NCBI RefSeq assembly: GCF_028641065.1
Contig: NC_073388.1
Location: forward strand, 14,012,001-14,076,000
Direction of reading: 5' to 3'
Length of the DNA stretch: 64,000 bases
DNA from: Leucoraja erinacea
Lineage: Eukaryota
In this document: one piece after another, positions 1 through 64,000 of the stretch
How positions within the stretch are numbered: position 1 is the stretch's first letter
Layout: each line of letters starts with the position of its first letter
Position numbers and translations under genes: made by a program
Notes under the pieces: generated by a model
The model's input: the letters and a program-made list of their open reading frames with translations, nothing else
Database searches by the model: none
Told to the model about the DNA's origin: nothing

Positions 1-500
1 TATGAAAATCCTGCCATCCCAGGAATCAGTCTGGTGAACCTTCTCGGTAATCCCTCTATGGCAAGAATGTCCTTCCTCAGATTAGGAGACCAAAACTGTA
101 CGCAATACTCCAGGTGTGGTCTCACCAAGGCCCTGTACAACTGCAGTAGAACCTCCCTGCTCCTATACTTAAATCCTTTTGCTATGAATGCTAACATACC
201 ATTCGCTTTCTTCACTGCCTGCTGCACCTGCATGTTGCATGTGTCTACCTGAACGTTCACTATCTTATCCGCCTCCACCACCACTCCTGACAATGTGTCC
301 CAGGCCCCCACTACTCTCTGTGTAAAAAAACTTGCCCCGCACATCTCTGTTCAACCTTTCCATTCTCACTTTATAGTTAGGCTCCCTAGTGCTGCCTATT
401 TTTTTACCTGAGGTAAAAGGTTCTGACTGAAGGTTCGATCTATGCCTCTCATCATTCCATATACTAATGGCCTGCTCCTGATCCTGTTTTCTATGAGGGG
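1..500 (-). mobile_element. CR1/HER1-type LINE RT 3' fragments
   Basis: The reverse strand encodes the CR1 C-terminal motif (KANGMLAFIAKGFKYRSREVLLQLYRALVRPHLEYCVQFWSP), followed by a second degraded tail piece. Confidence 0.8.
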
Positions 501-1029
501 AACATTAAACAGCCAAGGAATTGCTGAATTAGAAATGCACCTTCCTGGCAGTCACACAATATGGCAATTCATTCACTGATTTATCACCATAATTAATCAC
601 CGTTAATTTGTTTGCAAAAAGACTATACAGGAGGTGAGGAAAGTCTTTGCGGAGGAAAACTTTGTGAACCATTCGCTTCATTGGCCACATGGGATTGCTC
701 ACGTTATCCATGCGAGCAATCAATCTTTGTAATTACACTTTAATCAATCATTGCTGTGCTGCTGTACATTAGTTCACGCAGAGAGCCTGTTCCATCAGTT
801 GACCGGTCTATTACTGAAATAATTGGTACCATAGATCAATTTGGTACCATAGATCAAGCAGATATATATATCATCTAATTCTACTCTTTTGGACAGGAAG
901 TCATGTTCTACTCCTCAAAATTGCCCATTACATCAATGCTCATGAACAAATTGCACAATCATAATTAAAATCCAATCTAATCCAATCATTCCAGCAGACG
1001 GTTTCTTTCCATACCTTTATTAGTTTTAA

Positions 1030-1126
1030 GGTAGACAAAAATGCTGGAGAAATTCAGCGGGTGAGGCAGCATCTACAGAGCGAAGGAAATGGGCGACGTT
1101 TCGGGGTCGAGACCCTTCTTCTATTC
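1030..1126 (-). mobile_element. PLE terminal-repeat fragment with 11-bp TSD
   Basis: gtagacaaaaatgctggag...gacgtttcggggtcgagacccttcttc flanked by ATTAGTTTTAA at 1019-1029 and 1127-1137. Confidence 0.7.
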
Positions 1127-1204
1127 ATTAGTTTTAACATATTTTCAATAAAGTGGTGTACACAATACTCAAGATGCACTTACAACCACCAATTGATTTA
1201 GAAT

Positions 1205-2490
1205 AGAACACAGTGCTGGAGTAACTCAGCGGGTCAGGCAGCATCTGCAGAAGGAAGAGATGGGAAATGTCTCAGGTCAGTATCCTTCTTCAGACTGATT
1301 GGAGTGAGTGTGTGGGGGGGAGGGGAGAAAGCTGGACAAGAGGCAGAGCTGGGATAAAGCCTGGTTAGTTTAGTTTAGTTTAGTTTAGAGATACAGCATG
1401 GAAACAGGCTCTTTGCCCCACAGAGTCTGCGCTGACCAGCGATCAGTGTACACTAACACTATCCTACACAGTAGGGACACTTTCCACTTTGCAGAAGATG
1501 TCTTTGGAGTGTGGAAGGAAACCAGAGCACCTGGAGAAAACCTATAGGTCACGAGGAGAATGAACAAAACTCTGTACAGACAGCACTCATAATCAGGATC
1601 GAACCCAGGCCTCCGATGCTGTAAGACAGTAATTCTACCGCTGCGCCACAGTGACGCCCTTAAGTGAAAGGTGGACAACAGTCAGTGGGGGTTGACTGGC
1701 AAATGGATGGATAAAGACGATAGGTGGAAAGGAGACAAAGGTTGTCAGATGTGGAGAGACGAGAAGTGAAATGTGGTCAGGGGGAAGGGGGGGGGTGGGA
1801 GGGGATGATATAGGTGCAAGGAGATGATTGTGGGGAAACTGGGCAAGATAGTGGATGAGAGAGGATGAGAAGAGAGGGGAAGGGGTGTGTTACTCCAAAT
1901 TGGAGAATTCAATGTTCACACCTTTGGGTCATGAGCTTGCCCAAGTGGAATATGAAGTGTTGTTTCTCTGTGTTGCCTGTGGCCTCACTCTGGCAATGGA
2001 GGAGGCCCAGGAGAGAGCTCTTCATCATACACGTTTTCCCAGTATTCCGCCCATCTTTCTTACTCCACCCGCCCCCACCCTAACCTTTCCACCTATATCT
2101 CTTCCTCCGCATTTCCATTCCTACTCTCCTTATTTAACGCTCTTTTGTCTACTTTTGCATCTCCAGCCTTTGTCCACACATCGGTCAATTTAACTCCTAT
2201 TTAACTCCTCCCTCACCTGTATCAACCTATCAACTGCCAGGCTTTGTCCCTCCCCCACCTCTTCTCCAGCTTTCTCTCCCCTACTCCGATCAGTCTGAAG
2301 GAAGGTCCCGATCTTTTCTCTCTGGGTTGGGGGGGGGGGGGGAAACGATGAACCAAGTTCATCTGCAGTGAAGATACACACAAAAAGGCCTCTCCATTCC
2401 TTCCACAGATGCTGCCTGACCCGCTGTGTTACTCCAGCACTCTGCATTTTATTAGACATTCCAGCGTCTGCAGTTACTTATGTCTCCATT
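1205..2490. mobile_element. Inverted pair of Penelope-like 3' ends (1205-2015 minus, 2020-2490 plus), the first interrupted by an HE1 SINE
   Basis: 1895-1970 is the reverse complement of a decayed GIY-YIG C-terminal motif (EQHLIFRLGxLxPxGMNIEFSNL-like); both arms end in the terminal-repeat motif. Confidence 0.65.
1365..1660 (-). mobile_element. HE1/V-SINE
   Basis: tRNA-like head (B box GGTTCGATCC), V-domain, CR1-like tail and (CTAAA)n end. Confidence 0.85.
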
Positions 2491-2905
2491 CCGATTTTGA
2501 GCGGAGATAATTTTGATCTTCACCAAAAATAAAAAGCCATGTTTACCTCAAATGTGGAAAAGTATCAGATTGTGACCCAGTACAGATCATTCCAGCCTAC
2601 AATTGAGCAGGGCTGATATGAAAGCCTGAGTTCCTTCAATTTAATTGTAGCATTTATCACATGATGCTCACTGAAACAAATGCTGCAGAATAACTTCATA
2701 CAGTGCAGCTATGATCCCTGGTCTGAACTAATTTAGTTGCTCACCGCTGCAGCAGCGACAACAAGGTGACAACTACCTGAGGGGAAACAAAGATAGAACA
2801 GGCGTGCAATCCCACTCCAGTGACCACTGCAACATTTATCAAAACGGGGGAGGGGGTTGGGGGGGGGGGGGGGGGGGAAACGATGAACCAAGTTCATCTG
2901 CAGTG

Positions 2906-3003
2906 AAGATACACACAAAAAGCTGGAGTAACTCAGCGGGACAGGCAGCATCTCTGAAGGGAAGGAATGGGTGACGTTTCGGGTTGAGACCCTTCTTCAG
3001 ACT
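2906..3003 (-). mobile_element. PLE terminal repeat with an intact minimal hammerhead core (2973-3000)
   Basis: The minus strand reads CTGAAGA-AGGGT-CTCA-ACCC-GAAACGTC; flanked by a duplicated GTTCATCTGCAGTG. Confidence 0.7.
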
Positions 3004-3449
3004 GGACCTTTGTTCATCTGCAGTGCCCTTCATAGTCAAATAGATCATCTTGAGTCACCGGGTTGCAACACGAGGTAAGTCTTTTGACAGAGACTGGAAG
3101 TGCTGGCAAAACCCAGGGACAACTACACCCTAATGAGTCGACTCCCTCCAAATCACAAACCCTTCAGGCAGATTGGATTGTTAGCTGTTGGGAGGGAAGC
3201 CAGTGCAGAAAAAGAGGAGCTAATTAATACTTTACATTCTGTTGCTGGAGCTTAGATCCCTTTTTCTCTTCACTTCGGTTGGCGACCTTACTTGCTGCTA
3301 TCAACATTAAAATGATGGAGTGACTATAGAAATCTGGTATCTATCTTGGATATGGATTCCAGAAATGAAATTTGAGCCACTAATTCATGGCAACTAAACA
3401 TTGAGCGTAAAGGACAATGAAGACTCCGTGTATTCTGTCACTATGTACA

Positions 3450-3745
3450 GTGGCACAGCTGCTAGAGCTGCTGCCTCACAGCACCAGAGACACGGGTTCG
3501 ATCCTGACCTTGGGAGCTGTCCGTGTGGAGTTTGCATGTTCTCCTTGTGACTGCGTGGGTTATCTCCGGGTGCTCCAGTTTTCCCTCTCATCCTGAAGAT
3601 TTGTGGGTTTGTGGCCTCTGTAAATTGCCCCTGGTGCGTAGGGAGCGGATGGGAAAGTGGGATAGCATAGAACTAGGGAGAATGGGTGATCAGTGGTTAG
3701 TGTGGACTTGGTGGGCCAAAGGGCTGTTTCCATGCTGAATCTTTC
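3450..3745 (+). mobile_element. HE1/V-SINE
   Basis: tggcacagct...gggttcgatcctgacc head; V-domain gtggagtttgcatgttctcc...gggtgctccagttt. Confidence 0.85.
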
Positions 3746-3864
3746 AGACCGAATCACACTGTACACAGGTTCAACTTCTCAGAGGTGTGAGAAGGTGATT
3801 GTGAAGCTGGCAAATAAACAGGATAATTCGAGTGGGATAACCATGTATTATTTTTAATACTTTA

Positions 3865-4370
3865 ATTTAGACTTTAGAGACTTTACAGATACAGTGCAGA
3901 AACAGGTCCTTTGGCCACCCGAGTCCGTGCCGACTAGCAATCGCCCCACTAATGCCCCTGTCCCACTTAGGAAACCTGAACGGAACCCTCGCGTGACTTT
4001 GCGCCCCACCCAAGGTTTCCGTGCGGTTGCCGGAGGTTGCAGGTGGTTGCCGGAGGTTGCAGGTAGTGGAAGCAGGTAGGGAGACTGACAAAAACCTCCG
4101 GGAACCTTGGGTGGGGTGCAAAGTCTCCAGAGGTTTCTGTTCAGGTTTCCTATGTAGGACAGGGGCAGAGCACTATCCTACACACACTAGGGACAATTAA
4201 CCTCCAAACCTGTATGTGTTTGTAGTTTGGGAGGAAACCAGAACACCCAGAGAAAACCATGCGGTCACAGGGAGAACGTACAAACTCTGTACAGACAACG
4301 CCCATAGTCAGGATCGAACTTGAGTCTCTGGTGCTGTAAGGCAGCAGCTTTACTGCTGCGCAACTGTGCC
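3865..4370 (-). mobile_element. HE1/V-SINE interrupted by a MITE
   Basis: SINE sequence is collinear on both sides of the 3953-4167 insertion. Confidence 0.8.
3953..4167. mobile_element. Palindromic MITE family A (TIR TGCCCCTGTCCCACTTAGGAAACCTGAAC), probably PIF/Harbinger
   Basis: Long terminal inverted repeats; inserted at a TAA within a SINE; three other copies in the window. Confidence 0.8.
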
Positions 4371-5162
4371 TTCCTATACACTGGAAGAAGTGACTGAGAA
4401 TTGTGTGTATCCCATCTAGAGTCCTGGATAGCAATTGGCAAGGCTCTGCAGTGTGCCCACGCAGTCAGTGATTAATAAATTGGAGATCAGATACAAATTT
4501 ATGAACATGCCATTTATTAACGGGTCCCAAAGGAACCTGTCACTGCATTGACCTCTGATCAAAAAGCCGCCAACATGAAAATAAATGAGCTTAGACGGGA
4601 GCACTAGCCTGCTGTTTCGTATAGACCAATGCAAGGTTGGATATGCTTGGTTATAGATGATTAAACTAACTTATTGAAGTTATATTCATCTTCTCTGCTA
4701 TAAAGACTGCAGATAAATGACTGAATTTCCTGCAGCAAGTAAGAATTTCATTGTCCAGTCCGGGACAAATGACAATAAAACACTCTTGACTCTTGATAAC
4801 AGCTCAAGAGTAAAATGAATGAGATGAGTGTCAGATGGAGAGTGGTGGTAACTGGCCTATGTGGATGCATTGAGCTGAAAGGCCAACTTACTTGCAGTTT
4901 GTTTCAATGGACTGCTGTCTTGCAGGTTTAGAAATCACGTTAGTTCCTATAGTTTAACAGTCAGTACATCCTCAGTGTGATGTGGCAACCACAGAGATTA
5001 GTAGAAAGCAGTTTTGTTTCCAGACGTGTGCAGAGCTACGAGATTACAGATGGAGCAGGAAGGAAATAATCAACTGAAGTACTTGATCGGAATCAATTTC
5101 AATCACTTCTGTTGCACAAGAAATGAACTTTGAACAGAAATAATACATTTGTATTTACAAGA

Positions 5163-5470
5163 TGGAGGCACAGTGGCGCAGTGGTAGAGTTATTGCCTAC
5201 AACGCCAGTAACCTGAGTTCGATCCTGACCTCGGGTGCTGTCGGTGTAGAGTTTGCATGTTGTCCCTGTGGCAGCGTGGATTTTCTGCGGGTGCTCCGGT
5301 TTCCTCCCACCTTCCAAAGACACGCAGATTTGTAGGTTAATTTGGCTTCTGTAAATTGCCCCTGGTGTGTAGGATAGAAATAGTGTATGGGTGGCTGCTG
5401 GTCTGCGTGGACTTGGTGGGCCAATGGGGCCCATTTCCACGCTGTATCTCTAAACCAAACTAACCTAAAC
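5163..5470 (+). mobile_element. HE1/V-SINE, near full length
   Basis: A-box tggcgcagtgg, B-box agttcgatcc, V-domain, ctaaac tail. Confidence 0.88.
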
Positions 5471-5625
5471 AAAACTATCTTTTAAGCCAGAATGGGAACA
5501 ATACATGGGGATCTTGTTATCGGGAGGAATTGGTTTATAGCAGTGAAATTCCCAAATCCATGAAGAAAAGTTCAGACAGTTCAAAGGGGAACCATTTGAT
5601 AAAGTTGACATGCTCTTTTAGAAGT

Positions 5626-5777
5626 AGACACAAAATGCTGGAGTAACTCAGTGGGACAGGCAGCATCTCTGGAGAAAAGGGATTCCTTCTCTGCAGAGAT
5701 GCTGCCTTTCCCGCTGAGTTACTCTGGGATTTTATGTCTATCTTCGATTTAAACCAACATCTGCAGATCCTTCCTAC
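5626..5777. mobile_element. Hairpin (inverted) PLE terminal-repeat insertion with 18-bp TSD
   Basis: Two opposite-orientation halves; ACATGCT(C/T)TTTTAGAAGT at 5608-5625 and 5778-5795. Confidence 0.7.
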
Positions 5778-5837
5778 ACATGCTTTTTTAGAAGTTGGTC
5801 TCAGATTTGTGCTGTGGAGGGCCATTCGGCTTCCGAA

Positions 5838-6142
5838 AGGGGCTGTCCCACTGTACGTGCTAATTCAAGAACTCCCCCAAGTTAAAAAAAAATCAAACTC
5901 GTGGTAAGCACGTAGAATGTACGTTGCGGGTACGTCGGAGCTCGGGACGTCTCTTAGCGGCTCGTAACGCTAACGGCCGGTACTCGGAAAACGGGAAGAC
6001 TCGTGAAGATTTTTCAACATGTTGAAAAATGTCCACGAGAGCCCCGAGTACCTACGAGCGGCTATTACCATAATTCTCCAAGTTCGAATCAGTGGAAACT
6101 TGGGAGAACTCTTGAATTCGCTCGTACAGTGGGACAGCCCCT
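5838..6142. mobile_element. MITE family B (TIR AGGGGCTGTCCCACTGTACG), probably PIF/Harbinger
   Basis: 20-bp perfect TIR with longer imperfect extension; flanks GAA/TAA; shares CTGTCCCACT with family A. Confidence 0.8.
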
Positions 6143-7059
6143 TAACCTGAGGTAGTCGGAAAACATGGACAGGGGATCAGCAAATGGGGCAAGTTAGCTT
6201 TCCAAGTTCTGAAAAGAAGAATTAATAATTTGAAGAGAGTGTCAAATTACACGCAGGTTTCATAACTGTGCATGTGTTATGGTGAAATATCTGAGTCATC
6301 ATTAATTCCATGAACTTGAAATTAAATACGTAACAAATTACAAATCTTTTCTTTATGGTGCATATTTACCTCAGGTGCAGTTGAAGACAGATTATAATAC
6401 AAGACTGAGCCATAAACGACAGCCATTCCCCAGTGCAAGTGGTTGCCTGATCAATTCCAACTATTCAATAAGGTCAGTATTCTGAGATGCAGAAAAATCA
6501 TTTGATGTTCCAGCTCCTCTTTGCTATCTAATCATTTTTGACTTTCAAAGAGAACCAAAGATGTGCCTATTTCTTTCTATCATAATGTTCACTTTCCTGG
6601 CAACATTCACTATTTGGAATAAAAACACAAGATTGGCTATTTATATGGGTTGCTGATGACTTAAGAAGTTGCACCCAAGTAAATTGTTATAGAAATGAGG
6701 AAAACTAAATACAAGAAACACAACCACAGTTTACTTTCAGCTATCCAGCATCCACCAAAAATGGGGGTGCTGTTTGTATGAATATACAGGTTGCATGAAA
6801 ATTGGTCAAAACTTATCCATCTACAGCATACGGATAAAGGATAAAGGGAATAATGATTAGTGCAAGATAAGGTCCAGTAGTCTGATTAAAGATAGCCTGA
6901 GGATCTCCAATGAGGCAGATGGTAGCTCAGGACCGCTCTCTCGTTGGTGATAGGGTGTTTTTTTCAGGAAGGGGAAAAAAAAAAGAAATAATTATAGAAA
7001 GAAATTTTAATGATGAGATGTGGATAGGGGAGGAGAATAAGTTATTGGCATCAGTTCAT

Positions 7060-7730
7060 TAGTGATAGGAGCAGAATTAGGCCCATCAAGTCTCCTCCGC
7101 CATTCAATCATGGTTGATCTATCTTTCCCTCCTAACCCCATTCTCCTACTTTGTCCCCATGACCCCTGTGCTAATCAAGAATCTATCTATCTCTACCTTA
7201 AAATATCCATTGACGGACTGCACAGCCTTCTGTGGCAATGAATTCCACAGATTCACCACCCTCGGATTAAATAAATTCCTCCTCATCTTCCTCAATGAAC
7301 ACCCTTTAATTCTGAGATTATTACCTTTGGTCCTAGACTCTCCCATTAGTGGAAACATCCTCTCCACATCCACTCTATCTAAGCCTTTCCCTATTCGGTA
7401 AGTTTCAATGCCCCTCCCCTCCCCTCCTCTCCTCCTCCTCTCCTCCTCCTCTCCTCCTCTCCTCCTCCTCCCCTCCCTCATCCTTCCAAACTCCAGCGAG
7501 TAGAGAAACCCGTTGCCGTCAAACGCGCATCACACGTTATTTAACCCACTCATTCCTGGGATAATTCTGGTAAACCTCCTCTGGACCATCTCCAGAGCCA
7601 CCACATCCTTCCTCGGACATGCCCCCCAAATTGCTCACGATACTCCAAAGGCTGTCTGACCAGCGCCTTGTAGAGCATCAGCATTGAATCCCTGATTTTG
7701 TATTCCAGTCCTCTGGAAATAAATGCTAGT
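7060..7730 (-). mobile_element. CR1 LINE 3' fragment containing a (CCT)n expansion (~7410-7480)
   Basis: ORF 7146-7481 encodes GLDRVDVERMFPLMGESRTKG...FNPRVVNLWNSLP, a CR1 C-terminal motif. Confidence 0.88.
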
Positions 7731-7879
7731 TCCCCTCGGATCAGTGTGACGGTTCTCCTCTAATCTAAGGTAGACACAAAATGCTGGTGAAACTCAGCGG
7801 GTGAGGCAGGATCTATGGAGAGAGGGAATGGGGGAACATTTCGGGTCGAGACCCTACTGCAGACTGAATCCACTAATCT

Positions 7880-8195
7880 AACCATTACGTGGTAAGTGGC
7901 CGCGGGGACGTGCGAGAGTGGGTGTGGAGGAGGCCCCAAGCTGACAAATGACACATGATCTCACTTTGACTTGTTGATTTCAAACTCCCCGCAGCTGCGT
8001 AAAGAAACCGTTTGTTCCAATGAAGGCGAAGTGACTCAGTCCTTCCCCTTTCCCCAGAGCGCTGCCTGGCTGGGACACACACACACAGAGAGAAACAGAC
8101 AGAGACCCCCCTCGCCGAGTGCCCCGGGCACGGACGATGCCCAGCGCTGCCCACAGGACATTCACAAGTCTACCCAGCCCACGGCTGCTACTGCC
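7880..8195 (+). promoter_or_regulatory. Probable promoter/5'UTR of the DLC-family gene (CpG-enriched, repeat-free)
   Basis: CpG-rich unique sequence directly upstream of a strong Kozak ATG; contains CCAAT (8017-8021), AP-1 TGACTCA (8032-8038), E-box CAGCTG (7992-7997) and TACGTG (7886-7891). The motifs are short and function is inferred. Confidence 0.5.
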
Positions 8196-8298
8196 ATGGA
8201 TGCATCAGAGCCGCCCAACGCGGTCAGGAGATCCCGCAGCTTCCACTTTAAGAGCCTGACAACATTCCTCGGCAAAATGAGCAACCGAAGAGCAATAG
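8196..8298 (+). CDS. Probable first coding exon of the DLC-family RhoGAP (MDASEPPNAVRRSRSFHFKSLTTFLGKMSNRRAI + G)
   Basis: ctgccATGG Kozak; 34 codons + 1 nt ending at the donor ATAG|GTAAGG. The phase-1 end joins the AG at 54197 to give GAG (E) of E-Q-E-A-K. Assignment is by phase and context, not by homology. Confidence 0.65.
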
Positions 8299-9079
8299 GT
8301 AAGGACAGAATCTTCTTTCATTTAAAAACCCGTCCTGTTGTCAAACGAATGGGTGGAAACTTCTTCCCAAACAGTGACAAGACACTGACTTGGATAGGAG
8401 CGTGTGAGTTTTAAAAGAGTTTCTGAGAGTTATGTTTTCTGGCTGATAGTTTATAAAGTGTCTGTTTAACACAAGAGCGGGGCACCCGAGGGATTTTTTT
8501 CCTTCTCGCTCCATGCTGCCGTCTGGTATAAATCGCCCCGTGGCACTAAAGTCCCAGCTTCGACTGGAAGTATCGGACAACATCAACTTTTCAACATTCA
8601 ATGCTGCGGCATTCGGCGAAAAGTAAATATCAACTCATCTTTGACTTGATTATACACCAGTGCCCGCGATAGTTTATCCGCATGGTTTGCCTTTGCACCG
8701 ATCCCATCTCTTCATTCATTACAGAACGTTTGATTTGGCAACATAAAAATATGATTCATGGTACACAAGTGGAATGGTCTTAACTGTAGGACTCTGTGAC
8801 TTGTTGGAAAAGCGTGATGGGGATTTGAAATGTACCTTCAGCGTCACTGTAAGGGTTTCGTCAAGATGAAAGTTTAACTTTCTGACATCTGGTGTTTTCG
8901 TTTTCACTTAACGCCGACGTTAACTGTTAAACACTGACAGCTTGGAAAGTTTATACCAAACTGTAAACCACTGCTTAGTGCGCACCCCCATATCTCAAAT
9001 CTACATCTTAAAGATGATTAAGAGTATTTCGAAGAAATTTGATTTGGTTGGCTGGCCTCAGAAGATGGGGCAGTACCTA

Positions 9080-9395
9080 GAGACATAGAGTGTTACAGTG
9101 TGGAAACTGTGATACTTCAGCCCAACTTGCCCACACCAGCCATCATGTCCCATCTACACTAGTCCCACTTGCCTGTCTTAATTGTTTCTGAAACATTGCA
9201 ACAACCCTGTCTCAACTACCTCCACTGGCAGGTCATTCCCACACCCTTTGTGTGAAAAAGTTACTCCTCAGATTCCTATTAAATCTTCACCGCCACCACC
9301 TCCAACTTAAACCCATGTCCTCTGATTCTCAAGTCCCCTACTCTGGACAAGAGACTCTGTGCATCTACCTGATCTATTCCTCTCCTGAATTTGTA
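9080..9395 (-). mobile_element. CR1 LINE 3' end, degraded
   Basis: Similar to the other CR1 tails in the window. Confidence 0.7.
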
Positions 9396-11904
9396 CTTGA
9401 GCTGTTGCTATTGGCTTTGACAACTTTGATTCAAGGAGCTGAGAATTTAGCCGTCCCAGGTCACAATCCAACGGCATCTAGGAGGTTTGTAGTAGGTTGG
9501 GTGGACTCATGACCTTGACAGAGAATAGGGTCAGGCCTGGTTATGCTCCCCTCGACCCTATGTTCCATATCTCAGCTTGTATGCGAATACCCGTCCACCA
9601 CCGATTTTCTGGCACCCTTGGCTCCAGCACCTTGATGGATTATCCGTTTTGCCAGACCAACAGAGGTCAGGGCCTCCGAGAGGAATCCGATGGTACGGGA
9701 ACAGTCTGCCTAGGGCGGCTGTCGAGGGGCTGAGATACTAACCAGCAAAGTCATCCTTGGAAATCCGTTATGGGAATGGGACTGCTGTCTCCAGAGCCCC
9801 AGCCGCAGGGGGCAAATGTGACCCACCGATCGACCACGGAAACCCATGTGAGGTTAAGATAGACCATCTCACCCGGCCTAGGTGCGGGAGGACCTCGGGG
9901 AGGTTTCAAGTGTTCTCGTGTAATTTTGTCTGGATTAAAGGAGGTGCTGGACCATCTCGGTGGTGGATGTATAATTTCAAACATTTTGCACTTGTATCAA
10001 TGCGACTTTATGAATGAGTTCATCGTCATAAATATAACACATTTCACATTAGGTGTGTATTTGGAGTATTATTGGAAAGGTGGACCAAGATAATACCACC
10101 TGCCATTCCTTCCTACGCATTGACCCAGATATTACATGTTTTGTTTTCACTGATTGTGCCAGGACATTATTAGCCAGGGTGTGCCGCCATTAATAGAAAA
10201 TAGACACAAAGTGCTGGAGTAACTCAACTGGGTCAGGCAGCATCTCTGGAGAAAAAGGAGGGGTGATGTTTTGGGTCAGCACCCTTTCTCGGACTGAAAG
10301 TAGAGGGGTGGGAAAAGGCCAGAACAAAGCAGGGCCAGCAACAGATGACCAAGGAAGGGTGGAGCCCATAATGGCCAGGACACTGGGATTGTCTGCTCTT
10401 CTGAACATTACCCATTGAGAGCTCTTTGTGTTTATTATCTGCAGCAGAAGGAGCGTGATCCTAACTCTGACAGCTCTAGTGCAATGATGTATGGCAACTC
10501 AGTGAATTCAAATCCATCTCCCAAATGCAGCAGCTGGAAGCAGTCTATAAAATCAATATTACTTAAGGAGACACGTAGTGATAATTGGGCATATATTCTG
10601 ATAGAGATATAGCTCCAGAACCTTCAGCCAGCCATGCTTGCTGCTAACTTGAATGTTAGGTTTGAAGTTTCATTTTGCAGATCCCATGGTGTTAACTTCC
10701 ATCCCATTGCCGGTGCAGTCATCACTGGCGATTCCCTGACTAGCATCAAGACTTTAGTTGATAAATGTGCTCACTTATGAGCACATGCAATGGGGCTGGT
10801 GAGGAGAGTGGTAAAACAAATGAATCCTATGAACCAATTGTAGCTAATCCATGTCTTGCCCCTCCTTGGCTTAGTCAGCTGTCAAACCAGCTTAATACGA
10901 GTGTTTCTGAGTGCTTCTGAGGGTTCGAAACATTCAGTGACTTTTAACACAATTTTAAGTTCAATGGTACTTTTTAGTCCAGCGAAATTTATATACAGTT
11001 CAGTAAGAGTATTCCTGTACATAATCACATCAGATTTAGTACAAGTGTTAAGTAATAGTACGTTGTAATAGTGTACAGACGTCGCCAGGTTTGGTGCCAT
11101 TTTCGAGTTCATGTTGTCATGAGTCCAGAGTTTGTAACTTGGCTACAAAGGCCTGTTGTCTTGGCAGCGTTGGCGGGTTGGCCTGGCCTGGCCAAGCGTA
11201 GATGTTGGAGTTCACCATCGCTGCTCCACCGTTCATGCCATTTCAGGTCTCATCCAGACTGAGCGCTCGGTGTCTTGGAGTGGCCCCCGATCTAGTCAAG
11301 CCCCAGGCTATTGCGGGGCCTCCATTGTTGTGGTGCACTGTGCTGCCTCCTGCAGCCGATACCTCCCCCCTCCCCACACCCCCCTCTTTGCTTTGGTTTG
11401 TACCAAAGATAAGACACAAAGTTCTGGAGCAACACGCGTTTGGTGACGCCATCTTTAATCTCTTCACCCTCCTCTCTGGCTCTCTGGGATGAGCAGGGCT
11501 GGGCTTGGCTGCTGGCCTCCTTACTATTTGCAATACCAACCAATTCCAACAAACCCACTTAAAATAATGCATAAAACTGAACTATATTCAGCTAATATGA
11601 CCTAATATTTAACATAGTCTATCTTAGCACTACTTCACCCGGCAGATTCTCAGTGTTACTGGTGGGGAATTGCTGCATCTTAGGCTTCAGTACAGGAGCA
11701 GATGATGGATCTGTAAGTGGAATGCTGCCAAGAAAAAGCAAGCAAAGAATGTATAGCACTCACAAGGCTTCCACATTTCAATGTGAGCATGCAGAAATCC
11801 TGAACTTGGTGGCAGCTTTATGGGGAAATGTTGGCAGTTTAGTCACGAGCTACTGCATATTCCTGTAAGGCTTATGATCTGTACTTAATATGATCAATGA
11901 GACC

Positions 11905-13060
11905 TCAATATATGTAGAAAGTAACTGCAGATGCTGTTGTATACCGAAGATAGACACAAAGTGCTGGAGTTACTCAGCCGGTCAGACAGCATCTCTGGAG
12001 ATAAAGGATAGATAGGTGACGTTTCGGGACAGGACCTTTCTTCAGGTCTGAAGGAGGTCTGACATTTCAGGCCAGGACCACGTTCCAATTTCCAACGGGG
12101 AGGAGGTGAGCGAGGGAGCGAGGGGGCGAGGGAGCGGGGTAACGCTGGCAACCGCGGGGCGGGGGCGGGGGCGAGGAGCCGGAGCCGGAGCGGGGTAACC
12201 CCGGCAAAGAGGGCGAGGGCACAAGGAGATGGAGAAGCTGGACTTTTGCACAGATCACAAAGCTTTGGAAGAAAACGTAGTAACAAAGAACTGCAGATGC
12301 GGGTTACCTCGCTCTACTATCCCACCCCGTTGCAAGGCTTCACCCCACACCCGTGGTTACCACACTCTGCAAGGAGGGGGGAAGAATGGTGGTAGTAGAG
12401 TGAGATAAACCAGGACAACGGGGGCGGGGATAACCGTTAAAACGGGGAGATGTATGGGGTTAGGAGGGAGAGATAGATCCGCCGTGATTGAATGGCGGAG
12501 TAGACTTGATGGGCCGAATCGTCTAGTTTTGCTCCTAACTCTTATGATCTCATCCGAACAACGGGGGCGTGGTGTAAGCTGGCAACGGGGGGGAGGTGAA
12601 TCCTAGAAATGGGGGGAAGGGGATGTAGAGTGAGGTGATCACGATAACGGGGGTGGGGGTGAGGAGTGAAACAACCCCAGTAACGGGGTGGAAGTATAGG
12701 TAGGCGCTGACGACTCTGGCAACGGTAACACCGGCTGCGGGGCGGGGTAAGGTAACTGGGAATGGGGTTGAGGAGCCGGGGTAACCCTGGCAGCGAGGGT
12801 GAGGCCAACAAGGAGCTGCAGAAACTGGACTTTTGCACAGATCACAAAAGCGATGGAGGAAAATGTAGAAACAAGAAACTGCAGATGCTACTGTACCAAA
12901 AAAAACACGCACAAAGTGCTGGAGTATTCAGTGGGTCAGTCAGCATCTCTGGAGAACATGGATAGGAGATGTTTTGGGTGGTTTCCCCAGGTTGATTATG
13001 GTGGTGGGAAGGGACAAGAAAGCTGGAAAAGATGGAGTGGGCGGGGGTGAGAGATGGTCT
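11905..13060. repeat. PLE terminal-repeat fragments flanking a G-rich degenerate repeat, with a local ~75-bp duplication
   Basis: Terminal-repeat motif at 11920-12046 and 12865-12990; ggacttttgcacagatcacaaa...ctgcagatgc at ~12240 and ~12827; recurring gcaacgggg/ggggtaac units. Confidence 0.55.
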
Positions 13061-13113
13061 CAGTGAGAAGGAGAACTTCAAAGTGGCAGTGGAGGGAGTA
13101 AGATGAGTGTGCT

Positions 13114-13146
<33 letters not shown>

Positions 13147-13149
13147 AGG

Positions 13150-14610
13150 AATGGGTCAGTGCTAACATTGGTACAGAGTTGTGGGAGAGGAGGCCGCAGT
13201 TTAAGAATAAGGGGTAAGACATTTAGAACGGAGATGATGAAACACTTTTTCACACAGAGTTGTGAATCTGTGGAATTCTCTGCTTCAGAGGGCGGTGGAG
13301 GCCGGTTCTCTGGATACTTTCAAGAGGGAGCTTGATGGGGCTCTTAAAGATACATATTTCTCCAGGGGCATCGTATGATGGCAGCCTCTGCCTACAGTCT
13401 CTGTTTTTCATCTTTTTGTTATTTTTAGTCTAAAAAGTATGTTTTGGAGGTTTCTTAATCTTTTTCTGTGGGAAGGGTAAGGGGGAAACCATTTCTCAGT
13501 CATTTCCTGGTGAAGACGCGTCTGGAGAGAAGGAGCAGGAGTGGGGAACTGGGGGCAGAAACAGTATAAGCAAGTCTTTTGGGGGATGGCAGAGAGGGTG
13601 AATGGTAGCTGTCACATCTGGGGAGAGGAGTAACCCTTAGCAGTGGAGAGAAGAAATGGGTCTGGCATAATTGAAGCATGGAATGGGGGTGGGGAAAGGT
13701 AGCAGGGTACCTCTGAGAACGGAGGAGAAGGACAACCGTGGGAGTAAAAGTAACATTAGCAAATTTGCAGATGACACAAAGCTGGGTGGCAGTGTGAACT
13801 GTGAAGAGGATGCAGGGTGACAGGTTGGGTGAGTGGGCAGATGCAGTTTAATGTGGATAAGTGTGAGGTTATCCACTTTGGTGGCAAAAACAGGAAGGCA
13901 GATTTTCTAAATGAAGTCAAGGTGGGGGAAAAGGGGAAGTACAATGGGATCTGGGGGTCCTTGCTCATCAGTCAATGAAAGTAAGCATGCAGGTACAGCA
14001 GACAGTGAAGAAGGCAAATGGCATGTTGGCCTTCATAACAAGAGGAGTTGAGTATAGGAGCAAAGAGGTCCTTCTGCAGTTGTACAGGACCCTAGTGAGA
14101 CCACACCTGGAGTATTATGTGCCAATCTCCCAATTTGAGGAAGGACATTCTTGCTAGTGAGGGAGTGCAGTGTAGGTTCACCAGGTTAGTTCCCGGTATG
14201 GCGGGAGCTTGTATACTCTGGAATTTAGAAGGATGTGAGGGGATCTTATTGAAACATATAAGATTATGGGTTTGGACACGCTAGAGGCAGGAAACGTGTT
14301 CCCGATGTTGGGGGAGTCCAGAACCAGGGGCCACAATTTAAGAATAAGGGGTAAGCCATTTAGAACGGAGATGAGGAAAAACTTTTTCACACAGAGTTGT
14401 GAGTTGTGGAATTCTCTGCCTCAGAGGGCGGTGGAGGTTGGCTCTGTGGATGCTTTCAAGAGAGAGCCAGACAGAGCTCTTAAAGATGGCGGAGTCAAGG
14501 GTTATGGAGAGAAGGCAGGAGCGGAGTACTGATTGTGGATGATCAGCCATGATTACATTGAATGGTGGTGCTGGCTCGAAGGGCCTACTCCTGCACCTAT
14601 TGTCTATTAT
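13150..14610 (+). mobile_element. CR1 LINE fragments (13150-13350; 13740-14610)
   Basis: SKFADDTKLG, KKANGMLAFITRGVEYRS...RPHLEY and GESRTRGH...LWNSLP motifs, with frameshifts. Confidence 0.88.
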
Positions 14611-16380
14611 ATGGGATGGGTAGCCTTGGCTGCAGGGGAGATTGGGGCAGATCTGGAGAAACCCAGGGAATGTATGGGTTCGAGGAAGAAGGTTAACCTG
14701 GCCTCTGATGGTGGGGCGGGGGGAGGAGTGGGGTAAGCTGGGGAGCTAGTCTGCAGTAATGGGGACCCAGAGCTGTGTAACCCAGTTGAAAGAGGAATGG
14801 GTGTATTGTAACGGTGGAGAAGATATGGGTAATCTGGACTCCCGAGAGAGGAAATATATGCAGCCACTGGTATCAAGTGAATGGGGAACAACAAAATCTG
14901 CGCACTCCCCACTCCCGGATAAGTACATGTTAATTTAATAAATCTTCACCAATATGAACTATCATTTATTTTAAGTTTTCATTTAATAGAGGTGTTATTT
15001 ATTTAAACAATGGGAATGAAATGCATTTGGAGACTTTCAATTGCAGGTGGTGGGGGGTGGGGAAATGTGTTTCACTGTCTTTTTGGAAGTTAGAAACTTC
15101 AAAGTTCATACCTTTGGGTTGTAACTACAAATGGAATACATGAATTATATTCTTCCAATTTGCACTTGGGCTCTATGTAGCTGATCTATCTCTCCCTCCT
15201 AATCCCATTCTCCTGTCTTCTTCCCTTAACTCCTGACACCCGTACCAATCAAGAATCTATCTATCTCTGCCTTGACTTAACTTCCATTGACGACCTCCGC
15301 AACCTTCTGACTAAAGAAATTCCTCCTCGTCTCCTTCCTAAAGGAACGTTCTTTAATTAAGAGGTTATGGTCGCTAATCCTAGTCTCTCCTACTAGTGGA
15401 AACATCCTCTCCCTATGTACACTCTATCCAAGAGGGGACGATGCGACTTGTGGGACCAGTTTGAAGCTGGCAGAATTAGTGAAGGATGATAGATTGGAAG
15501 GAGAAGGTAGTGGGGTGATAGTGAACACACTGTTCTGTCTCGTGAGAAAAGGCTTGAGAACAGGCATGCAGTAAATGGAGTAAATGTGACTGAGGGCTCC
15601 ATCAGAGGGAAAGTTTATTGTCCCCCCCCCCCCCCACCCCATTCTGTTTTCTGTTAAGTAAGCAAGCATTTATATCAATGCGAGTGTGTGTTTATAAATT
15701 TTTTTTTAAAACTTTGTAAAGCACCTGAGCTCTTGTGTAAACGATCAGTTGATAAAATATTTGTTTTAGTTTGATACATGCAGGAGATGGATGGCAAGAA
15801 AAGTTCATCAATGGCAAATACTATCCTCAGGAATTTACTGTATCTCCCCCTGAACAAATCTTTGCATAATGGAGGGTTCTTTAGGAAGCAGTCCCCTTCA
15901 TTAATTTATGTTTGGGTGAAAGCTTCTTTTCATCCAGATGTGCAATTAAATATACAACTGCGTGTAATTAGGCTTTACTGAAATCTAGATTGACATTCCT
16001 TTGTATTACTGAAGGAGTGCTGCACTGTGAGAAATGCTGTTTTTCATATGAGATATTAAACAAAAGTTATATTTTGCTGCTTGGATGGATGCAAAAGGTT
16101 ATATGGCACTTTACTGTAAATGCGCTTCTTTACCCTGGTTAAAATTTCTCAAGCATTGAATACTTAAATATTACCTGGTTATGAATAGGTTGTTTGCAAG
16201 AGCTTCCCGAGTACTTTACCACTATGGTTCCATTTCATATTAAATTAAAATCTTATTTAGCCTGGACAAATATAGACCACCTCCAATCTAGACTAATTAA
16301 TAGCTGGTGTAAATTCACCATTGTCTAGGAGATCTACAATTTTGGCTAATATTTTTTCCATGCTAATATTTATTTTTAAT

Positions 16381-17272
16381 CAAGATGGCGGACTGCGGGG
16401 GTGATGCGCCGTCGTGTATGGCCGCTCCTCCTGCAGTCCGTCCTTTCTCCCTTTTTTATTTTTATTTTTAGTCCTTAGTTGGAAGTCTTCTTTTATGTGG
16501 TGGGTGGGGGGGGGGAAGGGGGAAACTGTTTAAATCCCAGTCCTACCTGGTCGGAGAAGCGGTTTTCTTCCAAACCGCTTCTTCGTCCTCTCTGTGCGGC
16601 CTACCGTCGAGCTGGAGCAGCGCTGGAGCGGCGTTTCCTGCCGGGACTGCGGGGCTTCGCCGGCGGTACAGATGCTGGGACACCAACACCAACGTGGAGC
16701 GGGCGATGCCTTACCGGGTCGCCTTCGGGTAAGCTCCGGAGCACTGGGAACATCGCTGTGCTGCGGCTGCAGAGCGTCCAGCCGCGGGCGGGCGGCACTG
16801 GATTTCAACACCGCGGGGCCTGGTGTCCGAGTTCGCCAGTGTCAGCGGTCCGGCCAGCGCGGCCTGAGAACTTTGGACATTGCAGTCTTCAGGGAGGAAG
16901 CGGCCGCTTCAGTCCAGGCCGCTGAAAAATCGTTCACCCGACGGCGATGATCCGGCTTCGCGGCAGAGGGCCTGAGAACATCGAGTTGGCTGAGGAGGCC
17001 ACATATAGACCCCGACCTCGGGTGGACTATGAGGGGGAGAACTGGATAATTTTAGCGCCTTCCCTCACAGTGAATTCTGCTGTGGGGGGACGTTTCTTGT
17101 TGATTTCTATAGTGTACTGTTCTGTGTCTTTTTTCTCTTTTTTGTTTTTATGGATTTATTGACATTTGATCTGTTCAATTAATTTAATCAATCTCTGTAA
17201 AGCACTTTGGTTCAAATACTGGTTTTGTTGAAAAGTGCTATATAAATAAAGATTATTATTATTATTATTATT
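16381..17272 (+). mobile_element. CpG-rich non-autonomous element with an L2-type 3' tail
   Basis: Starts CAAGATGGCG, has a GC/CpG-rich body and ends aaagcactttg...aaaagtgctatataaataaa(TTA)n; no RT ORF. Confidence 0.6.
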
Positions 17273-18669
17273 GAAGAAAGGTCCCGACCCGAAACGCCAC
17301 CCACCTCTTTCTCCAGAGATGTTTCCTGACCCGTTGAGTTACTCCAGCAGTTTGCGTCTTATCTTTGGTACAAACCAGCATCTGCAGTTCTTTGTTTCAG
17401 CAAAACATTGTTGCTGTGTCATTTGTAACATCTGACAATTTCCTGCACCTTTATAGGGAACCCTACACGCAACTCGGGCTGTAAATATCATTGTAAGATA
17501 TCGGTAGGAACCAGAAATACTAATAGCAGTTAAGTGCCTTATTTGGGTTGTTGTAAGGAGAGGATTTATCTGTGGATATACCTTATTGCTGCTGTCACTG
17601 AAGCACTTTATCATTAGGCCCATTACCAACGAGGCCTAGAGCTATGAATTCATTTTCAGAGGGTTTTAAGTTAGTCGTAAGGGAAATCTCCTTTGAGGTG
17701 TCAGAAAATATGCTTTTACCTTTGGGCAATCCTCTGTAATTTAACCTTCAAATGACAAGGAACACAGAAGCAGGAGCGGGTCCTGAACAGGAGAATGAGA
17801 AGAGTGTAGAGTTACTGAGCCACATGACGATACAGAGCACAAAATCTTATCTTCTGCAACATAAAAGCAATATCTGAGAAGGTTCAAGTACTCAAATGTA
17901 TATTCCTCGAGTATTATGTAGATTCCTGAAGTCTGACCAGAAGCGATGTTTTAGGAATTCTATTGTTTGGTTTGTGTTGGTGAGAACAGCCATGATCACA
18001 ATGAATGACGGTGCTGGCTCGAGGGGCCGAATGGCCTCCACCTGCACCTATTTTCTATGTTTCTAGAATACATTTCACAGATCAGATTCCTTCCAGTCCA
18101 ATGCAAGTGATGTGCTACATTTTATCTGTGACCAACCATGGGTGTTGGCAGGTGATAGACGCGCATGTTCATTAGGGCTCCCCTATTCATTTCAATCTCC
18201 GTGGAAGCAACTTCTCAACCTGCGGGTTTATGAGGCATTTTTGAACAAATGGGATGCTTGGAGGTGGAAGGCCCTGCGGACTGCACTTGCGTTATATACA
18301 CGTCAGAATGAGAAGCAATAACAATCCACAAAGGTTTGTGGCCACAGGCATGTGATCTTTAACATCTTCATGACTCACCAGTCTCAAAACTTTTTGTACA
18401 CCACTGAAATTCTCTATTCTTCTTTATATTCCTCTATTTGTCTTTTGATTTAAAAAAAAATTCCCAATTGTATGAAGGACATGAAGGTGACCAATTGTCC
18501 TTGTTGTATCTTGCACCGAAGTGCTTGAGGATAAACGGCAGGACTTGTTGCAACTTGATCCTGCTGCAGGGTATCAGTGAGAGGAAGCTGAATCCTGGGA
18601 AAATCTACATCCCAGACATGACTGCTGGATGTATTCTCCAGTGGGCCAGTGATTGCTGGAAGCCACACT

Positions 18670-19195
18670 TATAGAGCCATGCAGCGTGGAAGCAGGCCCT
18701 TCAGCCCAACTTGCCCACGCTGACCAACTGCATTAGTCCCACTTGCCGATGTTTGGCCTATATCCCTCTAAACCTTTCCTATCCATGTACCTGTCCAAAT
18801 GTTTTATATATGTTGTGATCGTACCTGCCTCAACTATTTCCTCTTGCAGCTCATTCCATGTGCCCACAAACCTTTGCTTAAAGTGTCCTTGTACCCTTCA
18901 GAAGTGGGGATCAAATCCTATCATTGTCATTTTGGAGAAACAGCGTGGAACCAGGCAACGCCGACCATCGATCACCAGTTCACACTCGTTCTATGTTCTG
19001 CATATTAAGGGTATTTTACAGACGCCAATTAACCAACAAACCTTTGGGATGTGGGAGGAAACCGGAGCACCCGGATGAAACCCACAAGATCATGGGGAGA
19101 ACGTGCAAACGCCACACACAGACAGCACCCGAGATCAGGGTGGAACCCGGGTCTCTGGCACCGTGAGGCAGCAGCTCTATGCTACGCAACTGCCA
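18670..19195 (-). mobile_element. CR1 3' end (18670-18890) and HE1 SINE (18930-19195)
   Basis: Similarity to other copies in the window. Confidence 0.75.
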
Positions 19196-20029
19196 TAATC
19201 AGATGGTCTCCTACCTGTAATGTAATGCAGCTGATGTTACGTGGTAGCCAAGTGCATCTTGTACAAATTTGTAAAGACTCCTGATTAGATACAAATTTAT
19301 TAATTTAGTAGTGGTGCACATGGTAATGGGAGTTGAACGAGACGCACACAACAGTTGAGAATTAAGCATTGTTAGGTTATAGCAAATGTTGAACAATAGT
19401 GCCAAAGGACCATTGTACAAGATGGTGCCTGAAAGACATACAGTATTCATTAAGTGGGAGGCTTCTGACCGTAATGTAAATAACAGTTTTTGAATAATGT
19501 GATGAGATGAGTGGGGAGTCTAATGATCAGATGCGTAAGTTCTGCATCACTTCCCCGGCAAAAAGAGGAACTGGGAAGAAAACCATGTGAAAGAAAACAA
19601 CAAACGGTGCAGCATTCGTAGCTAAGGGGCTTTCTGATGATCTCATCTCCTGCCCGGCAGAAATGGTCGCAGCAGATTTAACATAACTCGGTGCACCCTC
19701 CTTCTCCTGACTCTGCAAGAAAAGTCTTGGATTTCCCACCAAGGCTGCATCTGTCGTAGCTCCATCTGTAGCTCTGCATCTCCCTGATGGGAAAGCCACT
19801 TCTTCATTCAGCCATTGCTTAGAACTGTGGTAGAGATTTGAAACACTTCTCAACTTCTCGTGTGCTTTGGCCTGAGTGCAGGTTAAATAGTCTAGATCGG
19901 AGGGATAAATGATGTCCTCTTTTTAAATCTTTAACATCTTCACATTGACCTCTAATGCTGTCTATTATAGCAACTTTGTTGTCGAATTCTCTCCCCATCC
20001 ATCTTCATTGTGGAACTGTCAACTCCCAG

Positions 20030-20320
20030 GGATTGTTCGATGTACCCTACAAAGAGGCAGGCATAGCTGGGGCCCATATGGGTGCCTATGGCTATGCCTT
20101 GAAGTTGGAGAAGTCGAAGGAGAAGTTGAATAAGGGTCTCGACCCGAAACATCACCCATTCCTTCTATCCAGAGATGCTGTCTGGCCCGCTGAGTTATTC
20201 CAGTATATTCTGTCTAGTTCAGCAATTTAAAAACGAAGGGTCTCGACCCGAAACCTCACCCATTCCATCTATCCAGAGATGCTGTCTGGCCCGCTGAGTT
20301 ACTCCAGCATTTTGTGTCTA
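20030..20320. mobile_element. Penelope-like RT fragment (minus) followed by two tandem PLE terminal repeats (plus)
   Basis: ORF 19952-20155 contains GIAIGTHMGPSYACLFVGYIEQ (PLE RT motif G-x-AMG-xxx-GPSYA); agggtctcgacccgaaac at ~20133 and ~20237. Confidence 0.75.
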
Positions 20321-20669
20321 CAATGATAAAACCCTTGCTTGTTCTGACACTTCCATGTCTTCACTGCTGTACGTTCTGGTTTTACCAGTGTTGACTTACT
20401 AGATTTAACAAACCAGGTGAATTATTTATTTCTATCTCCTTTGGATTATGTTATAATAAATCCAGGAATCCAAATCGTGAAGTTGAAAGTTTCAGCAGAG
20501 TGCGGACAGTCCAATCCCGCTATTCTTTGCACGTGACTTTCTATTCTCATTTCATTTGATTGAACAGGGAAAGAACTGGGGAAGAAATATTTTTGAATGG
20601 TCACAGCTTTCAATTTAATCTGTGGTTGATGACGATTAAGGTTTTTTCCAAAATAGACTTGGAAAAATA

Positions 20670-21860
20670 ATAGTCATAGAGCTATGCAGCACGACCACAG
20701 ACTCTTTGGCCGAACTCATACATGGTACCTTCCTGAGTTGGTCCCACTTGCTAGCTCATGAACCTGTCCAAATATTTTTTACGCATTCTAATTGAACCTG
20801 CCTCTACCACTTCCTCCAGCAACACACTCCATATACTCTCTGTGTGTGGAAAAACCCACCCCAGGTCCTTTAAATCTTTCCCTTCTCACTTCAAATCTAT
20901 CCCTCTAGTTTTAGACTTCCCTACTCTGGGAAAAATATGGTAACTGTCCACCCCCTACATGATTTTATAAATGTCTATAATATCACCCCTCAGTCTTCTT
21001 TACTACAAGGAAAACCATTCCAGCCTCTCCATATAACTCGAGCACTCCTGTCATGCAACATCCTTCTCAGCACTCTCTCGGGTGCAATCACATCTTTCCT
21101 TTAATATGGTGACCAGAACAGAGTGCAATATTCCAGGTGTGATCTTAGCAATGTTGTGAAACGTGATACTCCAATTCTTGCACCCAACGCCTTCTCCAAA
21201 GAAGGAAAGCGGGCCGTCAGGGTAGGGTCGGCAAGGTAGGCAGTGCCTACCCTGACTAAAATTATAAAATGGTAATTATTAAATATTAATAGTAAAGGCA
21301 CGGGAGAATTGTGCTTTCCTAAGAGATCAATCTCTTGGGTAGGCATAATGCTCCAGTGCCTTTCATCCGCAGTACATTTAACACGCGGAAGTATGTGCTA
21401 CTCATGAGCTGTTGATGCTGCTTCAAGCCGTCAGTGGCAATGGTCTATAGGGGCAGCTGAAATTCTGCCTTTACACCGTGGACTGCGTGCATGTGCAGCG
21501 CAGGTTTCTTTTAAAAGCCGACTGACAGCTCGCCGGGGAGATCTGCACAATCTGCGCATCCGCGGTTTTCAAGATTTTTTAAGGCCGACTGACTGACTGC
21601 CTACCCTGACTAGTTACTCACGGCACGTGCCTGTAAAGCGTACACCTTCTTTACCATCTTTTCTACCTGAATCACCACTTTTAGGGAACCATGTACTTGA
21701 GGATCTAGGACTCTCTGTTCTACCACACTCCCCAGGGCCTTATCGTTCACTGCATCAGTCCTTCCTGTTTTGACTTTTCAAAATGCATCATTCTGCACCT
21801 GTCTGTATTAAATGTAATCTGCCATTACATTGCCTACTTTCTCAGTTAATGTCGATGCAC
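20670..21860 (-). mobile_element. Old CR1 LINE fragment interrupted by a DNA element
   Basis: RSHLEYCTLFWSPY motif; LINE sequence resumes after 21633. Confidence 0.7.
21211..21633. mobile_element. Putative non-autonomous DNA transposon (hAT-like)
   Basis: Interrupts a LINE; subterminal gtcagggtagg/tgcctaccctgac repeats at both ends; AAAGCG duplicated at the flanks; left TIR degraded. Confidence 0.45.
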
Positions 21861-22454
21861 AGAGCTGAAAAATTTACAAGCTTGCAGCAAATTTAGTAAA
21901 AACTCTCTGCGTTCTGTCCTTTGAGGTTACAGTGTGTCCCTCAGATGAGATTTCTGATAAATGAAAAAGACACTTCACAGCAACTAGTCTGATATTTATT
22001 TGTGTGAGAAAGACATGACTTGAATCTTGATGTTCAAATATTCTCTTCCTGGCCTTCACTCTTATCTCTGGAGTTCCAATAGGATATTGCCTGTCTCCTC
22101 TTCCTTAACCACATGCCACCCCTTGGTGTGCTCATTTGGAGGTGCAGAGCCAAATGTCCATAAACAGGGCTTGGATGGTGAGCACAATCACTGCGCATCA
22201 AAGAGATGTTGACTTGGATGGTTCATAATTTGGACTCTAATTTGTGCCAATCACCAGGTTATTGTTTAGTTTAGAGATACAATGTGGAAACAGGCCCTTC
22301 GGCCCACTGGGTCTGCACCAACCAGTGATCTTGGCATATAAACACTATCCTACACGCACTACTGACAATGTTTACATTTACCAAGCCAATTTACCTACAT
22401 GCCTGTATGTCTTTGGTTGTGGTAGGGTGTAGATGATGCTTGCTGCTGTTGTCA

Positions 22455-22895
22455 TATAACCATATAACAATTACAGCACGGAAACAGGCCATCTCGACCC
22501 TTCTGGTCCGTGCCGAACACATAATCTCCCCTAGTCCCATACACCTGCGCTCAGACCATAACCCTCCATTCCCTTCCCATCCATATAACTATCCAATTTA
22601 TTTTTAAATGATAAAAACGAACCTGCCTCCACCACCTTCACTGGAAGCTCATTCCACACAGCTACCACTCTCTGAGTAAAGAAGTTCCCCCTCATGTTAC
22701 CCCTAAACTTCAGTCCCTTAATTCTCAAGTCATGTCCCCTTGTTTGAATCTTCCCTACTCTCAGTGGGAAAAACTTTTCCACGTCAACTCTGTCTATCCC
22801 TCTCATCATTTTAAAAACCTCTATCAAGTCCCCCCTTAACCTTCTGCACTCCAAAGAATAAAGCCCTAACTTGTTCAACCTTTCTCTGTAACTTG
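22455..22895 (-). mobile_element. Young CR1 LINE 3' end
   Basis: Uninterrupted ORF ([25 protein letters not shown]...WNELP); closely similar to 38435-38862. Confidence 0.9.
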
Positions 22896-23394
22896 TCCTT
22901 GAATGATTCCTGCTTCTGATCAGCAATTGGTATTTTGGTTGAAAAGTACATAAGTGAAGGAGGTATAAGCAAATGCTGGTTCACAAAATCTGACACAGAG
23001 TACTGGAGTAACTCAGCGGGTCTGGAGAACATTGATAGGTGACATGTCGTGTTGGGACCAAAGATAAATAATCCTCGGGCAACTAATCATTTCTCAGCTA
23101 AGCTTTTTGACCCGAGGAGAATTGCAGTGATCCGTGGTTTCTCAACTTGACTTGTATGCCAAGAGTCAGGCTGAGAAACCATGGACCATACAATTCTTCT
23201 TGTCCAAGAGTTTACTGAAAAAATGGCTAGTTGCCTGAAGATTTGTAATCTCTGTAGAATTGTAGCAGAACAGGGGCGCAGGGAATCACAGAGGGGGGAG
23301 GGGAGGGGGGGCATTGAAAGAAGCTCTCACCTTCGAGTGAGGAGGTGAACTTCTTCAAAGTAGGCCATACTTTGAGGAGATTTAGCACTCCACA

Positions 23395-23605
23395 ACGTGC
23401 TGGAGTAACTCAACGGGTCAGGCTACAGTCTGAAGAAGAGAACTTGACCCAAAGTGTCGCCCACCTCGTCTTCCAGAGATGAAGAAGGGGTTTGGCCCGA
23501 AATGTTGCCTATTTCCTTCGCTCCATAGATGCTGCTGCACCCGCTGAGTTTCTCCAGCAGTTTTGTGTACCTTCGATTTTCCAGCATCTGCAGTTCCTTG
23601 TTGAA
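23395..23605. mobile_element. Cluster of PLE terminal-repeat fragments
   Basis: ctgaagaag...accc and gaagaaggggtttggcccgaaatgttgcc followed by the terminal-repeat body. Confidence 0.65.
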
Positions 23606-24324
23606 CACTTCCAGAGATTATGCCCAATATTCCAGCACTTTGTTCTCTACAAAATATCTGAGCCAATTCTTGAGTTTCTCTTCTCCTTTGGGGATGGGCG
23701 GTGTGGCTCTTTCTGTGCTGCCACCATTCTTGTTTAGCATGCAGGTCTTGTTTCCTTTAGCCATGTTTTGTGTTTCGATTGGAGTACTGTTTTAGCTCTC
23801 TGTTTTGGGCCGGACTGGCATTTAAAACCTCACCCATGGCTGATGGTTTCAATCCAAATCTTTTCAAGTCTGACATCAACTTTCCACATAGTAGATTCTT
23901 CTCTCATGTGATTCAGAGGCAACACAGCAAGTATGTAAAGGTTGGCAACATACAGCTACTGACAGCAAGGAAACTACTTCAACATTCCATGTCACTGCCT
24001 ATGCCAATCATGATAAGATGTCACAAAAACAATAGCTTGAGGGATGGGCTTCTCCCTCCCAGCTTCTAACCGTCACCTTCTGCTTTATCTATTTCTCTCC
24101 TTTGTCTTATTATACTTTTCTCTTCTGTATGTTGTTGATCTCACCAGCTTCCTTCAGCATCTTTCCTTCTTCATCCAACAATTTCTTTCCCATGGTTACA
24201 CAAAAAAGCTGGAGAAACTCAGCGGATGCAACAGTATCTATGGAGCGAAGGAAATAGGCAACGTTTCGGGCCGAAACCCTTCAAAGGGTTTACACATCTA
24301 CTATGTGTAATTTCTTTCCCATGA

Positions 24325-24745
24325 TCGATTGATTGAAAGATGCAGTATAGAAACAGGTCCCACAGCTCACCGACCATCGGACACCCGTTCGCACTAGTTC
24401 TGTGTTATCCCACATTCTCATCTGCTCCCTACACACTCTGAGCCAATTGACCTCCCCAACCCGCCTGTCCTTGGGTTGTGGGAGGAAACCAGAGCGCAGG
24501 ATGACCATGCATCACTGGGGAGAACATGCAAACCTGTAAGATCATAAGTGATAGGGGCAGAATTAGGCCATTTGGCCCATCAAGTCTACTCCGCCATTCA
24601 ATCATGGCTGATCTATCCCCCCTAACCCCATTCTCCTGCCTTCTCCCCATAACCTCTGGCACCCCACAGTCTCCACACAGATAGCACCCGAGGTCAGGAC
24701 CGAACCCATGTTTCTGGCAGTGTGAGGAAGTGGCTCTACCACCCT
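24325..24745 (-). mobile_element. HE1 SINE interrupted by a CR1 tail (24541-24665)
   Basis: V-domain and head separated by the gataggggcagaattaggcc... CR1 3'UTR. Confidence 0.7.
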
Positions 24746-26247
24746 CGTGCTTCCACTTTTCCAATTGTAGACACAGAATCTCCTGCAACGACCTCTCTTC
24801 GTGGCCCTCGTTATTACCTCCTGGAATTCTAACAGGATATATCCTGGTCTGTCACCTTTAGTTTAGTTTAGAGATACAGCATGGAAACAGGCCCTTCGGC
24901 CCACGATGATGATCCCCGCACATTAACACTACCCTACCTCTTCCTTAGCAATGTATCATCCCTTGATATGATCATTTGGAGGTGCAGATTCCAGCCAAAT
25001 CCAGGTTATTATCTCCTTTGGCAACCTCTCTTGACTCTCTCCAATGTCTCTGTGCTGTCTGCCTTCCTCCTGGATGAGCCATTGTTTCATCTAACTACGT
25101 TCAGGTCATTTAAGTCCGTATCCTTGGACTACGGCCCAACCACCAGATGCTCACCGTTGATTTCAATGGTGATTTCACTTCTCCAAGTCGGGCACAGTTT
25201 CAGGATATGAGAGACTAATGATACTGTGAGAGAATTACAGTTTGTTCCAAGCCTTTCCATAAAACTTAGGTGGCGTCACTTTGGGAGTTTTGCTCTTTGA
25301 TTTCTCAACAAAGGACATGTTCATTTTAATGTACTAGAAATTATTTTGGAAAGTGCAGAGAGTTTCTGGAGTCATAGAGTAATAAGCTGCAGAAAGTGAG
25401 TCCGTGCCGACCATCGATCGCCCGTTTATACTAATCCTAGTTAATCTCATCCTCCGTACATTCTGTCAACTACCGAGACTAGTGGATGGGGGGGGGGGGG
25501 GGGGGGGGCTGGAATGCATTGCTGGGGTGGTGGTGGAGGCAGATATAATAGTGGCATGGGGCAGATATGGAGATAGTGGCATTTAAGAGGTGTCGAGTTA
25601 TAGTACCACGACGTAACAGAGTATACCTTAATCTGTACAATAACAGGCGTTTCGTGTAAGAGGCATTTAGATCGCATGGAAGTGCAGGGATTAGAGGGAT
25701 ATGGACCATGTGCAGGCAGATGATATGATATCAGTTCAACTTGGCATCCTGTGTTAGGCATAGACATTGTGGGCCGAAGGGCCTGTTCCTGTGCTCTACA
25801 GTTCAATGTACCCCCAGATTCTACCATTCACTTATATACTAGGGGCATTTTGCAATGAACAGTTGACATGCCGACCTGCACATCTTTGGAATGTGGTAAA
25901 AAAACTTTTTTTGTGGTAATTTAAAGTATAGGTGTTATGTGTAACTAATGCACTTTTGGATTCTAGCGTGCCCATGGGTGAGCTGCAGATGTGCATGGAA
26001 GCTGGCAAAAATGCTCTGTGGCCTCAAGGACATGTATTGCAACTGCTTATGCTCATGCAAGGTTTTCTGTACGTGAGCTCAATAAACAGCAGAGTCTCAA
26101 CACCCTGAAGTAACGTATTGGGGTGAATCTATTTCTGAGATCCATTGAGAATCAAGCTCTTTTGAAGAATCACAGAACAGCAATGAATTCAACAGAGTTT
26201 TCCTCAGTTCAAGAAACAAAAAATGTCAGTAACAAGTCCACAAGTTT

Positions 26248-26725
26248 AGGGACTAGTCCTTTGGCCCACCGAGTCCACACTGACCCAGCAGATCACCCCG
26301 TATACTATGCTACACACTAGGGACAATTTTATCGAAGCCAATTAACCTACAAACCTGTCTGGCTGGAGCGTGGGAGGAAACTCCGGAGCACCTGTGTAAA
26401 ACGAATGCGGTCACAGGTCACACAACGTATATATTCCATACAGCACCCGTAGTCAGGATCGAACCGGGGTCTCTGGCGCTGAAAGGCAGTAATGCCCCTG
26501 TCCCACTTAGGAAACCTGAACAGAAACCTCAGGAGACTTTGCGCTCCACCCAAGGTTTCCATGCGGTTCCCGGAGGTTGCAGGTAGTGGAAGCAGGTAGG
26601 GAGACTGACAAAGACCTCCGGGAACCGCACTGAAACCTTGGGTGGAGCGCAAAGTCTCCTGAGGTTTCCGTTCAGGTTTCCTAAGTGGGACAGGGGCTTA
26701 ACTCTACCGCTGCACCTCCATGTCG
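26248..26725 (-). mobile_element. HE1 SINE interrupted by a MITE
   Basis: The SINE segment ggcagTAActctacc is split by the insertion. Confidence 0.8.
26493..26698. mobile_element. MITE family A
   Basis: ~70-bp TIRs; TAA on both sides (26490-26492, 26699-26701) where the SINE has a single TAA. Confidence 0.88.
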
Positions 26726-27274
26726 CCCTCATTGAAGAGATCAGACTGACTAAGGAAGACAGTACACATGCTGAGTCATTATTGGCTGTCTGTGCAAAAT
26801 GTTTACATACATTTTCCTCAAAGGGAGAGCAGTTATGCAAATAAGTCATGTGGTGAGTGGGTGTTGGGACGTGATGTGTGTAAGGATCACGTGTATTGAG
26901 CCACCGGCTCTTGAATGTTAAATAAAGCAAGCAAACAAAACACTGCAGGTGCTGGAAATCTGATATAACACAAGCTGGAAATATTTAATAATTCAGGCAG
27001 CATCTGAGCATAGAAACAAAAAAGAGACTCTACCCTCAGCTCAGTGGGCAATCTAAAAAGTTTGAGTTAAGATTATCAACAATGCTACATCCTTAGATCA
27101 AAGTCAGCCCATCAGTTAATTTTAAACATTAGAGTTTTAGTGTCATACAGCAGGAAGCAATCCACTTGCCCACACCAAACAGCATAATCAATTGGAGAAT
27201 GGAATATGCTTTATTTTGAGCATTCCAACATCATGCAATCCTAGTCAAGTATACAATGGGTGGATGCAGAGAAT

Positions 27275-27560
27275 TTACTTTAGACTTTAGAGATACAGTG
27301 CAGAAAGGCCGCTCGGCCCATCGAGCCCATGCTGACCAGCGATCAATCCACACATTACACACCAGGGACGTTTTTCAATTTTTACTGAAGCCAATTAACC
27401 TACAAATCTGTAGGTCTTCATGAGGAAACCAGAGCACTCAGAGAAAACCCACACTGGGAGAACGTACACACTCCACACAGACAACACCCGTAGTCAGGAT
27501 TGAACCTGGGTCTCTGGCGCTGTAAGACAGCAACTCTACCGCTGTACCATTGTGTTGCCC
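27275..27560 (-). mobile_element. HE1/V-SINE
   Basis: Head, V-domain and tail recognisable. Confidence 0.82.
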
Positions 27561-28286
27561 TGAGGAAAATGTCAACACAATTCCTCAGGTCCAATTCTTA
27601 GTCTGGTCAAGGTGAACCTTGTATATCATTTGTATTCACACGTTCTTCTATGAGAGCGGTTATCGTCTGATATTAAATAAGGGACAGGTTTCCACAGTGA
27701 ACCCATGTCCAACCTGGACAATTTGTTGAAAGTGTTTTTCATGGAAACTTTAAAGCCAAATGTAAATGAAACTGTGCTGTGGAGAAGTTGGATTTCCTTC
27801 AGATATCTGCAAATACTTTACCTTCCCTCACTGAGAATAAGAATGTTTTATACCTGCAGAAGCCTACAGTGGTCTACATCCATATAGTTTAACATCACAT
27901 GCTCCTTGAAATTTAATCTGAACTATAATCACACTTCCCTTGAATTGAGAGATGCATTTCATCACCTGATCCTTAATAGGGTAGAGGCCTTGCCCATCTG
28001 ATCACTTTAGAATGATATCTGCATGATTTGGGTATGTTTAGAGCTCAGTCCAACTCTAACCATGATCAAGTTCTCCACACTCAAATTATTTTTTAAAAAC
28101 TGCAGATGTTGGAAATCTGAAATAAAAATACAAATTATTGGGAAAAAATCTCGGTGGGGGTGGGGGGGGGGTATGGCCTGTTCCTTTTCTGCACTCTTCT
28201 ATGTTCCCCACACACATTCTACAACAGGGGTAGTTATGTGAAGCAATAAATTTGGCTAACTTGCATTTATGAGCAATTGTCCTGTT

Positions 28287-28585
28287 AGGGCAGCACAGTG
28301 GTGCAGCAGGTAGAGCTGCTGCCTCACAGCGCCAGAGACCCGGCTTTGATCCTGACCTCGGGCTGTGTGGAGTTTGAACGTTCTCCCTGTGATCGTGTGG
28401 GTTTCCTCCAGGAGCACCGGTTTCCTCCCACGTCCCAAGGAGGTGAGGGTTTGTAGGTTGATTGGCCTGTGTGAAATTGCCTCCAATGCATGAGAAGGTG
28501 GAATAACATAGAACTAGTGTGATCAATGGTCGGTGTGGACTTGGTGGGCCGAAGGGTCCGTTTCCATGCTGTATCTCCAAACTCT
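28287..28585 (+). mobile_element. HE1/V-SINE, full length
   Basis: gggcagcacagtggtgcagc head through the ctgtatctccaaact tail. Confidence 0.88.
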
Positions 28586-30279
28586 TTAGACGAGGACTAG
28601 TTTATCCTAAAAATAACCATCCCTGGTCGTAACATGTCCGTACCAAATAGGGGGGGGGGGTGCCTTGGAGCATTCATAGCAACCTGAAATGGGAAGGAGA
28701 GGGGAAAGTGTATTGTGTGTTAGCCTCTTCCTTGCTGCAACACATTGGCACGTCCTTTACTCCTTGCAAGCACTGTACCAACAATGAGGCTCTTAGAGGC
28801 CGAAGGAATGAGCAGGCAGCCGTCATCCTTGGCTCCACACACTGCGGGCCTTGTTCCGGGATCCTGTCAATAGGTAATTCATGGGCAGTCTATGCGTCTC
28901 TTTCCAATTTCCTGTGAGAAGTTCAGCCTGTGAGAGGGCTCTTTGATTCCAATTTCCTCGCAGTCAAAAGGTCGCCATAGGAGAATGCAGTTTGCGCCTG
29001 CATGAAAGAGAAGCAGCGATACATTTAAAAAAAAAAACCCTCTTTAACCAGTGTTCAACTTTTCATAATATCTAGCCCGCAATCAGTGACGTTTTAAAAA
29101 AAATGTGTTTCTTAAAAATATTTCTAAGAGTACTTTTATATGGAACAATTCAAGTTGGGTGTGGGGTGAAAGGATTTAGCCCACACCTTATCCAGTATTG
29201 GCTGTATAAGTTACAATCCTGAGACAATGAACAAAAAGTTAAAAAAATAAAAAAAAATGCATTCTTCCATTTTATAAATAGTTTTTTTTTTTTGCCAATT
29301 TTCTTTCTAGTTCCATCATTTCGTATTTTGAGGGCTCTCATTGTTCTTAAATGGAAAGCTAGAAATTGCTGCTAATTATGTTACTGAATATGTTTCTAAT
29401 TCACATACTAGAGGTTGACGTCATCACTACACAGAACAGTAATGACCCATTATAACCTATGGTGCAACAGCAATGCACTTGGGAACAAATGACTGTATTT
29501 ATCAACATTGAACTTGCCTATATTCATAGTTATTGTGTGAATGTAACATAGCTCTATATAGAAGGAATGTCAAATGTACACAATTTGCAAAAAACACACT
29601 TTCTTGCCCAAGACAATAGACGTGCTTTCTATCCTATTTTCGATTCTAATTGCAATTTGCAATGAACTGCAGTAAAGTTGCTTTGGTTAACTTCTTATTT
29701 TCCCTATACTCAAGCTTTGTTCTACCTGCAGAATGTAGAAACAAGCAAGTGCAGATACTGGTTTACAAAAAGCGAACACAAAATGCTGGAGCAATGCAGC
29801 GTGTCAGTCAGCATCTCTGGAGAACATTAGGTAACATTTTGGGTCGGGACCCTTCTTCGGTTCTATGTTCATTTGTTCTGTGAAATCGCTTTTTCCATAT
29901 CAAATTTGATTGCACTTCAAGTGAAAGCTGAAAGAATTGTATAAGGACCATCCTCGGTACATATGACCATTAAATAAAATACTCAAATTAGAAAATATAC
30001 CTGGGATACTCGAGCTTCGGTTTGTCGGTTTCTTATATTAATAATCTCCCTTTTTTAGGGTAGTTTTGTAGGTTTCCAATGTATATGTTTTTCACACAAA
30101 TTAATCATTATACAGTCCATGCACAAGAACTTGACTAATTTTTCTGAAACGGTCTTCATTCTAATGTTTTCTTTCTGACCTGTCAGAATGGATGGGGGAT
30201 ATCCTCCTATTAAAATTGGTCATAGCATATGTTACTGCTCATTAGTTACTACAGTATTACACTCGGTTACACATGTTTT

Positions 30280-31075
30280 TAGATTGAAAGTGATCCAGGG
30301 AGAACCAGCTGGCGTTATGGTATGTGGCACAGGTTGGTGGTGGAAGGGTGTTTTTCGGACTGGAGGCCTATGACAAGAGGTATGCCTCGAGGATCGCTGT
30401 TGAGAATGTACAAGGCATGATTAGTAAGTTTGCAGATGATACTAAAATAGGTGGTATCATTGAGAGTGAAGATAGTTGCTACGAATTGCAACAGGATCTT
30501 GTTAAGGTAGGCAAGCGGCCTGAGGAATGGTTAGAGTCATAGTCATAGATTAATACAGTGAGGAAACGGGCCCTTCGGCCCAACTCGCTCACACCGGCCA
30601 ACAATGTCCCAGCTACCGTAGTCCCACTTACCTGCTCTTGGTTCATAACCCTCCAAATCTGTCCTATCCATGTACCCGTCCAACTGTTTCTTAAACAATG
30701 GGATAATCCCAGCCTCCTCTACCTCCTCTGGCAGCTTGTTCCGTACACCCACCTCCCTCTGTGTTACTGGAGTTTAATTCAGATAAGTGTGAGGTGTTAC
30801 TCTTTGAAAAGTCAAATCGGGACAGGATCTTCACAGTGAATGGTATGGCCTGGGGAGTGTTGTAGAGCAGAGGAATCTATGGCGACATGTACATAGTTCT
30901 CTGAAAATGGCATCATAGGTGGCTAGGGTTGGGGGTAGGGTGGTGAAGAAGGCTTTTGACATGCCGGCCTTCATTCACATAGTTGAGTATAGAAGTTGGG
31001 AAGTTCTGTTATAGTACAAGGTATAGGTGAGGCTGCACGGTGTCTTGCATTCAGTTTTGGTCAGCCTGATGTAGG
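30280..31075 (+). mobile_element. Old CR1 RT fragment with an antisense CR1 3' end inserted (30535-30765)
   Basis: MISKFADDTKIGG motif; the opposite-strand insert encodes LPEEVEEAG...FKKQLDGYM. Confidence 0.78.
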
Positions 31076-31098
31076 AAGGGGGGAGGGGGGGCGGGTCC

Positions 31099-31344
31099 TG
31101 TAGCGACACCTGGTGGTGGCCCTGGGTTATTGAACCCTTGTGATTGGCTGGAGAAGCCACATGAGTGCGGGTGTTTGTTTTCGCGGGGTTTGTTATTGCA
31201 TTGATTTATTCTAGCGCCACACGTGTGGAATCAACATCGTGTATTTGGCTGTCTCTAGCGATTTGAGTAATTTCGTTGTTTTCGTTTTCAAAATAAAACA
31301 ATTTTACTTACTCACCGTCTCGACTCGCCAAACAACTCGATATA
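31099..31344 (+). mobile_element. Possible solo LTR
   Basis: Begins TGTAGCG and ends CGATATA (5/7 match to the inverted CGCTACA); AATAAA near 31292; CpG-retaining. No TSD seen. Confidence 0.4.
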
Positions 31345-31429
31345 TGTAGACTTTCTTGATTAGCAGAAGACTTAATATTCAGCACCTTGTTGGTATCTGG
31401 AATGCATTGCTCAATAGAATGATGGACTG

Positions 31430-31992
31430 TCTTATGAAGAAAGATTGGTTAGACTTGGTTTATACTCTCTAGAATTTAGAAGATTGAGAGGGGATCTTAT
31501 AGAAACTTACAAAATTCTTAAGGGGTTGGAAGGCTAGATGCAGGAAGATTGTTCCCGATGTTAGGGAAGTCCAGGACAAGGGGTCACAGCTTAAGGATAA
31601 AGGGGAAATCCTTTAAAACCGAGATGAGAAGAACTTTTTTCACACAGAGAGTGGTGAATCTCTGGAACTCTCTGCCACAGAGGGTAGTTGAGGCCAGTTC
31701 ATTGGCTATATTTAAGAGGGAGTTAGATGTGGCCCTTGTGGCTAAGGGGATCAGGGGGTATGGAGAGAAGGCAGGTACGGGATACTGAGTTGGATGATCA
31801 GCCATGATCATATTGAATGGCGGTGCAGGCTCGAAGGGCCGAATGGCCTACTCCTGCACCTATTTTCTATGTTTCTATGGAAGCAGATCTATTGATGTTC
31901 CAAAGGTAACCCCTTTAAATCAGCCATGATCACTGAATGGTGGTGCTGGCTCGAAGGGCCAAATGGCCTACTCCTGCATCTATTGTCTATTA
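31430..31992 (+). mobile_element. Young CR1 3' end plus a duplicated tail piece
   Basis: [23 protein letters not shown]...RVVNLWNSLP; 3'UTR ends tttctatgtttctatg; tail repeated at 31920-31992. Confidence 0.9.
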
Positions 31993-32944
31993 AACATGCA
32001 GTGTCCAGGGTCTTGAATATAATTTTGCTTTCCCTATTCTGTTATATGGTACATATAGGGATGGATTATATTTGAATTTACATTGATAAAATCTATCTTG
32101 TAATTAACAGAGTGGCCATACAATCATTAGGATAAGGATTTGTTACTGTGAATTGACAGGGACTTTTTTACTTGAGGTACTGACTGTTTTCTATATACAT
32201 CACTGGTGCTCTTCACACCTGACGTTAACAGCAGGGTGAAGGCTTATGTGATTTCTGTTCTGGGTGTTGTTAGGAAGGGAATGTTTCCATTTCAGATCAT
32301 TTTTGGCATTATAACTTGCTCAAACGATAGAGCTTCCTGTTTATTCACAACAGTAGCTCTGCTGCCCTTTGCGTTCTGTTGCAAATTAATGAGCTATGTA
32401 TTCCAGCTAAAAGTGATAGTTGTTCAGTGGAGCTGGAAGAATAATATAACTAATTATATTAGACTGGAAAGAATCCTAGTTATTCACACCATGGCCATCT
32501 GCACACGGCATTGATTTTGGTACAGAGCTTTGTAATTAATTTTGGCTCATTGGGTACGATTTTTTTTTTTTTGGCTCATTTGGTACTCTTCAATGTTTCT
32601 AGTCTATTTGGTAAATGTGTGAGTTGATTTTTTTCAGCCAGTTCAAACTCTGTGACTGCCAACAAAATCAATGGGTATCATGGACTCCTTAGGCTTTTGG
32701 ACTGAAATTATGGGAACGAAATGACAACAATTTGCAGGTTCTTGGTTCAATCTTTGATACCAGAAGATCAAGTATTTGTACAAATTACTTTCTGAACATT
32801 ACATTTCATTAAATCGAAACTATTCTTTTTTTGTGAGCATAGATCATGGTTAATCAACAGCCCATTCCCAGATTATCTTCACCCAATTTATGGACACACC
32901 TACAGATAAATGAGCTCCCATAATATTATTAAATTCTAATCTGC

Positions 32945-33380
32945 CTTATTAACGAGAGGTTGAGCAGGCTAGGATACTCTATTCCTTGGAGCGCAGGAGG
33001 ATGAGGGGTGATCTTATAGAGGTGTACAAAATCATGAGAGGAATAGATCGGGTAGACGCACAGAGTCTCTTGGCCAGAGTTGGGGAATCCAGAACCAGAG
33101 GACATAGGTTTACGGTGAGGGGGGAAAGATTTAATAGGAACTTGAGAGGTAATTTTTTCACACAAAGGGTGGTGGGTGTATGGACAAGCTTCCGGAGGAG
33201 GTAGTTGAGGCTGGTACTATTGCAACGTTTAAGAACCATTTAGACAGGTACATGGATAGGACAGGTTTAGAAGGATATGAGTAAATGTAGGCAGGTGGGA
33301 CAAGTGAGGATGGGACATGTTGGTTGATGTGGGCAAGTTGGACCAAAGGGGCTGTTTCCACGCTGTATGACTATGACTGT
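32945..33380 (+). mobile_element. CR1 3' end
   Basis: LERRRMRGDLIEVYKIMRGIDRVD...FFTQRVV motif. Confidence 0.88.
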
Positions 33381-33957
33381 AAATGCACAAGTCCTACACA
33401 ATCGCTCCAGTTTTAGTTACCGTTCTGATCCGTCTCGTGTGGTTCTGATACCATTCGTTACAATACTGTGGAGGCATGGTCACCATATTGAGTGACTTTT
33501 GTGTAATTTCCGACGTGGATCAAATCGACATATGGACTGTTCTTTTTGTTGTTATTTGTTTTGTGCTTCTCGTGCATATCTTCCACCAATCTTCACATAA
33601 CCCCTCTACACTTTCATCCGCATTTATTCACACTAGCTTTGCCTTAATTTCACTACAACTTGTGCTGCTACCCAGGGACAGCCTTTGAGCAAAGATGATT
33701 CAGAATCAAAAATTTTGACTGGAACTTGAACTTCTTAAGCACCAAACTATACGAGGGAGGGAGGGTGAAGGGAACATTTCCGATATTGAATTAGTGGCTC
33801 ACGTGCCCGGTTAACGTGCAACAAAAGCTTTTCATTGTATTTTGGAACACGTGACAATAAACTCAACTAAACTAAATCACTCCCTTGGTATTATTTTCAC
33901 ATTCAATTTTGTGATCTGGGCGTCAACAGTAAGATCAGCATTTATTCCCGTCTCTAA

Positions 33958-34057
33958 TGCCCCTGTCCCAAGGAAACCCTTCCCTGCTTTGCGGTTTCCC
34001 GGTTCCTGGAGGTTTTTTTGTCAGTCTCCCTACCTGCTTCCACTACCTGCAACCACT
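33958..34057. mobile_element. Truncated MITE family A
   Basis: taaTGCCCCTGTCCCA left end and internal gtcagtctccctacctgcttccactacctgcaacc. Confidence 0.7.
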
Positions 34058-35439
34058 AAGTGCTGCTGGACAGGGATATCCAGGATTTAGATCCAATGGT
34101 GATGAAGGACCGATAATATACGTCCATACTCCTGGAACTGGGTGTGAATGATGGAGGGAGATTGCTTACATCGTGGTGTGAAACAAAGCCACACTTTTCG
34201 GATTCAACATATTGAATGCTGTCATTTGAACCAAGACAATAATGCAACTAAAGAGTTAAATTCTTAAATCCTTGCTTTGAAAAGCAAGCCTTCTTCCCTC
34301 AGCCCTGTGTTTCCGAGGGCTGTTTCTATTTATGAAGCCCTGTCTGCCGTGCACACTTTCTGAGGCACATGATTCACAGGACAGTTCGTCTGAGTATCTT
34401 TGCGAAAAATATTCCCAGCAGCTTCCTCCACTGCCCCCCCCCCCCCCCCTCCTCTAACCCCCCCCAATCTGGCCTGATTGAATGAGGAAGGAAACTGCCT
34501 GGGAAGCCTTGTCCCTTTTGGTAGAATATCAAGAATTTTTTTTTTTTTTTTTTTTTTCCCAAACATTTTTTTGCACAAGGACACATCACCACTTCAGAAA
34601 GAGGTTTTCCATATGTTCCAATTCTTTGAATAGCCTGCTCCAGAAAAAAAGTTCAATTTTTGAACTGCATTAGTGCTGGCATTTCATTAGGGCATGGAGT
34701 CAGAGATTTGTGGACATTTACAGCTCAGAAAAAAAGACCGTTCTGCCCACCACTTCCAATCTCGCTAAAAATAGATATATTTGGATGAATGCAACTTCCC
34801 AGCTCACAGTCTATGCTGTCAAAGATTATAGGACATCGGGCACACATCCAGGCACTTTTGTTTTGATGTAATGAGGGCTTCTGTCCCCACCACAGGCTTC
34901 TAGCATTTTCCTTAAAATAGGACTATTCCAGTAGTGGGATAATCATACTCTGTGGCAAGGACTGGTCTATATTTCTCTTCCCCGGACTCTTTTCTCTCAT
35001 CCCCCATCCTATTGTCAACTATAGAAAATGGGTCGGAGTCACGATAGGTCAGAATGTTATCAGTTGTTATCAAACAGGGGTGAGCAGCCCCGGAATCTAC
35101 TGCAATGTTATCTGAAATTAATTATTCCGCAAATGATCAGTGTGCGCATTATTAATGAATGGCTACTTAGCTGGGGTTTAGAGGGTAATACTTTGAAGGC
35201 CCAACTGGAGCCAAACGCCTTTGAGGAGAAAAGTGGAGGAGAAAATTGAAAGTTAAGGGCGGGGAGGGTGGGTGGGGGCAAAATGATTTGCATGTTATAA
35301 TTAAATGTGCTTCTGTACAAGGGACGGGTTGAGAAGGAAATAGATGGAGTTGATCTAGAGTGAAGGTGTGCCTTGTTAGGACTAATGGCTTTTTCCTGCT
35401 CCTAAAAATTCTTCCGTTCTTATGTAATAGATTGCGAAC

Positions 35440-36640
35440 ATTTGCGTGTGTGTGCACGAGTCTGTGCATCTGTATGTATATCTGCCTGTGTGTGTGTGTG
35501 TGTGTGTATATGAGTGTGTGTACATGTGTATGTGTGAGTGTCTGTGTATCTATGTGTGAGTTCCAGTGTCTATGCACCTTTCTGTGTGTGTGTGTCTACA
35601 TGTTCCTGTCTATGTACCTTTCTGAGTGGATGTTTGTGGGGGTGTACGATTCTGTGTGTACTTGCATGAAACTGTCTCTACACCTGTGTGTGTCAAGTCA
35701 AGTCAAGTTTATTTGTCACATACACATACGAGATGTGCAGTGAAATGAAAGTGGCAATGCTCGCGGAACAACAAAACAACCAAACAAATTATAAACACAA
35801 TCATAACACACATATTATTTTACATAATAAGTGTGTGTGTGTGTGTGTACTTGCATGAGCCTGTCAATGTACCTTTCTGCGTGCGTGTGTTTGGTTGTGT
35901 GTAGGGGTGTGACTGCAGTGTAGAGCAGTTGCTGCCCATCTAAATTTAAACACCGGGTCACTGCTTTGGGCTGGGTTTCAGCTTTGGCGCCAGGATGACC
36001 CACGTAATTAGAAGCAAGCTCTGTGAGTAAAGACTCAATGACTACGTTCAAATAGGTTTTTTTCTTTCCACTTCCCATGTATGAGGTCACTCCCTAAGTG
36101 TTGGGAACAGGGGGGGGGGGGGGGGGGGGGTGGCGGGGGGGGGGGAAACATAAAACTGATTGGTTGATTAAAAGGTGGGTCCCACTTCTCAGGGAATGAA
36201 TAATGAGTTTCATTCAGGCATCCGGGTGAAATTCCAGATGGAATGTTTTGGGATGCAGCCAGTGGGGGTGTATACAATTGCAAAGAATATTCATGGATGA
36301 AGCTTAATTTTTTTTTTTACAGGAAGGCTGACATTACCTAAAAAAATTACATTCAGTTAGTTCTCATTCTTGACTGTCTGTGTGAGACACAGACGGTCTG
36401 TGCATGTGTGTGTGTGTGTGTGCGCGCTTGTTCATGTTAGTGTTGCCTGCGTGGACACGAGTGTGTGCATAAGTGTGACTGAGTGTGCATGCATGTTTTT
36501 GTGACTGGGTGATTGTGTGTGGGAGCATATGTATGCGTGCATGCTTATTTGTGCGTGTGTGTGGTGTATGTCAGGGAGCTCGTGTTTGTGCATGTGTGCT
36601 CATGCATGTACATCCATGAATGTGTGCCCATGCATAGAGC
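35440..36640. repeat. Degenerate (TG)n tracts (35440-35910; 36375-36640) with a LINE 3'-tail insert (~35693-35830)
   Basis: Visible dinucleotide low complexity; (TCAAG)n-tttatttgtcac tail. Confidence 0.75.
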
Positions 36641-38434
36641 CAGACCTTGGATTATTAATTGATGAATTAAGGTCTGGATAATGGACAAGAATTTTCTTCT
36701 AAAATGTAATGCATACACAGCTAGTGATGAGTAAATTGTACGGTACGTTGTGGCAGGGAATTGTGACAACATTGTTATTCATCATTTTGTAGTTGGTTTT
36801 GCAGAAATGGCTTCTTCACCTAATTATCTCTGAGTTTAATTAAATTGACTTGCTCTGTAAATTTGAAGCTGTTACTTAAGTGCAATTGGCTTGGTAAATG
36901 TAAAAATTGTCCTTAGTGTGTGTGTGTGTAGGATAGTGTTAATATGCAGGAATCGTGGTCGGCGCGGACCTGGTGGGCAGAAGGGGCCTGTTTCTGCACT
37001 GTATCTCTGAGCTAAACTAAACAATTCTCCCTAAACATTATTCCCAAAGTATCATCTACAAATGGCAGCTCAAATATGTACAATATTGTACTAAGTGTGG
37101 TTTCTGTTTCCACACCATTCTTTTAGCTGCTCATTTACTATTCGCTAGTTATTAACAATCGGTGGTCTGTTATGGTCTGTTTTATCCATGTGGATCTTAA
37201 CAGCAGAAATCATGATGGGATTGGTCTAAGTTTTTTCGACGTAGAAGTCTTGCATGATGTAAAGAAAATGTTTGTCAGCATGGAATAGCTCGTCAACTAA
37301 TGGGTCACTATGTCTAAGTCATAAGCTGTTTTAAATTTAAGCAGCTCTTCCATAAAAATTCAACCAGGTGTTAAATTAATATTTGTATGTAGCAGATTTT
37401 GAATAAAGTTGTGCACATTTCTAAACTCTGATTTTCCATTAACGTACTGTAAACTGGTCTAGATGATCTCCTCCGTGGAATGCTGAGGCGCTAAGGTGAT
37501 TGATGTCTAACTTGTGCTAAATACCATAAGACTATAAAAGATTGGAGCAGAATTTGAGTCTACCACCATTCGATGATGGCTGATCTATTTTTCCCTCTCA
37601 GCTCCATGCTCCTGCCTCCTGCTCCCGCCCGTATTAATCAAGAACTTATCAATCACCACTTCAAATATACCCAATGACTTGGCCTCCACCACTGCCCGTG
37701 GCAATGAATTCCACAGATTCGCCACCCTCTGGCTAAAGAAATTCCCGTTTCCACCAGGTCTGTTTGACAGCATTTGGGAATGGCGAATGGGAGCCATTGC
37801 TTTCCCCCTTGCCCAGGATAGTGTGGCCAATTGTGGTGCCTCATCCATCGTCACGGTTCACTCATAGATCATGTTTGGTCTTTATCTACATCCTACAGAG
37901 GTAGCTACTTGGGAATGACTGGAAATCCCCAATGTAATTAAGGCATGCAAGCTCCTCCCAATTTGCCACACCTTTCCTCGTGTAGTTTGTGGCATTTCTC
38001 TGCATTCTGAAGCCTAAGTCCCATGTAGAGGGATTGTGTTATTTTTCATTGTTTTTACATGTCACTTATCTGGTGAGGAAGCTGGTGAAGGACATAATAC
38101 GTTGCTCCACATCCTCACATTGTAATGGCAAAGTGGTTTGTGTTTCCTGTTAAATCCAACAGCTAACCTGCTTCAGGGATATTTTATTTTATCAAATTTG
38201 GATGCGATTTTAAAATCTTCAGCACAAGGTCTTTGCTGCCGTTTCCAGAGATGTTTTTAGCACCATTGATGCGGGGGCTCAAACCCCAGTAACCTGGTTG
38301 AAGATTCAAGGTTTAAATCCTGGCATGGTTTATTCTATCTTTTATCCTTCTGAAGTAAGTACCATCTCAACCTGTAACTAGCAAGATGCGTTCTAGGCAC
38401 CGTTCAACTGTGCTACCACATGCAGACGTATCAA

Positions 38435-38862
38435 GGTTGAACAAGTTAGGTCTTTATTCTTTGGAGCGCAGAAGGTTAAGGGGGGGACTTGATAGAGGTC
38501 TTTAAAATGATGAGAGGGATAGACAGAGTTGACGTGGATAAGCTTTTCCCATTAAGAGTAGGGAAGATTCAAACAAGAGGACACGGCTTGAGAATTAAGG
38601 GACAGAAGTTTAGGGGTAACATGAGGGGCAACTTCTTTACTCAGAGAGTGGTAGCTGTGTGGAATGAGCTTCCAGTGGAAGTGGTGGAGGCAGGTTCGAT
38701 TTTATCATTTAAAAATAAATTGGATAGGTATATGGACGGGATAGGAATGGAGGGTTATGGTCTGAGTGCAGGTAGATGGGACCAGGCGAAAATAAATGTT
38801 CGGCACGGACTTGAAGGGCCGAGATGGCCTGTTTCTGTGCTGTAATTGTTATATGGTTATAT
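38435..38862 (+). mobile_element. Young CR1 3' end
   Basis: ORF 38489-38845 is nearly identical to the 22531-22926 peptide. Confidence 0.9.
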
Positions 38863-39049
38863 CTCTTGGGACTTTGGAAAAGGAGTCCGTGCCACATCAG
38901 CTATGTATGCTCATTGAAGACTGATCTCTGTGGCATTTGGTTTATTTTTATGTTCTATCACGGTACTAGGTCGAGGGACTTGAAGGAACTTAAATTTGAT
39001 AGATTTCAGAGGGGCACTTCAAACTGAAGTGTATTTTACACTGACACGC

Positions 39050-39680
39050 ATATTACAAGGATGCTGTCAGAGCTTGAGGGAGCAGGCTAGGACTGTATTC
39101 TTTAGAGCATAGGAGTTTGACTTCGAGATGTATAAGAGCATGAGGTGAATAGATAAGGTAGATGCACAGAGTCTTAGACCCAGAGCATTGGAGTCAAGAG
39201 CCTGAGGACATGGGTTTAAGGTGAGAGGAGAAAGATTTAATTGGGTTGAAGGACCTTTTCATGCTGTTTCTCTAAACTAAACTAAAACTTTCTAACCAAT
39301 ATCTCATAAGCATTTCATTAGCTGGAAAGAATGCAGCGAAGATTAACCAGGACATTGCCAGTACTTGAGGGCCTGAGCTATAGGGAAAGTTTGAGCAAGC
39401 TAGGATTACATTCCTTGGAGCCTCGGAGTTTAAGCAGTGATCTTGTAGAAGTGTATAAGATCTTGAGGGAAATAGATAGTCGACGCACAGTCTTTGACCC
39501 GGAGTAAGGGAACCCAGAAGCAGAGGACATAGGTTTAAGGTGAGAGGAGAAAGATTTAATTGGAATCTGAAGGGCAACTTTTTCACTGATTGTGGGTATA
39601 CAGAATGTGCTGCCAGAGGAGGTAGTTGAGAGAGAAAGTATAATAACATTTAAAAGGTAGATGGACAGGAAAGGTTTAGA
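39050..39680 (+). mobile_element. Two degraded CR1 3' fragments
   Basis: Repeated ggtttaaggtgagaggagaaagatttaattgg; CR1 tail motifs. Confidence 0.75.
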
Positions 39681-39745
39681 GGGATAGAGAGAGGGATAGA
39701 GAGAGGGATAGAGAGAGGGAGAGGGATAGAGAGAGGGAGAGAGAG

Positions 39746-39796
<51 letters not shown>

Positions 39797-39847
39797 TAGA
39801 GAGAGAGAGAGGGATAGAGAGAGAGAGAGGGATGAAGAGAGAGAGAG
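39678..39847 (+). repeat. (GA)n/GGGATA compound microsatellite
   Basis: Directly visible; grows out of the CR1 sequence ggtttagagggata. Confidence 0.95.
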
Positions 39848-40280
39848 TGATGACACGCTGCAATAAGTCACTCCCATCAGCACTGCTGAGTTTATTTGAA
39901 GTCACTCAGCCTGAAGTCGGCTTTTTCCTCAGCTTTGCCATGGAATTACTTGGCATCAAATTAGAATCGTGGAGAGCAGCGGTGACTTTAGATCTACTTG
40001 TTGTCGGGGCTGTAGCCTTGTGAATCCGGATGGTGGGATGATCGTGAGGGACGGCAGTAAATCAGGTTGGAATTGGCTGCTGAGTTCTTTCTAAAGCATC
40101 TGTCTGGAGTCACATTCTTCAGACAAAATAGACGCACCGTATTCCCGAATTCGGGAGCTGGATAATTGATTCTTTTCTTTGTTGGCCGTGAGGGATGCGG
40201 GTGGGATGGGATATGTGGCCATGGGGTAATAAGGTGGGAGGAAGGGGCGGATAGGGGTGAGAAATAATCATTTGAGCTGA

Positions 40281-40515
40281 ACACTGAGTACTGGAGTAAT
40301 TCAGAGCGTCAGGCAGCATCTGTGGGGGTGGTGGCAATGGATAGGGACGTTTCAGTTTGGGGGCCCTTCACGCTGAAGCCTTGAGTCTGGAGAAGTGTCC
40401 CGGCCCGAAACGTCACCTGTCCATTCCCTTTGCAGATGCTGCCTGACTCTCTGAGTTCATCCAGCACTTTGTGTTTTGCTCCGAGATTTCAGTACCTGCA
40501 GTTCTTTGTGAGTCT
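40281..40515. mobile_element. Hairpin PLE terminal-repeat insertion
   Basis: Opposite-orientation halves; ATCATTTGA duplicated at the flanks. Confidence 0.65.
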
Positions 40516-40587
40516 GTGATCATTTGATCTATTCATTTCCCACTGGGTCGGGTATCACAGCAGGGTATGGAAACGTACATCACTTTC

Positions 40588-40996
40588 ACAAATGCTTTAA
40601 CTCCCCTTCCCATTCCCACACTGACCTTTCCGTCCTGGTATTTAGCTTGGGCAGCTTATAACCCAGTGGCATGAATATTGATGTTTCTAACTTCAACCTT
40701 TGAATCTCCTCTCCCCACACTATTCGCCGTACTAGTTTCACTGTTGTCCTGTTGATTTTCATTGTCTGTATAACTCGTTACCACGGCCCACAGCCAACAA
40801 TGGCCTGTTTCCTTGACCATCGTTACTTTTTTATATATCTTTCATTAATTTGTTCTATGTATCTCAATATCATCGCCTGTTTCCCTTTCCCCTGACTCTC
40901 GGACTGAAGAAGGATCTTGACCCAAAACGTCACCCATTCCTTTTCTCCAGAGAGGCTGCCTGACCCGCTGAGTTACTCCAGCATTTTGTTTGTCTA
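40588..40996 (+). mobile_element. Penelope-like element 3' end: GIY-YIG C-terminus, 3'UTR and hammerhead-bearing terminal repeat
   Basis: Encodes FNSPSHSHTDLSVL and SLGSL*PSGMNIDVSNF; CTGAAGA at 40904; 11-bp TSD ACATCACTTTC (40577-40587, 40997-41007). Confidence 0.8.
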
Positions 40997-42049
40997 ACAT
41001 CACTTTCTCTCAATGGGCATTTCTTCAAAGCATGTTTGGCAGGCAAAACATAAGCACAGAAACGCAACTGTAATCTGTCCCAAGCTGCTAGACTGCACGA
41101 GCAGGTCTATTCCGCATCTTCTGAAGACCAGATACTGGTTATTAGACAGTAAATAGTAACCCTGTCTTAAGTCTCACCCGGATCTAGACTGTGGTTTGCA
41201 AAAATTGCCGTCGACAAGCCACCGTGCCCAGCCTCTGAAATGAAAATAGAGAAGGTTGGAAATGGGTTGAGTATTAGTCTGCTTCAAACCATTCCAAAAA
41301 AATCAAATACTGCAGATGCTGACATCTGAAAAGGCTGGACATTCTTTAAAGGGCAGCTGGCGTCTGCAAGGGGAAGGGAGGGGGTGAGGCGAGGGAACCA
41401 AGCAACTAAGATAGAACCAATTCAGAAAGAACATCAGTCTGAAGAAGGGACTCGACCCAAAACGTCGCCCTTTCCTTCTCTCCAGAGATGCCGCCTGTCC
41501 CGCTGAGATACTCTCGCATTTTATGTCTACCTTTGAATTAAACCAGCATCTGCTGTTCTTTCCTACAGAAGATAGAAAGAACCCTTCCCTGAAATGCATT
41601 TTTGTCCTGCCCTCTTCCTCCTATTGATGAGGGAATTGGGAAAAGGTATAAAGTTAGTGGAAATTTTCAAGGTCTTGAGTATCATGGCCACGCTCCCAGG
41701 TTTCTCCAGCATTTTTGTCTACCTTATTCTTAAGGGGCGAGCCAGAGAGTTACTGACCATTGTATTTTACTCGTGCTGAAGTTATGGCAGTATTGTGGTC
41801 AAAGATCTTGGGTTATTGTTTCAGTTTAGGTTAATATTGTCATAGGTTAACTTTGTTTTGCACGATATCCAAACAGATCAGATATACTAAATGTAAATAC
41901 TGTCAAGTCAAACTCGAGTATAACAGATAGAGTAAAAGGTAAGGTAGAGAGTGCAGAACATTGTTCTCAGCAATGTAATGGATTTTGGACCTTTTTTGAC
42001 TTGCAACATGGTGCGGGAGCAAGGTGACTCTTTGCATGTAGATTGGTAC

Positions 42050-43690
42050 AGAGTCAGTCTTACAGTGTGGAAACAGGCCCTTTGGCCTAACTTTGACCCA
42101 TACTGACCAGTATGCCCCATCTACACTAGTCCCACCTCCCTGCATTTGGCCCATATCCCTCTAAACCTATCCTATCCATGTACTTGTCCAAATATTTTTT
42201 AAATGTTGTGATAGTACCTGTCTCAAATACCTCCTCTGGCAGCACGTTCTATTTACCTCCCACTCTTGTAGGGGAAAACCCTCCAGTTCCTATTAAATCT
42301 TTCCCTCTCACCTTAAACCTATGTCCTCAGGTTCTTGTCTCACCTACTCTGGGTAAAAGACTCTGTGCGTTTACCTCATCTATTCCTCTCATGACCTTAC
42401 ACATCTCTACAAGATCACCCCTCACCCTCCTGCTCTCCAAGGAATAAAGTCCCAGCCTGACTAACCACTCCCTATAGCTCAGGTCCTGGCAACATCCTTG
42501 TAAATCTTCTCTGCATCCATTCCTGTGTAATAACATCTTTCCTCTGACAGGGTGATCAAAACTGAACACTAGCCTAATTGTGGCCTCATCAATGTCTTGT
42601 ACAATTGTAACATGACCTCCCAACTTCTATACTCAATACTCTGATTTTTAAATGCCAATGTGCTGAAAGCCTTCTTGATTACCATATTTACCTGTGATGC
42701 CACTTTCAAGGAACTATGTACCTGTACTCCGAGATCCCTCTGGTCTACAGCACTCCCCAGAGCCCTGCCATTCACTGTGAAGGTCTTGCCCTGGTTAGAC
42801 TTCCTAAAATGTAACACTTTGCACCTCTCTACATTAATCTCTATCAACCATTCCTCATCCCATTGGCTCAACCGATCAAGATCCTGTAATGTTTGACAAC
42901 CATTTTCACGATCTACAAGACCACCCACTTTAGTGTCACCTGCAAACTTACTAATTATGTGTTGTGCGTTCTCATTCAAATCATTGCTGTAAATGAATGA
43001 ATGAATGAATGCACTTATTGTCATTGCACAATACTGTGCAACGAAATTCCATTGCATCTCCTCAGGTTAAAAAATACAAACACGACAACCATTGACACAT
43101 ATGTACACTTATTAGTAAAATAATAAATAAGTATTTAAAAATAATTTAAAAGAATTTACCGGCATTTCTTGGAATTACATTTTGCTTCCCCAGTGTTCTC
43201 TGTTGGAATTAAGTTCTTTTATCAGACATGGGTAGAAACTATTGTTTAGTCTACCGGTGCGAGCCTTCAGAGACCTGAATTGCTTCCCAGAGGGTAGCAG
43301 AGTGAAAAGGTGGTTGGCAGGGTGGGATGTGTCCTGCTTGATGTTTGTGGCCCAGCGCGAGCATCGGGGCCCTATATATATCATCCAAGGAGGGCAGTTG
43401 ATTGTTTGTAATGCTCTGTGCAGTTTTTATAACTCTCTGCAGCACCCTCCTCTCAGCCACAGTACAGCTAGCAAACCACACCAAAGCAAATGACATACAG
43501 CAATGGGCCCAGCACTGCATCCTGAGGCTCACCACTAGTCACAGGCCTCCTGTTTGGAAAACAACCTTCTATCATTACCTTCTGCTTCCTTCCTTGAAGC
43601 CAGTTTTCTATCCATTTAGCTACCTCTCCTTGGTTCCCATGTCACCTAACCTTCCAGAGCAGCCGACCATGCAGAACCGTTTCAAATGTC
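42050..43690 (-). mobile_element. CR1 LINE RT fragment interrupted by a Rex1-type LINE
   Basis: ORFs 42569-43057 (ISKFAGDTKVGG...KCKVLHF-like...RDLGVQVH) and 42327-42623. Confidence 0.88.
42991..43490 (-). mobile_element. Rex1/Babar-type LINE 3' end
   Basis: LQRVIKTAQSI...LPSLDDIY and DTSHPANHLFTLLPSGKQFRSLKARTGRLNNSFYP; (ATTC)n tail; AAATGA duplicated at the flanks. Confidence 0.8.
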
Positions 43691-44375
43691 TATGAATGAG
43701 TTGCGATAGTCCTTTAGGCAGCTAACACAATAGAGAAACATCTTGGTCCTTGGTAAAATGTTTGTTTCCCCCTCGGGGATTGAGCAATCCCTAACATCAT
43801 TCTGAAGAAGGGTCTCGACCCGAGACGTCACCCACAGATGAGGTCGCGACACGAAACGTCACCCATTCCTTCTACCCACAGATGCTGCCTGAATTACTCC
43901 AGCATTTTGTGTCTATCCTGATATCTCCTAGTCTGGACACATTTGAAATAGAGGACCAATGAATGGAATCCTCCCTGAAGACTAAAGACCTCCTGACCTA
44001 GCACATGGCACATTGCCGTTTAATGACAAGGTTAAGTATATTTAACTTCAAAGCAATAGTTGATTACTAGATTGGATGTGGGCTGATAAAGTTGTTCACA
44101 GGCTTCAGTGGCTCCTGAGCTGTTGGGACTCGAGGAGAATGTTGTTTGGAGGCCAGGTTCACTAAAGGAGATCTGAGGATATAAGGAGGTAAATATGATG
44201 GAGCTTTGCCTGATGATCTTTGTAGACCATACATAGCGTTGATTAAGCATAAGGAACACCGGAGAGTATGTGAATGGGCTAAGTTGCTTAATGATTTGCA
44301 CGTAATCCTTAGAAAGAGTGAGACTGCCTTGTATTTTTATATTTTCTTGTGGAATCTTTATCAGACAAGAGCTGT

Positions 44376-45070
44376 GTGGCATGGTGGTGCAACGGTAGTG
44401 TTACTGCCTTACAGCTCCAGTGACCCGGGTTTCATCCTGACTATGAAGGCTGTCTGTTCGGAGTTTGTACGTTCTCTCTGAAACATCTGGTTTCCTCCCA
44501 CACTCCAAAGACGTACAGGTTTGTAGGCTAATTGGCTTGGTAAAATTGTAAAATGTGTCTAGTGTTAGTATGCAGGGACCACTGGTCGGCACGGTCTAGG
44601 TCCCCACGCTGTATCTCTAAACTAAACTAAAGAGTTATTGTGTTGTAAAAACATAGAGACATAGAAAATAAGGTGCAGGAGGAGGCCATTTGGCCCTTCA
44701 AGCCTGCACCGGCATTCATTGTGATCATCCACAATCGGTAACCCATGCCTGCCTTCTCCCCATATCCCTTTATTCTGCTAGCCCCAAGAGCTCTTTCTAA
44801 CTCTCTTTTAAATTCACCAGTGAATTGGACTCTACTGCCTTCTGTGGCAGAGAATTCCACAAATTCACAACTCTCTGGGTGAAAACTTTTTTTTTTTTTT
44901 TCATCTCAATTTTAAATGGTCTGCCCTTTATTCTTAGACTGTGGCCACTGGTTTTGGAATCCCCCAACATTGGGATCAATTTTCCTGCATCTAGCTTGTC
45001 TAGTCCTTTTTATAATTTTATACACATCTATAAGATCTTCCCTTCATCCTTCTAAATTCCAGTGAATGTA
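44376..45070. mobile_element. HE1 SINE (+, 44376-44630) tail-to-tail with a CR1 3' end (-, 44650-45070)
   Basis: Family motifs as in the other copies. Confidence 0.82.
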
Positions 45071-45634
45071 TACCAAAGAGCTGAGGTAACTCAGTAGGTC
45101 AGGCAGCATCTCTGGAGGAAAAGGATGGGTGACGTTTCAGGCCGGGGCCCCTCTATATATTGTCTATATATCGTGTTGTATCATGTGTTTTAAGATTTGG
45201 ATCATTGTAATCCAAATACATCTTCTCCAAGTTCCTCGGTGTTCACTGCAGCTTTCAGGGTCAAGTTTGGGTTATTCCTGTCCTTGTTAAAGCTTTTAGG
45301 AGCACCTATGCTTATTAATGTGCAAAATAATTTCATAATCTCAGTTTTGGTCTTGGCCGTTCTCCCATCTCTTATTCAGGCTATCAATATATAGCCCAAT
45401 GATAACTTGTGAGAGATTGCTGTCTCTCTCTGACTGGACCCTAACCTCTTTATGCATGTGTCAATGTTCCCAGCACCTCCCAATGGATAAAAGTACATCA
45501 ACAAATCGGTGACTTTGCAGGGAGTCTCTTAAATCAATATGCTATATGGATTTAGTAGAAGTCTATCACTACCCTTGTTGCAGAGCTGCGACATCTTAAC
45601 ATTATATTGATCATTATTTAAGCAGGATAAGAAT

Positions 45635-45945
45635 GTGGCACTGCTGGTAGAGCTGCGACCCCACAGCACCGGAGACAAGGTCACCCACCTGACCTGGGGT
45701 GCAATATCTATGTGGAGTTTTCCCATTCTCCCTCTGACTGCGTGGGTTTCCTCTGGGTGCTCCGGTTTCCTGCCACATGCCAAAGATGTGCGCGTTTGTG
45801 CGAGTTTAATTGGCCTCTGTGTAATTGCCTCCTGATATGTAGGGGGTGGATGAGATGGTGGAAAAAAAGTCCCAAAGAACTAGTGTGAATGGGTGATCGA
45901 TGGTTGGTGTGGGTTTAATGGCCTGATTCCATGCTGCATCTCATC
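45635..45945 (+). mobile_element. HE1/V-SINE
   Basis: Head and V-domain recognisable. Confidence 0.8.
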
Positions 45946-45947
45946 AT

Positions 45948-47135
45948 CAGGGCTGCCAATTCTCACGCATTGAGCATGAGCCACGCATTTCACAAAATTC
46001 TCAGCCTCTCACGCTGATCACAAATTTCTCACACTCAAAAATCTGCAGGTGCTGAAAGTTCAAAATAAAGCAAAAATTGTTTTAGAGGCGAGTAAAAATC
46101 ACGAGGGGAATATATAAGGTGAATGCATAGTTTTTTCCCAGGATATGTGATTCAAGCACTAGAGGGCATTGGTTTAAAGCAGGGCTGCCAAACTACCAGC
46201 CCGCCGGATGATTTTGGGGGAAAAAATGTAGTTTAGTTTTTCCCGTGCAGATGGTGTGATAGGTTCCAGCACCAACCTCCACCAGCCATAAAACACAATG
46301 ACTGGAGATGAGTGTTTTGCAACTAAGGGCAGAAATCAGAATCATGTGTTCATCTTTATTGACATGACACCATAATAAATATATTACAGAAAAAAAGAAT
46401 TTAATGGGGTGGCATGGTGGCTCAGTGGTAGAGTTACTGCCTTACTACCATATGGGTTTTCTCTGGATATTCCGGTTTCTCCCACATCCGAAAGAAGTGC
46501 AGGTTTGTAGGTTAATTGGCTTCTGTAAATTGTCCCTGGTGTGTAGGATCGAACTGGTGTATGATAGATTGCTGATCAGTGTGGACTTGGTAGCTGAAGA
46601 GCCTTTTCCATATATATATGTTTTACATATATCTTAATTTCATTGAATGATATACGATTGAACATGTGGCATTATTTTCATCTTGTTTCTATAGTCAAAG
46701 GGTAAGGTTGATTGATTTATTTGTGCAGAACAATGATGGAAGTCCGACTCTTGCCTTGTTTCTCTGGGGTTTTTTTTCTCTATGTATAACAGCATGAATT
46801 ATAATCTAATTTCTATACATGAATATAGTCATTCATGTGCTGCACCTATTGATCAGAGCCTGGCTCTACTGTGGAATTTAATTAGGAATGTAATTTAGCC
46901 TAACCTTATTCGTACCTAATCCAATTTAATGCATAAATGTTGCATTCAAGTGCAAGTTAAAAGACTCGTGACAGTATGCACCAGATTGCACAATTTCAAG
47001 CTGAAAAATGTGAAAGCTCCCTACCGAGGGAGGAGGGACACACCCCCCCCCCCCCCCCCACTTATCCACCCCTCGGTATGTTACGCACCCTCGCAATTTC
47101 TCACTCTTAACTCTCACCCAATGTTGGCAGCCCTG
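45948..47135. mobile_element. hAT-like DNA transposon remnants (TIR CAGGGCTGCCAA) with nested inserts
   Basis: CAGGGCTGCCAA at 45948 and 46180; TTGGCAGCCCTG ending 47135; TCTCAC subterminal repeats at both outer ends; HE1 SINE at 46406-46610 inside; no clean 8-bp TSD. Confidence 0.55.
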
Positions 47136-47344
47136 CATAATTGAGAGAAAGCAATGTGAATGGAAGAAGTAAATATATATAAAAGATGTATAAGGGAAGG
47201 AAAAAGGAGTATGGATGAGGAATGTCTATTTGTGGTTATTATTTATTCCTCTATTGTTGAGGACCAAGAGTTGGAAGCATCTATCTGTAATCTAATATGC
47301 GTGTGAAGCATTATTGCTATTTATAGGACTGTAATATTTTGGTC

Positions 47345-48025
47345 CACTCAGTGGAGCAGCTGTCGGAACTGCTGCCTCAATGCCAGAGATCTGAATTCAA
47401 TCCTGACCTTGGGTGCTGTTTGTGTGGCTGTTTGTGTGGAGTTTGCACGTTTTCCCTGTGACTAAGTGGGCTTGCTAATGGAATCAAGGGATATGGATGG
47501 TGAAAGCAGGAATGGGGTACTGATTTTGGATGATATTGAATGTCGGTGCTGGACATTCAATGTGCCGAATGGTCTACTACTGCACCTATTTTCTATGTTT
47601 ATGTTTTTATGTTTCCTCTAGTTGTGTCAGTTTCCGACCTGGTCCCAAAGACACGCGGTTAATTGGCCTCTATAAATCGCCTCTATCGTATAGGGAGTGG
47701 ATAATAATAATCTTATTTATATAGCACATTTTTAGTCAACTTGCATTGACCTAATTTGCATTCGCATAATTACATTACATTTACACACAGGCAAAGGTGG
47801 GTGAAATGTCTTGCCCCAAGGACACAACGACAGATAGTATGCACTCCAAGCGGGATTCGAACCGGCTACCTTCCAGTCGCCAGCCGAACACTTAGCCCAT
47901 TCGCCTCTATTGTGTAGGGAGTGGATGAGAAAGTTGGATAATGCTGAACTAGTGTGAATGGGTGATCGATGGTTGGTGTGGACTCGGTGGGCTGAAGGGC
48001 CTGTTTCTACGCTTTCAGTCAATTC
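47345..48025 (+). mobile_element. HE1 SINE carrying two nested insertions (CR1 tail ~47475-47615; second SINE 47703-47900)
   Basis: SINE segments are collinear across both inserts. Confidence 0.75.
47703..47900 (-). mobile_element. Second tRNA-derived SINE family (CORE-like middle, L2-type tail), 5' truncated
   Basis: B box GGTTCGAATCC, tgtgtccttggggcaagacatttcacc, tgctatataaataag(TAT)n; 26-bp flanking duplication. Confidence 0.75.
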
Positions 48026-48551
48026 AGTTAAATGTTCATTTTAAGATTTGGCGAATATTTCCAATGAGAATGTTTTTGTCCTTATTCTGGCTCCTTTGGA
48101 AGAAGCAGTTTCATTATATACTGTCTGTTGAGGAAAAAATAATCAGACAAGGCCAACCTGAAGCAGTTCAAGATAAAAAGCTGAGGAGAGCGCAAGCCAA
48201 CTTGAGTATTGTGGCCAAAACTTGCAGCCTGCTGTTATGGAAAGTTACAATTTTTACAGACCACACGTGTAGCCAACAATGTTCTGTTGTCCTGAATTGC
48301 CTTGAACCATCCTTTTGATAAAAGTTTGCATCCTTTTATAATCATACATAAACAAATGTGGCTTCCTTTCCCACGACATCTGTTTCTTAAACGTGGAAAT
48401 TGAAACCGAGGGAGGCAGGAAAATAGCATCAGCTTCTGTTTTTGTAACAGTGAGTGAAATATCTTGAAGTTAGCTGGCTATTGTTCACGAATGACAAACC
48501 AACTCAAGGCTCAAGTGCACTGGCTGCCTTCATTGTTCGGATGTTGTTTGA

Positions 48552-49000
48552 AACATAGAAACATAGAAAATGGTGCTGGAGTAGGTCATTCGGCCCTTTG
48601 AGCCAGCACTACCATTCACTATGATCATGGCTGATCATTCAGGTTCAGTACCCCGTTACTGCTTTCTCCCCCATATCCCTTGATTCTGTTAGCCCTAACA
48701 GCTATACCCAACTCTCTCAAATACATCCAATGAATTAGCCTCCACTGCCTTCTGTGGCAGAGAATTCCACAGATTCACAACTCTCCGGGTGAATTTTTTT
48801 TTCCCTCATCTCAGTCCTAAATGGCCTGCCTCTTATTCTTAAACTGTGACCCCTAGTTCTGGACTTCCTGCAACATCGGGAACATTTTTCCTGCATCTAG
48901 CCTGTCCAATCCCTTACAAATTGTGTATGTTTCTCTAAGATCTCCTCTCATCCTTCTAAATTCCAGTGAATATAAGCCCAGTCGATCCATTCTTTCATCA
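48552..49000 (-). mobile_element. CR1 3' end
   Basis: (aaacatag)n tail and CR1 C-terminal sequence. Confidence 0.85.
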
Positions 49001-49369
49001 TATTTCATCATATGCGCACACCAGCAGCATAAACAACGCGATGACTATGTGTTACAGGTTAGAAGACCGTTCACTAATAGGTGACCCAAATTTACAAATT
49101 CAATATTTGTAAATGAGTCCTGAAATAACCCCAAGGACAAAGATTCCACATTGAAATAAAGCATATATTTACTTCAGAGACTGCCCACAAAATATAATAG
49201 ATGGTGATATATTCAGCTGAGACTAAATGCACCCACTATCTAGCAAGACATAATGCAGAAGAACCCTATGGTTCCCCCCCCCCCCCGCCTTAATACTATG
49301 TCTTCTGGTTCGCCATTCCCCTATTCGGGGCAAAACGCCCTTTGCCAAAAGTCGTCTTGTGCATGTTAA

Positions 49370-49595
49370 TGCCCCTGTCCCACTTAGGAAACCTGAACGG
49401 AAACCTCTGGAGACTTTGCGCCCCACCCAAGGTTCCCGTGCGGTTCCCGGAGGTTTTTGTCAGTCTCCCTACCTGCTTCCACTACCTGCAACCTCCGGCA
49501 ACCACCTGCAACCTCCGGGAACCGCACGGAAACCTTGGGTGGGGCGCAAAGTCTCCAGAGGTTTCCGTTCAGGTTTCCTAAGTGGGACAGGGGCA
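49370..49595. mobile_element. MITE family A, best-preserved copy
   Basis: ~80-bp near-perfect TIRs around a ~55-bp spacer. Confidence 0.9.
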
Positions 49596-50421
49596 TTATA
49601 GTCTGACGCAACAATGGTGAATGCACATATTGCATTTTTTTTTAAATTGCTAAGTTGAATCAAGATGCATTCGTAGTGGCTTCATCTCTGGTCGCTTATT
49701 GGGAATTGTATCCTTTTCCATTATTATTTGCCCAGCAACAGTTGAGTGTACTTGTGCAGTGAAGAGAGGGGAGTAATTGGATGAATGACTGCTTTCTTGG
49801 CAGGGTGAGTGAGGTAAGCTGTATGTTTTTCCAAATTCCACACGTAATGCAGTGAATCCCCTTTCCACTGAATCCTTGCCAAGAGAAACGTAGGTTTCCT
49901 TTCATAAAATGCCATCTAGTTGATGCCATTTATTTATGTTAACTGGGTCCTCTGTGGTATGAATGCTTAACTAGTGGGAAAATGTTCTATTTTGGGCTCT
50001 CTCCGTTTTGAGTATCCGGTTATACCTGTCTCCTTAGGAATGTCTTGTGGTTGGAAGGCATTGCAGGATAACGTCCAAACTCCTCTATTTCGTGCGTCAT
50101 TGAGCATAGAAATGAGTCTTTTGGCCCACCACGTCCATGCCAACCATCGAGTATCCATCTGACCCTGCTGCATATTTTAGTTAGTTATAGGGTGGAGATA
50201 GTAAAAATAAATTCAGCTCTAGGAAATAATTATTAGTGCGGGGCATGGCATGGGAGACACATACTAGACTCCAGTTAATGAATAATACAGAATGATTAGA
50301 GAGCCAAGGACTTAGTCCAAATCGGAATTATATCAAAGTCTTGATTTTAATAGTGAGTGTATAGACTGATTGCTTATTTTTCATCAAGAGACTCATTTAC
50401 TGGTTACTTAAAATAAGCCGG

Positions 50422-51120
50422 TCTTTAGACATGACTTCAGAGATACAGGCCCCTTTGGTTGAAGTCCATGCCGACCAACAATCACCCCATATGCTAACAC
50501 TACCCTACACATTAGAGCAAATTGAGACTTTAGAGATACAGCACGGAAACAGGCCCTTCATCCCACTGAGTCCACACTGACCAACAATTACTTGTTCACA
50601 CTAGTTCCATGTTATTTAGTTTTTTCATCCGTTCCGTACATCCTATGGGCAAATTAGACTTTAGAGATACAGCGCGGAAACAACCCCTTCGGCCCACCAA
50701 GTACGTACCGATCAGCGATCACCCCGTGCACTACTCGGGACAATTTACAATTTTATTAAAGCCAATGAACAATACAATACAATACAATATTTATTGTCAT
50801 TTGAACCTCGGTGACGTTCAAACGAAACTCTGTTTCTACAGTCATACAAACAAAAACGATTTCTACTAGACACACAACCAATTTAATTCACACGAACATC
50901 AATCACTGTGAACCTCCTCCTCACTGTGATGGAAGGCAAAGTCTTTTAACCTACAATCCTGTACGTTTTTGGAGTGTGGGAAGAAACCGGTGCACTCGGA
51001 GAAAACCCACGCAGGTGGGAGAATACATAAACTCTGTACAGACAATACTCCTAGTCAAGAACTCCTAGTCAGGAACTCTTAGTCAGGCAGCGACTCTACC
51101 ACTGCGCCACCATGCTGCCC
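50422..51120 (-). mobile_element. HE1 SINE with triplicated 3' tail and an internal LINE-tail insert (~50768-50945)
   Basis: gactt(t/c)agagatacag repeated at ~50433, ~50527 and ~50658; head at ~51120. Confidence 0.75.
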
Positions 51121-52129
51121 GATGTCTAGATTTTAATAGTGAGTGCAGGCTAATTGCTTTTTTTTTTTTTCATGGAGAGTCTCATTTACTAGCTACTTAA
51201 AATAAACCGGACATAATTTTTACTTTAGAAAATGATTAAAGTGTATTCTGAAACATGAGACAAATCCCTTAGTGGAACAAGAATCAGTCCACCAGAGTTT
51301 AATATGAGTTTTTAATCCTAAGTGAGCTCTTGGAGGGAATGTTTCTCAAAGGGGAGAAGTAGGATACAGACAAAGTTGCAAATCAAACATTTGAGTTCTT
51401 CTGATTTGCAATAAAATTGAAAGTAAACAGCTGGAACCATCGTTTCAGAATCGAGGGTTTGTGCTGGTGTGTTTTCATGAATTTGAACTGCCCCCTGCAC
51501 CCTGGTGGTGTCTGAATGTGGCATCAATTTAGGTGAGATGTCTTTGGAAATAAACTTGTTTTGAAACAAACTTGTTCAAATACTGCGGGCATGAAATACT
51601 GCTGGTAAGTCTCTGACTTCCCTTTGATCAATCCTTCTGAATGCTGGTAATTTCTTAAGGGCAGGATGATTCAGTACTGCAGATAGACACAACATGCTGC
51701 AGTAACTTGGTGGGTCAGTCAGCAGCTCTGGAGAAAGAAAAAATGTGACTTTTGGGGTTGAGACTCTTCTGCGACTTGGTCTAATCACATTGGCTCCAGC
51801 TGTAACACCTTGTGATCTTGTTCTCACTGCGCTGGGATCGGTGTGGGCTGAAGCGAAAGAATCGGTTGTAATTGACAATTCAATGTATCCTGGGGGAATG
51901 AAAGCTTGTGGTTGCCCTTCAATGGTTGTGCATTCTGCTGCCAGTCATTAAACCTTGTGCAGGAGGCTGGCTTGGTGCCTTGGAATTGCATCCAACATCT
52001 TCAAAAGAGGAGGAGAAGCTGGGACAATGTTAAACAATACCTCACACAGTGCTGTCTATCTGTTGGTTTTCGTGGTAAATTATCGGCTAGACTGTGGTAT
52101 CTCCACCTGGGATGTATTGAGTTTTCAGT

Positions 52130-52380
52130 TCTAGTATAGTTTGTTGTTACGTGTACCAAGGTACAGTGAAAAGCTATTGTTGCGTGCCATCCAGTCAGCA
52201 GAAAGACAATACATGATTACAATCGAGCCTGTACAGTGTATAGATACATGAGGGAATAACGGTTAGTGCAAGGTAAAGCCAGCAAAGTCCGATCAAGGAC
52301 AGTGTGAGGGTCACCAATGAGGTAGATAGTAGGTCAGCACTGCTCTTTGGTTGTGGTGGGATGATTCGGTTGCCTGATAA
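52130..52380 (-). mobile_element. LINE 3'UTR fragment (probably Rex1-type); related pieces at ~6780-6960, 41820-41980, 56990-57120, 63070-63200
   Basis: Recurrent gtaccaaggtacagtgaaaagct...gaaagacaatacatgattacaat. Confidence 0.55.
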
Positions 52381-53345
52381 TTCTTTGCATTCTCAGTGCT
52401 ATGATGGTGGCATTCCTGACTGTATGACTATGCAGACTCTAACGCCTCTAAACCTTACATTGTTTGAATTGTTGTGAAATTGAAGAATGTTCAATTCTCT
52501 TCTGAATGTTAGCAGGGTACGCAGAAGAGAAGAACATGTGACAACAGCCCACTCTCCCCCCCGACCATGTGGGCAGCCAATCTTACATTGGGAGACAACT
52601 GCACTATTCTCATAGTGCTGGGGTTACATTCTCTTCAGTCCAATCATTCAGAATAGCGACACCCACAGCAATCTACGTACTATTCAGAGTCCATTGGGAT
52701 CATATGGTGGGAGTTCAACATGATAGCGGGTGGAAAGAGTGCAAACCCCCCTGTGGTGGGACCGACTCGTTCCTCCAGCTGCAAAGGCAAATTGAAAAGC
52801 TTTTGTTTAATGTGCAAGCTGGAGCCAATGTAATACCAGACACCATATGTAAAGGAGAAATCAGGAAGTCTTGGTTTTAAAATATCCCAAGCTTTCATTA
52901 AGAAAGTCGTCGGAGAGAGGCGGAAGAGGCTCTAAAGATATTCACAAAAAGCTGGAGTAACTCAATGCATTTCGTTGTCTCTGTACTGTACACTGACAAT
53001 GACAATAAATTGAATCATTTCATTTCATTTCAACTCGACGGGTCAGACTGTGCATCTGGAGAAAAGGGTCTCCAGAGACACTTTCTGAACCGCTGAGTTA
53101 CTCCAGCTTTTTGCATCTCTCTTTGGTTTAAACCAGCATCTGCAATTCCTTCCTACACAGTCCAGACTCTAAACTGCTCATGTCCCAGGAAAGGAGCAAA
53201 CGCACTGTGGTGGTTTTAAGGGGATGAGGAAGCGTGATAACGCCGAGGTATGCAAGACCACAAAGATCAGATGGCGCAGGGAATATTGAAGTTAAAGAGA
53301 AGTTTTAGAAGGGAAATGGGAAAAAAAGAGAAAACAAAACAGGAT

Positions 53346-53686
53346 TTTAGTTTAGCTTAGAGATACAGTGTTGGAACAGGCCCTTCGGCCCCCTGATTCC
53401 ACACCGATCAATGGTTAAATGCACACTAGTTCAATTCTACACACCGGGGCCAATTTACAGAAGCCAATTCACCTACGAACCTGTAAGAAAGAACTGCAGA
53501 TGCTGGTTAAAATCGATTTTAGCCTACAAACCTCCACATCTTGGGAGGAATGTGGGAGGAAACTGGTGCGTCCGAGGAGAACCCACGCGGTCACAGGGAG
53601 AACGTCCAAACTCCATACAGACAGCACCCATAGTCAGGACTGAACCCGGGACTCTTAAGCAGCAACTCTACCGCTGCGCCACTGTG
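53346..53686 (-). mobile_element. HE1/V-SINE
   Basis: Tail, V-domain and head recognisable; small PLE piece inside. Confidence 0.8.
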
Positions 53687-53830
53687 CAGGATAGATGAAG
53701 GGAGGTGAGAGGAAGTTTATGTGGAGCTAATAGGCCAACTGATCTGAATCTGTGCAATAAATGACCTTCATTTCTGTGTCAAATACTTTGCATATCGTAG
53801 CTGTGTGGCTGAGCAACAGTTAATTGACTA

Positions 53831-54164
53831 CACAAAAAATGCTGGAGAAACTCAGCGGGTGCAGCAGCATCTATGGAGCGAAGGAAAAAGGCAACGTTTC
53901 AGCCCGAAACCCTCTGGGTTTCGGCCCGAAACGTTGCCTTTTTCCTTTGGGTTTCGGCCCGAAACGTTGCCTTTTTCCTTTGGGTTTCGGCCCGAAACGT
54001 TGCCTTTTTCCTTTGGGTTTTGGCCCGAAACGTTGCCTTTTTCCTTTGGGTATCGGCCCGAAACGTTGCCTTTTTCCTTCGATCCATAGATGCTGCTGCA
54101 CCTGCTGAGTTTCTCCAGCGTTTTTGTGTACCTTCGATTTTCCAGCATTTGCAGTTCCTTCTTA
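53831..54164. mobile_element. Hairpin PLE terminal-repeat insertion with 16-bp TSD
   Basis: AACAGTTAATTGACTA at 53815-53830 and 54165-54180; inverted arms of ~80 bp. Confidence 0.85.
53916..54080 (+). repeat. Tandem repeat, 5 x 33 bp (GGGTTTCGGCCCGAAACGTTGCCTTTTTCCTTT)
   Basis: Units start at 53916, 53949, 53982, 54015 and 54048; the later units differ by only 1-2 nt. Confidence 0.95.
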
Positions 54165-54196
54165 AACAGTTAATTGACTAACTCTTTTTGTTACAG

Positions 54197-54268
54197 AGCA
54201 GGAGGCTAAAGACGCATGTGATTGGCTGCGGGCAGCAGGATTTCCTCAGTATGCACAGCTCCATGAAG
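54197..54268 (+). CDS. STARD8: SAM-domain exon of a DLC-family RhoGAP/START protein: (E)QEAKDACDWLRAAGFPQYAQLHE
   Basis: Acceptor ctctttttgttacAG, donor G|GTGGGT; 72 nt, phase 1/1. The peptide matches the DLC1/STARD13/STARD8 SAM start EIEAKEACDWLRAAGFPQYAQLYE. Family is secure; the paralog name is a best guess. Confidence 0.93.
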
Positions 54269-54579
54269 GTGGGTGTGGCCGCAGGCCTTATTTATTTGTG
54301 TTTTGAAAGGGAGAGGACGAAGGGGAAACTGTGGCCCTGAGAAATTAGTTTTAAATCTGCCGTCTGAGAACAATGCCAACCCCCAGGATGTGTGGTATTG
54401 TCCCCGAAATCAGAAGCCGTCTTTGTGCCTCCTCTGTTTCCATCAGTTGCTCTTCTCTATTTTTTACCCAAGTGGATGTTTCTTAAGTAACATAACGGCT
54501 GGGAGGCCACAGGGATTGTAACAGTCCAAAATAGCTCATTACTGCTTCCCCCAGGACACTTAGAGACGGGCATTGAATG

Positions 54580-54865
54580 ATCGATTGATTGAAAGATACA
54601 TCATGGAAACCGGCAGACCATCGGTTACCTGCTCACACTAGTTCTACAGTATATTATCCCATTTACGCTTCCACTCCCTGCACGCTAGGCTCAATTTGCA
54701 GAGGCGTATTAACCTACAAACCTGTACATCTTTGGAGTGTGGGAGAAAACCTTTGCGGTTACAGAGAGAATGTACAAACTCTGTGCAGACAGTAGCTGTA
54801 GTCAGGATCGAACCAGGTTCTCTCGCGCTGTAAGACAGCAACTCTACCGTTGCGCCACTGTGCTG
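54580..54865 (-). mobile_element. HE1/V-SINE
   Basis: Family motifs. Confidence 0.82.
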
Positions 54866-55177
54866 TCCATTTTGTATGTGGGCATGATATTGACCTGTTT
54901 CCAACCTGTAGCATCTCTTCAATATCCACCATAGGCCAAAAGCTTATTTGGTGGTACAGCCATGCCCTGAATGCTAATCTCCTCGCGTTGAGTTCTGCAG
55001 TCATCGTTAGTGGAGGTGGTGTTTTCTCGAGACCATTCTGCTACCTGGCTTGATGATCTAGGTACTCGTCTCCCAGGACCTGGACCAGCCTTCCCTTTCC
55101 ACAGTATCAGTAGATACTCTCGAGCCACATTGGCTTCTGAAGAATCACTTCATCTGCAGCTGGAGTTCACCTGCTTG

Positions 55178-55478
55178 GTTTAGCTTAGTTTAGAGATGGA
55201 GTGCGAAAACAGGCCCTTCGGCCCACCGAGTCTGTGCCGACCAGCGATCCCCGCACACTAACACTACCCTGCACACACTAGGAGACCATTTACAATTTTA
55301 CCAAACTTAATTAGCCTACAAACCTGTACATCTTTGGAGTGTGGGAGGAAACCGGAGCTCCCAGAGAAAGCCCACACAGGTCAGTGGGAGAATGTATAAA
55401 GTTCGTACAGAGTCGGGATCGAACCCGGGTCTCTGGCGCTGTATGGTAACAACTCTGCCACAGCATCACTGTGCTGTC
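55178..55478 (-). mobile_element. HE1/V-SINE
   Basis: Family motifs. Confidence 0.85.
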
Positions 55479-56454
55479 CTACTCTTTAACCTGCTCTTTA
55501 AGAGCTAAAGATAGAGTTGAAGTTAAACTGGTACAGGCAAGTGCCAGGTTTTTTTTTTTTAAATTAATTCCCTACTTCATTGAGATTCCAGCATTCCTAT
55601 CTTGTGGCTTTGAGATCCCTGACAAGTCATGGAGTGCCTGCTCCCTACTTTCAGAACTAATAATCCGGAGTTAACAAATGGTTAACTTCTCGATTTACTT
55701 TTGTTTTAAATATTTATTATCTATTATAATGGAGCTTCCTGTTTTAAAATTCTATACAAAACCTTTATGTGGGCACTTTATATATTTGATTAAAGCAAAC
55801 ATTTTAAGTGCAATAAAGGCTTGACAGTAACTCTGTGTGACCCTGGGAGGGTCGGCAGGGAACAATTACTGGAAGTAAAGCATGCAGAGAACTGATCTTT
55901 CGCCAGTTCTCCTCTCTCTTACTCAACTCTCACCCTCGGGCTAACAGCTTGCCCCTCAACGAAAGCACATGTTGTTGCTCCCTTTGGGAAAATTGCTTCC
56001 ATCCCGGGAAAAGGAAATCCCAGTCATTGCTGCCTATACATTCCAGTGTGGCATTTGTTAAATCTCCGTTTGAACTGGACTGCCTGCAAAGTTGGGGGAA
56101 AGCGCTGAAATTATGTTGAGCTTACGTTGCCCTTTGGTTTCCCTTAGACCACTGCCCATACAAAGCAACCTTCATTGTGTGCAGTTCTGTCCTGAGATTG
56201 CAGCTCAGTGCTCACACTGTTCCTTCACTTCATCTGTGTCTACCGAGACATTAACTGCTCTAGACAGCCTTTTTAATCTGTACTGAATGAAACAGGACGG
56301 GTCCTGTTTAGATCATTTCCGTGACACCAAGGTCGTTACCATTTTCTATTTTACGTGCTGCAGTCACAATGCTAGAATGTTGATGACAGTTCTATATCCA
56401 ACTGACCCCATGAGACTGTAACACCAGCTCCATGAGAATAGTCACAGCACTATG

Positions 56455-56757
56455 GATCGCACGGTGGCACAGCAGTAGAGATGCTGCCTTACAGCACTAG
56501 AGACCTGGGTTCAATCCTAACCACGAATGCTGTCTGTACAGAATGTGTGCGTTCCTCCTGGGACCACGTGGGTTTGCTCCGGGTGCTCTGGTTTCCTCCC
56601 ACACTCCAAAGATGTACAGGGTTGTAGGTTAATTTACTACAGGAAGTTGTAAAATTGTCCCTAGAGTGTATTTTAGGTTAGTGTAAGGGGTGATCGCTGG
56701 TCAGTGTAGACTTGGTGGGCTGAAGGGCCTGTTTCAGCACTGTATCTCTGAAGTCTG
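56455..56757 (+). mobile_element. HE1/V-SINE ending ~40 nt upstream of the exon acceptor
   Basis: Full head, V-domain and tail. Confidence 0.87.
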
Positions 56758-56799
56758 AATACTGCACTTAGATGAATGATTTTATTCCTTATTTTTCAG

Positions 56800-56881
56800 A
56801 CTCCCATTTTCCTATTGACATCACAGCTGTCAAGAATGATCATGATTTTCTCGACAAGGATTCATTGAAATCTGTGTGCAG
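56800..56881 (+). CDS. STARD8: Second SAM-domain exon: (D)SHFPIDITAVKNDHDFLDKDSLKSVC(R)
   Basis: Acceptor tttattccttatttttcAG, donor AG|GTAACT; 82 nt, in frame with the previous exon. Matches the DLC-family DxxFPIDIxxVKxDHDFL motif. DSLKS looks more STARD8-like than STARD13 (DLVEP) or DLC1 (DAIEA), although AVKNDHDFL is STARD13-like. Confidence 0.92.
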
Positions 56882-57165
56882 GTAACTGCTGTTAGGCTTT
56901 ATAAATTGTGCCCTTTGCTTCTCCATCGATCAAGATCAGAATCAGAAATGTTTATTTGTCATCTGCATTGGATATGAACTGGGACAGGTTAAGGTTTATT
57001 GTTCTTGCAAGTAACTAGGTACAGTGGAAAGCTTTGTTTTGCATGCTCTACAAACACATCCCATACATCAACCAATTCAAACCCAACTCCAATAGATCGA
57101 ACAAAGGGGAAGATGCATGCTGTAGCTTTACAGATCCATTAGAATCAAAAACGACAATGAATATA

Positions 57166-57772
57166 CCCACTATGCCTGTGGGTGATTCTAATGCATCATA
57201 GCCCAGAATCTACAGGGAGTACCGCCTCAAGAAGGCAACTAATATCAAAGACCCAGACCACCCAGGCCACGATCTCCTCTCACTGCTACCAAATGGGAAG
57301 ATGGTACAGGAGCCCAAGAACCATTACCTCCAGGTCTGAAGAAGGCTCTCCACCCAAATCGTCACCCATTCCTTCTCACCAGAGACCCTCTCTGTCCCGC
57401 TGAGTTACTCCAGCATTTTGAATCTCTCTTCGGGGTAAACCAGCATCTGCAGTTCCTTCCTGCGCAATATACAATAAGTGGTCAGTTATTCTAAGTAAAC
57501 TATGGTTTGATGGTGCAAAAACCATAGTATGTAGAGCAGCCGTGATCGTGCACAGTCCATAGTGGTTTGGTACGGTTGTGGCTGTTGGGTTAGGGTTGTG
57601 CAATGTGATTCAAGAACCTGATGATTAGTGGGAAGAAGCTGTTCTTGAACCTGGAGGTAATGGTCCTCGTACTCCTGTACCATCTTCCCACTGGTAGCAG
57701 TGACAAGTGAGCGCGGCACTTCCCATAGGTCCCGGGCTTTGATGCATTAGAATTACCCACAGACATAGTGGG
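57166..57772. repeat. Inverted repeat of a Rex1-tail-bearing element around a PLE terminal repeat
   Basis: cccactatgcctgtgggtgattctaatgcatca (57166) is mirrored at 57772; both arms continue into Rex1-like 3' sequence. Confidence 0.7.
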
Positions 57773-58779
57773 TCACTTTGCTTCAGTCACCAATTGCATG
57801 TGCACATTAAGGTCAGTGACTGGATAGCACGCAATGAAAGCTTTTCACTCATGCCACAGTAAACTGAACTGAAACTATAGTGATTGGCATTGATATCGGA
57901 GCAAGTGTAATTGATGTATAAATTGTCCTTGTGTGTTCTCTGCTGCAAGTAGCTCCAGTGTATCCGTATATAATAAGCTGAAAGTTGCCTAAATCCTTAA
58001 TGTTTGAAAATGGTGGACTCCATCTGCATCCATGTTCTGCACACACACATTTGAAACTTTCTTCTTTGAAGAGTTGGCCCAATAGAATCTTTAGCCATTG
58101 GGGACCTTGTGGAAACCATGTGCTGACATTTTGTTTCTCTTCTGATGTACGTGGAAGAGAAAAAAAGGTTGGGATATTGGAGCGGAGGTTGCAGGGTTCG
58201 AATTTACATGTAATTTTCAGCCACTGTGGTAAGTCTGAGCTGGTTTCAAGTCACGATTTGCTGACAGACAATGTGGGTACCAGGGAAATGGTCCGAAATA
58301 TTATCAGGAATTTGTAAATGCAGCTGCTCACAAACTTCCTCATCTCTGCCGCTGTGTATGGCCTCCTTCCTCAGTATCAAGCAAAGCTTCCTCCTCTCGG
58401 GGAGAGGGAAGGTCACTGTTTTGTTTGCTTTGTTTTGCTGAAGCTTGCCTTCTGCTTCAAAGAGTATGCAAGAAGTGAGAATGACCCTTAGTTACCCCGA
58501 TTTCCACCAAAGTGTGGTGAGCTGCTTGCGCCAAGCAGCTAGATTCTAGGTGAGACCTACAGTGGGGAAAATGTAACATTCAACTGACGTAAAGATGAGA
58601 CGCATGAGATGATGTACTTTTGGCATCATTAGTAAACGCATAACAGAGTGAGAGAGGAAATAATTAATTATCAGATATACTGATCCAGAGATACTCCTGG
58701 AAGTTGTGACTAACTCCTTGTGTATGTTTTGGAAAGATCACCATTTTGTTCCAATAAGATGTAATAAAAATAAACTGCA

Positions 58780-58977
58780 CAAGCTGGTTTACACCAAAGA
58801 TTGACACTAAATGCTGGTGTAACTCAGCCGATCAGTCAGCATCAGCGACATTTCGGAACGAGACCCTTCTTCAGACTCTTGAATCTGAAGAAGGGTCCTG
58901 ACCCAAATCATCAGGTGTCCATTTTCTCCAATGTTGCTTTCTGAACCGGTGAGTTACTCCAGTACTTTTTGTGTCTT
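58780..58977. mobile_element. Hairpin PLE terminal-repeat insertion
   Basis: ...cccttcttcagact cttgaat ctgaagaaggg... two cores back to back. Confidence 0.7.
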
Positions 58978-59828
58978 ATCTTAAGATTTTGTTCTGAGTT
59001 GCTTTGTGTGGGAATGTTTGAGGGCCCTGACTATTCCTAGTGCAGTTGCTGAATTGTTTTTGCACATGGGCCATTGTCTCTGCATCCCACACAGAAGCTC
59101 TTCCCTAATCTCTCTGCTTGCAGAAGCACTTCTGCATACTCGTTGGAGAACCAGACGTGTCTGCGGTTCTTCTGCAAATACAACTATCTGTAAACACAAT
59201 ACATTGATATGTCCCTGTAGATATAAATCTATATGTTTATCTACCAAATGAAACTGTAGTTCCACAATGATCACGGGTGCAGAAATGAATGTGAGTAGAT
59301 GAGTAATTAGTGATGTTAGTGATTTCTGCTGGGGAGTTATTGTGAATTGCAACCAAGTCTGATGAAGGGTCTTGACCCAAAACGTCCCCTATTCCTTTTC
59401 TCCAGAGACGCTGCCTGACCCGCTGAGTTACTGCAGCGTTTTGTGTCTATCCAAGTTAGCAAGTGTATGTTGGTGATGGGGCCGCAAATGATTTAATTTC
59501 CTGTTGTCAATGACTTCTGCCGTGTGGTCAGTCTTTGGCAGTGGAAGGAAATCATTGCCGCATGACTATGGCTGGCAGTAAATATTTTTGAAATGCGTCT
59601 TGTGCCAAATATTCACGCTGAGCTGGTGAGTCAGTACCTAGAACCAATTCTGTGAGGCTACAACTCGCCAAATGAGAGGGGCTTCTGTTCCACCGTGTTA
59701 AAACATTTGCATCATAAAATGGCCTTGTGGGCTCCTGATTTTCATGCATTCACGTGACACCTGCTTGCTTCCAGTCAAAACCTCAGACACCTGACTGAAG
59801 CCGGAACAAATGGTGTTTGGTATGATTA

Positions 59829-60128
59829 ACATAGAAACATAGTAAATAGGTGCAGGAGTAGGCCATTCGGCCCTTCGACCCTGCACTGCCATTCAATATG
59901 ATCATGGCTGATCATCCAACTCGGTATCCCGTACCTGCCTTCTCTCCATACCCCCTGATCCCTTTAGCCACAAGGGCCACATCTAACTCCCTCTTAAATA
60001 TAGCCAATGAACTTCTGTTGCAGAGAGTTCCAGAGATTCACCACTCTCTGTGTGAAAAATGGTTTTCTCATCTCGGTCCTAAAGGATTTCCCCTCTATCC
60101 TTAAGCTGTGACCCCTTGCCCTGGACTT
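59829..60128 (-). mobile_element. Young CR1 3' end
   Basis: Closely similar to the reverse complement of 31570-31880. Confidence 0.88.
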
Positions 60129-60284
60129 GTAGTCAGAATGGGACAGAATAATGAATTGACTACCAGGCGAGGGGCACACAGGAAGGAAAGCAGTAACTGA
60201 GTTATCTCAATAACTTAATGCAGTGAGTCAGACTGTTTCTTGTGATCCCTGAACATTTCTCTCTTTGCCTCTTCCTAGATATAT

Positions 60285-61022
60285 TTAGTATAGTTTTAGT
60301 TTTGGGATACAGCGGGGAAACGGGCTCTTTGGCCCACTGAGTCCATGCCGACCAGCGATCCCCGCAAATTCACACTATACTACACACACCGGGGACAATT
60401 CACATTTTTACTGAAGCCAATCCGTCTACAAACCAGTACGTCTTTGGAGTGTTTGAGGAACCCGGAGCACCCAGAGAAAACCCATGCAGCTCATGGGGAG
60501 AACATGCAAACTCCACACAGACTGCACCCATAGTCAGGATCAAACCTGGATCACAGGTGCTGGAAGGCAGCAGGTCTACTGCTGCGCCACCGTGCCGCAT
60601 GATTAATGCCCAGACTATAAATAAAAACATGTTTACTTAAGTGCTTAATGATACAAATTATTGTATACAGACACAGATTCTAATATGTCTGATGAGTGGT
60701 CACTGATCCAAACTGTTGGCTCTGTCTCTTGTCTCACAATATAGTTTAATTTAGAGATACAGCGTGGAAACGGGCCCTTTGGCCTACCGAGTCCATGCTG
60801 GCCAGCGATCACCCGTACAATTCTTCTATCCTACACACTAGGGCCAATTTAACGAAGGCAAATAATCTACAATCCCTGCAGGTGGGAGTAAACCGGAGCA
60901 CCTGGAGAAAATCCACATGGCCATGGGGAGATTGTGCAAACTCTGTACAGACAGCACCCTTAGTCAGGATCGAAACCGGTTCTCTGGCGCTGTATGGCAG
61001 TAACTCGACCACTGTGCCACCC
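60285..61022 (-). mobile_element. Two HE1/V-SINEs (60285-60598; 60742-61022)
   Basis: Family motifs. Confidence 0.85.
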
Positions 61023-61182
61023 TCCAAAGGGAATTGCTGCAGACCTGCTGACTATTTACTGCATATTTGATGTTTTGTTTCATATGCTCTGGATCTGCAG
61101 TGTTTTGCTTCTATTATAACAGACAGAGCATTGGTGGATTTTATTTCTGTGTCTCATTGATTATGTCACCATTTCCTACTGG

Positions 61183-61480
61183 CTTACTTACTTACTGCCT
61201 ATTATGCCTCCTGACATGTAGGGCAGTAACGAAGGTCCTCCACTCAGTAGTGTTGATTCCATCCGTTGCTGTTTCCATAACATATTTGTTTTACGAGACA
61301 GGGTTGTTAGCCCTGTGCTCAACCCCCAACCTGGAGGACCATTGGATCACTCTTCGTCTCGCCTCTACCTTTCGACCTGTCCAGCATGGGAGACCTTAAC
61401 AGGAGACGAATCTCCCGCTGGCATAGCTCTGGGGTAACTGAGACACACAAGCTCCCCGACCACGACAAGGTTGCAATCCA
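61183..61480 (-). mobile_element. Short internally deleted RTE-clade element
   Basis: The minus strand begins aaccttgtcgtggtcggggagcttgtgtgtctcag...agagctatgcc (RTE/Expander-type 5'UTR) and ends in (TAAG)n. Confidence 0.6.
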
Positions 61481-62162
61481 ACGCAGAGTAATTTTTTTTT
61501 GTTTTTTGTTTTTTTTTGGGCTGGCTAGTTTGCAGGTTTTAGTAATACTGTCTAAATCTGTATAACTTTGTCAGGAGACTAGATTTTAAACCTGACCTAA
61601 GCAAAGCTTTTTTAATTTTGCATCAGGAGACTAGATATTAATCTTGACGTAAGCAAAGCTCACTTCTTGCTTTTTGCTGTGGTTTTGTCACGACATTTCT
61701 GTCCTGCTGTTGTGGTCAGCAAATGATTCAAATCAGTTATTTTAAAATTCAGTTTCTTCCACTTTGCGTGATCTCATGTTTATTCAAGGGTAGCCTTTCG
61801 ATTTCAACCCTCTACCAACAACGGTTGCTCTAAGGGATGAAGCATGATCAGAAATCACCAGTGCCTGTACATGATATTTTCTCTCCCCTATCATCATCTC
61901 TCAGCCAAGGATGTTTGCAGAAATGTCAATTTTACAGGCTTGGATAGGCAGTTTACCACTTCCTTTAGATTATGGGGTGAGGTTGTACGTAGGCATTGAT
62001 AAATTCACATTTCAATTAGATGGTTGCTCAAGACTGCTGCCTGACTCCTGGATTTGTGCTAACATCCATCATGCTCCGATGGCCTGGTTTCAAATTTGAA
62101 CTAATTCAGCTGCATATCTCCCATACACCAAATGCCAAAGAACCCTGTGGACAGCTGTGCGA

Positions 62163-62350
62163 ACATAGAAATTAGAACAGCACAGGCCCTTCGGCCCACA
62201 ATGCTTGTGCCGAACATGATGCCAGGTTAAACTGATCTCATCTGACTCTACAAGATCCATACCCCTCTATTCCCTGCTCTTCCATGTGCCTATCTAAAAG
62301 CCTCCTCAACGCCACTATCATATCTGCATCCTCCACCACCCCTGGCAACG
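62163..62350 (-). mobile_element. CR1 3' end
   Basis: cacaggcccttcggcccaca tail motif. Confidence 0.75.
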
Positions 62351-62966
62351 TTTCAGCTGATAGTTTCCCCATTTGAACACTCGCATGGATCATTTGTTTT
62401 TGAGCTGAGCATAATTAGATGGCCATTTCAAATGGTTTAGACATTGTGGGCAATATAAACTCACATTTCTGGTACATTTCATTTATAAAGAGTTTCTGAA
62501 ACGGCAAGCGATTCTGGAGACCATGTTCTGAATGGCTGACTCCAATGCAGGAATGGTCCACAAGGTACATGTAATTAGAGCTATGTCAGGGGTTTCTCAG
62601 TGAAGCAGGTGTTGCTGGAAACATTCAGTAAGCCAGGTTCATCTTCACCGTAAAGTGAAGATGAGTTAATATTGAATGTGTGGCCCCTTCACATCTCACT
62701 GAGGGTCTGCTAGTCTCTCCACAGATTTGCTGTGTATTTCGAGCACTTCTTTTGCATTTGACATCCTGAAACAGAAAGCGATCATCTTGCATTATAATCA
62801 GTTTTTCTAAACTTTACAATTATTTATAGTTATTTAATTATATTTATAATTAGAAAAGCTTGTCGGCCATTTAATTGCTTCCTCACAACTCTTGGGAGCG
62901 ATGTTGCTGGATTCTACTTTGTTCCAAAGGAGATGCTGAAGAACTTGGTCATCTCCTTCAAATTCC

Positions 62967-63062
62967 AGTCTGAAGAAGGGTCTCGACCCGAAACATCACC
63001 CATTCCATTCTCTCCAGAGTTGCTGCCTGTCCTGCTGAATTACTCCAGCTTTTTGTGTCTAT
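62967..63062 (+). mobile_element. PLE terminal repeat with a near-intact hammerhead core
   Basis: CTGAAGAAGGGTCTCGACCCGAAACATC at 62970-62997. Confidence 0.72.
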
Positions 63063-64000
63063 CATCAGTTCAGTTCAGTTTAGTTTATTGTCACGTGCAG
63101 TAGTCGAGGTACAGTGAAACGCTATTGTTGCACACTAACCAGTCAGCGGAAAGACAATACATGATTACAATGGAGTCATTTACAGTGTATCCAAAGTATG
63201 TACAGTGTACATCAAAAGTATGGCTAAGAGGAGAAACTAAACATATAGAAAATAAACAGTCAATTATACAGTAAGCATGATTGGTGAGTAGACACATAAA
63301 GCTGGAGTAACTCGGCAGCCCTGGGGGAAAAAAGGAATAGGTGATGTTTCGGGTCGAGACCCTTCTTGTGATTCATGATTTGTGTGAGTAATTTAGTTCT
63401 AAAAGGGTTGATTATTTAAACACTCGGGATCAGGAATGGTAGTGGAGGAAACCATGAGGGAAATGGTCCTGAATAGAATTTGTGTTCCTTTTCTGAGAGC
63501 AGGGATTATTCAGGGAATTTAGTTTTTGAATTTCTCCAGCGTTCTTCTCCGGAAATGCGTCAATCGGCAGGAATTATATTTTGAAAATAAACCTTCCAAA
63601 TTCATGCCGTTCTAATGAAAGAATATTAAGAGTTCTGGTGCTTCCTCTTGACTGAAGAGATAGATTTACGAGTGATGAAGAGGCTGCTAGGTTTGATCTT
63701 TGGTCTGTGCTGTGTTAACTAATCTCGGCAGAGATAATTTTTGGAGTGGAATTGGATCGGCCAGATGGGTGAAATGCATCTTTGATTTTTTGATTACTAT
63801 TCAATGAGTTTCGATGAAAAATGGAGAGGGAATGTAGACACATTCTTGATGTCGAATTCTGAATATATTGCAGCAAAAGTAAGAACAGCGGGGGATTTGT
63901 GAATGTGTAAGTGCCCTTTATGGGCGGCTATTTGCATACCGTTGCAAGGAATGCAAGCTCAGAATTTCACTGACTTCGCACGTGACAATAAAGTATTCAA

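Follow-up and report, generated by a model that had tools for sequence, protein, structure and literature searches.

We find that a 64-kb stretch of DNA from the little skate, Leucoraja erinacea (hereafter the window), contains a dispersed family of repeats which are almost certainly short copies of the hammerhead-bearing end (pseudo-LTR, pLTR) of a skate Penelope-like element (PLE), truncated and of the EN+ type. It appears probable overall that these copies of the PLE end arose when RNA, likely uncut, underwent target-primed reverse transcription, and that they are now likely decaying without function. The repeats are real, were rightly recognised as PLE-derived in a preliminary description of this DNA, and are ordinary, their 5′ edge and one-sided tails being a modest lead.

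Extent of the repeat family

A search of the window with the 28-base motif returned nine matches at three or fewer mismatches, compared with 0.00 expected from 100 shuffles. The first round of nhmmer, with a starting profile of 20 seed copies, gave 45 family pieces and none in the reversed-window control; one further iteration, which defines the family, gave 44 pieces in 30 clusters, amounting to 3968 bases or 6.2% of the 64-kb window, with 23 pieces on the plus strand and 21 on the minus strand. G12 is covered by 35 of the 44 pieces and the whole core is spanned by 20 copies, which makes the preliminary figure of approximately 25 for this dispersed family a fair one. All 18 coordinates given with that figure fall in family members, the copies at 1096, 7838, 29845 and 63345 actually being on the minus strand although they had been left unmarked. 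Classing into subfamilies took in the 28 of 44 pieces that were of sufficient length, and the median divergence from the subfamily's own majority was 10% for A (11 copies), 7% for B (four copies) and 17% for C (13 copies).

1016-1122, 10182-10297, 12874-12987 and 22965-23059, minus strand: single copies (profile search)
29744-29863, 45050-45161, 51673-51777 and 63287-63374, minus strand: single copies (profile search)
17271-17392, 57333-57457, 59355-59470 and 62966-63082, plus strand: single copies (profile search)
43797-43923, plus strand: two-piece copy (profile search)
11394, 26942 and 41700: family fragments at these positions (profile search)
41434-41560, plus strand (sense): copy with tail, G12 changed
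20123-20347, plus strand: two copies in tandem with a period of 104, neither with an intact core

We found no description of the skate family in the literature searched, although Repbase and Dfam lay outside that search and the family may already be named; a word search of the little skate genome paper (PMC10115646) did not find 'Penelope' in its main text. A recent survey (10.64898/2026.07.22.740005) sampled one cartilaginous fish, according to its accessible portion, and its supplements may bear on the novelty of the skate family. The family is nevertheless a known kind of element, with a pattern published since 2014, to which it is an added member.

Origin in a Penelope-like element

Remnants of PLE coding sequence, several of them joined to motif copies, lie in the window:

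40578-40700, plus strand: broken PLE endonuclease C-terminal remnant, with an internal deletion and one stop codon
40701-41003, plus strand: pyrimidine-rich 3′ untranslated part, then a motif copy (C3 at 40904, G12 changed)
1181-2030, minus strand: second, longer PLE remnant, with endonuclease C-terminus (2016-1939), untranslated part and motif copy (1298-1181)
2050-2478, plus strand: opposite arm of the 1181-2030 remnant, with untranslated part, motif start (2290-2308), interruption and a remainder with tail
20027-20107, minus strand: PLE reverse-transcriptase (RT) remnant, inverted, abutting the copy at 20123
15086-15124, minus strand: third short endonuclease-terminal remnant, without an adjoining motif copy

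The aligned part of the first remnant (40596-40700) matches residues 337-389 of the shark protein P0080 with an E value of 0.014 and an 18-residue gap, and this remnant, like the untranslated part, is multi-copy sequence in all four public runs. In the second remnant, 2016-1939 is 50% identical to residues 348-373 of P0080 (E 5.8e-4), and the untranslated stretch that follows is again rich in pyrimidines. The 31-residue frame at 20018-20110 on the minus strand gave 75 protein matches at E values of 0.001 or less; among the 12 of these that were scanned, several carry RVT_1 or GIY-YIG and two, P0059 and P0053, carry both, while P0004 and P0060 are unrelated. The shark proteins (Chiloscyllium P0076 and P0077, Stegostoma P0080) were reached by way of one match to the RT remnant, and 20098-20033 is 82-86% identical to P0076 and P0077 over 21-22 residues. 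The endonuclease and RT remnants alone gave no Pfam match, and the 41-residue endonuclease remnant gave no homologue in a word-seeded search and no alignment to P0059. A full-length PLE was not found within the 64-kb window, and the start of the ORF, the promoter and the clade rest on relatives.

The preliminary description had linked the motif to a GIY-YIG C-terminus near 40588-40996, and the remnant at 40578-40700 does lie upstream there. It had also proposed a high-copy, PLE-derived family with a minimal type-I hammerhead motif, which the remnants, together with the target-site duplications, inverted pairs and tails described below, bear out; on the evidence of sequence, there is very little doubt that the repeats derive from a PLE. 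The relatives P0059, P0078 and P0082 carry both RVT_1 and GIY-YIG. Neptune is the likely clade, because relatives (P0059, P0078, P0079, P0081 and P0082) carry a zinc-finger motif in the RT-EN linker, a region that lies outside the window; this finger marks Neptune and Nematis (accessible portion of PMC8557442).

Several further observations concern these remnants. The Stegostoma protein model P0080 reads on from the endonuclease across the untranslated part and closes with residues 498-519, which align weakly with the translated motif at 59326-59391 (13 of 22 residues, E 0.18), a hint that sharks have the same layout. Two related stretches, 12888-12772 and 12300-12187 on the minus strand (85% over approximately 115 bases), extend beyond the tail and may be either the start of the PLE ORF or a long 3′ extension of another subfamily. 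A short interspersed repeat at approximately 1365-1650, following a short simple repeat, splits the untranslated part of the 1181-2030 remnant and is therefore younger than that copy. Finally, approximately 60 bases are shared by 2325-2387 and 2860-2922, the latter comprising the 3′ junction and target flank of the insertion at 2906-3011; they are found again within helix II of the older copy (2290-2478), as either a templated insertion or an assembly artefact.

The hammerhead motif and its state of preservation

2973-3000, minus strand: minimal type-I hammerhead motif, fitting the consensus in Fig. S3 of PMC4209133 (accessible rows)
58847-58874, minus strand: second motif passing the hammerhead descriptor, with a 3-bp helix II, a 3-bp helix I and a wobble palindrome
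11920-12047, minus strand: copy with tail and a broken motif at 12018-12045

Every core base is present at 2973-3000, with C3 at 3000, the extra base at 2993, G12 at 2980 and C17 at 2973, and the predicted cut lies between 2973 and 2972. Helix II is formed by 2992-2989 with 2984-2981 (4 bp) and the palindrome is 4 nt long (2977-2974), while helix I is only 2 bp (3001-2972 and 3002-2971), as it is in the family majority; the elements CUGANGA, extra base, G10.1-C11.1, GAAA and NUH are likewise present both in this copy and in the majority. The core was thus correctly reported as intact, and a copy-by-copy check found it to be the one fully intact example among the 35 pieces covering G12. The same had been said of 12018-12045, wrongly: G10.1 is changed to A, helix II keeps two of four pairs and helix I has no pairs. 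A descriptor allowing wobble pairs was passed by two of the 20 whole-core copies, those with C3 at 3000 and at 58874, compared with a background of 0.0-0.03 matches per simulated window, and it is 58847-58874, rather than 12018-12045, that is the other passing copy. Both are on the minus strand, antisense to STARD8.

Positions 15.1-16.1 are palindromic without a stable helix III in the monomer, and the predicted self-duplex has a free energy of -3.1 kcal/mol. Helix I is paired in 47.5% of cells over the 20 copies, with a predicted probability of 0.005 or less in monomer folds. For the 2973-3000 copy these folds, which cover neither a dimer nor help from protein, give helix II a probability of 0.12-0.29 and put the cost of forcing the hammerhead arms at 2.7-5.0 kcal/mol; the predicted helices I and II are weak because the core pairs with the downstream pyrimidine run. 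A competing hairpin, joining the 5′ strand of helix II to positions 1.1-1.4, is predicted with a probability of 0.71 in the majority of subfamily A, 0.21 in that of C and 0.13 in that of B, which rests on four copies mostly lacking the 5′ core. Its covariation was not above that of shuffled alignments in the 20 copies (390 of 500 as high), and this modelled hairpin is kept as a lead.

Stem I/II covariation had been offered as a check on the motif, its absence counting against the idea. None above shuffles was seen in the 20 copies: the covariation score for helices I and II was 0.095 against 0.114 when shuffled, with 420 of 500 shuffles as high, and neither helix separately beat shuffles in these 20 decayed copies of one family. 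RNAalifold likewise gave no consensus pairs in the 20 copies. Missing covariation is expected of dead copies, and therefore the ancestral ribozyme is not disproved by it. The Rfam covariance models, also suggested as a check, returned no hammerhead at E values up to 10 among the 19 and 14 matches of two scans, and pattern scans of metagenome and viral contigs did not find the motif.

Two of the Rfam hits, at 5635-5730 and 53874-53980, read as microRNAs, a reading that we rejected, as both are head-to-head pairs of the family. A separate repeat family with long inverted ends (49370-49595, 3854-4177 and 26347-26984) matched MIR820 below the gathering score and looks like a miniature inverted-repeat element. 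The window also holds many 3′ fragments of another retroelement (13987-14508, 22555-22893, 31421-31764, 38437-38788, 42147-43066 and others), which were seen by way of chimeric proteins and which we presume to be a LINE of CR1/L2 type.

Decay of the core and the host gene STARD8

8196-8298, plus strand: first coding exon of STARD8, 34 of 34 residues identical to P0091
54197-54268, plus strand: STARD8 exon encoding the first half of the SAM domain
56800-56881, plus strand: STARD8 exon encoding the second half of the SAM domain

The three exons encode residues 1-86 of P0091, the Leucoraja erinacea protein named STARD8 isoform X1, and every residue in the exon parts agrees; exons 2 and 3 are matched by the solved SAM domains of STARD13 and DLC1. 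Most of the family copies lie inside the 46-kb first intron. The 2973 copy had been called antisense to the gene; its orientation is indeed opposite, but the first coding exon found begins 5.2 kb further downstream, and the copy may lie outside the pre-mRNA. A search of sequencing runs with 53700-57500 listed no RNA run that contains it, which says nothing about expression.

In the 20 whole-core copies, non-CpG core positions are changed in 22 of 220 cells (10.0%), compared with 72 of 748 cells (9.6%) in those downstream columns that are at least 80% identical (p 0.90). At the CpG sites of the core, 21 of 80 cells are changed, in agreement with the earlier remark that core mutations often fall at CpGs. 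One of the 20 copies is unchanged at 15 core positions, with 1.9 expected. We regard it as highly probable that the copies decay neutrally, with no sign of selection for or against the ribozyme, and nearly all of them, judged by their mutations, are likely to be inactive.

The claim of many working cores in one pre-mRNA is not supported by the sense copies. A further reading is that the host uses the intronic copies as ribozymes, cutting or regulating the STARD8 pre-mRNA. There are indeed 11 whole-core sense copies downstream of the first coding exon, and those at 40387, 40904 and 41439 lie within approximately 1.1 kb of one another. However, none of the 11 passes the descriptor, compared with two of the nine antisense copies; this absence, and with it any strand bias of intact cores, is not significant (p 0.19). 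With neutral decay, no strand bias and no covariation, we consider a host function of this kind extremely improbable.

As a separate observation, the head-to-head unit at 53831-54164 sits just upstream of STARD8 exon 2, and its duplication (53815-53830 and 54165-54180) overlaps a branch-point-like stretch 17-32 bases before that exon.

Anatomy of the insertions

2906-3011, minus strand: whole 106-base insertion holding the 2973-3000 motif, with a short 3′ end and no tail
2892-2905: left copy of the target-site duplication of 2906-3011 (right copy 3012-3025, 14 of 14 identical)
7769-7868, minus strand: 100-base single insertion, 13-base duplication (one mismatch), core broken
24195-24308, minus strand: 114-base single insertion, 15-base duplication, 5′ end within the core
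5626-5777: head-to-head pair lacking the hammerhead, 18-base duplication (one mismatch), tail on the plus arm only
53831-54164: head-to-head unit whose interior holds a 33-base tandem (5.1 copies, without the CUGA box), flanked by a 16-base duplication and tailed on the plus arm alone
40279-40518: head-to-head pair, 12-base duplication (one mismatch), tail on the plus arm only
23391-23598: three pieces arranged head-to-head, of which the last plus piece alone is tailed
52930-53150: two 3′ fragments paired head-to-head, only the plus arm being tailed
58772-58984: head-to-head pair, the minus arm bearing the 58847-58874 motif

Target-site duplications of 13-18 bases flank five of the 30 clusters. 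In 150 random trials a score of at least 12 was reached four times, and one further duplication (12 bases, one mismatch) falls within this random null; a convincing duplication is absent from 25 of the 30 clusters. Neighbours within 120 bases of each other are arranged head-to-head in six cases and tail-to-tail in none (p 0.03). In all seven inverted pairs (the six head-to-head and 1181/2387) exactly one arm is tailed, an outcome with a chance probability of approximately 0.004 at the tail rate of the window (12 of 35). The 3′ ends form two classes approximately 33 bases apart, lying at +85 to +98 in 21 of the 44 pieces and at or beyond +114 in 15 (the model ends at +121), and the longer arm of 5626-5777 extends approximately 33 bases further than the other.

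Duplications of variable length, inverted arms and a tail of 30-40 bases at one end are features of PLEs, and all are present here. Inverted arms with a one-sided tail are a described PLE signature (PMC3846280 and PMC8557442, accessible portions), and head-to-head junctions have been explained by self-priming on an antisense template (PMC3846280), an alternative to the priming from both target strands proposed below.

The 5′ edge and the nature of the template

The 5′ starts of 33 of the 44 pieces lie between -5 and +9 of C3, whereas the cut site at +28 has none of the 44 starts within three bases of it, and the closest are a pair at +32. Such a pattern points to uncut RNA as the template, because cut RNA would end the cDNA at +28. 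The profile model for 5′ ends itself begins approximately five bases upstream of C3, and the upstream flanks were therefore checked directly: of 20, 15 are unrelated sequence and five are pyrimidine-rich untranslated parts, the all-versus-all comparison of flanks having missed diverged untranslated parts that were recovered later.

In four public runs mapped to 40560-41070, depth rises 10.7-, 2.3-, 6.4- and 17.1-fold at 40902, but depth over a contig does not measure copy number, and because the subfamilies diverge upstream, this step is inflated and overstates the share of short copies. Loose ends were inspected among the 24 listed, with 1544 more existing. Those before 40904 number 4828 reads in run X24, 1760 in X1 and 1698 in X17, and are mixed flanks that share their last five bases, with an agreement of 0.35-0.38; those of run X22 agree at 0.55 and resemble the upstream part of another subfamily. 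We do not count the loose ends at 40925 and 40943 as 5′ ends, as their letters run into the motif and reflect mismatches to the reference copy. No place with many molecule ends at the proposed start was seen among those listed for the four runs, nor is there a pile-up of read ends, which fragmented libraries would rarely show.

Reads were placed at a rate of 42 690 of 12 895 792 in X24 and 38 610 of 17 596 208 in X22; 98% and 93% of the placed RNA reads continue into unlike sequence, which is what passengers in host RNA would do. Run X22, of unspecified library chemistry, has an excess of minus-strand reads. G12 is kept in 48-66% of placed reads, and many genomic copies may therefore keep a core.

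These reads bear on the suggestion that the family is retrozyme-like, spreading through ribozyme-cut, circularised RNA. No joint at the cut site appears among the 15 of 269 read joints listed, from libraries that were not made for circles, and the backward joint with the most support (969 reads in X24), which links 40983 to 40925, avoids the cut site and defines a unit without the CUGA box. The window's tandems at 20123, 43797 and 53916 contain no complete hammerhead (0 of 3), there is no 5′ end at the cut site, and the 2-bp helix I hardly pairs in monomer folds. On the other side, the motif fits the minimal hammerhead consensus, the G12 share of the reads is substantial, and animal retrozymes have been proposed to derive from PLE pLTRs (10.64898/2026.07.22.740005, accessible portion). 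We conclude that the family is not a retrozyme, because core bases decay as fast as the others, covariation shows no excess, helix I has 2 bp and no tandem has intact cores, and we judge spread by cut and circularised RNA very unlikely.

A tandem derivative of approximately 66 bases (40925-40983) is itself seen in RNA, with the 969 reads at 183 starts in X24, 128 reads in X22 and weak contigs in X17; it lies elsewhere in the genome.

A proposed route of insertion and its rivals

We propose that the copies were inserted by target-primed reverse transcription of RNA which the ribozyme had not cut. Reverse transcription would start inside the RNA at two sites, approximately 95 and 130 bases downstream of C3, giving the tail-less and the tailed 3′ ends, respectively. 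A start at the copy of these sites near the RNA 5′ end would run off at a fixed end and leave a short copy of 100-135 bases, a start at the 3′ copy would give the rarer copies that reach the untranslated part and the endonuclease, and priming from both target strands would give head-to-head pairs with one tail.

The fixed RNA end, with run-off at the 5′ edge of the hammerhead, is the least secure step, and we put its chances at slightly less than even. It might be caused by a transcription start at that edge or, alternatively, by a splice acceptor. In Drosophila virilis, the accessible text of PMC4209133 places the end of a pLTR intron at the 5′ edge of helix I, and Penelope has an internal TATA-less promoter (PMC2377424, accessible portion). 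A start site is favoured over splicing because the loose ends of three runs contain no shared upstream exon; the edge bases themselves fit both an initiator and a splice acceptor after a pyrimidine tract. The seven bases from -5 of C3 match the initiator consensus, YYANWYY.

The same edge would also be explained if the short copies were self-standing non-autonomous elements, each with an internal promoter and copied by the PLE protein, so that short copies beget short copies. This shares the PLE origin with our main explanation and differs in the template. The sharp 5′ edge common to the copies, the initiator-like bases there and the division into three subfamilies (median divergence 7, 10 and 17%) all speak for it, as do the internal promoter of D. 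virilis Penelope and the finding in Adineta that the pLTR alone sufficed for mobilisation in trans (PMC3846280, accessible portion). However, subfamilies A (40900) and C (10297 and 12987) contain copies that continue upstream into PLE sequence, a large number of copies begin within the core and lack the initiator-like bases, and the placed reads run on into unlike sequence in the manner of passengers in host transcripts; we think this reading unlikely.

A third reading places the cause in the enzyme: reverse transcriptase working on full-length RNA would fall off, or join by microhomology, where the hammerhead meets the pyrimidine tract. Heavy 5′ truncation is known for PLEs (PMC8557442, accessible portion; PMC8969392), the ends are scattered from -5 to +9 rather than at one base, and a long hairpin is predicted to close near C3 in both the 2973-3000 copy and the subfamily A majority. 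Yet many ends would be expected in the 200 bases upstream if truncation depended on length, and depth there in X24 is 313 at most, compared with 10 169 in the first bin of the element, a gap that subfamily divergence inflates. Such a truncation hotspot seems to us improbable, to about the same degree as self-standing copies.

Returning to run-off from uncut RNA, a bolder and rather doubtful form of the proposal is that the skate PLE hammerhead is switched off by design and that the short copies represent 'strong-stop' products. On the 3′ side of the cut, the strand would have become a second copy of the helix II partner, a long hairpin would hide the core, and helix I would have shrunk to 2 bp, so that the RNA stays whole; reverse transcriptase would then prime nearest the cap and run off the start site at the ribozyme edge, mass-producing insertions of 100-135 bases. 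If this were true, the genome would be a natural map of PLE transcription and reverse-transcription start sites, and would test directly whether PLEs can spread in vivo without hammerhead cleavage.

These observations touch on the open question of what the PLE hammerhead is for: insertions whose starts lie just ahead of the core and in no case at the cut, with one-sided tails in inverted pairs, agree with an in vitro result of 2024, the copying of uncut RNA from two internal starts (PMC11167929, accessible portion). For annotation, the family should be recorded as PLE ends, and not as SINEs, microRNA hairpins or functional intronic ribozymes.

Comparison with known systems

The papers compared here are cited from their accessible portions. 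Minimal hammerheads in the pLTRs of metazoan PLEs were described by Cervera and de la Peña in 2014 (PMC4209133), and the skate family resembles them in having CUGANGA, an extra base before G10.1, the G10.1-C11.1 pair, GAAA and a palindrome at 15.2-16.2 with loop 3 absent. Their copies run to thousands, mostly single and truncated, with some near each other on opposite strands, as in the skate. The 2-bp helix I of the skate family is at the low end of their range (typically 3-5 bp), although the Culex, Oikopleura and several Drosophila rows of Fig. S3 also show 2 bp; cartilaginous fish are absent among the rows of that figure examined. The skate family differs from this set in its predicted competing hairpin.

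The in vitro system of Frangieh et al. (2024, PMC11167929) uses PAc, the Poseidon element of Anolis carolinensis. Unprocessed RNA is its main substrate, and reverse transcription starts internally at two sites that flank the tail, giving, as in the skate family, two classes of 3′ end downstream of the hammerhead, separated by approximately 30-40 bases. Its template is uncut RNA and both target strands are extended, as we propose for the skate. PAc belongs to the Penelope/Poseidon clade, whereas the relatives of the skate family carry a linker zinc finger of the Neptune/Nematis type, and a fixed 5′ edge of short copies is not discussed for PAc in the accessible text. Neptune EN+ PLEs (Craig et al. 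2021, PMC8557442) have an RT followed by a C-terminal GIY-YIG domain, as do relatives of the skate family, and share with the family itself inverted, 5′-truncated arms with a one-sided tail.

The animal non-LTR retrozymes (Cervera and de la Peña 2020, PMC7229834; Li et al. 2026, 10.64898/2026.07.22.740005) are similar to the skate family in being non-coding, in carrying a type-I hammerhead and in their tie to PLE pLTRs. They form tandem repeats with complete, mostly canonical hammerheads and give circular RNAs, an active retrozyme being defined as a tandem in which two or more consecutive units have complete hammerheads (10.64898/2026.07.22.740005); the skate family, in contrast, consists of dispersed single copies and inverted pairs with broken cores.

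Follow-up and report, generated by a model that had tools for sequence, protein, structure and literature searches.

The 64-kb window analysed here (64,000 nt of Leucoraja erinacea DNA) is a skate STARD8 locus, since four of its exons (8196-8298, 40038-40065, 54197-54268 and 56800-56881) have translations identical to Leucoraja erinacea STARD8 isoforms X1 and X2; batoid STARD8 proteins were the best full-length relatives in a protein search. All four lie on the plus strand. The first two ranges are the coding parts of alternative first coding exons with phase-1 donors, namely exon 1a (8196-8298; tblastn to skate proteins) and exon 1b of isoform X2 (40038-40065; 9/9 residues identical to the protein), both of which splice in phase 1 to the first SAM exon (54197-54268). 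As the preliminary description of this DNA had claimed, the latter follows the acceptor AG at 54195-54196 and is 72 nt long and frame-neutral (phase 1-1, GT donor); the second SAM exon (56800-56881) has 82 nt. Exon 54197-54268 encodes the first half of the SAM domain: the four PDB sequences that it matched are all DLC1 or DLC2 SAM domains, and its Pfam SAM matches are weak and below the cut-off. In these four exons the locus is the same as the known STARD8/DLC3 RhoGAP (SAM-RhoGAP-START), and the coding part seen holds nothing unusual.

Several smaller features accompany these exons. The stretch upstream of exon 1b resembles the start of a sawfish isoform, and an AG-type purine-rich microsatellite occupies 39678-39851, about 190 nt 5' of the start codon of this alternative first exon. 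The acceptor of the first SAM exon reads CAG/AG/CAG at 54196-54201, and the frame would change if either of the alternative AGs, 2 and 5 nt downstream, were used.

Architecture of the insertion

The intron upstream of the first SAM exon carries a 334-nt insert between direct repeats, with an effective insertion point at 54165, 32 nt 5' of the exon and 16 nt upstream of the adenosine A54181. The flanking repeat AACAGTTAATTGACTA is, as claimed earlier, an exact 16/16 match (53815-53830 and 54165-54180, plus strand); this score of 16 compares with scores of at least 12 in 0.2% of 930 mismatched flank pairs, and the upstream copy was also read correctly as TGACTAC (53825-53831). The edges of the repeat overlap the element ends by 4 nt on the right (AACA) and 2 nt on the left (TA, the last two nucleotides of the upstream copy). 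The closest sibling of the repeat unit (23494-23610, 91% identical) has AACA at its end too, and TA is common to siblings at the opposite end; the target-site duplication is therefore 10-16 nt long, with microhomology at both edges. Its downstream copy is the original exon-proximal intron sequence, and its core AGTTAATTGACT is self-complementary as RNA, with two G-U pairs.

Between the repeats, an inverted piece (53831-53912, minus strand) is followed by three linker bases, a 33-nt tandem, a sense arm and a 39-nt tail. The inverted piece, a truncated copy of the repeat unit that has no tail, provides the left arm of a hairpin, and a sense copy of the unit (54048-54125, plus strand) provides the right arm; the arms (53835-53912 and 54048-54125) are 78 nt long and 92% complementary, enclose a loop of 135 nt, and give the insert region a fold z of -17.8 relative to 100 shuffles. 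Filling the loop is the 33-nt tandem (53911-54079, plus strand; 5.1 copies, 97% matches), whose unit begins at hammerhead stem II and has no CUGANGA box, and whose last unit continues into the sense arm. The tail, a term that we use as in earlier work (PMC8557442, PMC11167929), occupies 54126-54164 on the plus strand at the right end only, measures 43 nt when AACA is counted to the element, and has pyrimidine-rich CAGs at 54145 and 54154. The preliminary description had pictured an approximately 80-bp inverted-arm hairpin immediately 5' of the splice signal. The inverted arms are there, whereas the roughly fivefold 33-nt tandem in the loop and the one-sided tail had been overlooked, and the hairpin stands 39 nt from the downstream repeat, the length of the tail, and 56 nt from the proposed branch adenosine. 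Open frames of 105-117 aa over the insert were considered as genes and rejected as a product of the 33-nt period.

Relationship to Penelope-like elements

The inverted truncated arm, the one-sided tail, the 33-nt tandem and the putative hammerhead boxes found in siblings together make up the usual insertion anatomy of Penelope-like elements (PLEs). In truncated Penelope/Poseidon insertions an inverted truncated copy likewise lies beside a sense copy, and a 30-40-nt tail at one end only is described as typical (PMC8557442); in anole Poseidon, the tail is reported to span the distance from one internal start site of reverse transcription to a second (PMC11167929). Two end points about 40 nt apart also recur among skate copies: when 11 hand-picked pieces were aligned (2 from the insert, 9 from 30 other clusters), 6/11 ran through the tail and 5/11 stopped about 40 nt earlier. 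Anole Poseidon synthesis is described as beginning 111-118 nt past the start of hammerhead stem II (PMC11167929), and stem II lies 117-121 nt from the element end in the skate family, a likeness of about 120 nt in both. The targets are alike in being AT-rich with ATT on both strands, which anole Poseidon cleavage is reported to favour (PMC11167929): the centre of the skate target is AATT, and the duplicated 16-mer is 75% AT with AAT/ATT at 53822-53825, a weak criterion since such triplets are common. The skate insert differs from Penelope/Poseidon copies in having no reading frame or CUGANGA box, with 334 nt being too short for a frame that codes for a reverse transcriptase (RT) of the telomerase-like type and a GIY-YIG endonuclease, and in the internal 33-nt tandem that fills its loop. 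Its ends also show microhomology of 2-4 nt, whereas anole Poseidon is reported to prime without homology in vitro (PMC11167929).

A minimal-hammerhead descriptor made for this analysis gave three matches, all in sibling copies, compared with 0 in 28 and 1 in 2 of 30 shuffles. The matches carry an unpaired base, a G-C opening pair and a palindromic loop 3, features described for the minimal hammerheads of metazoan PLEs (PMC4209133). With the minimal hammerheads of PLEs and non-LTR retrozymes, siblings have in common CUGAAGA, a single unpaired base, stem II opened by G-C, GAAA and a palindromic ACGT. Helix I is weak in siblings, one of which folds no better than shuffles, and Rfam gave no hammerhead match, nor any match that reached gathering score across the 64-kb window; miRNA-type hairpin matches of Rfam around the insert were below threshold and were rejected as generic hairpin matches. 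The insert copy itself is neither a ribozyme nor a retrozyme, because CUGANGA is absent from both strands of 53815-54180. Non-LTR retrozymes are defined by a complete type I hammerhead motif in at least two consecutive tandem units (bioRxiv 10.64898/2026.07.22.740005); the skate insert has head-to-tail tandem units as they do, but its 33-nt units contain just half of the hammerhead core and fail this definition. Complete minimal-hammerhead boxes occur in the sibling copies at 62970 (plus strand), 58874 and 3000 (both minus strand). The 5' end of many family copies falls at the hammerhead core or shortly before it, a hint of a short, non-autonomous RNA some 120-135 nt long.

By its anatomy, then, the insert is likely a truncated product of a Penelope-like retroelement. 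The anatomy supports what the preliminary description had proposed, a PLE-type insertion that lies beside the first SAM exon and is flanked by a target-site duplication; PLE membership is likely and not established, because the parent element was not found. A metagenome scan for the family gave three loci with 23-24-nt matches only, which we take as chance, and no parent RT/GIY-YIG frame among them. The word 'Penelope' has no occurrence in the main text of two little skate genome papers (PMC9605692, PMC10115646), and the literature searched holds nothing on the STARD8 insertion locus; the repeat family may already be catalogued in Repbase or Dfam.

Abundance of the family in the window

The repeat family of the insert forms 31 clusters in the window, and a direct repeat scoring at least 9 flanks 9/31 of them (the insert among these; internal duplications may account for some), compared with 1.2% of 930 mismatched pairs. 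A count of clusters with both orientations (26/31) was set aside: two of the queries are themselves hairpins, and a near-palindrome lies within the unit. At least 31.5% of the window consists of dispersed repeats, and one of these ends at most 35 nt upstream of 7.3% of the non-repeat positions. Another hairpin copy of the family, at 5608-5795, has an 18-nt flanking direct repeat (one mismatch) and a tail at one end, and similar short duplications lie at 1019/1127, 7756/7869, 24180/24309 and 41424/41574.

Other repeats adjoin the gene as well. A SINE-like repeat at 56450-56760 (end at about 56752-56760) stops about 40 nt short of the second SAM exon's acceptor, and two more SINE copies lie in the same intron in the opposite orientation, at about 54550-54870 and 55150-55480; we presume these SINEs to be of the HE1 type. 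Open frames at 7146-7529, 22531-22980, 38480-38845 and 42569-43066 resemble 3' fragments of LINE reverse transcriptases, and we liken them to, and name the neighbouring LINE repeats as, what we assume to be the CR1 type.

Splice signals and inclusion of the SAM exon

The best match to U2 upstream of the first SAM exon is TGACTAAC (54175-54182, plus strand), which occurs three times on the plus strand of the 64 kb and whose CTAAC places a candidate branch adenosine at 54181 (-16), ahead of the polypyrimidine tract and acceptor AG (54183-54196). The earlier claim of a consensus branch sequence is borne out in this respect, but the adenosine at -16 has two rivals, at -20 (TTGAC, A54177) and -24 (TTAAT, A54173). 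Most branch points are reported to lie 18-37 nt upstream, a range of which -16 falls short, with predicted positions extending from 14 (PMC8531310). Both rival yUnAy motifs lie wholly inside the repeat and are duplicated too; their upstream copies have no pyrimidine tract behind them. When staggered nicks give rise to a target-site duplication, the exon-side copy and everything after it are the original sequence. The branch-point sequence was thus kept, as the preliminary description held, but its preservation is automatic for any duplication-flanked insertion upstream and calls for no special event. The insert adds pyrimidine-rich AG sites, brings no yUnAy motif between 53827 and 54173, and leaves all in-frame upstream AG extensions running into the TGA at 54175.

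Annotated proteins consistently include the exon. In a cluster of eight skate proteins it is present in 5/5 N-terminally complete members, one of which comes from an assembled 3.8-kb contig, and the other three, as fragments, begin after it; the exon is also present in 13 of 17 batoid proteins, four start downstream, and none joins the first exon directly to the second SAM exon. A search for a skipped form among shorter proteins gave 61 matches without any skate STARD8 fragment and was thus uninformative. In an RNA run, of which about 5 in 100 was read, depth is about 3.7 on the last 27 nt of the SAM exon and 0 over 54336-54523, and four reads from two starts cover 56813 in the next exon. These data, in which the displayed joints are those of SINEs, fit inclusion of the SAM exon, with about four reads being too shallow to measure skipping or exclude a minor effect, and come from an animal that may or may not carry the insert. 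A search for runs gave no RNA run as a holder of the sequence, which is uninformative as to expression. The effect on exon inclusion that had been suggested for the insert therefore finds no evidence in the skate and batoid proteins, and the insertion likely leaves splicing of the SAM exon essentially unchanged.

The position of the insert is one where effects on splicing are on record. Mammalian intronic elements are described as depleted within 50-100 nt of exons (PMC3088655), the zone in which the skate insert falls, and five of the polymorphic Alus assayed near alternative exons (21.7%) are reported to have altered splicing (PMC6326789). The skate insert resembles both groups in lying less than 100 nt from an exon on its acceptor side. 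It differs from them in being beyond the zone of less than 20 nt and common to species labels, and in that the exon beside it is in every annotated isoform seen.

Predicted pairing between the two repeat copies

The self-complementary core would allow the two 16-mer copies, which the hairpin unites, to pair with each other. The self-duplex of the 16-mer reaches -12.6 kcal/mol, as do 2/398 AT-rich 16-mers and 5.6% of 3000 random 16-mers of the window. Across 33 choices of folding window, the predicted copy-to-copy pairing over 54175-54179 varied from 0.04 to 0.97: it was 0.67-0.97 in all six folds ending at 54200 or 54210, 0.14-0.84 in six ending at or before the AG, and 0.04-0.13 in all nine that held the whole exon, and it is present in the minimum-energy fold of 53800-54200. 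The openness of 54175-54182 with the whole exon folded was 0.52 with the insert and 0.55 without it, compared with 0.37 and 0.51, respectively, when the fold ended at 54200. Any masking of the branch region by the self-complementary 16-mer is therefore predicted to be transient only, and is model-dependent.

Age and sharing between skates

Four of 24 listed sequencing runs, three of DNA (species B, C and F) and one of RNA, were compared with the window over 54148-56950, which covers 17 nt of the insert. The three SINEs of the intron drew most of the records, so that the joints and loose ends displayed are SINE rows, with 1393 joints and 3438 loose ends beyond them and counts incomplete for C and F. 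Contigs of species B (54150-54736, 4 differences in 587 nt) and species C (54150-54270, no difference in 121 nt) lead from the element tail across the repeat into unique sequence, and an empty allele would match just 2/15 of the covered tail positions; the contig of species F, the most distant of the three, begins at 54180 and is uninformative on the junction, which is seen filled in 2/3 DNA runs. The preliminary description had proposed a check for an empty site with a single 16-mer, and no such site was seen among the records displayed for B, C and F at the right junction. Divergence from the window is 1.7% for B, 1.8% for C and 5.5% for F, as estimated from displayed pieces (8/8, 7/8 and 3/8, respectively) after SINE-only pieces had been dropped. 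As little skate heterozygosity is reported to be 1.6% (PMC10115646), B and C are very close to the sequenced animal, and ancestral polymorphism may be shared with them. At 56813 the window has a synonymous T, for which the RNA reads (4/4) and species B, C and F have C.

The arms of the hairpin differ at 5/81 aligned positions and by one indel, or 3.1% per arm (95% interval 1.0-6.9%). If both arms came from one template, this divergence would exceed the drift of either lineage since its split from B or C (about 0.9%). At such a divergence the probability of an identical pair of 16-mers is 0.37, rising to 0.61 under constraint on the exon-side copy, so that the perfect repeat does not speak for recency. 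A younger age of the 33-nt array was considered and is not supported (2 changes compared with about 5 expected, P = 0.12). Together with the shared right junction, these comparisons make it likely that the insertion is older than the split between at least three skate species.

Discussion

We hold with good confidence that the 334-nt insertion with its 10-16-nt duplication, 32 nt 5' of the first SAM exon of STARD8, is likely a truncated PLE product, that it is likely older than the separation of at least three skate species, and that the splicing of the exon is likely essentially unaffected by it. By analogy with PLE biochemistry, a GIY-YIG endonuclease would have nicked the AT-rich AATT site on both strands, and reverse transcription would have started from two places inside the element RNA, about 40 nt from each other, giving one arm with the tail and one without, possibly assisted at its start by the 2-4 nt of microhomology; repair would then have duplicated the target. 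Slippage between short repeats of CCT, at the time of insertion or later, may have given rise to the 33-nt array. From the geometry of the duplication, the stretch from 54165 to the exon would be original sequence, and the insertion would at no time have disrupted branch site, pyrimidine tract or AG. It presumably survived because it landed upstream of the acceptor signals and brought no branch motif for its YAG sites.

Two other readings would give the insert a role in splicing. In one, the hairpin unites the two 16-mer copies and masks the U2-binding UGACU while the exon is being transcribed, and partial in-frame skipping would yield STARD8 with a broken SAM domain. The rarity of so stable a self-duplex among AT-rich 16-mers of the window and the strong pairing in folds that end shortly after the acceptor, the minimum-energy fold included, speak for such modulation, but the pairing nearly vanishes in the nine folds that include the whole exon and the 17 batoid proteins contain no skipped form; we consider it improbable. 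Its stronger version, in which the self-complementary duplication makes a retroelement hairpin a transient branch-point mask and hence a source of tunable, in-frame, SAM-less STARD8 that would be absent from relatives with an empty site, strikes us as slightly more improbable. Engineered sequestering of a branch sequence reportedly has published precedent. Were the stronger version true, PLE scraps that form hairpins and have palindromic targets would serve generally as a source of structural switches for splicing in cartilaginous fish. The other reading has the insert acting through new cryptic acceptors that divert some transcripts to stop-containing, degraded forms. With its tail in the sense orientation, the insert adds pyrimidine-rich YAG sites at 54089, 54118, 54145 and 54154, with 11-14/17 pyrimidines compared with 12/17 for the true acceptor, and the native CAG at 54169 has 11/17 compared with 7/17 for its upstream twin. 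Against these sites stand the stretch from 53827 to 54173 with no yUnAy motif, the stable stem in which 54089 and 54118 sit, and the 17 proteins with no extended form, though degraded forms would escape notice there, and such diversion seems highly improbable.

The remaining alternative concerns age: the preliminary description took the perfect duplication to mean a recent insertion, possibly still polymorphic for presence or absence. The identity of both 16-mer copies and of tandem units 1-3 would agree with recency, as would the very close relationship of species B and C and the high heterozygosity of skates. The right junction is, however, common to these two other species labels, the divergence of the arms gives an identical 16-mer pair a probability of about 0.4-0.6, and the displayed records hold no empty allele, so that we do not uphold this view and rate recency as very unlikely. 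An old, shared insertion with essentially normal splicing is the account that we favour.

Read in this way, the insert is one of about 31 copies of a common family that by chance landed just outside the acceptor signals, and it matters little as it stands. It would matter more only if pairing of the 16-mer copies changed inclusion of the SAM exon, as the SAM domain is reported to steer the localisation of human DLC3 (PMC6343526). Its value lies elsewhere: it shows the anatomy of a PLE insertion cleanly in a skate, and it can serve as a presence/absence marker for skate phylogeny. The 33-nt minisatellite at 53911-54079, between its short CCT repeats, is in addition a candidate length polymorphism and is likelier to vary than the insertion itself.
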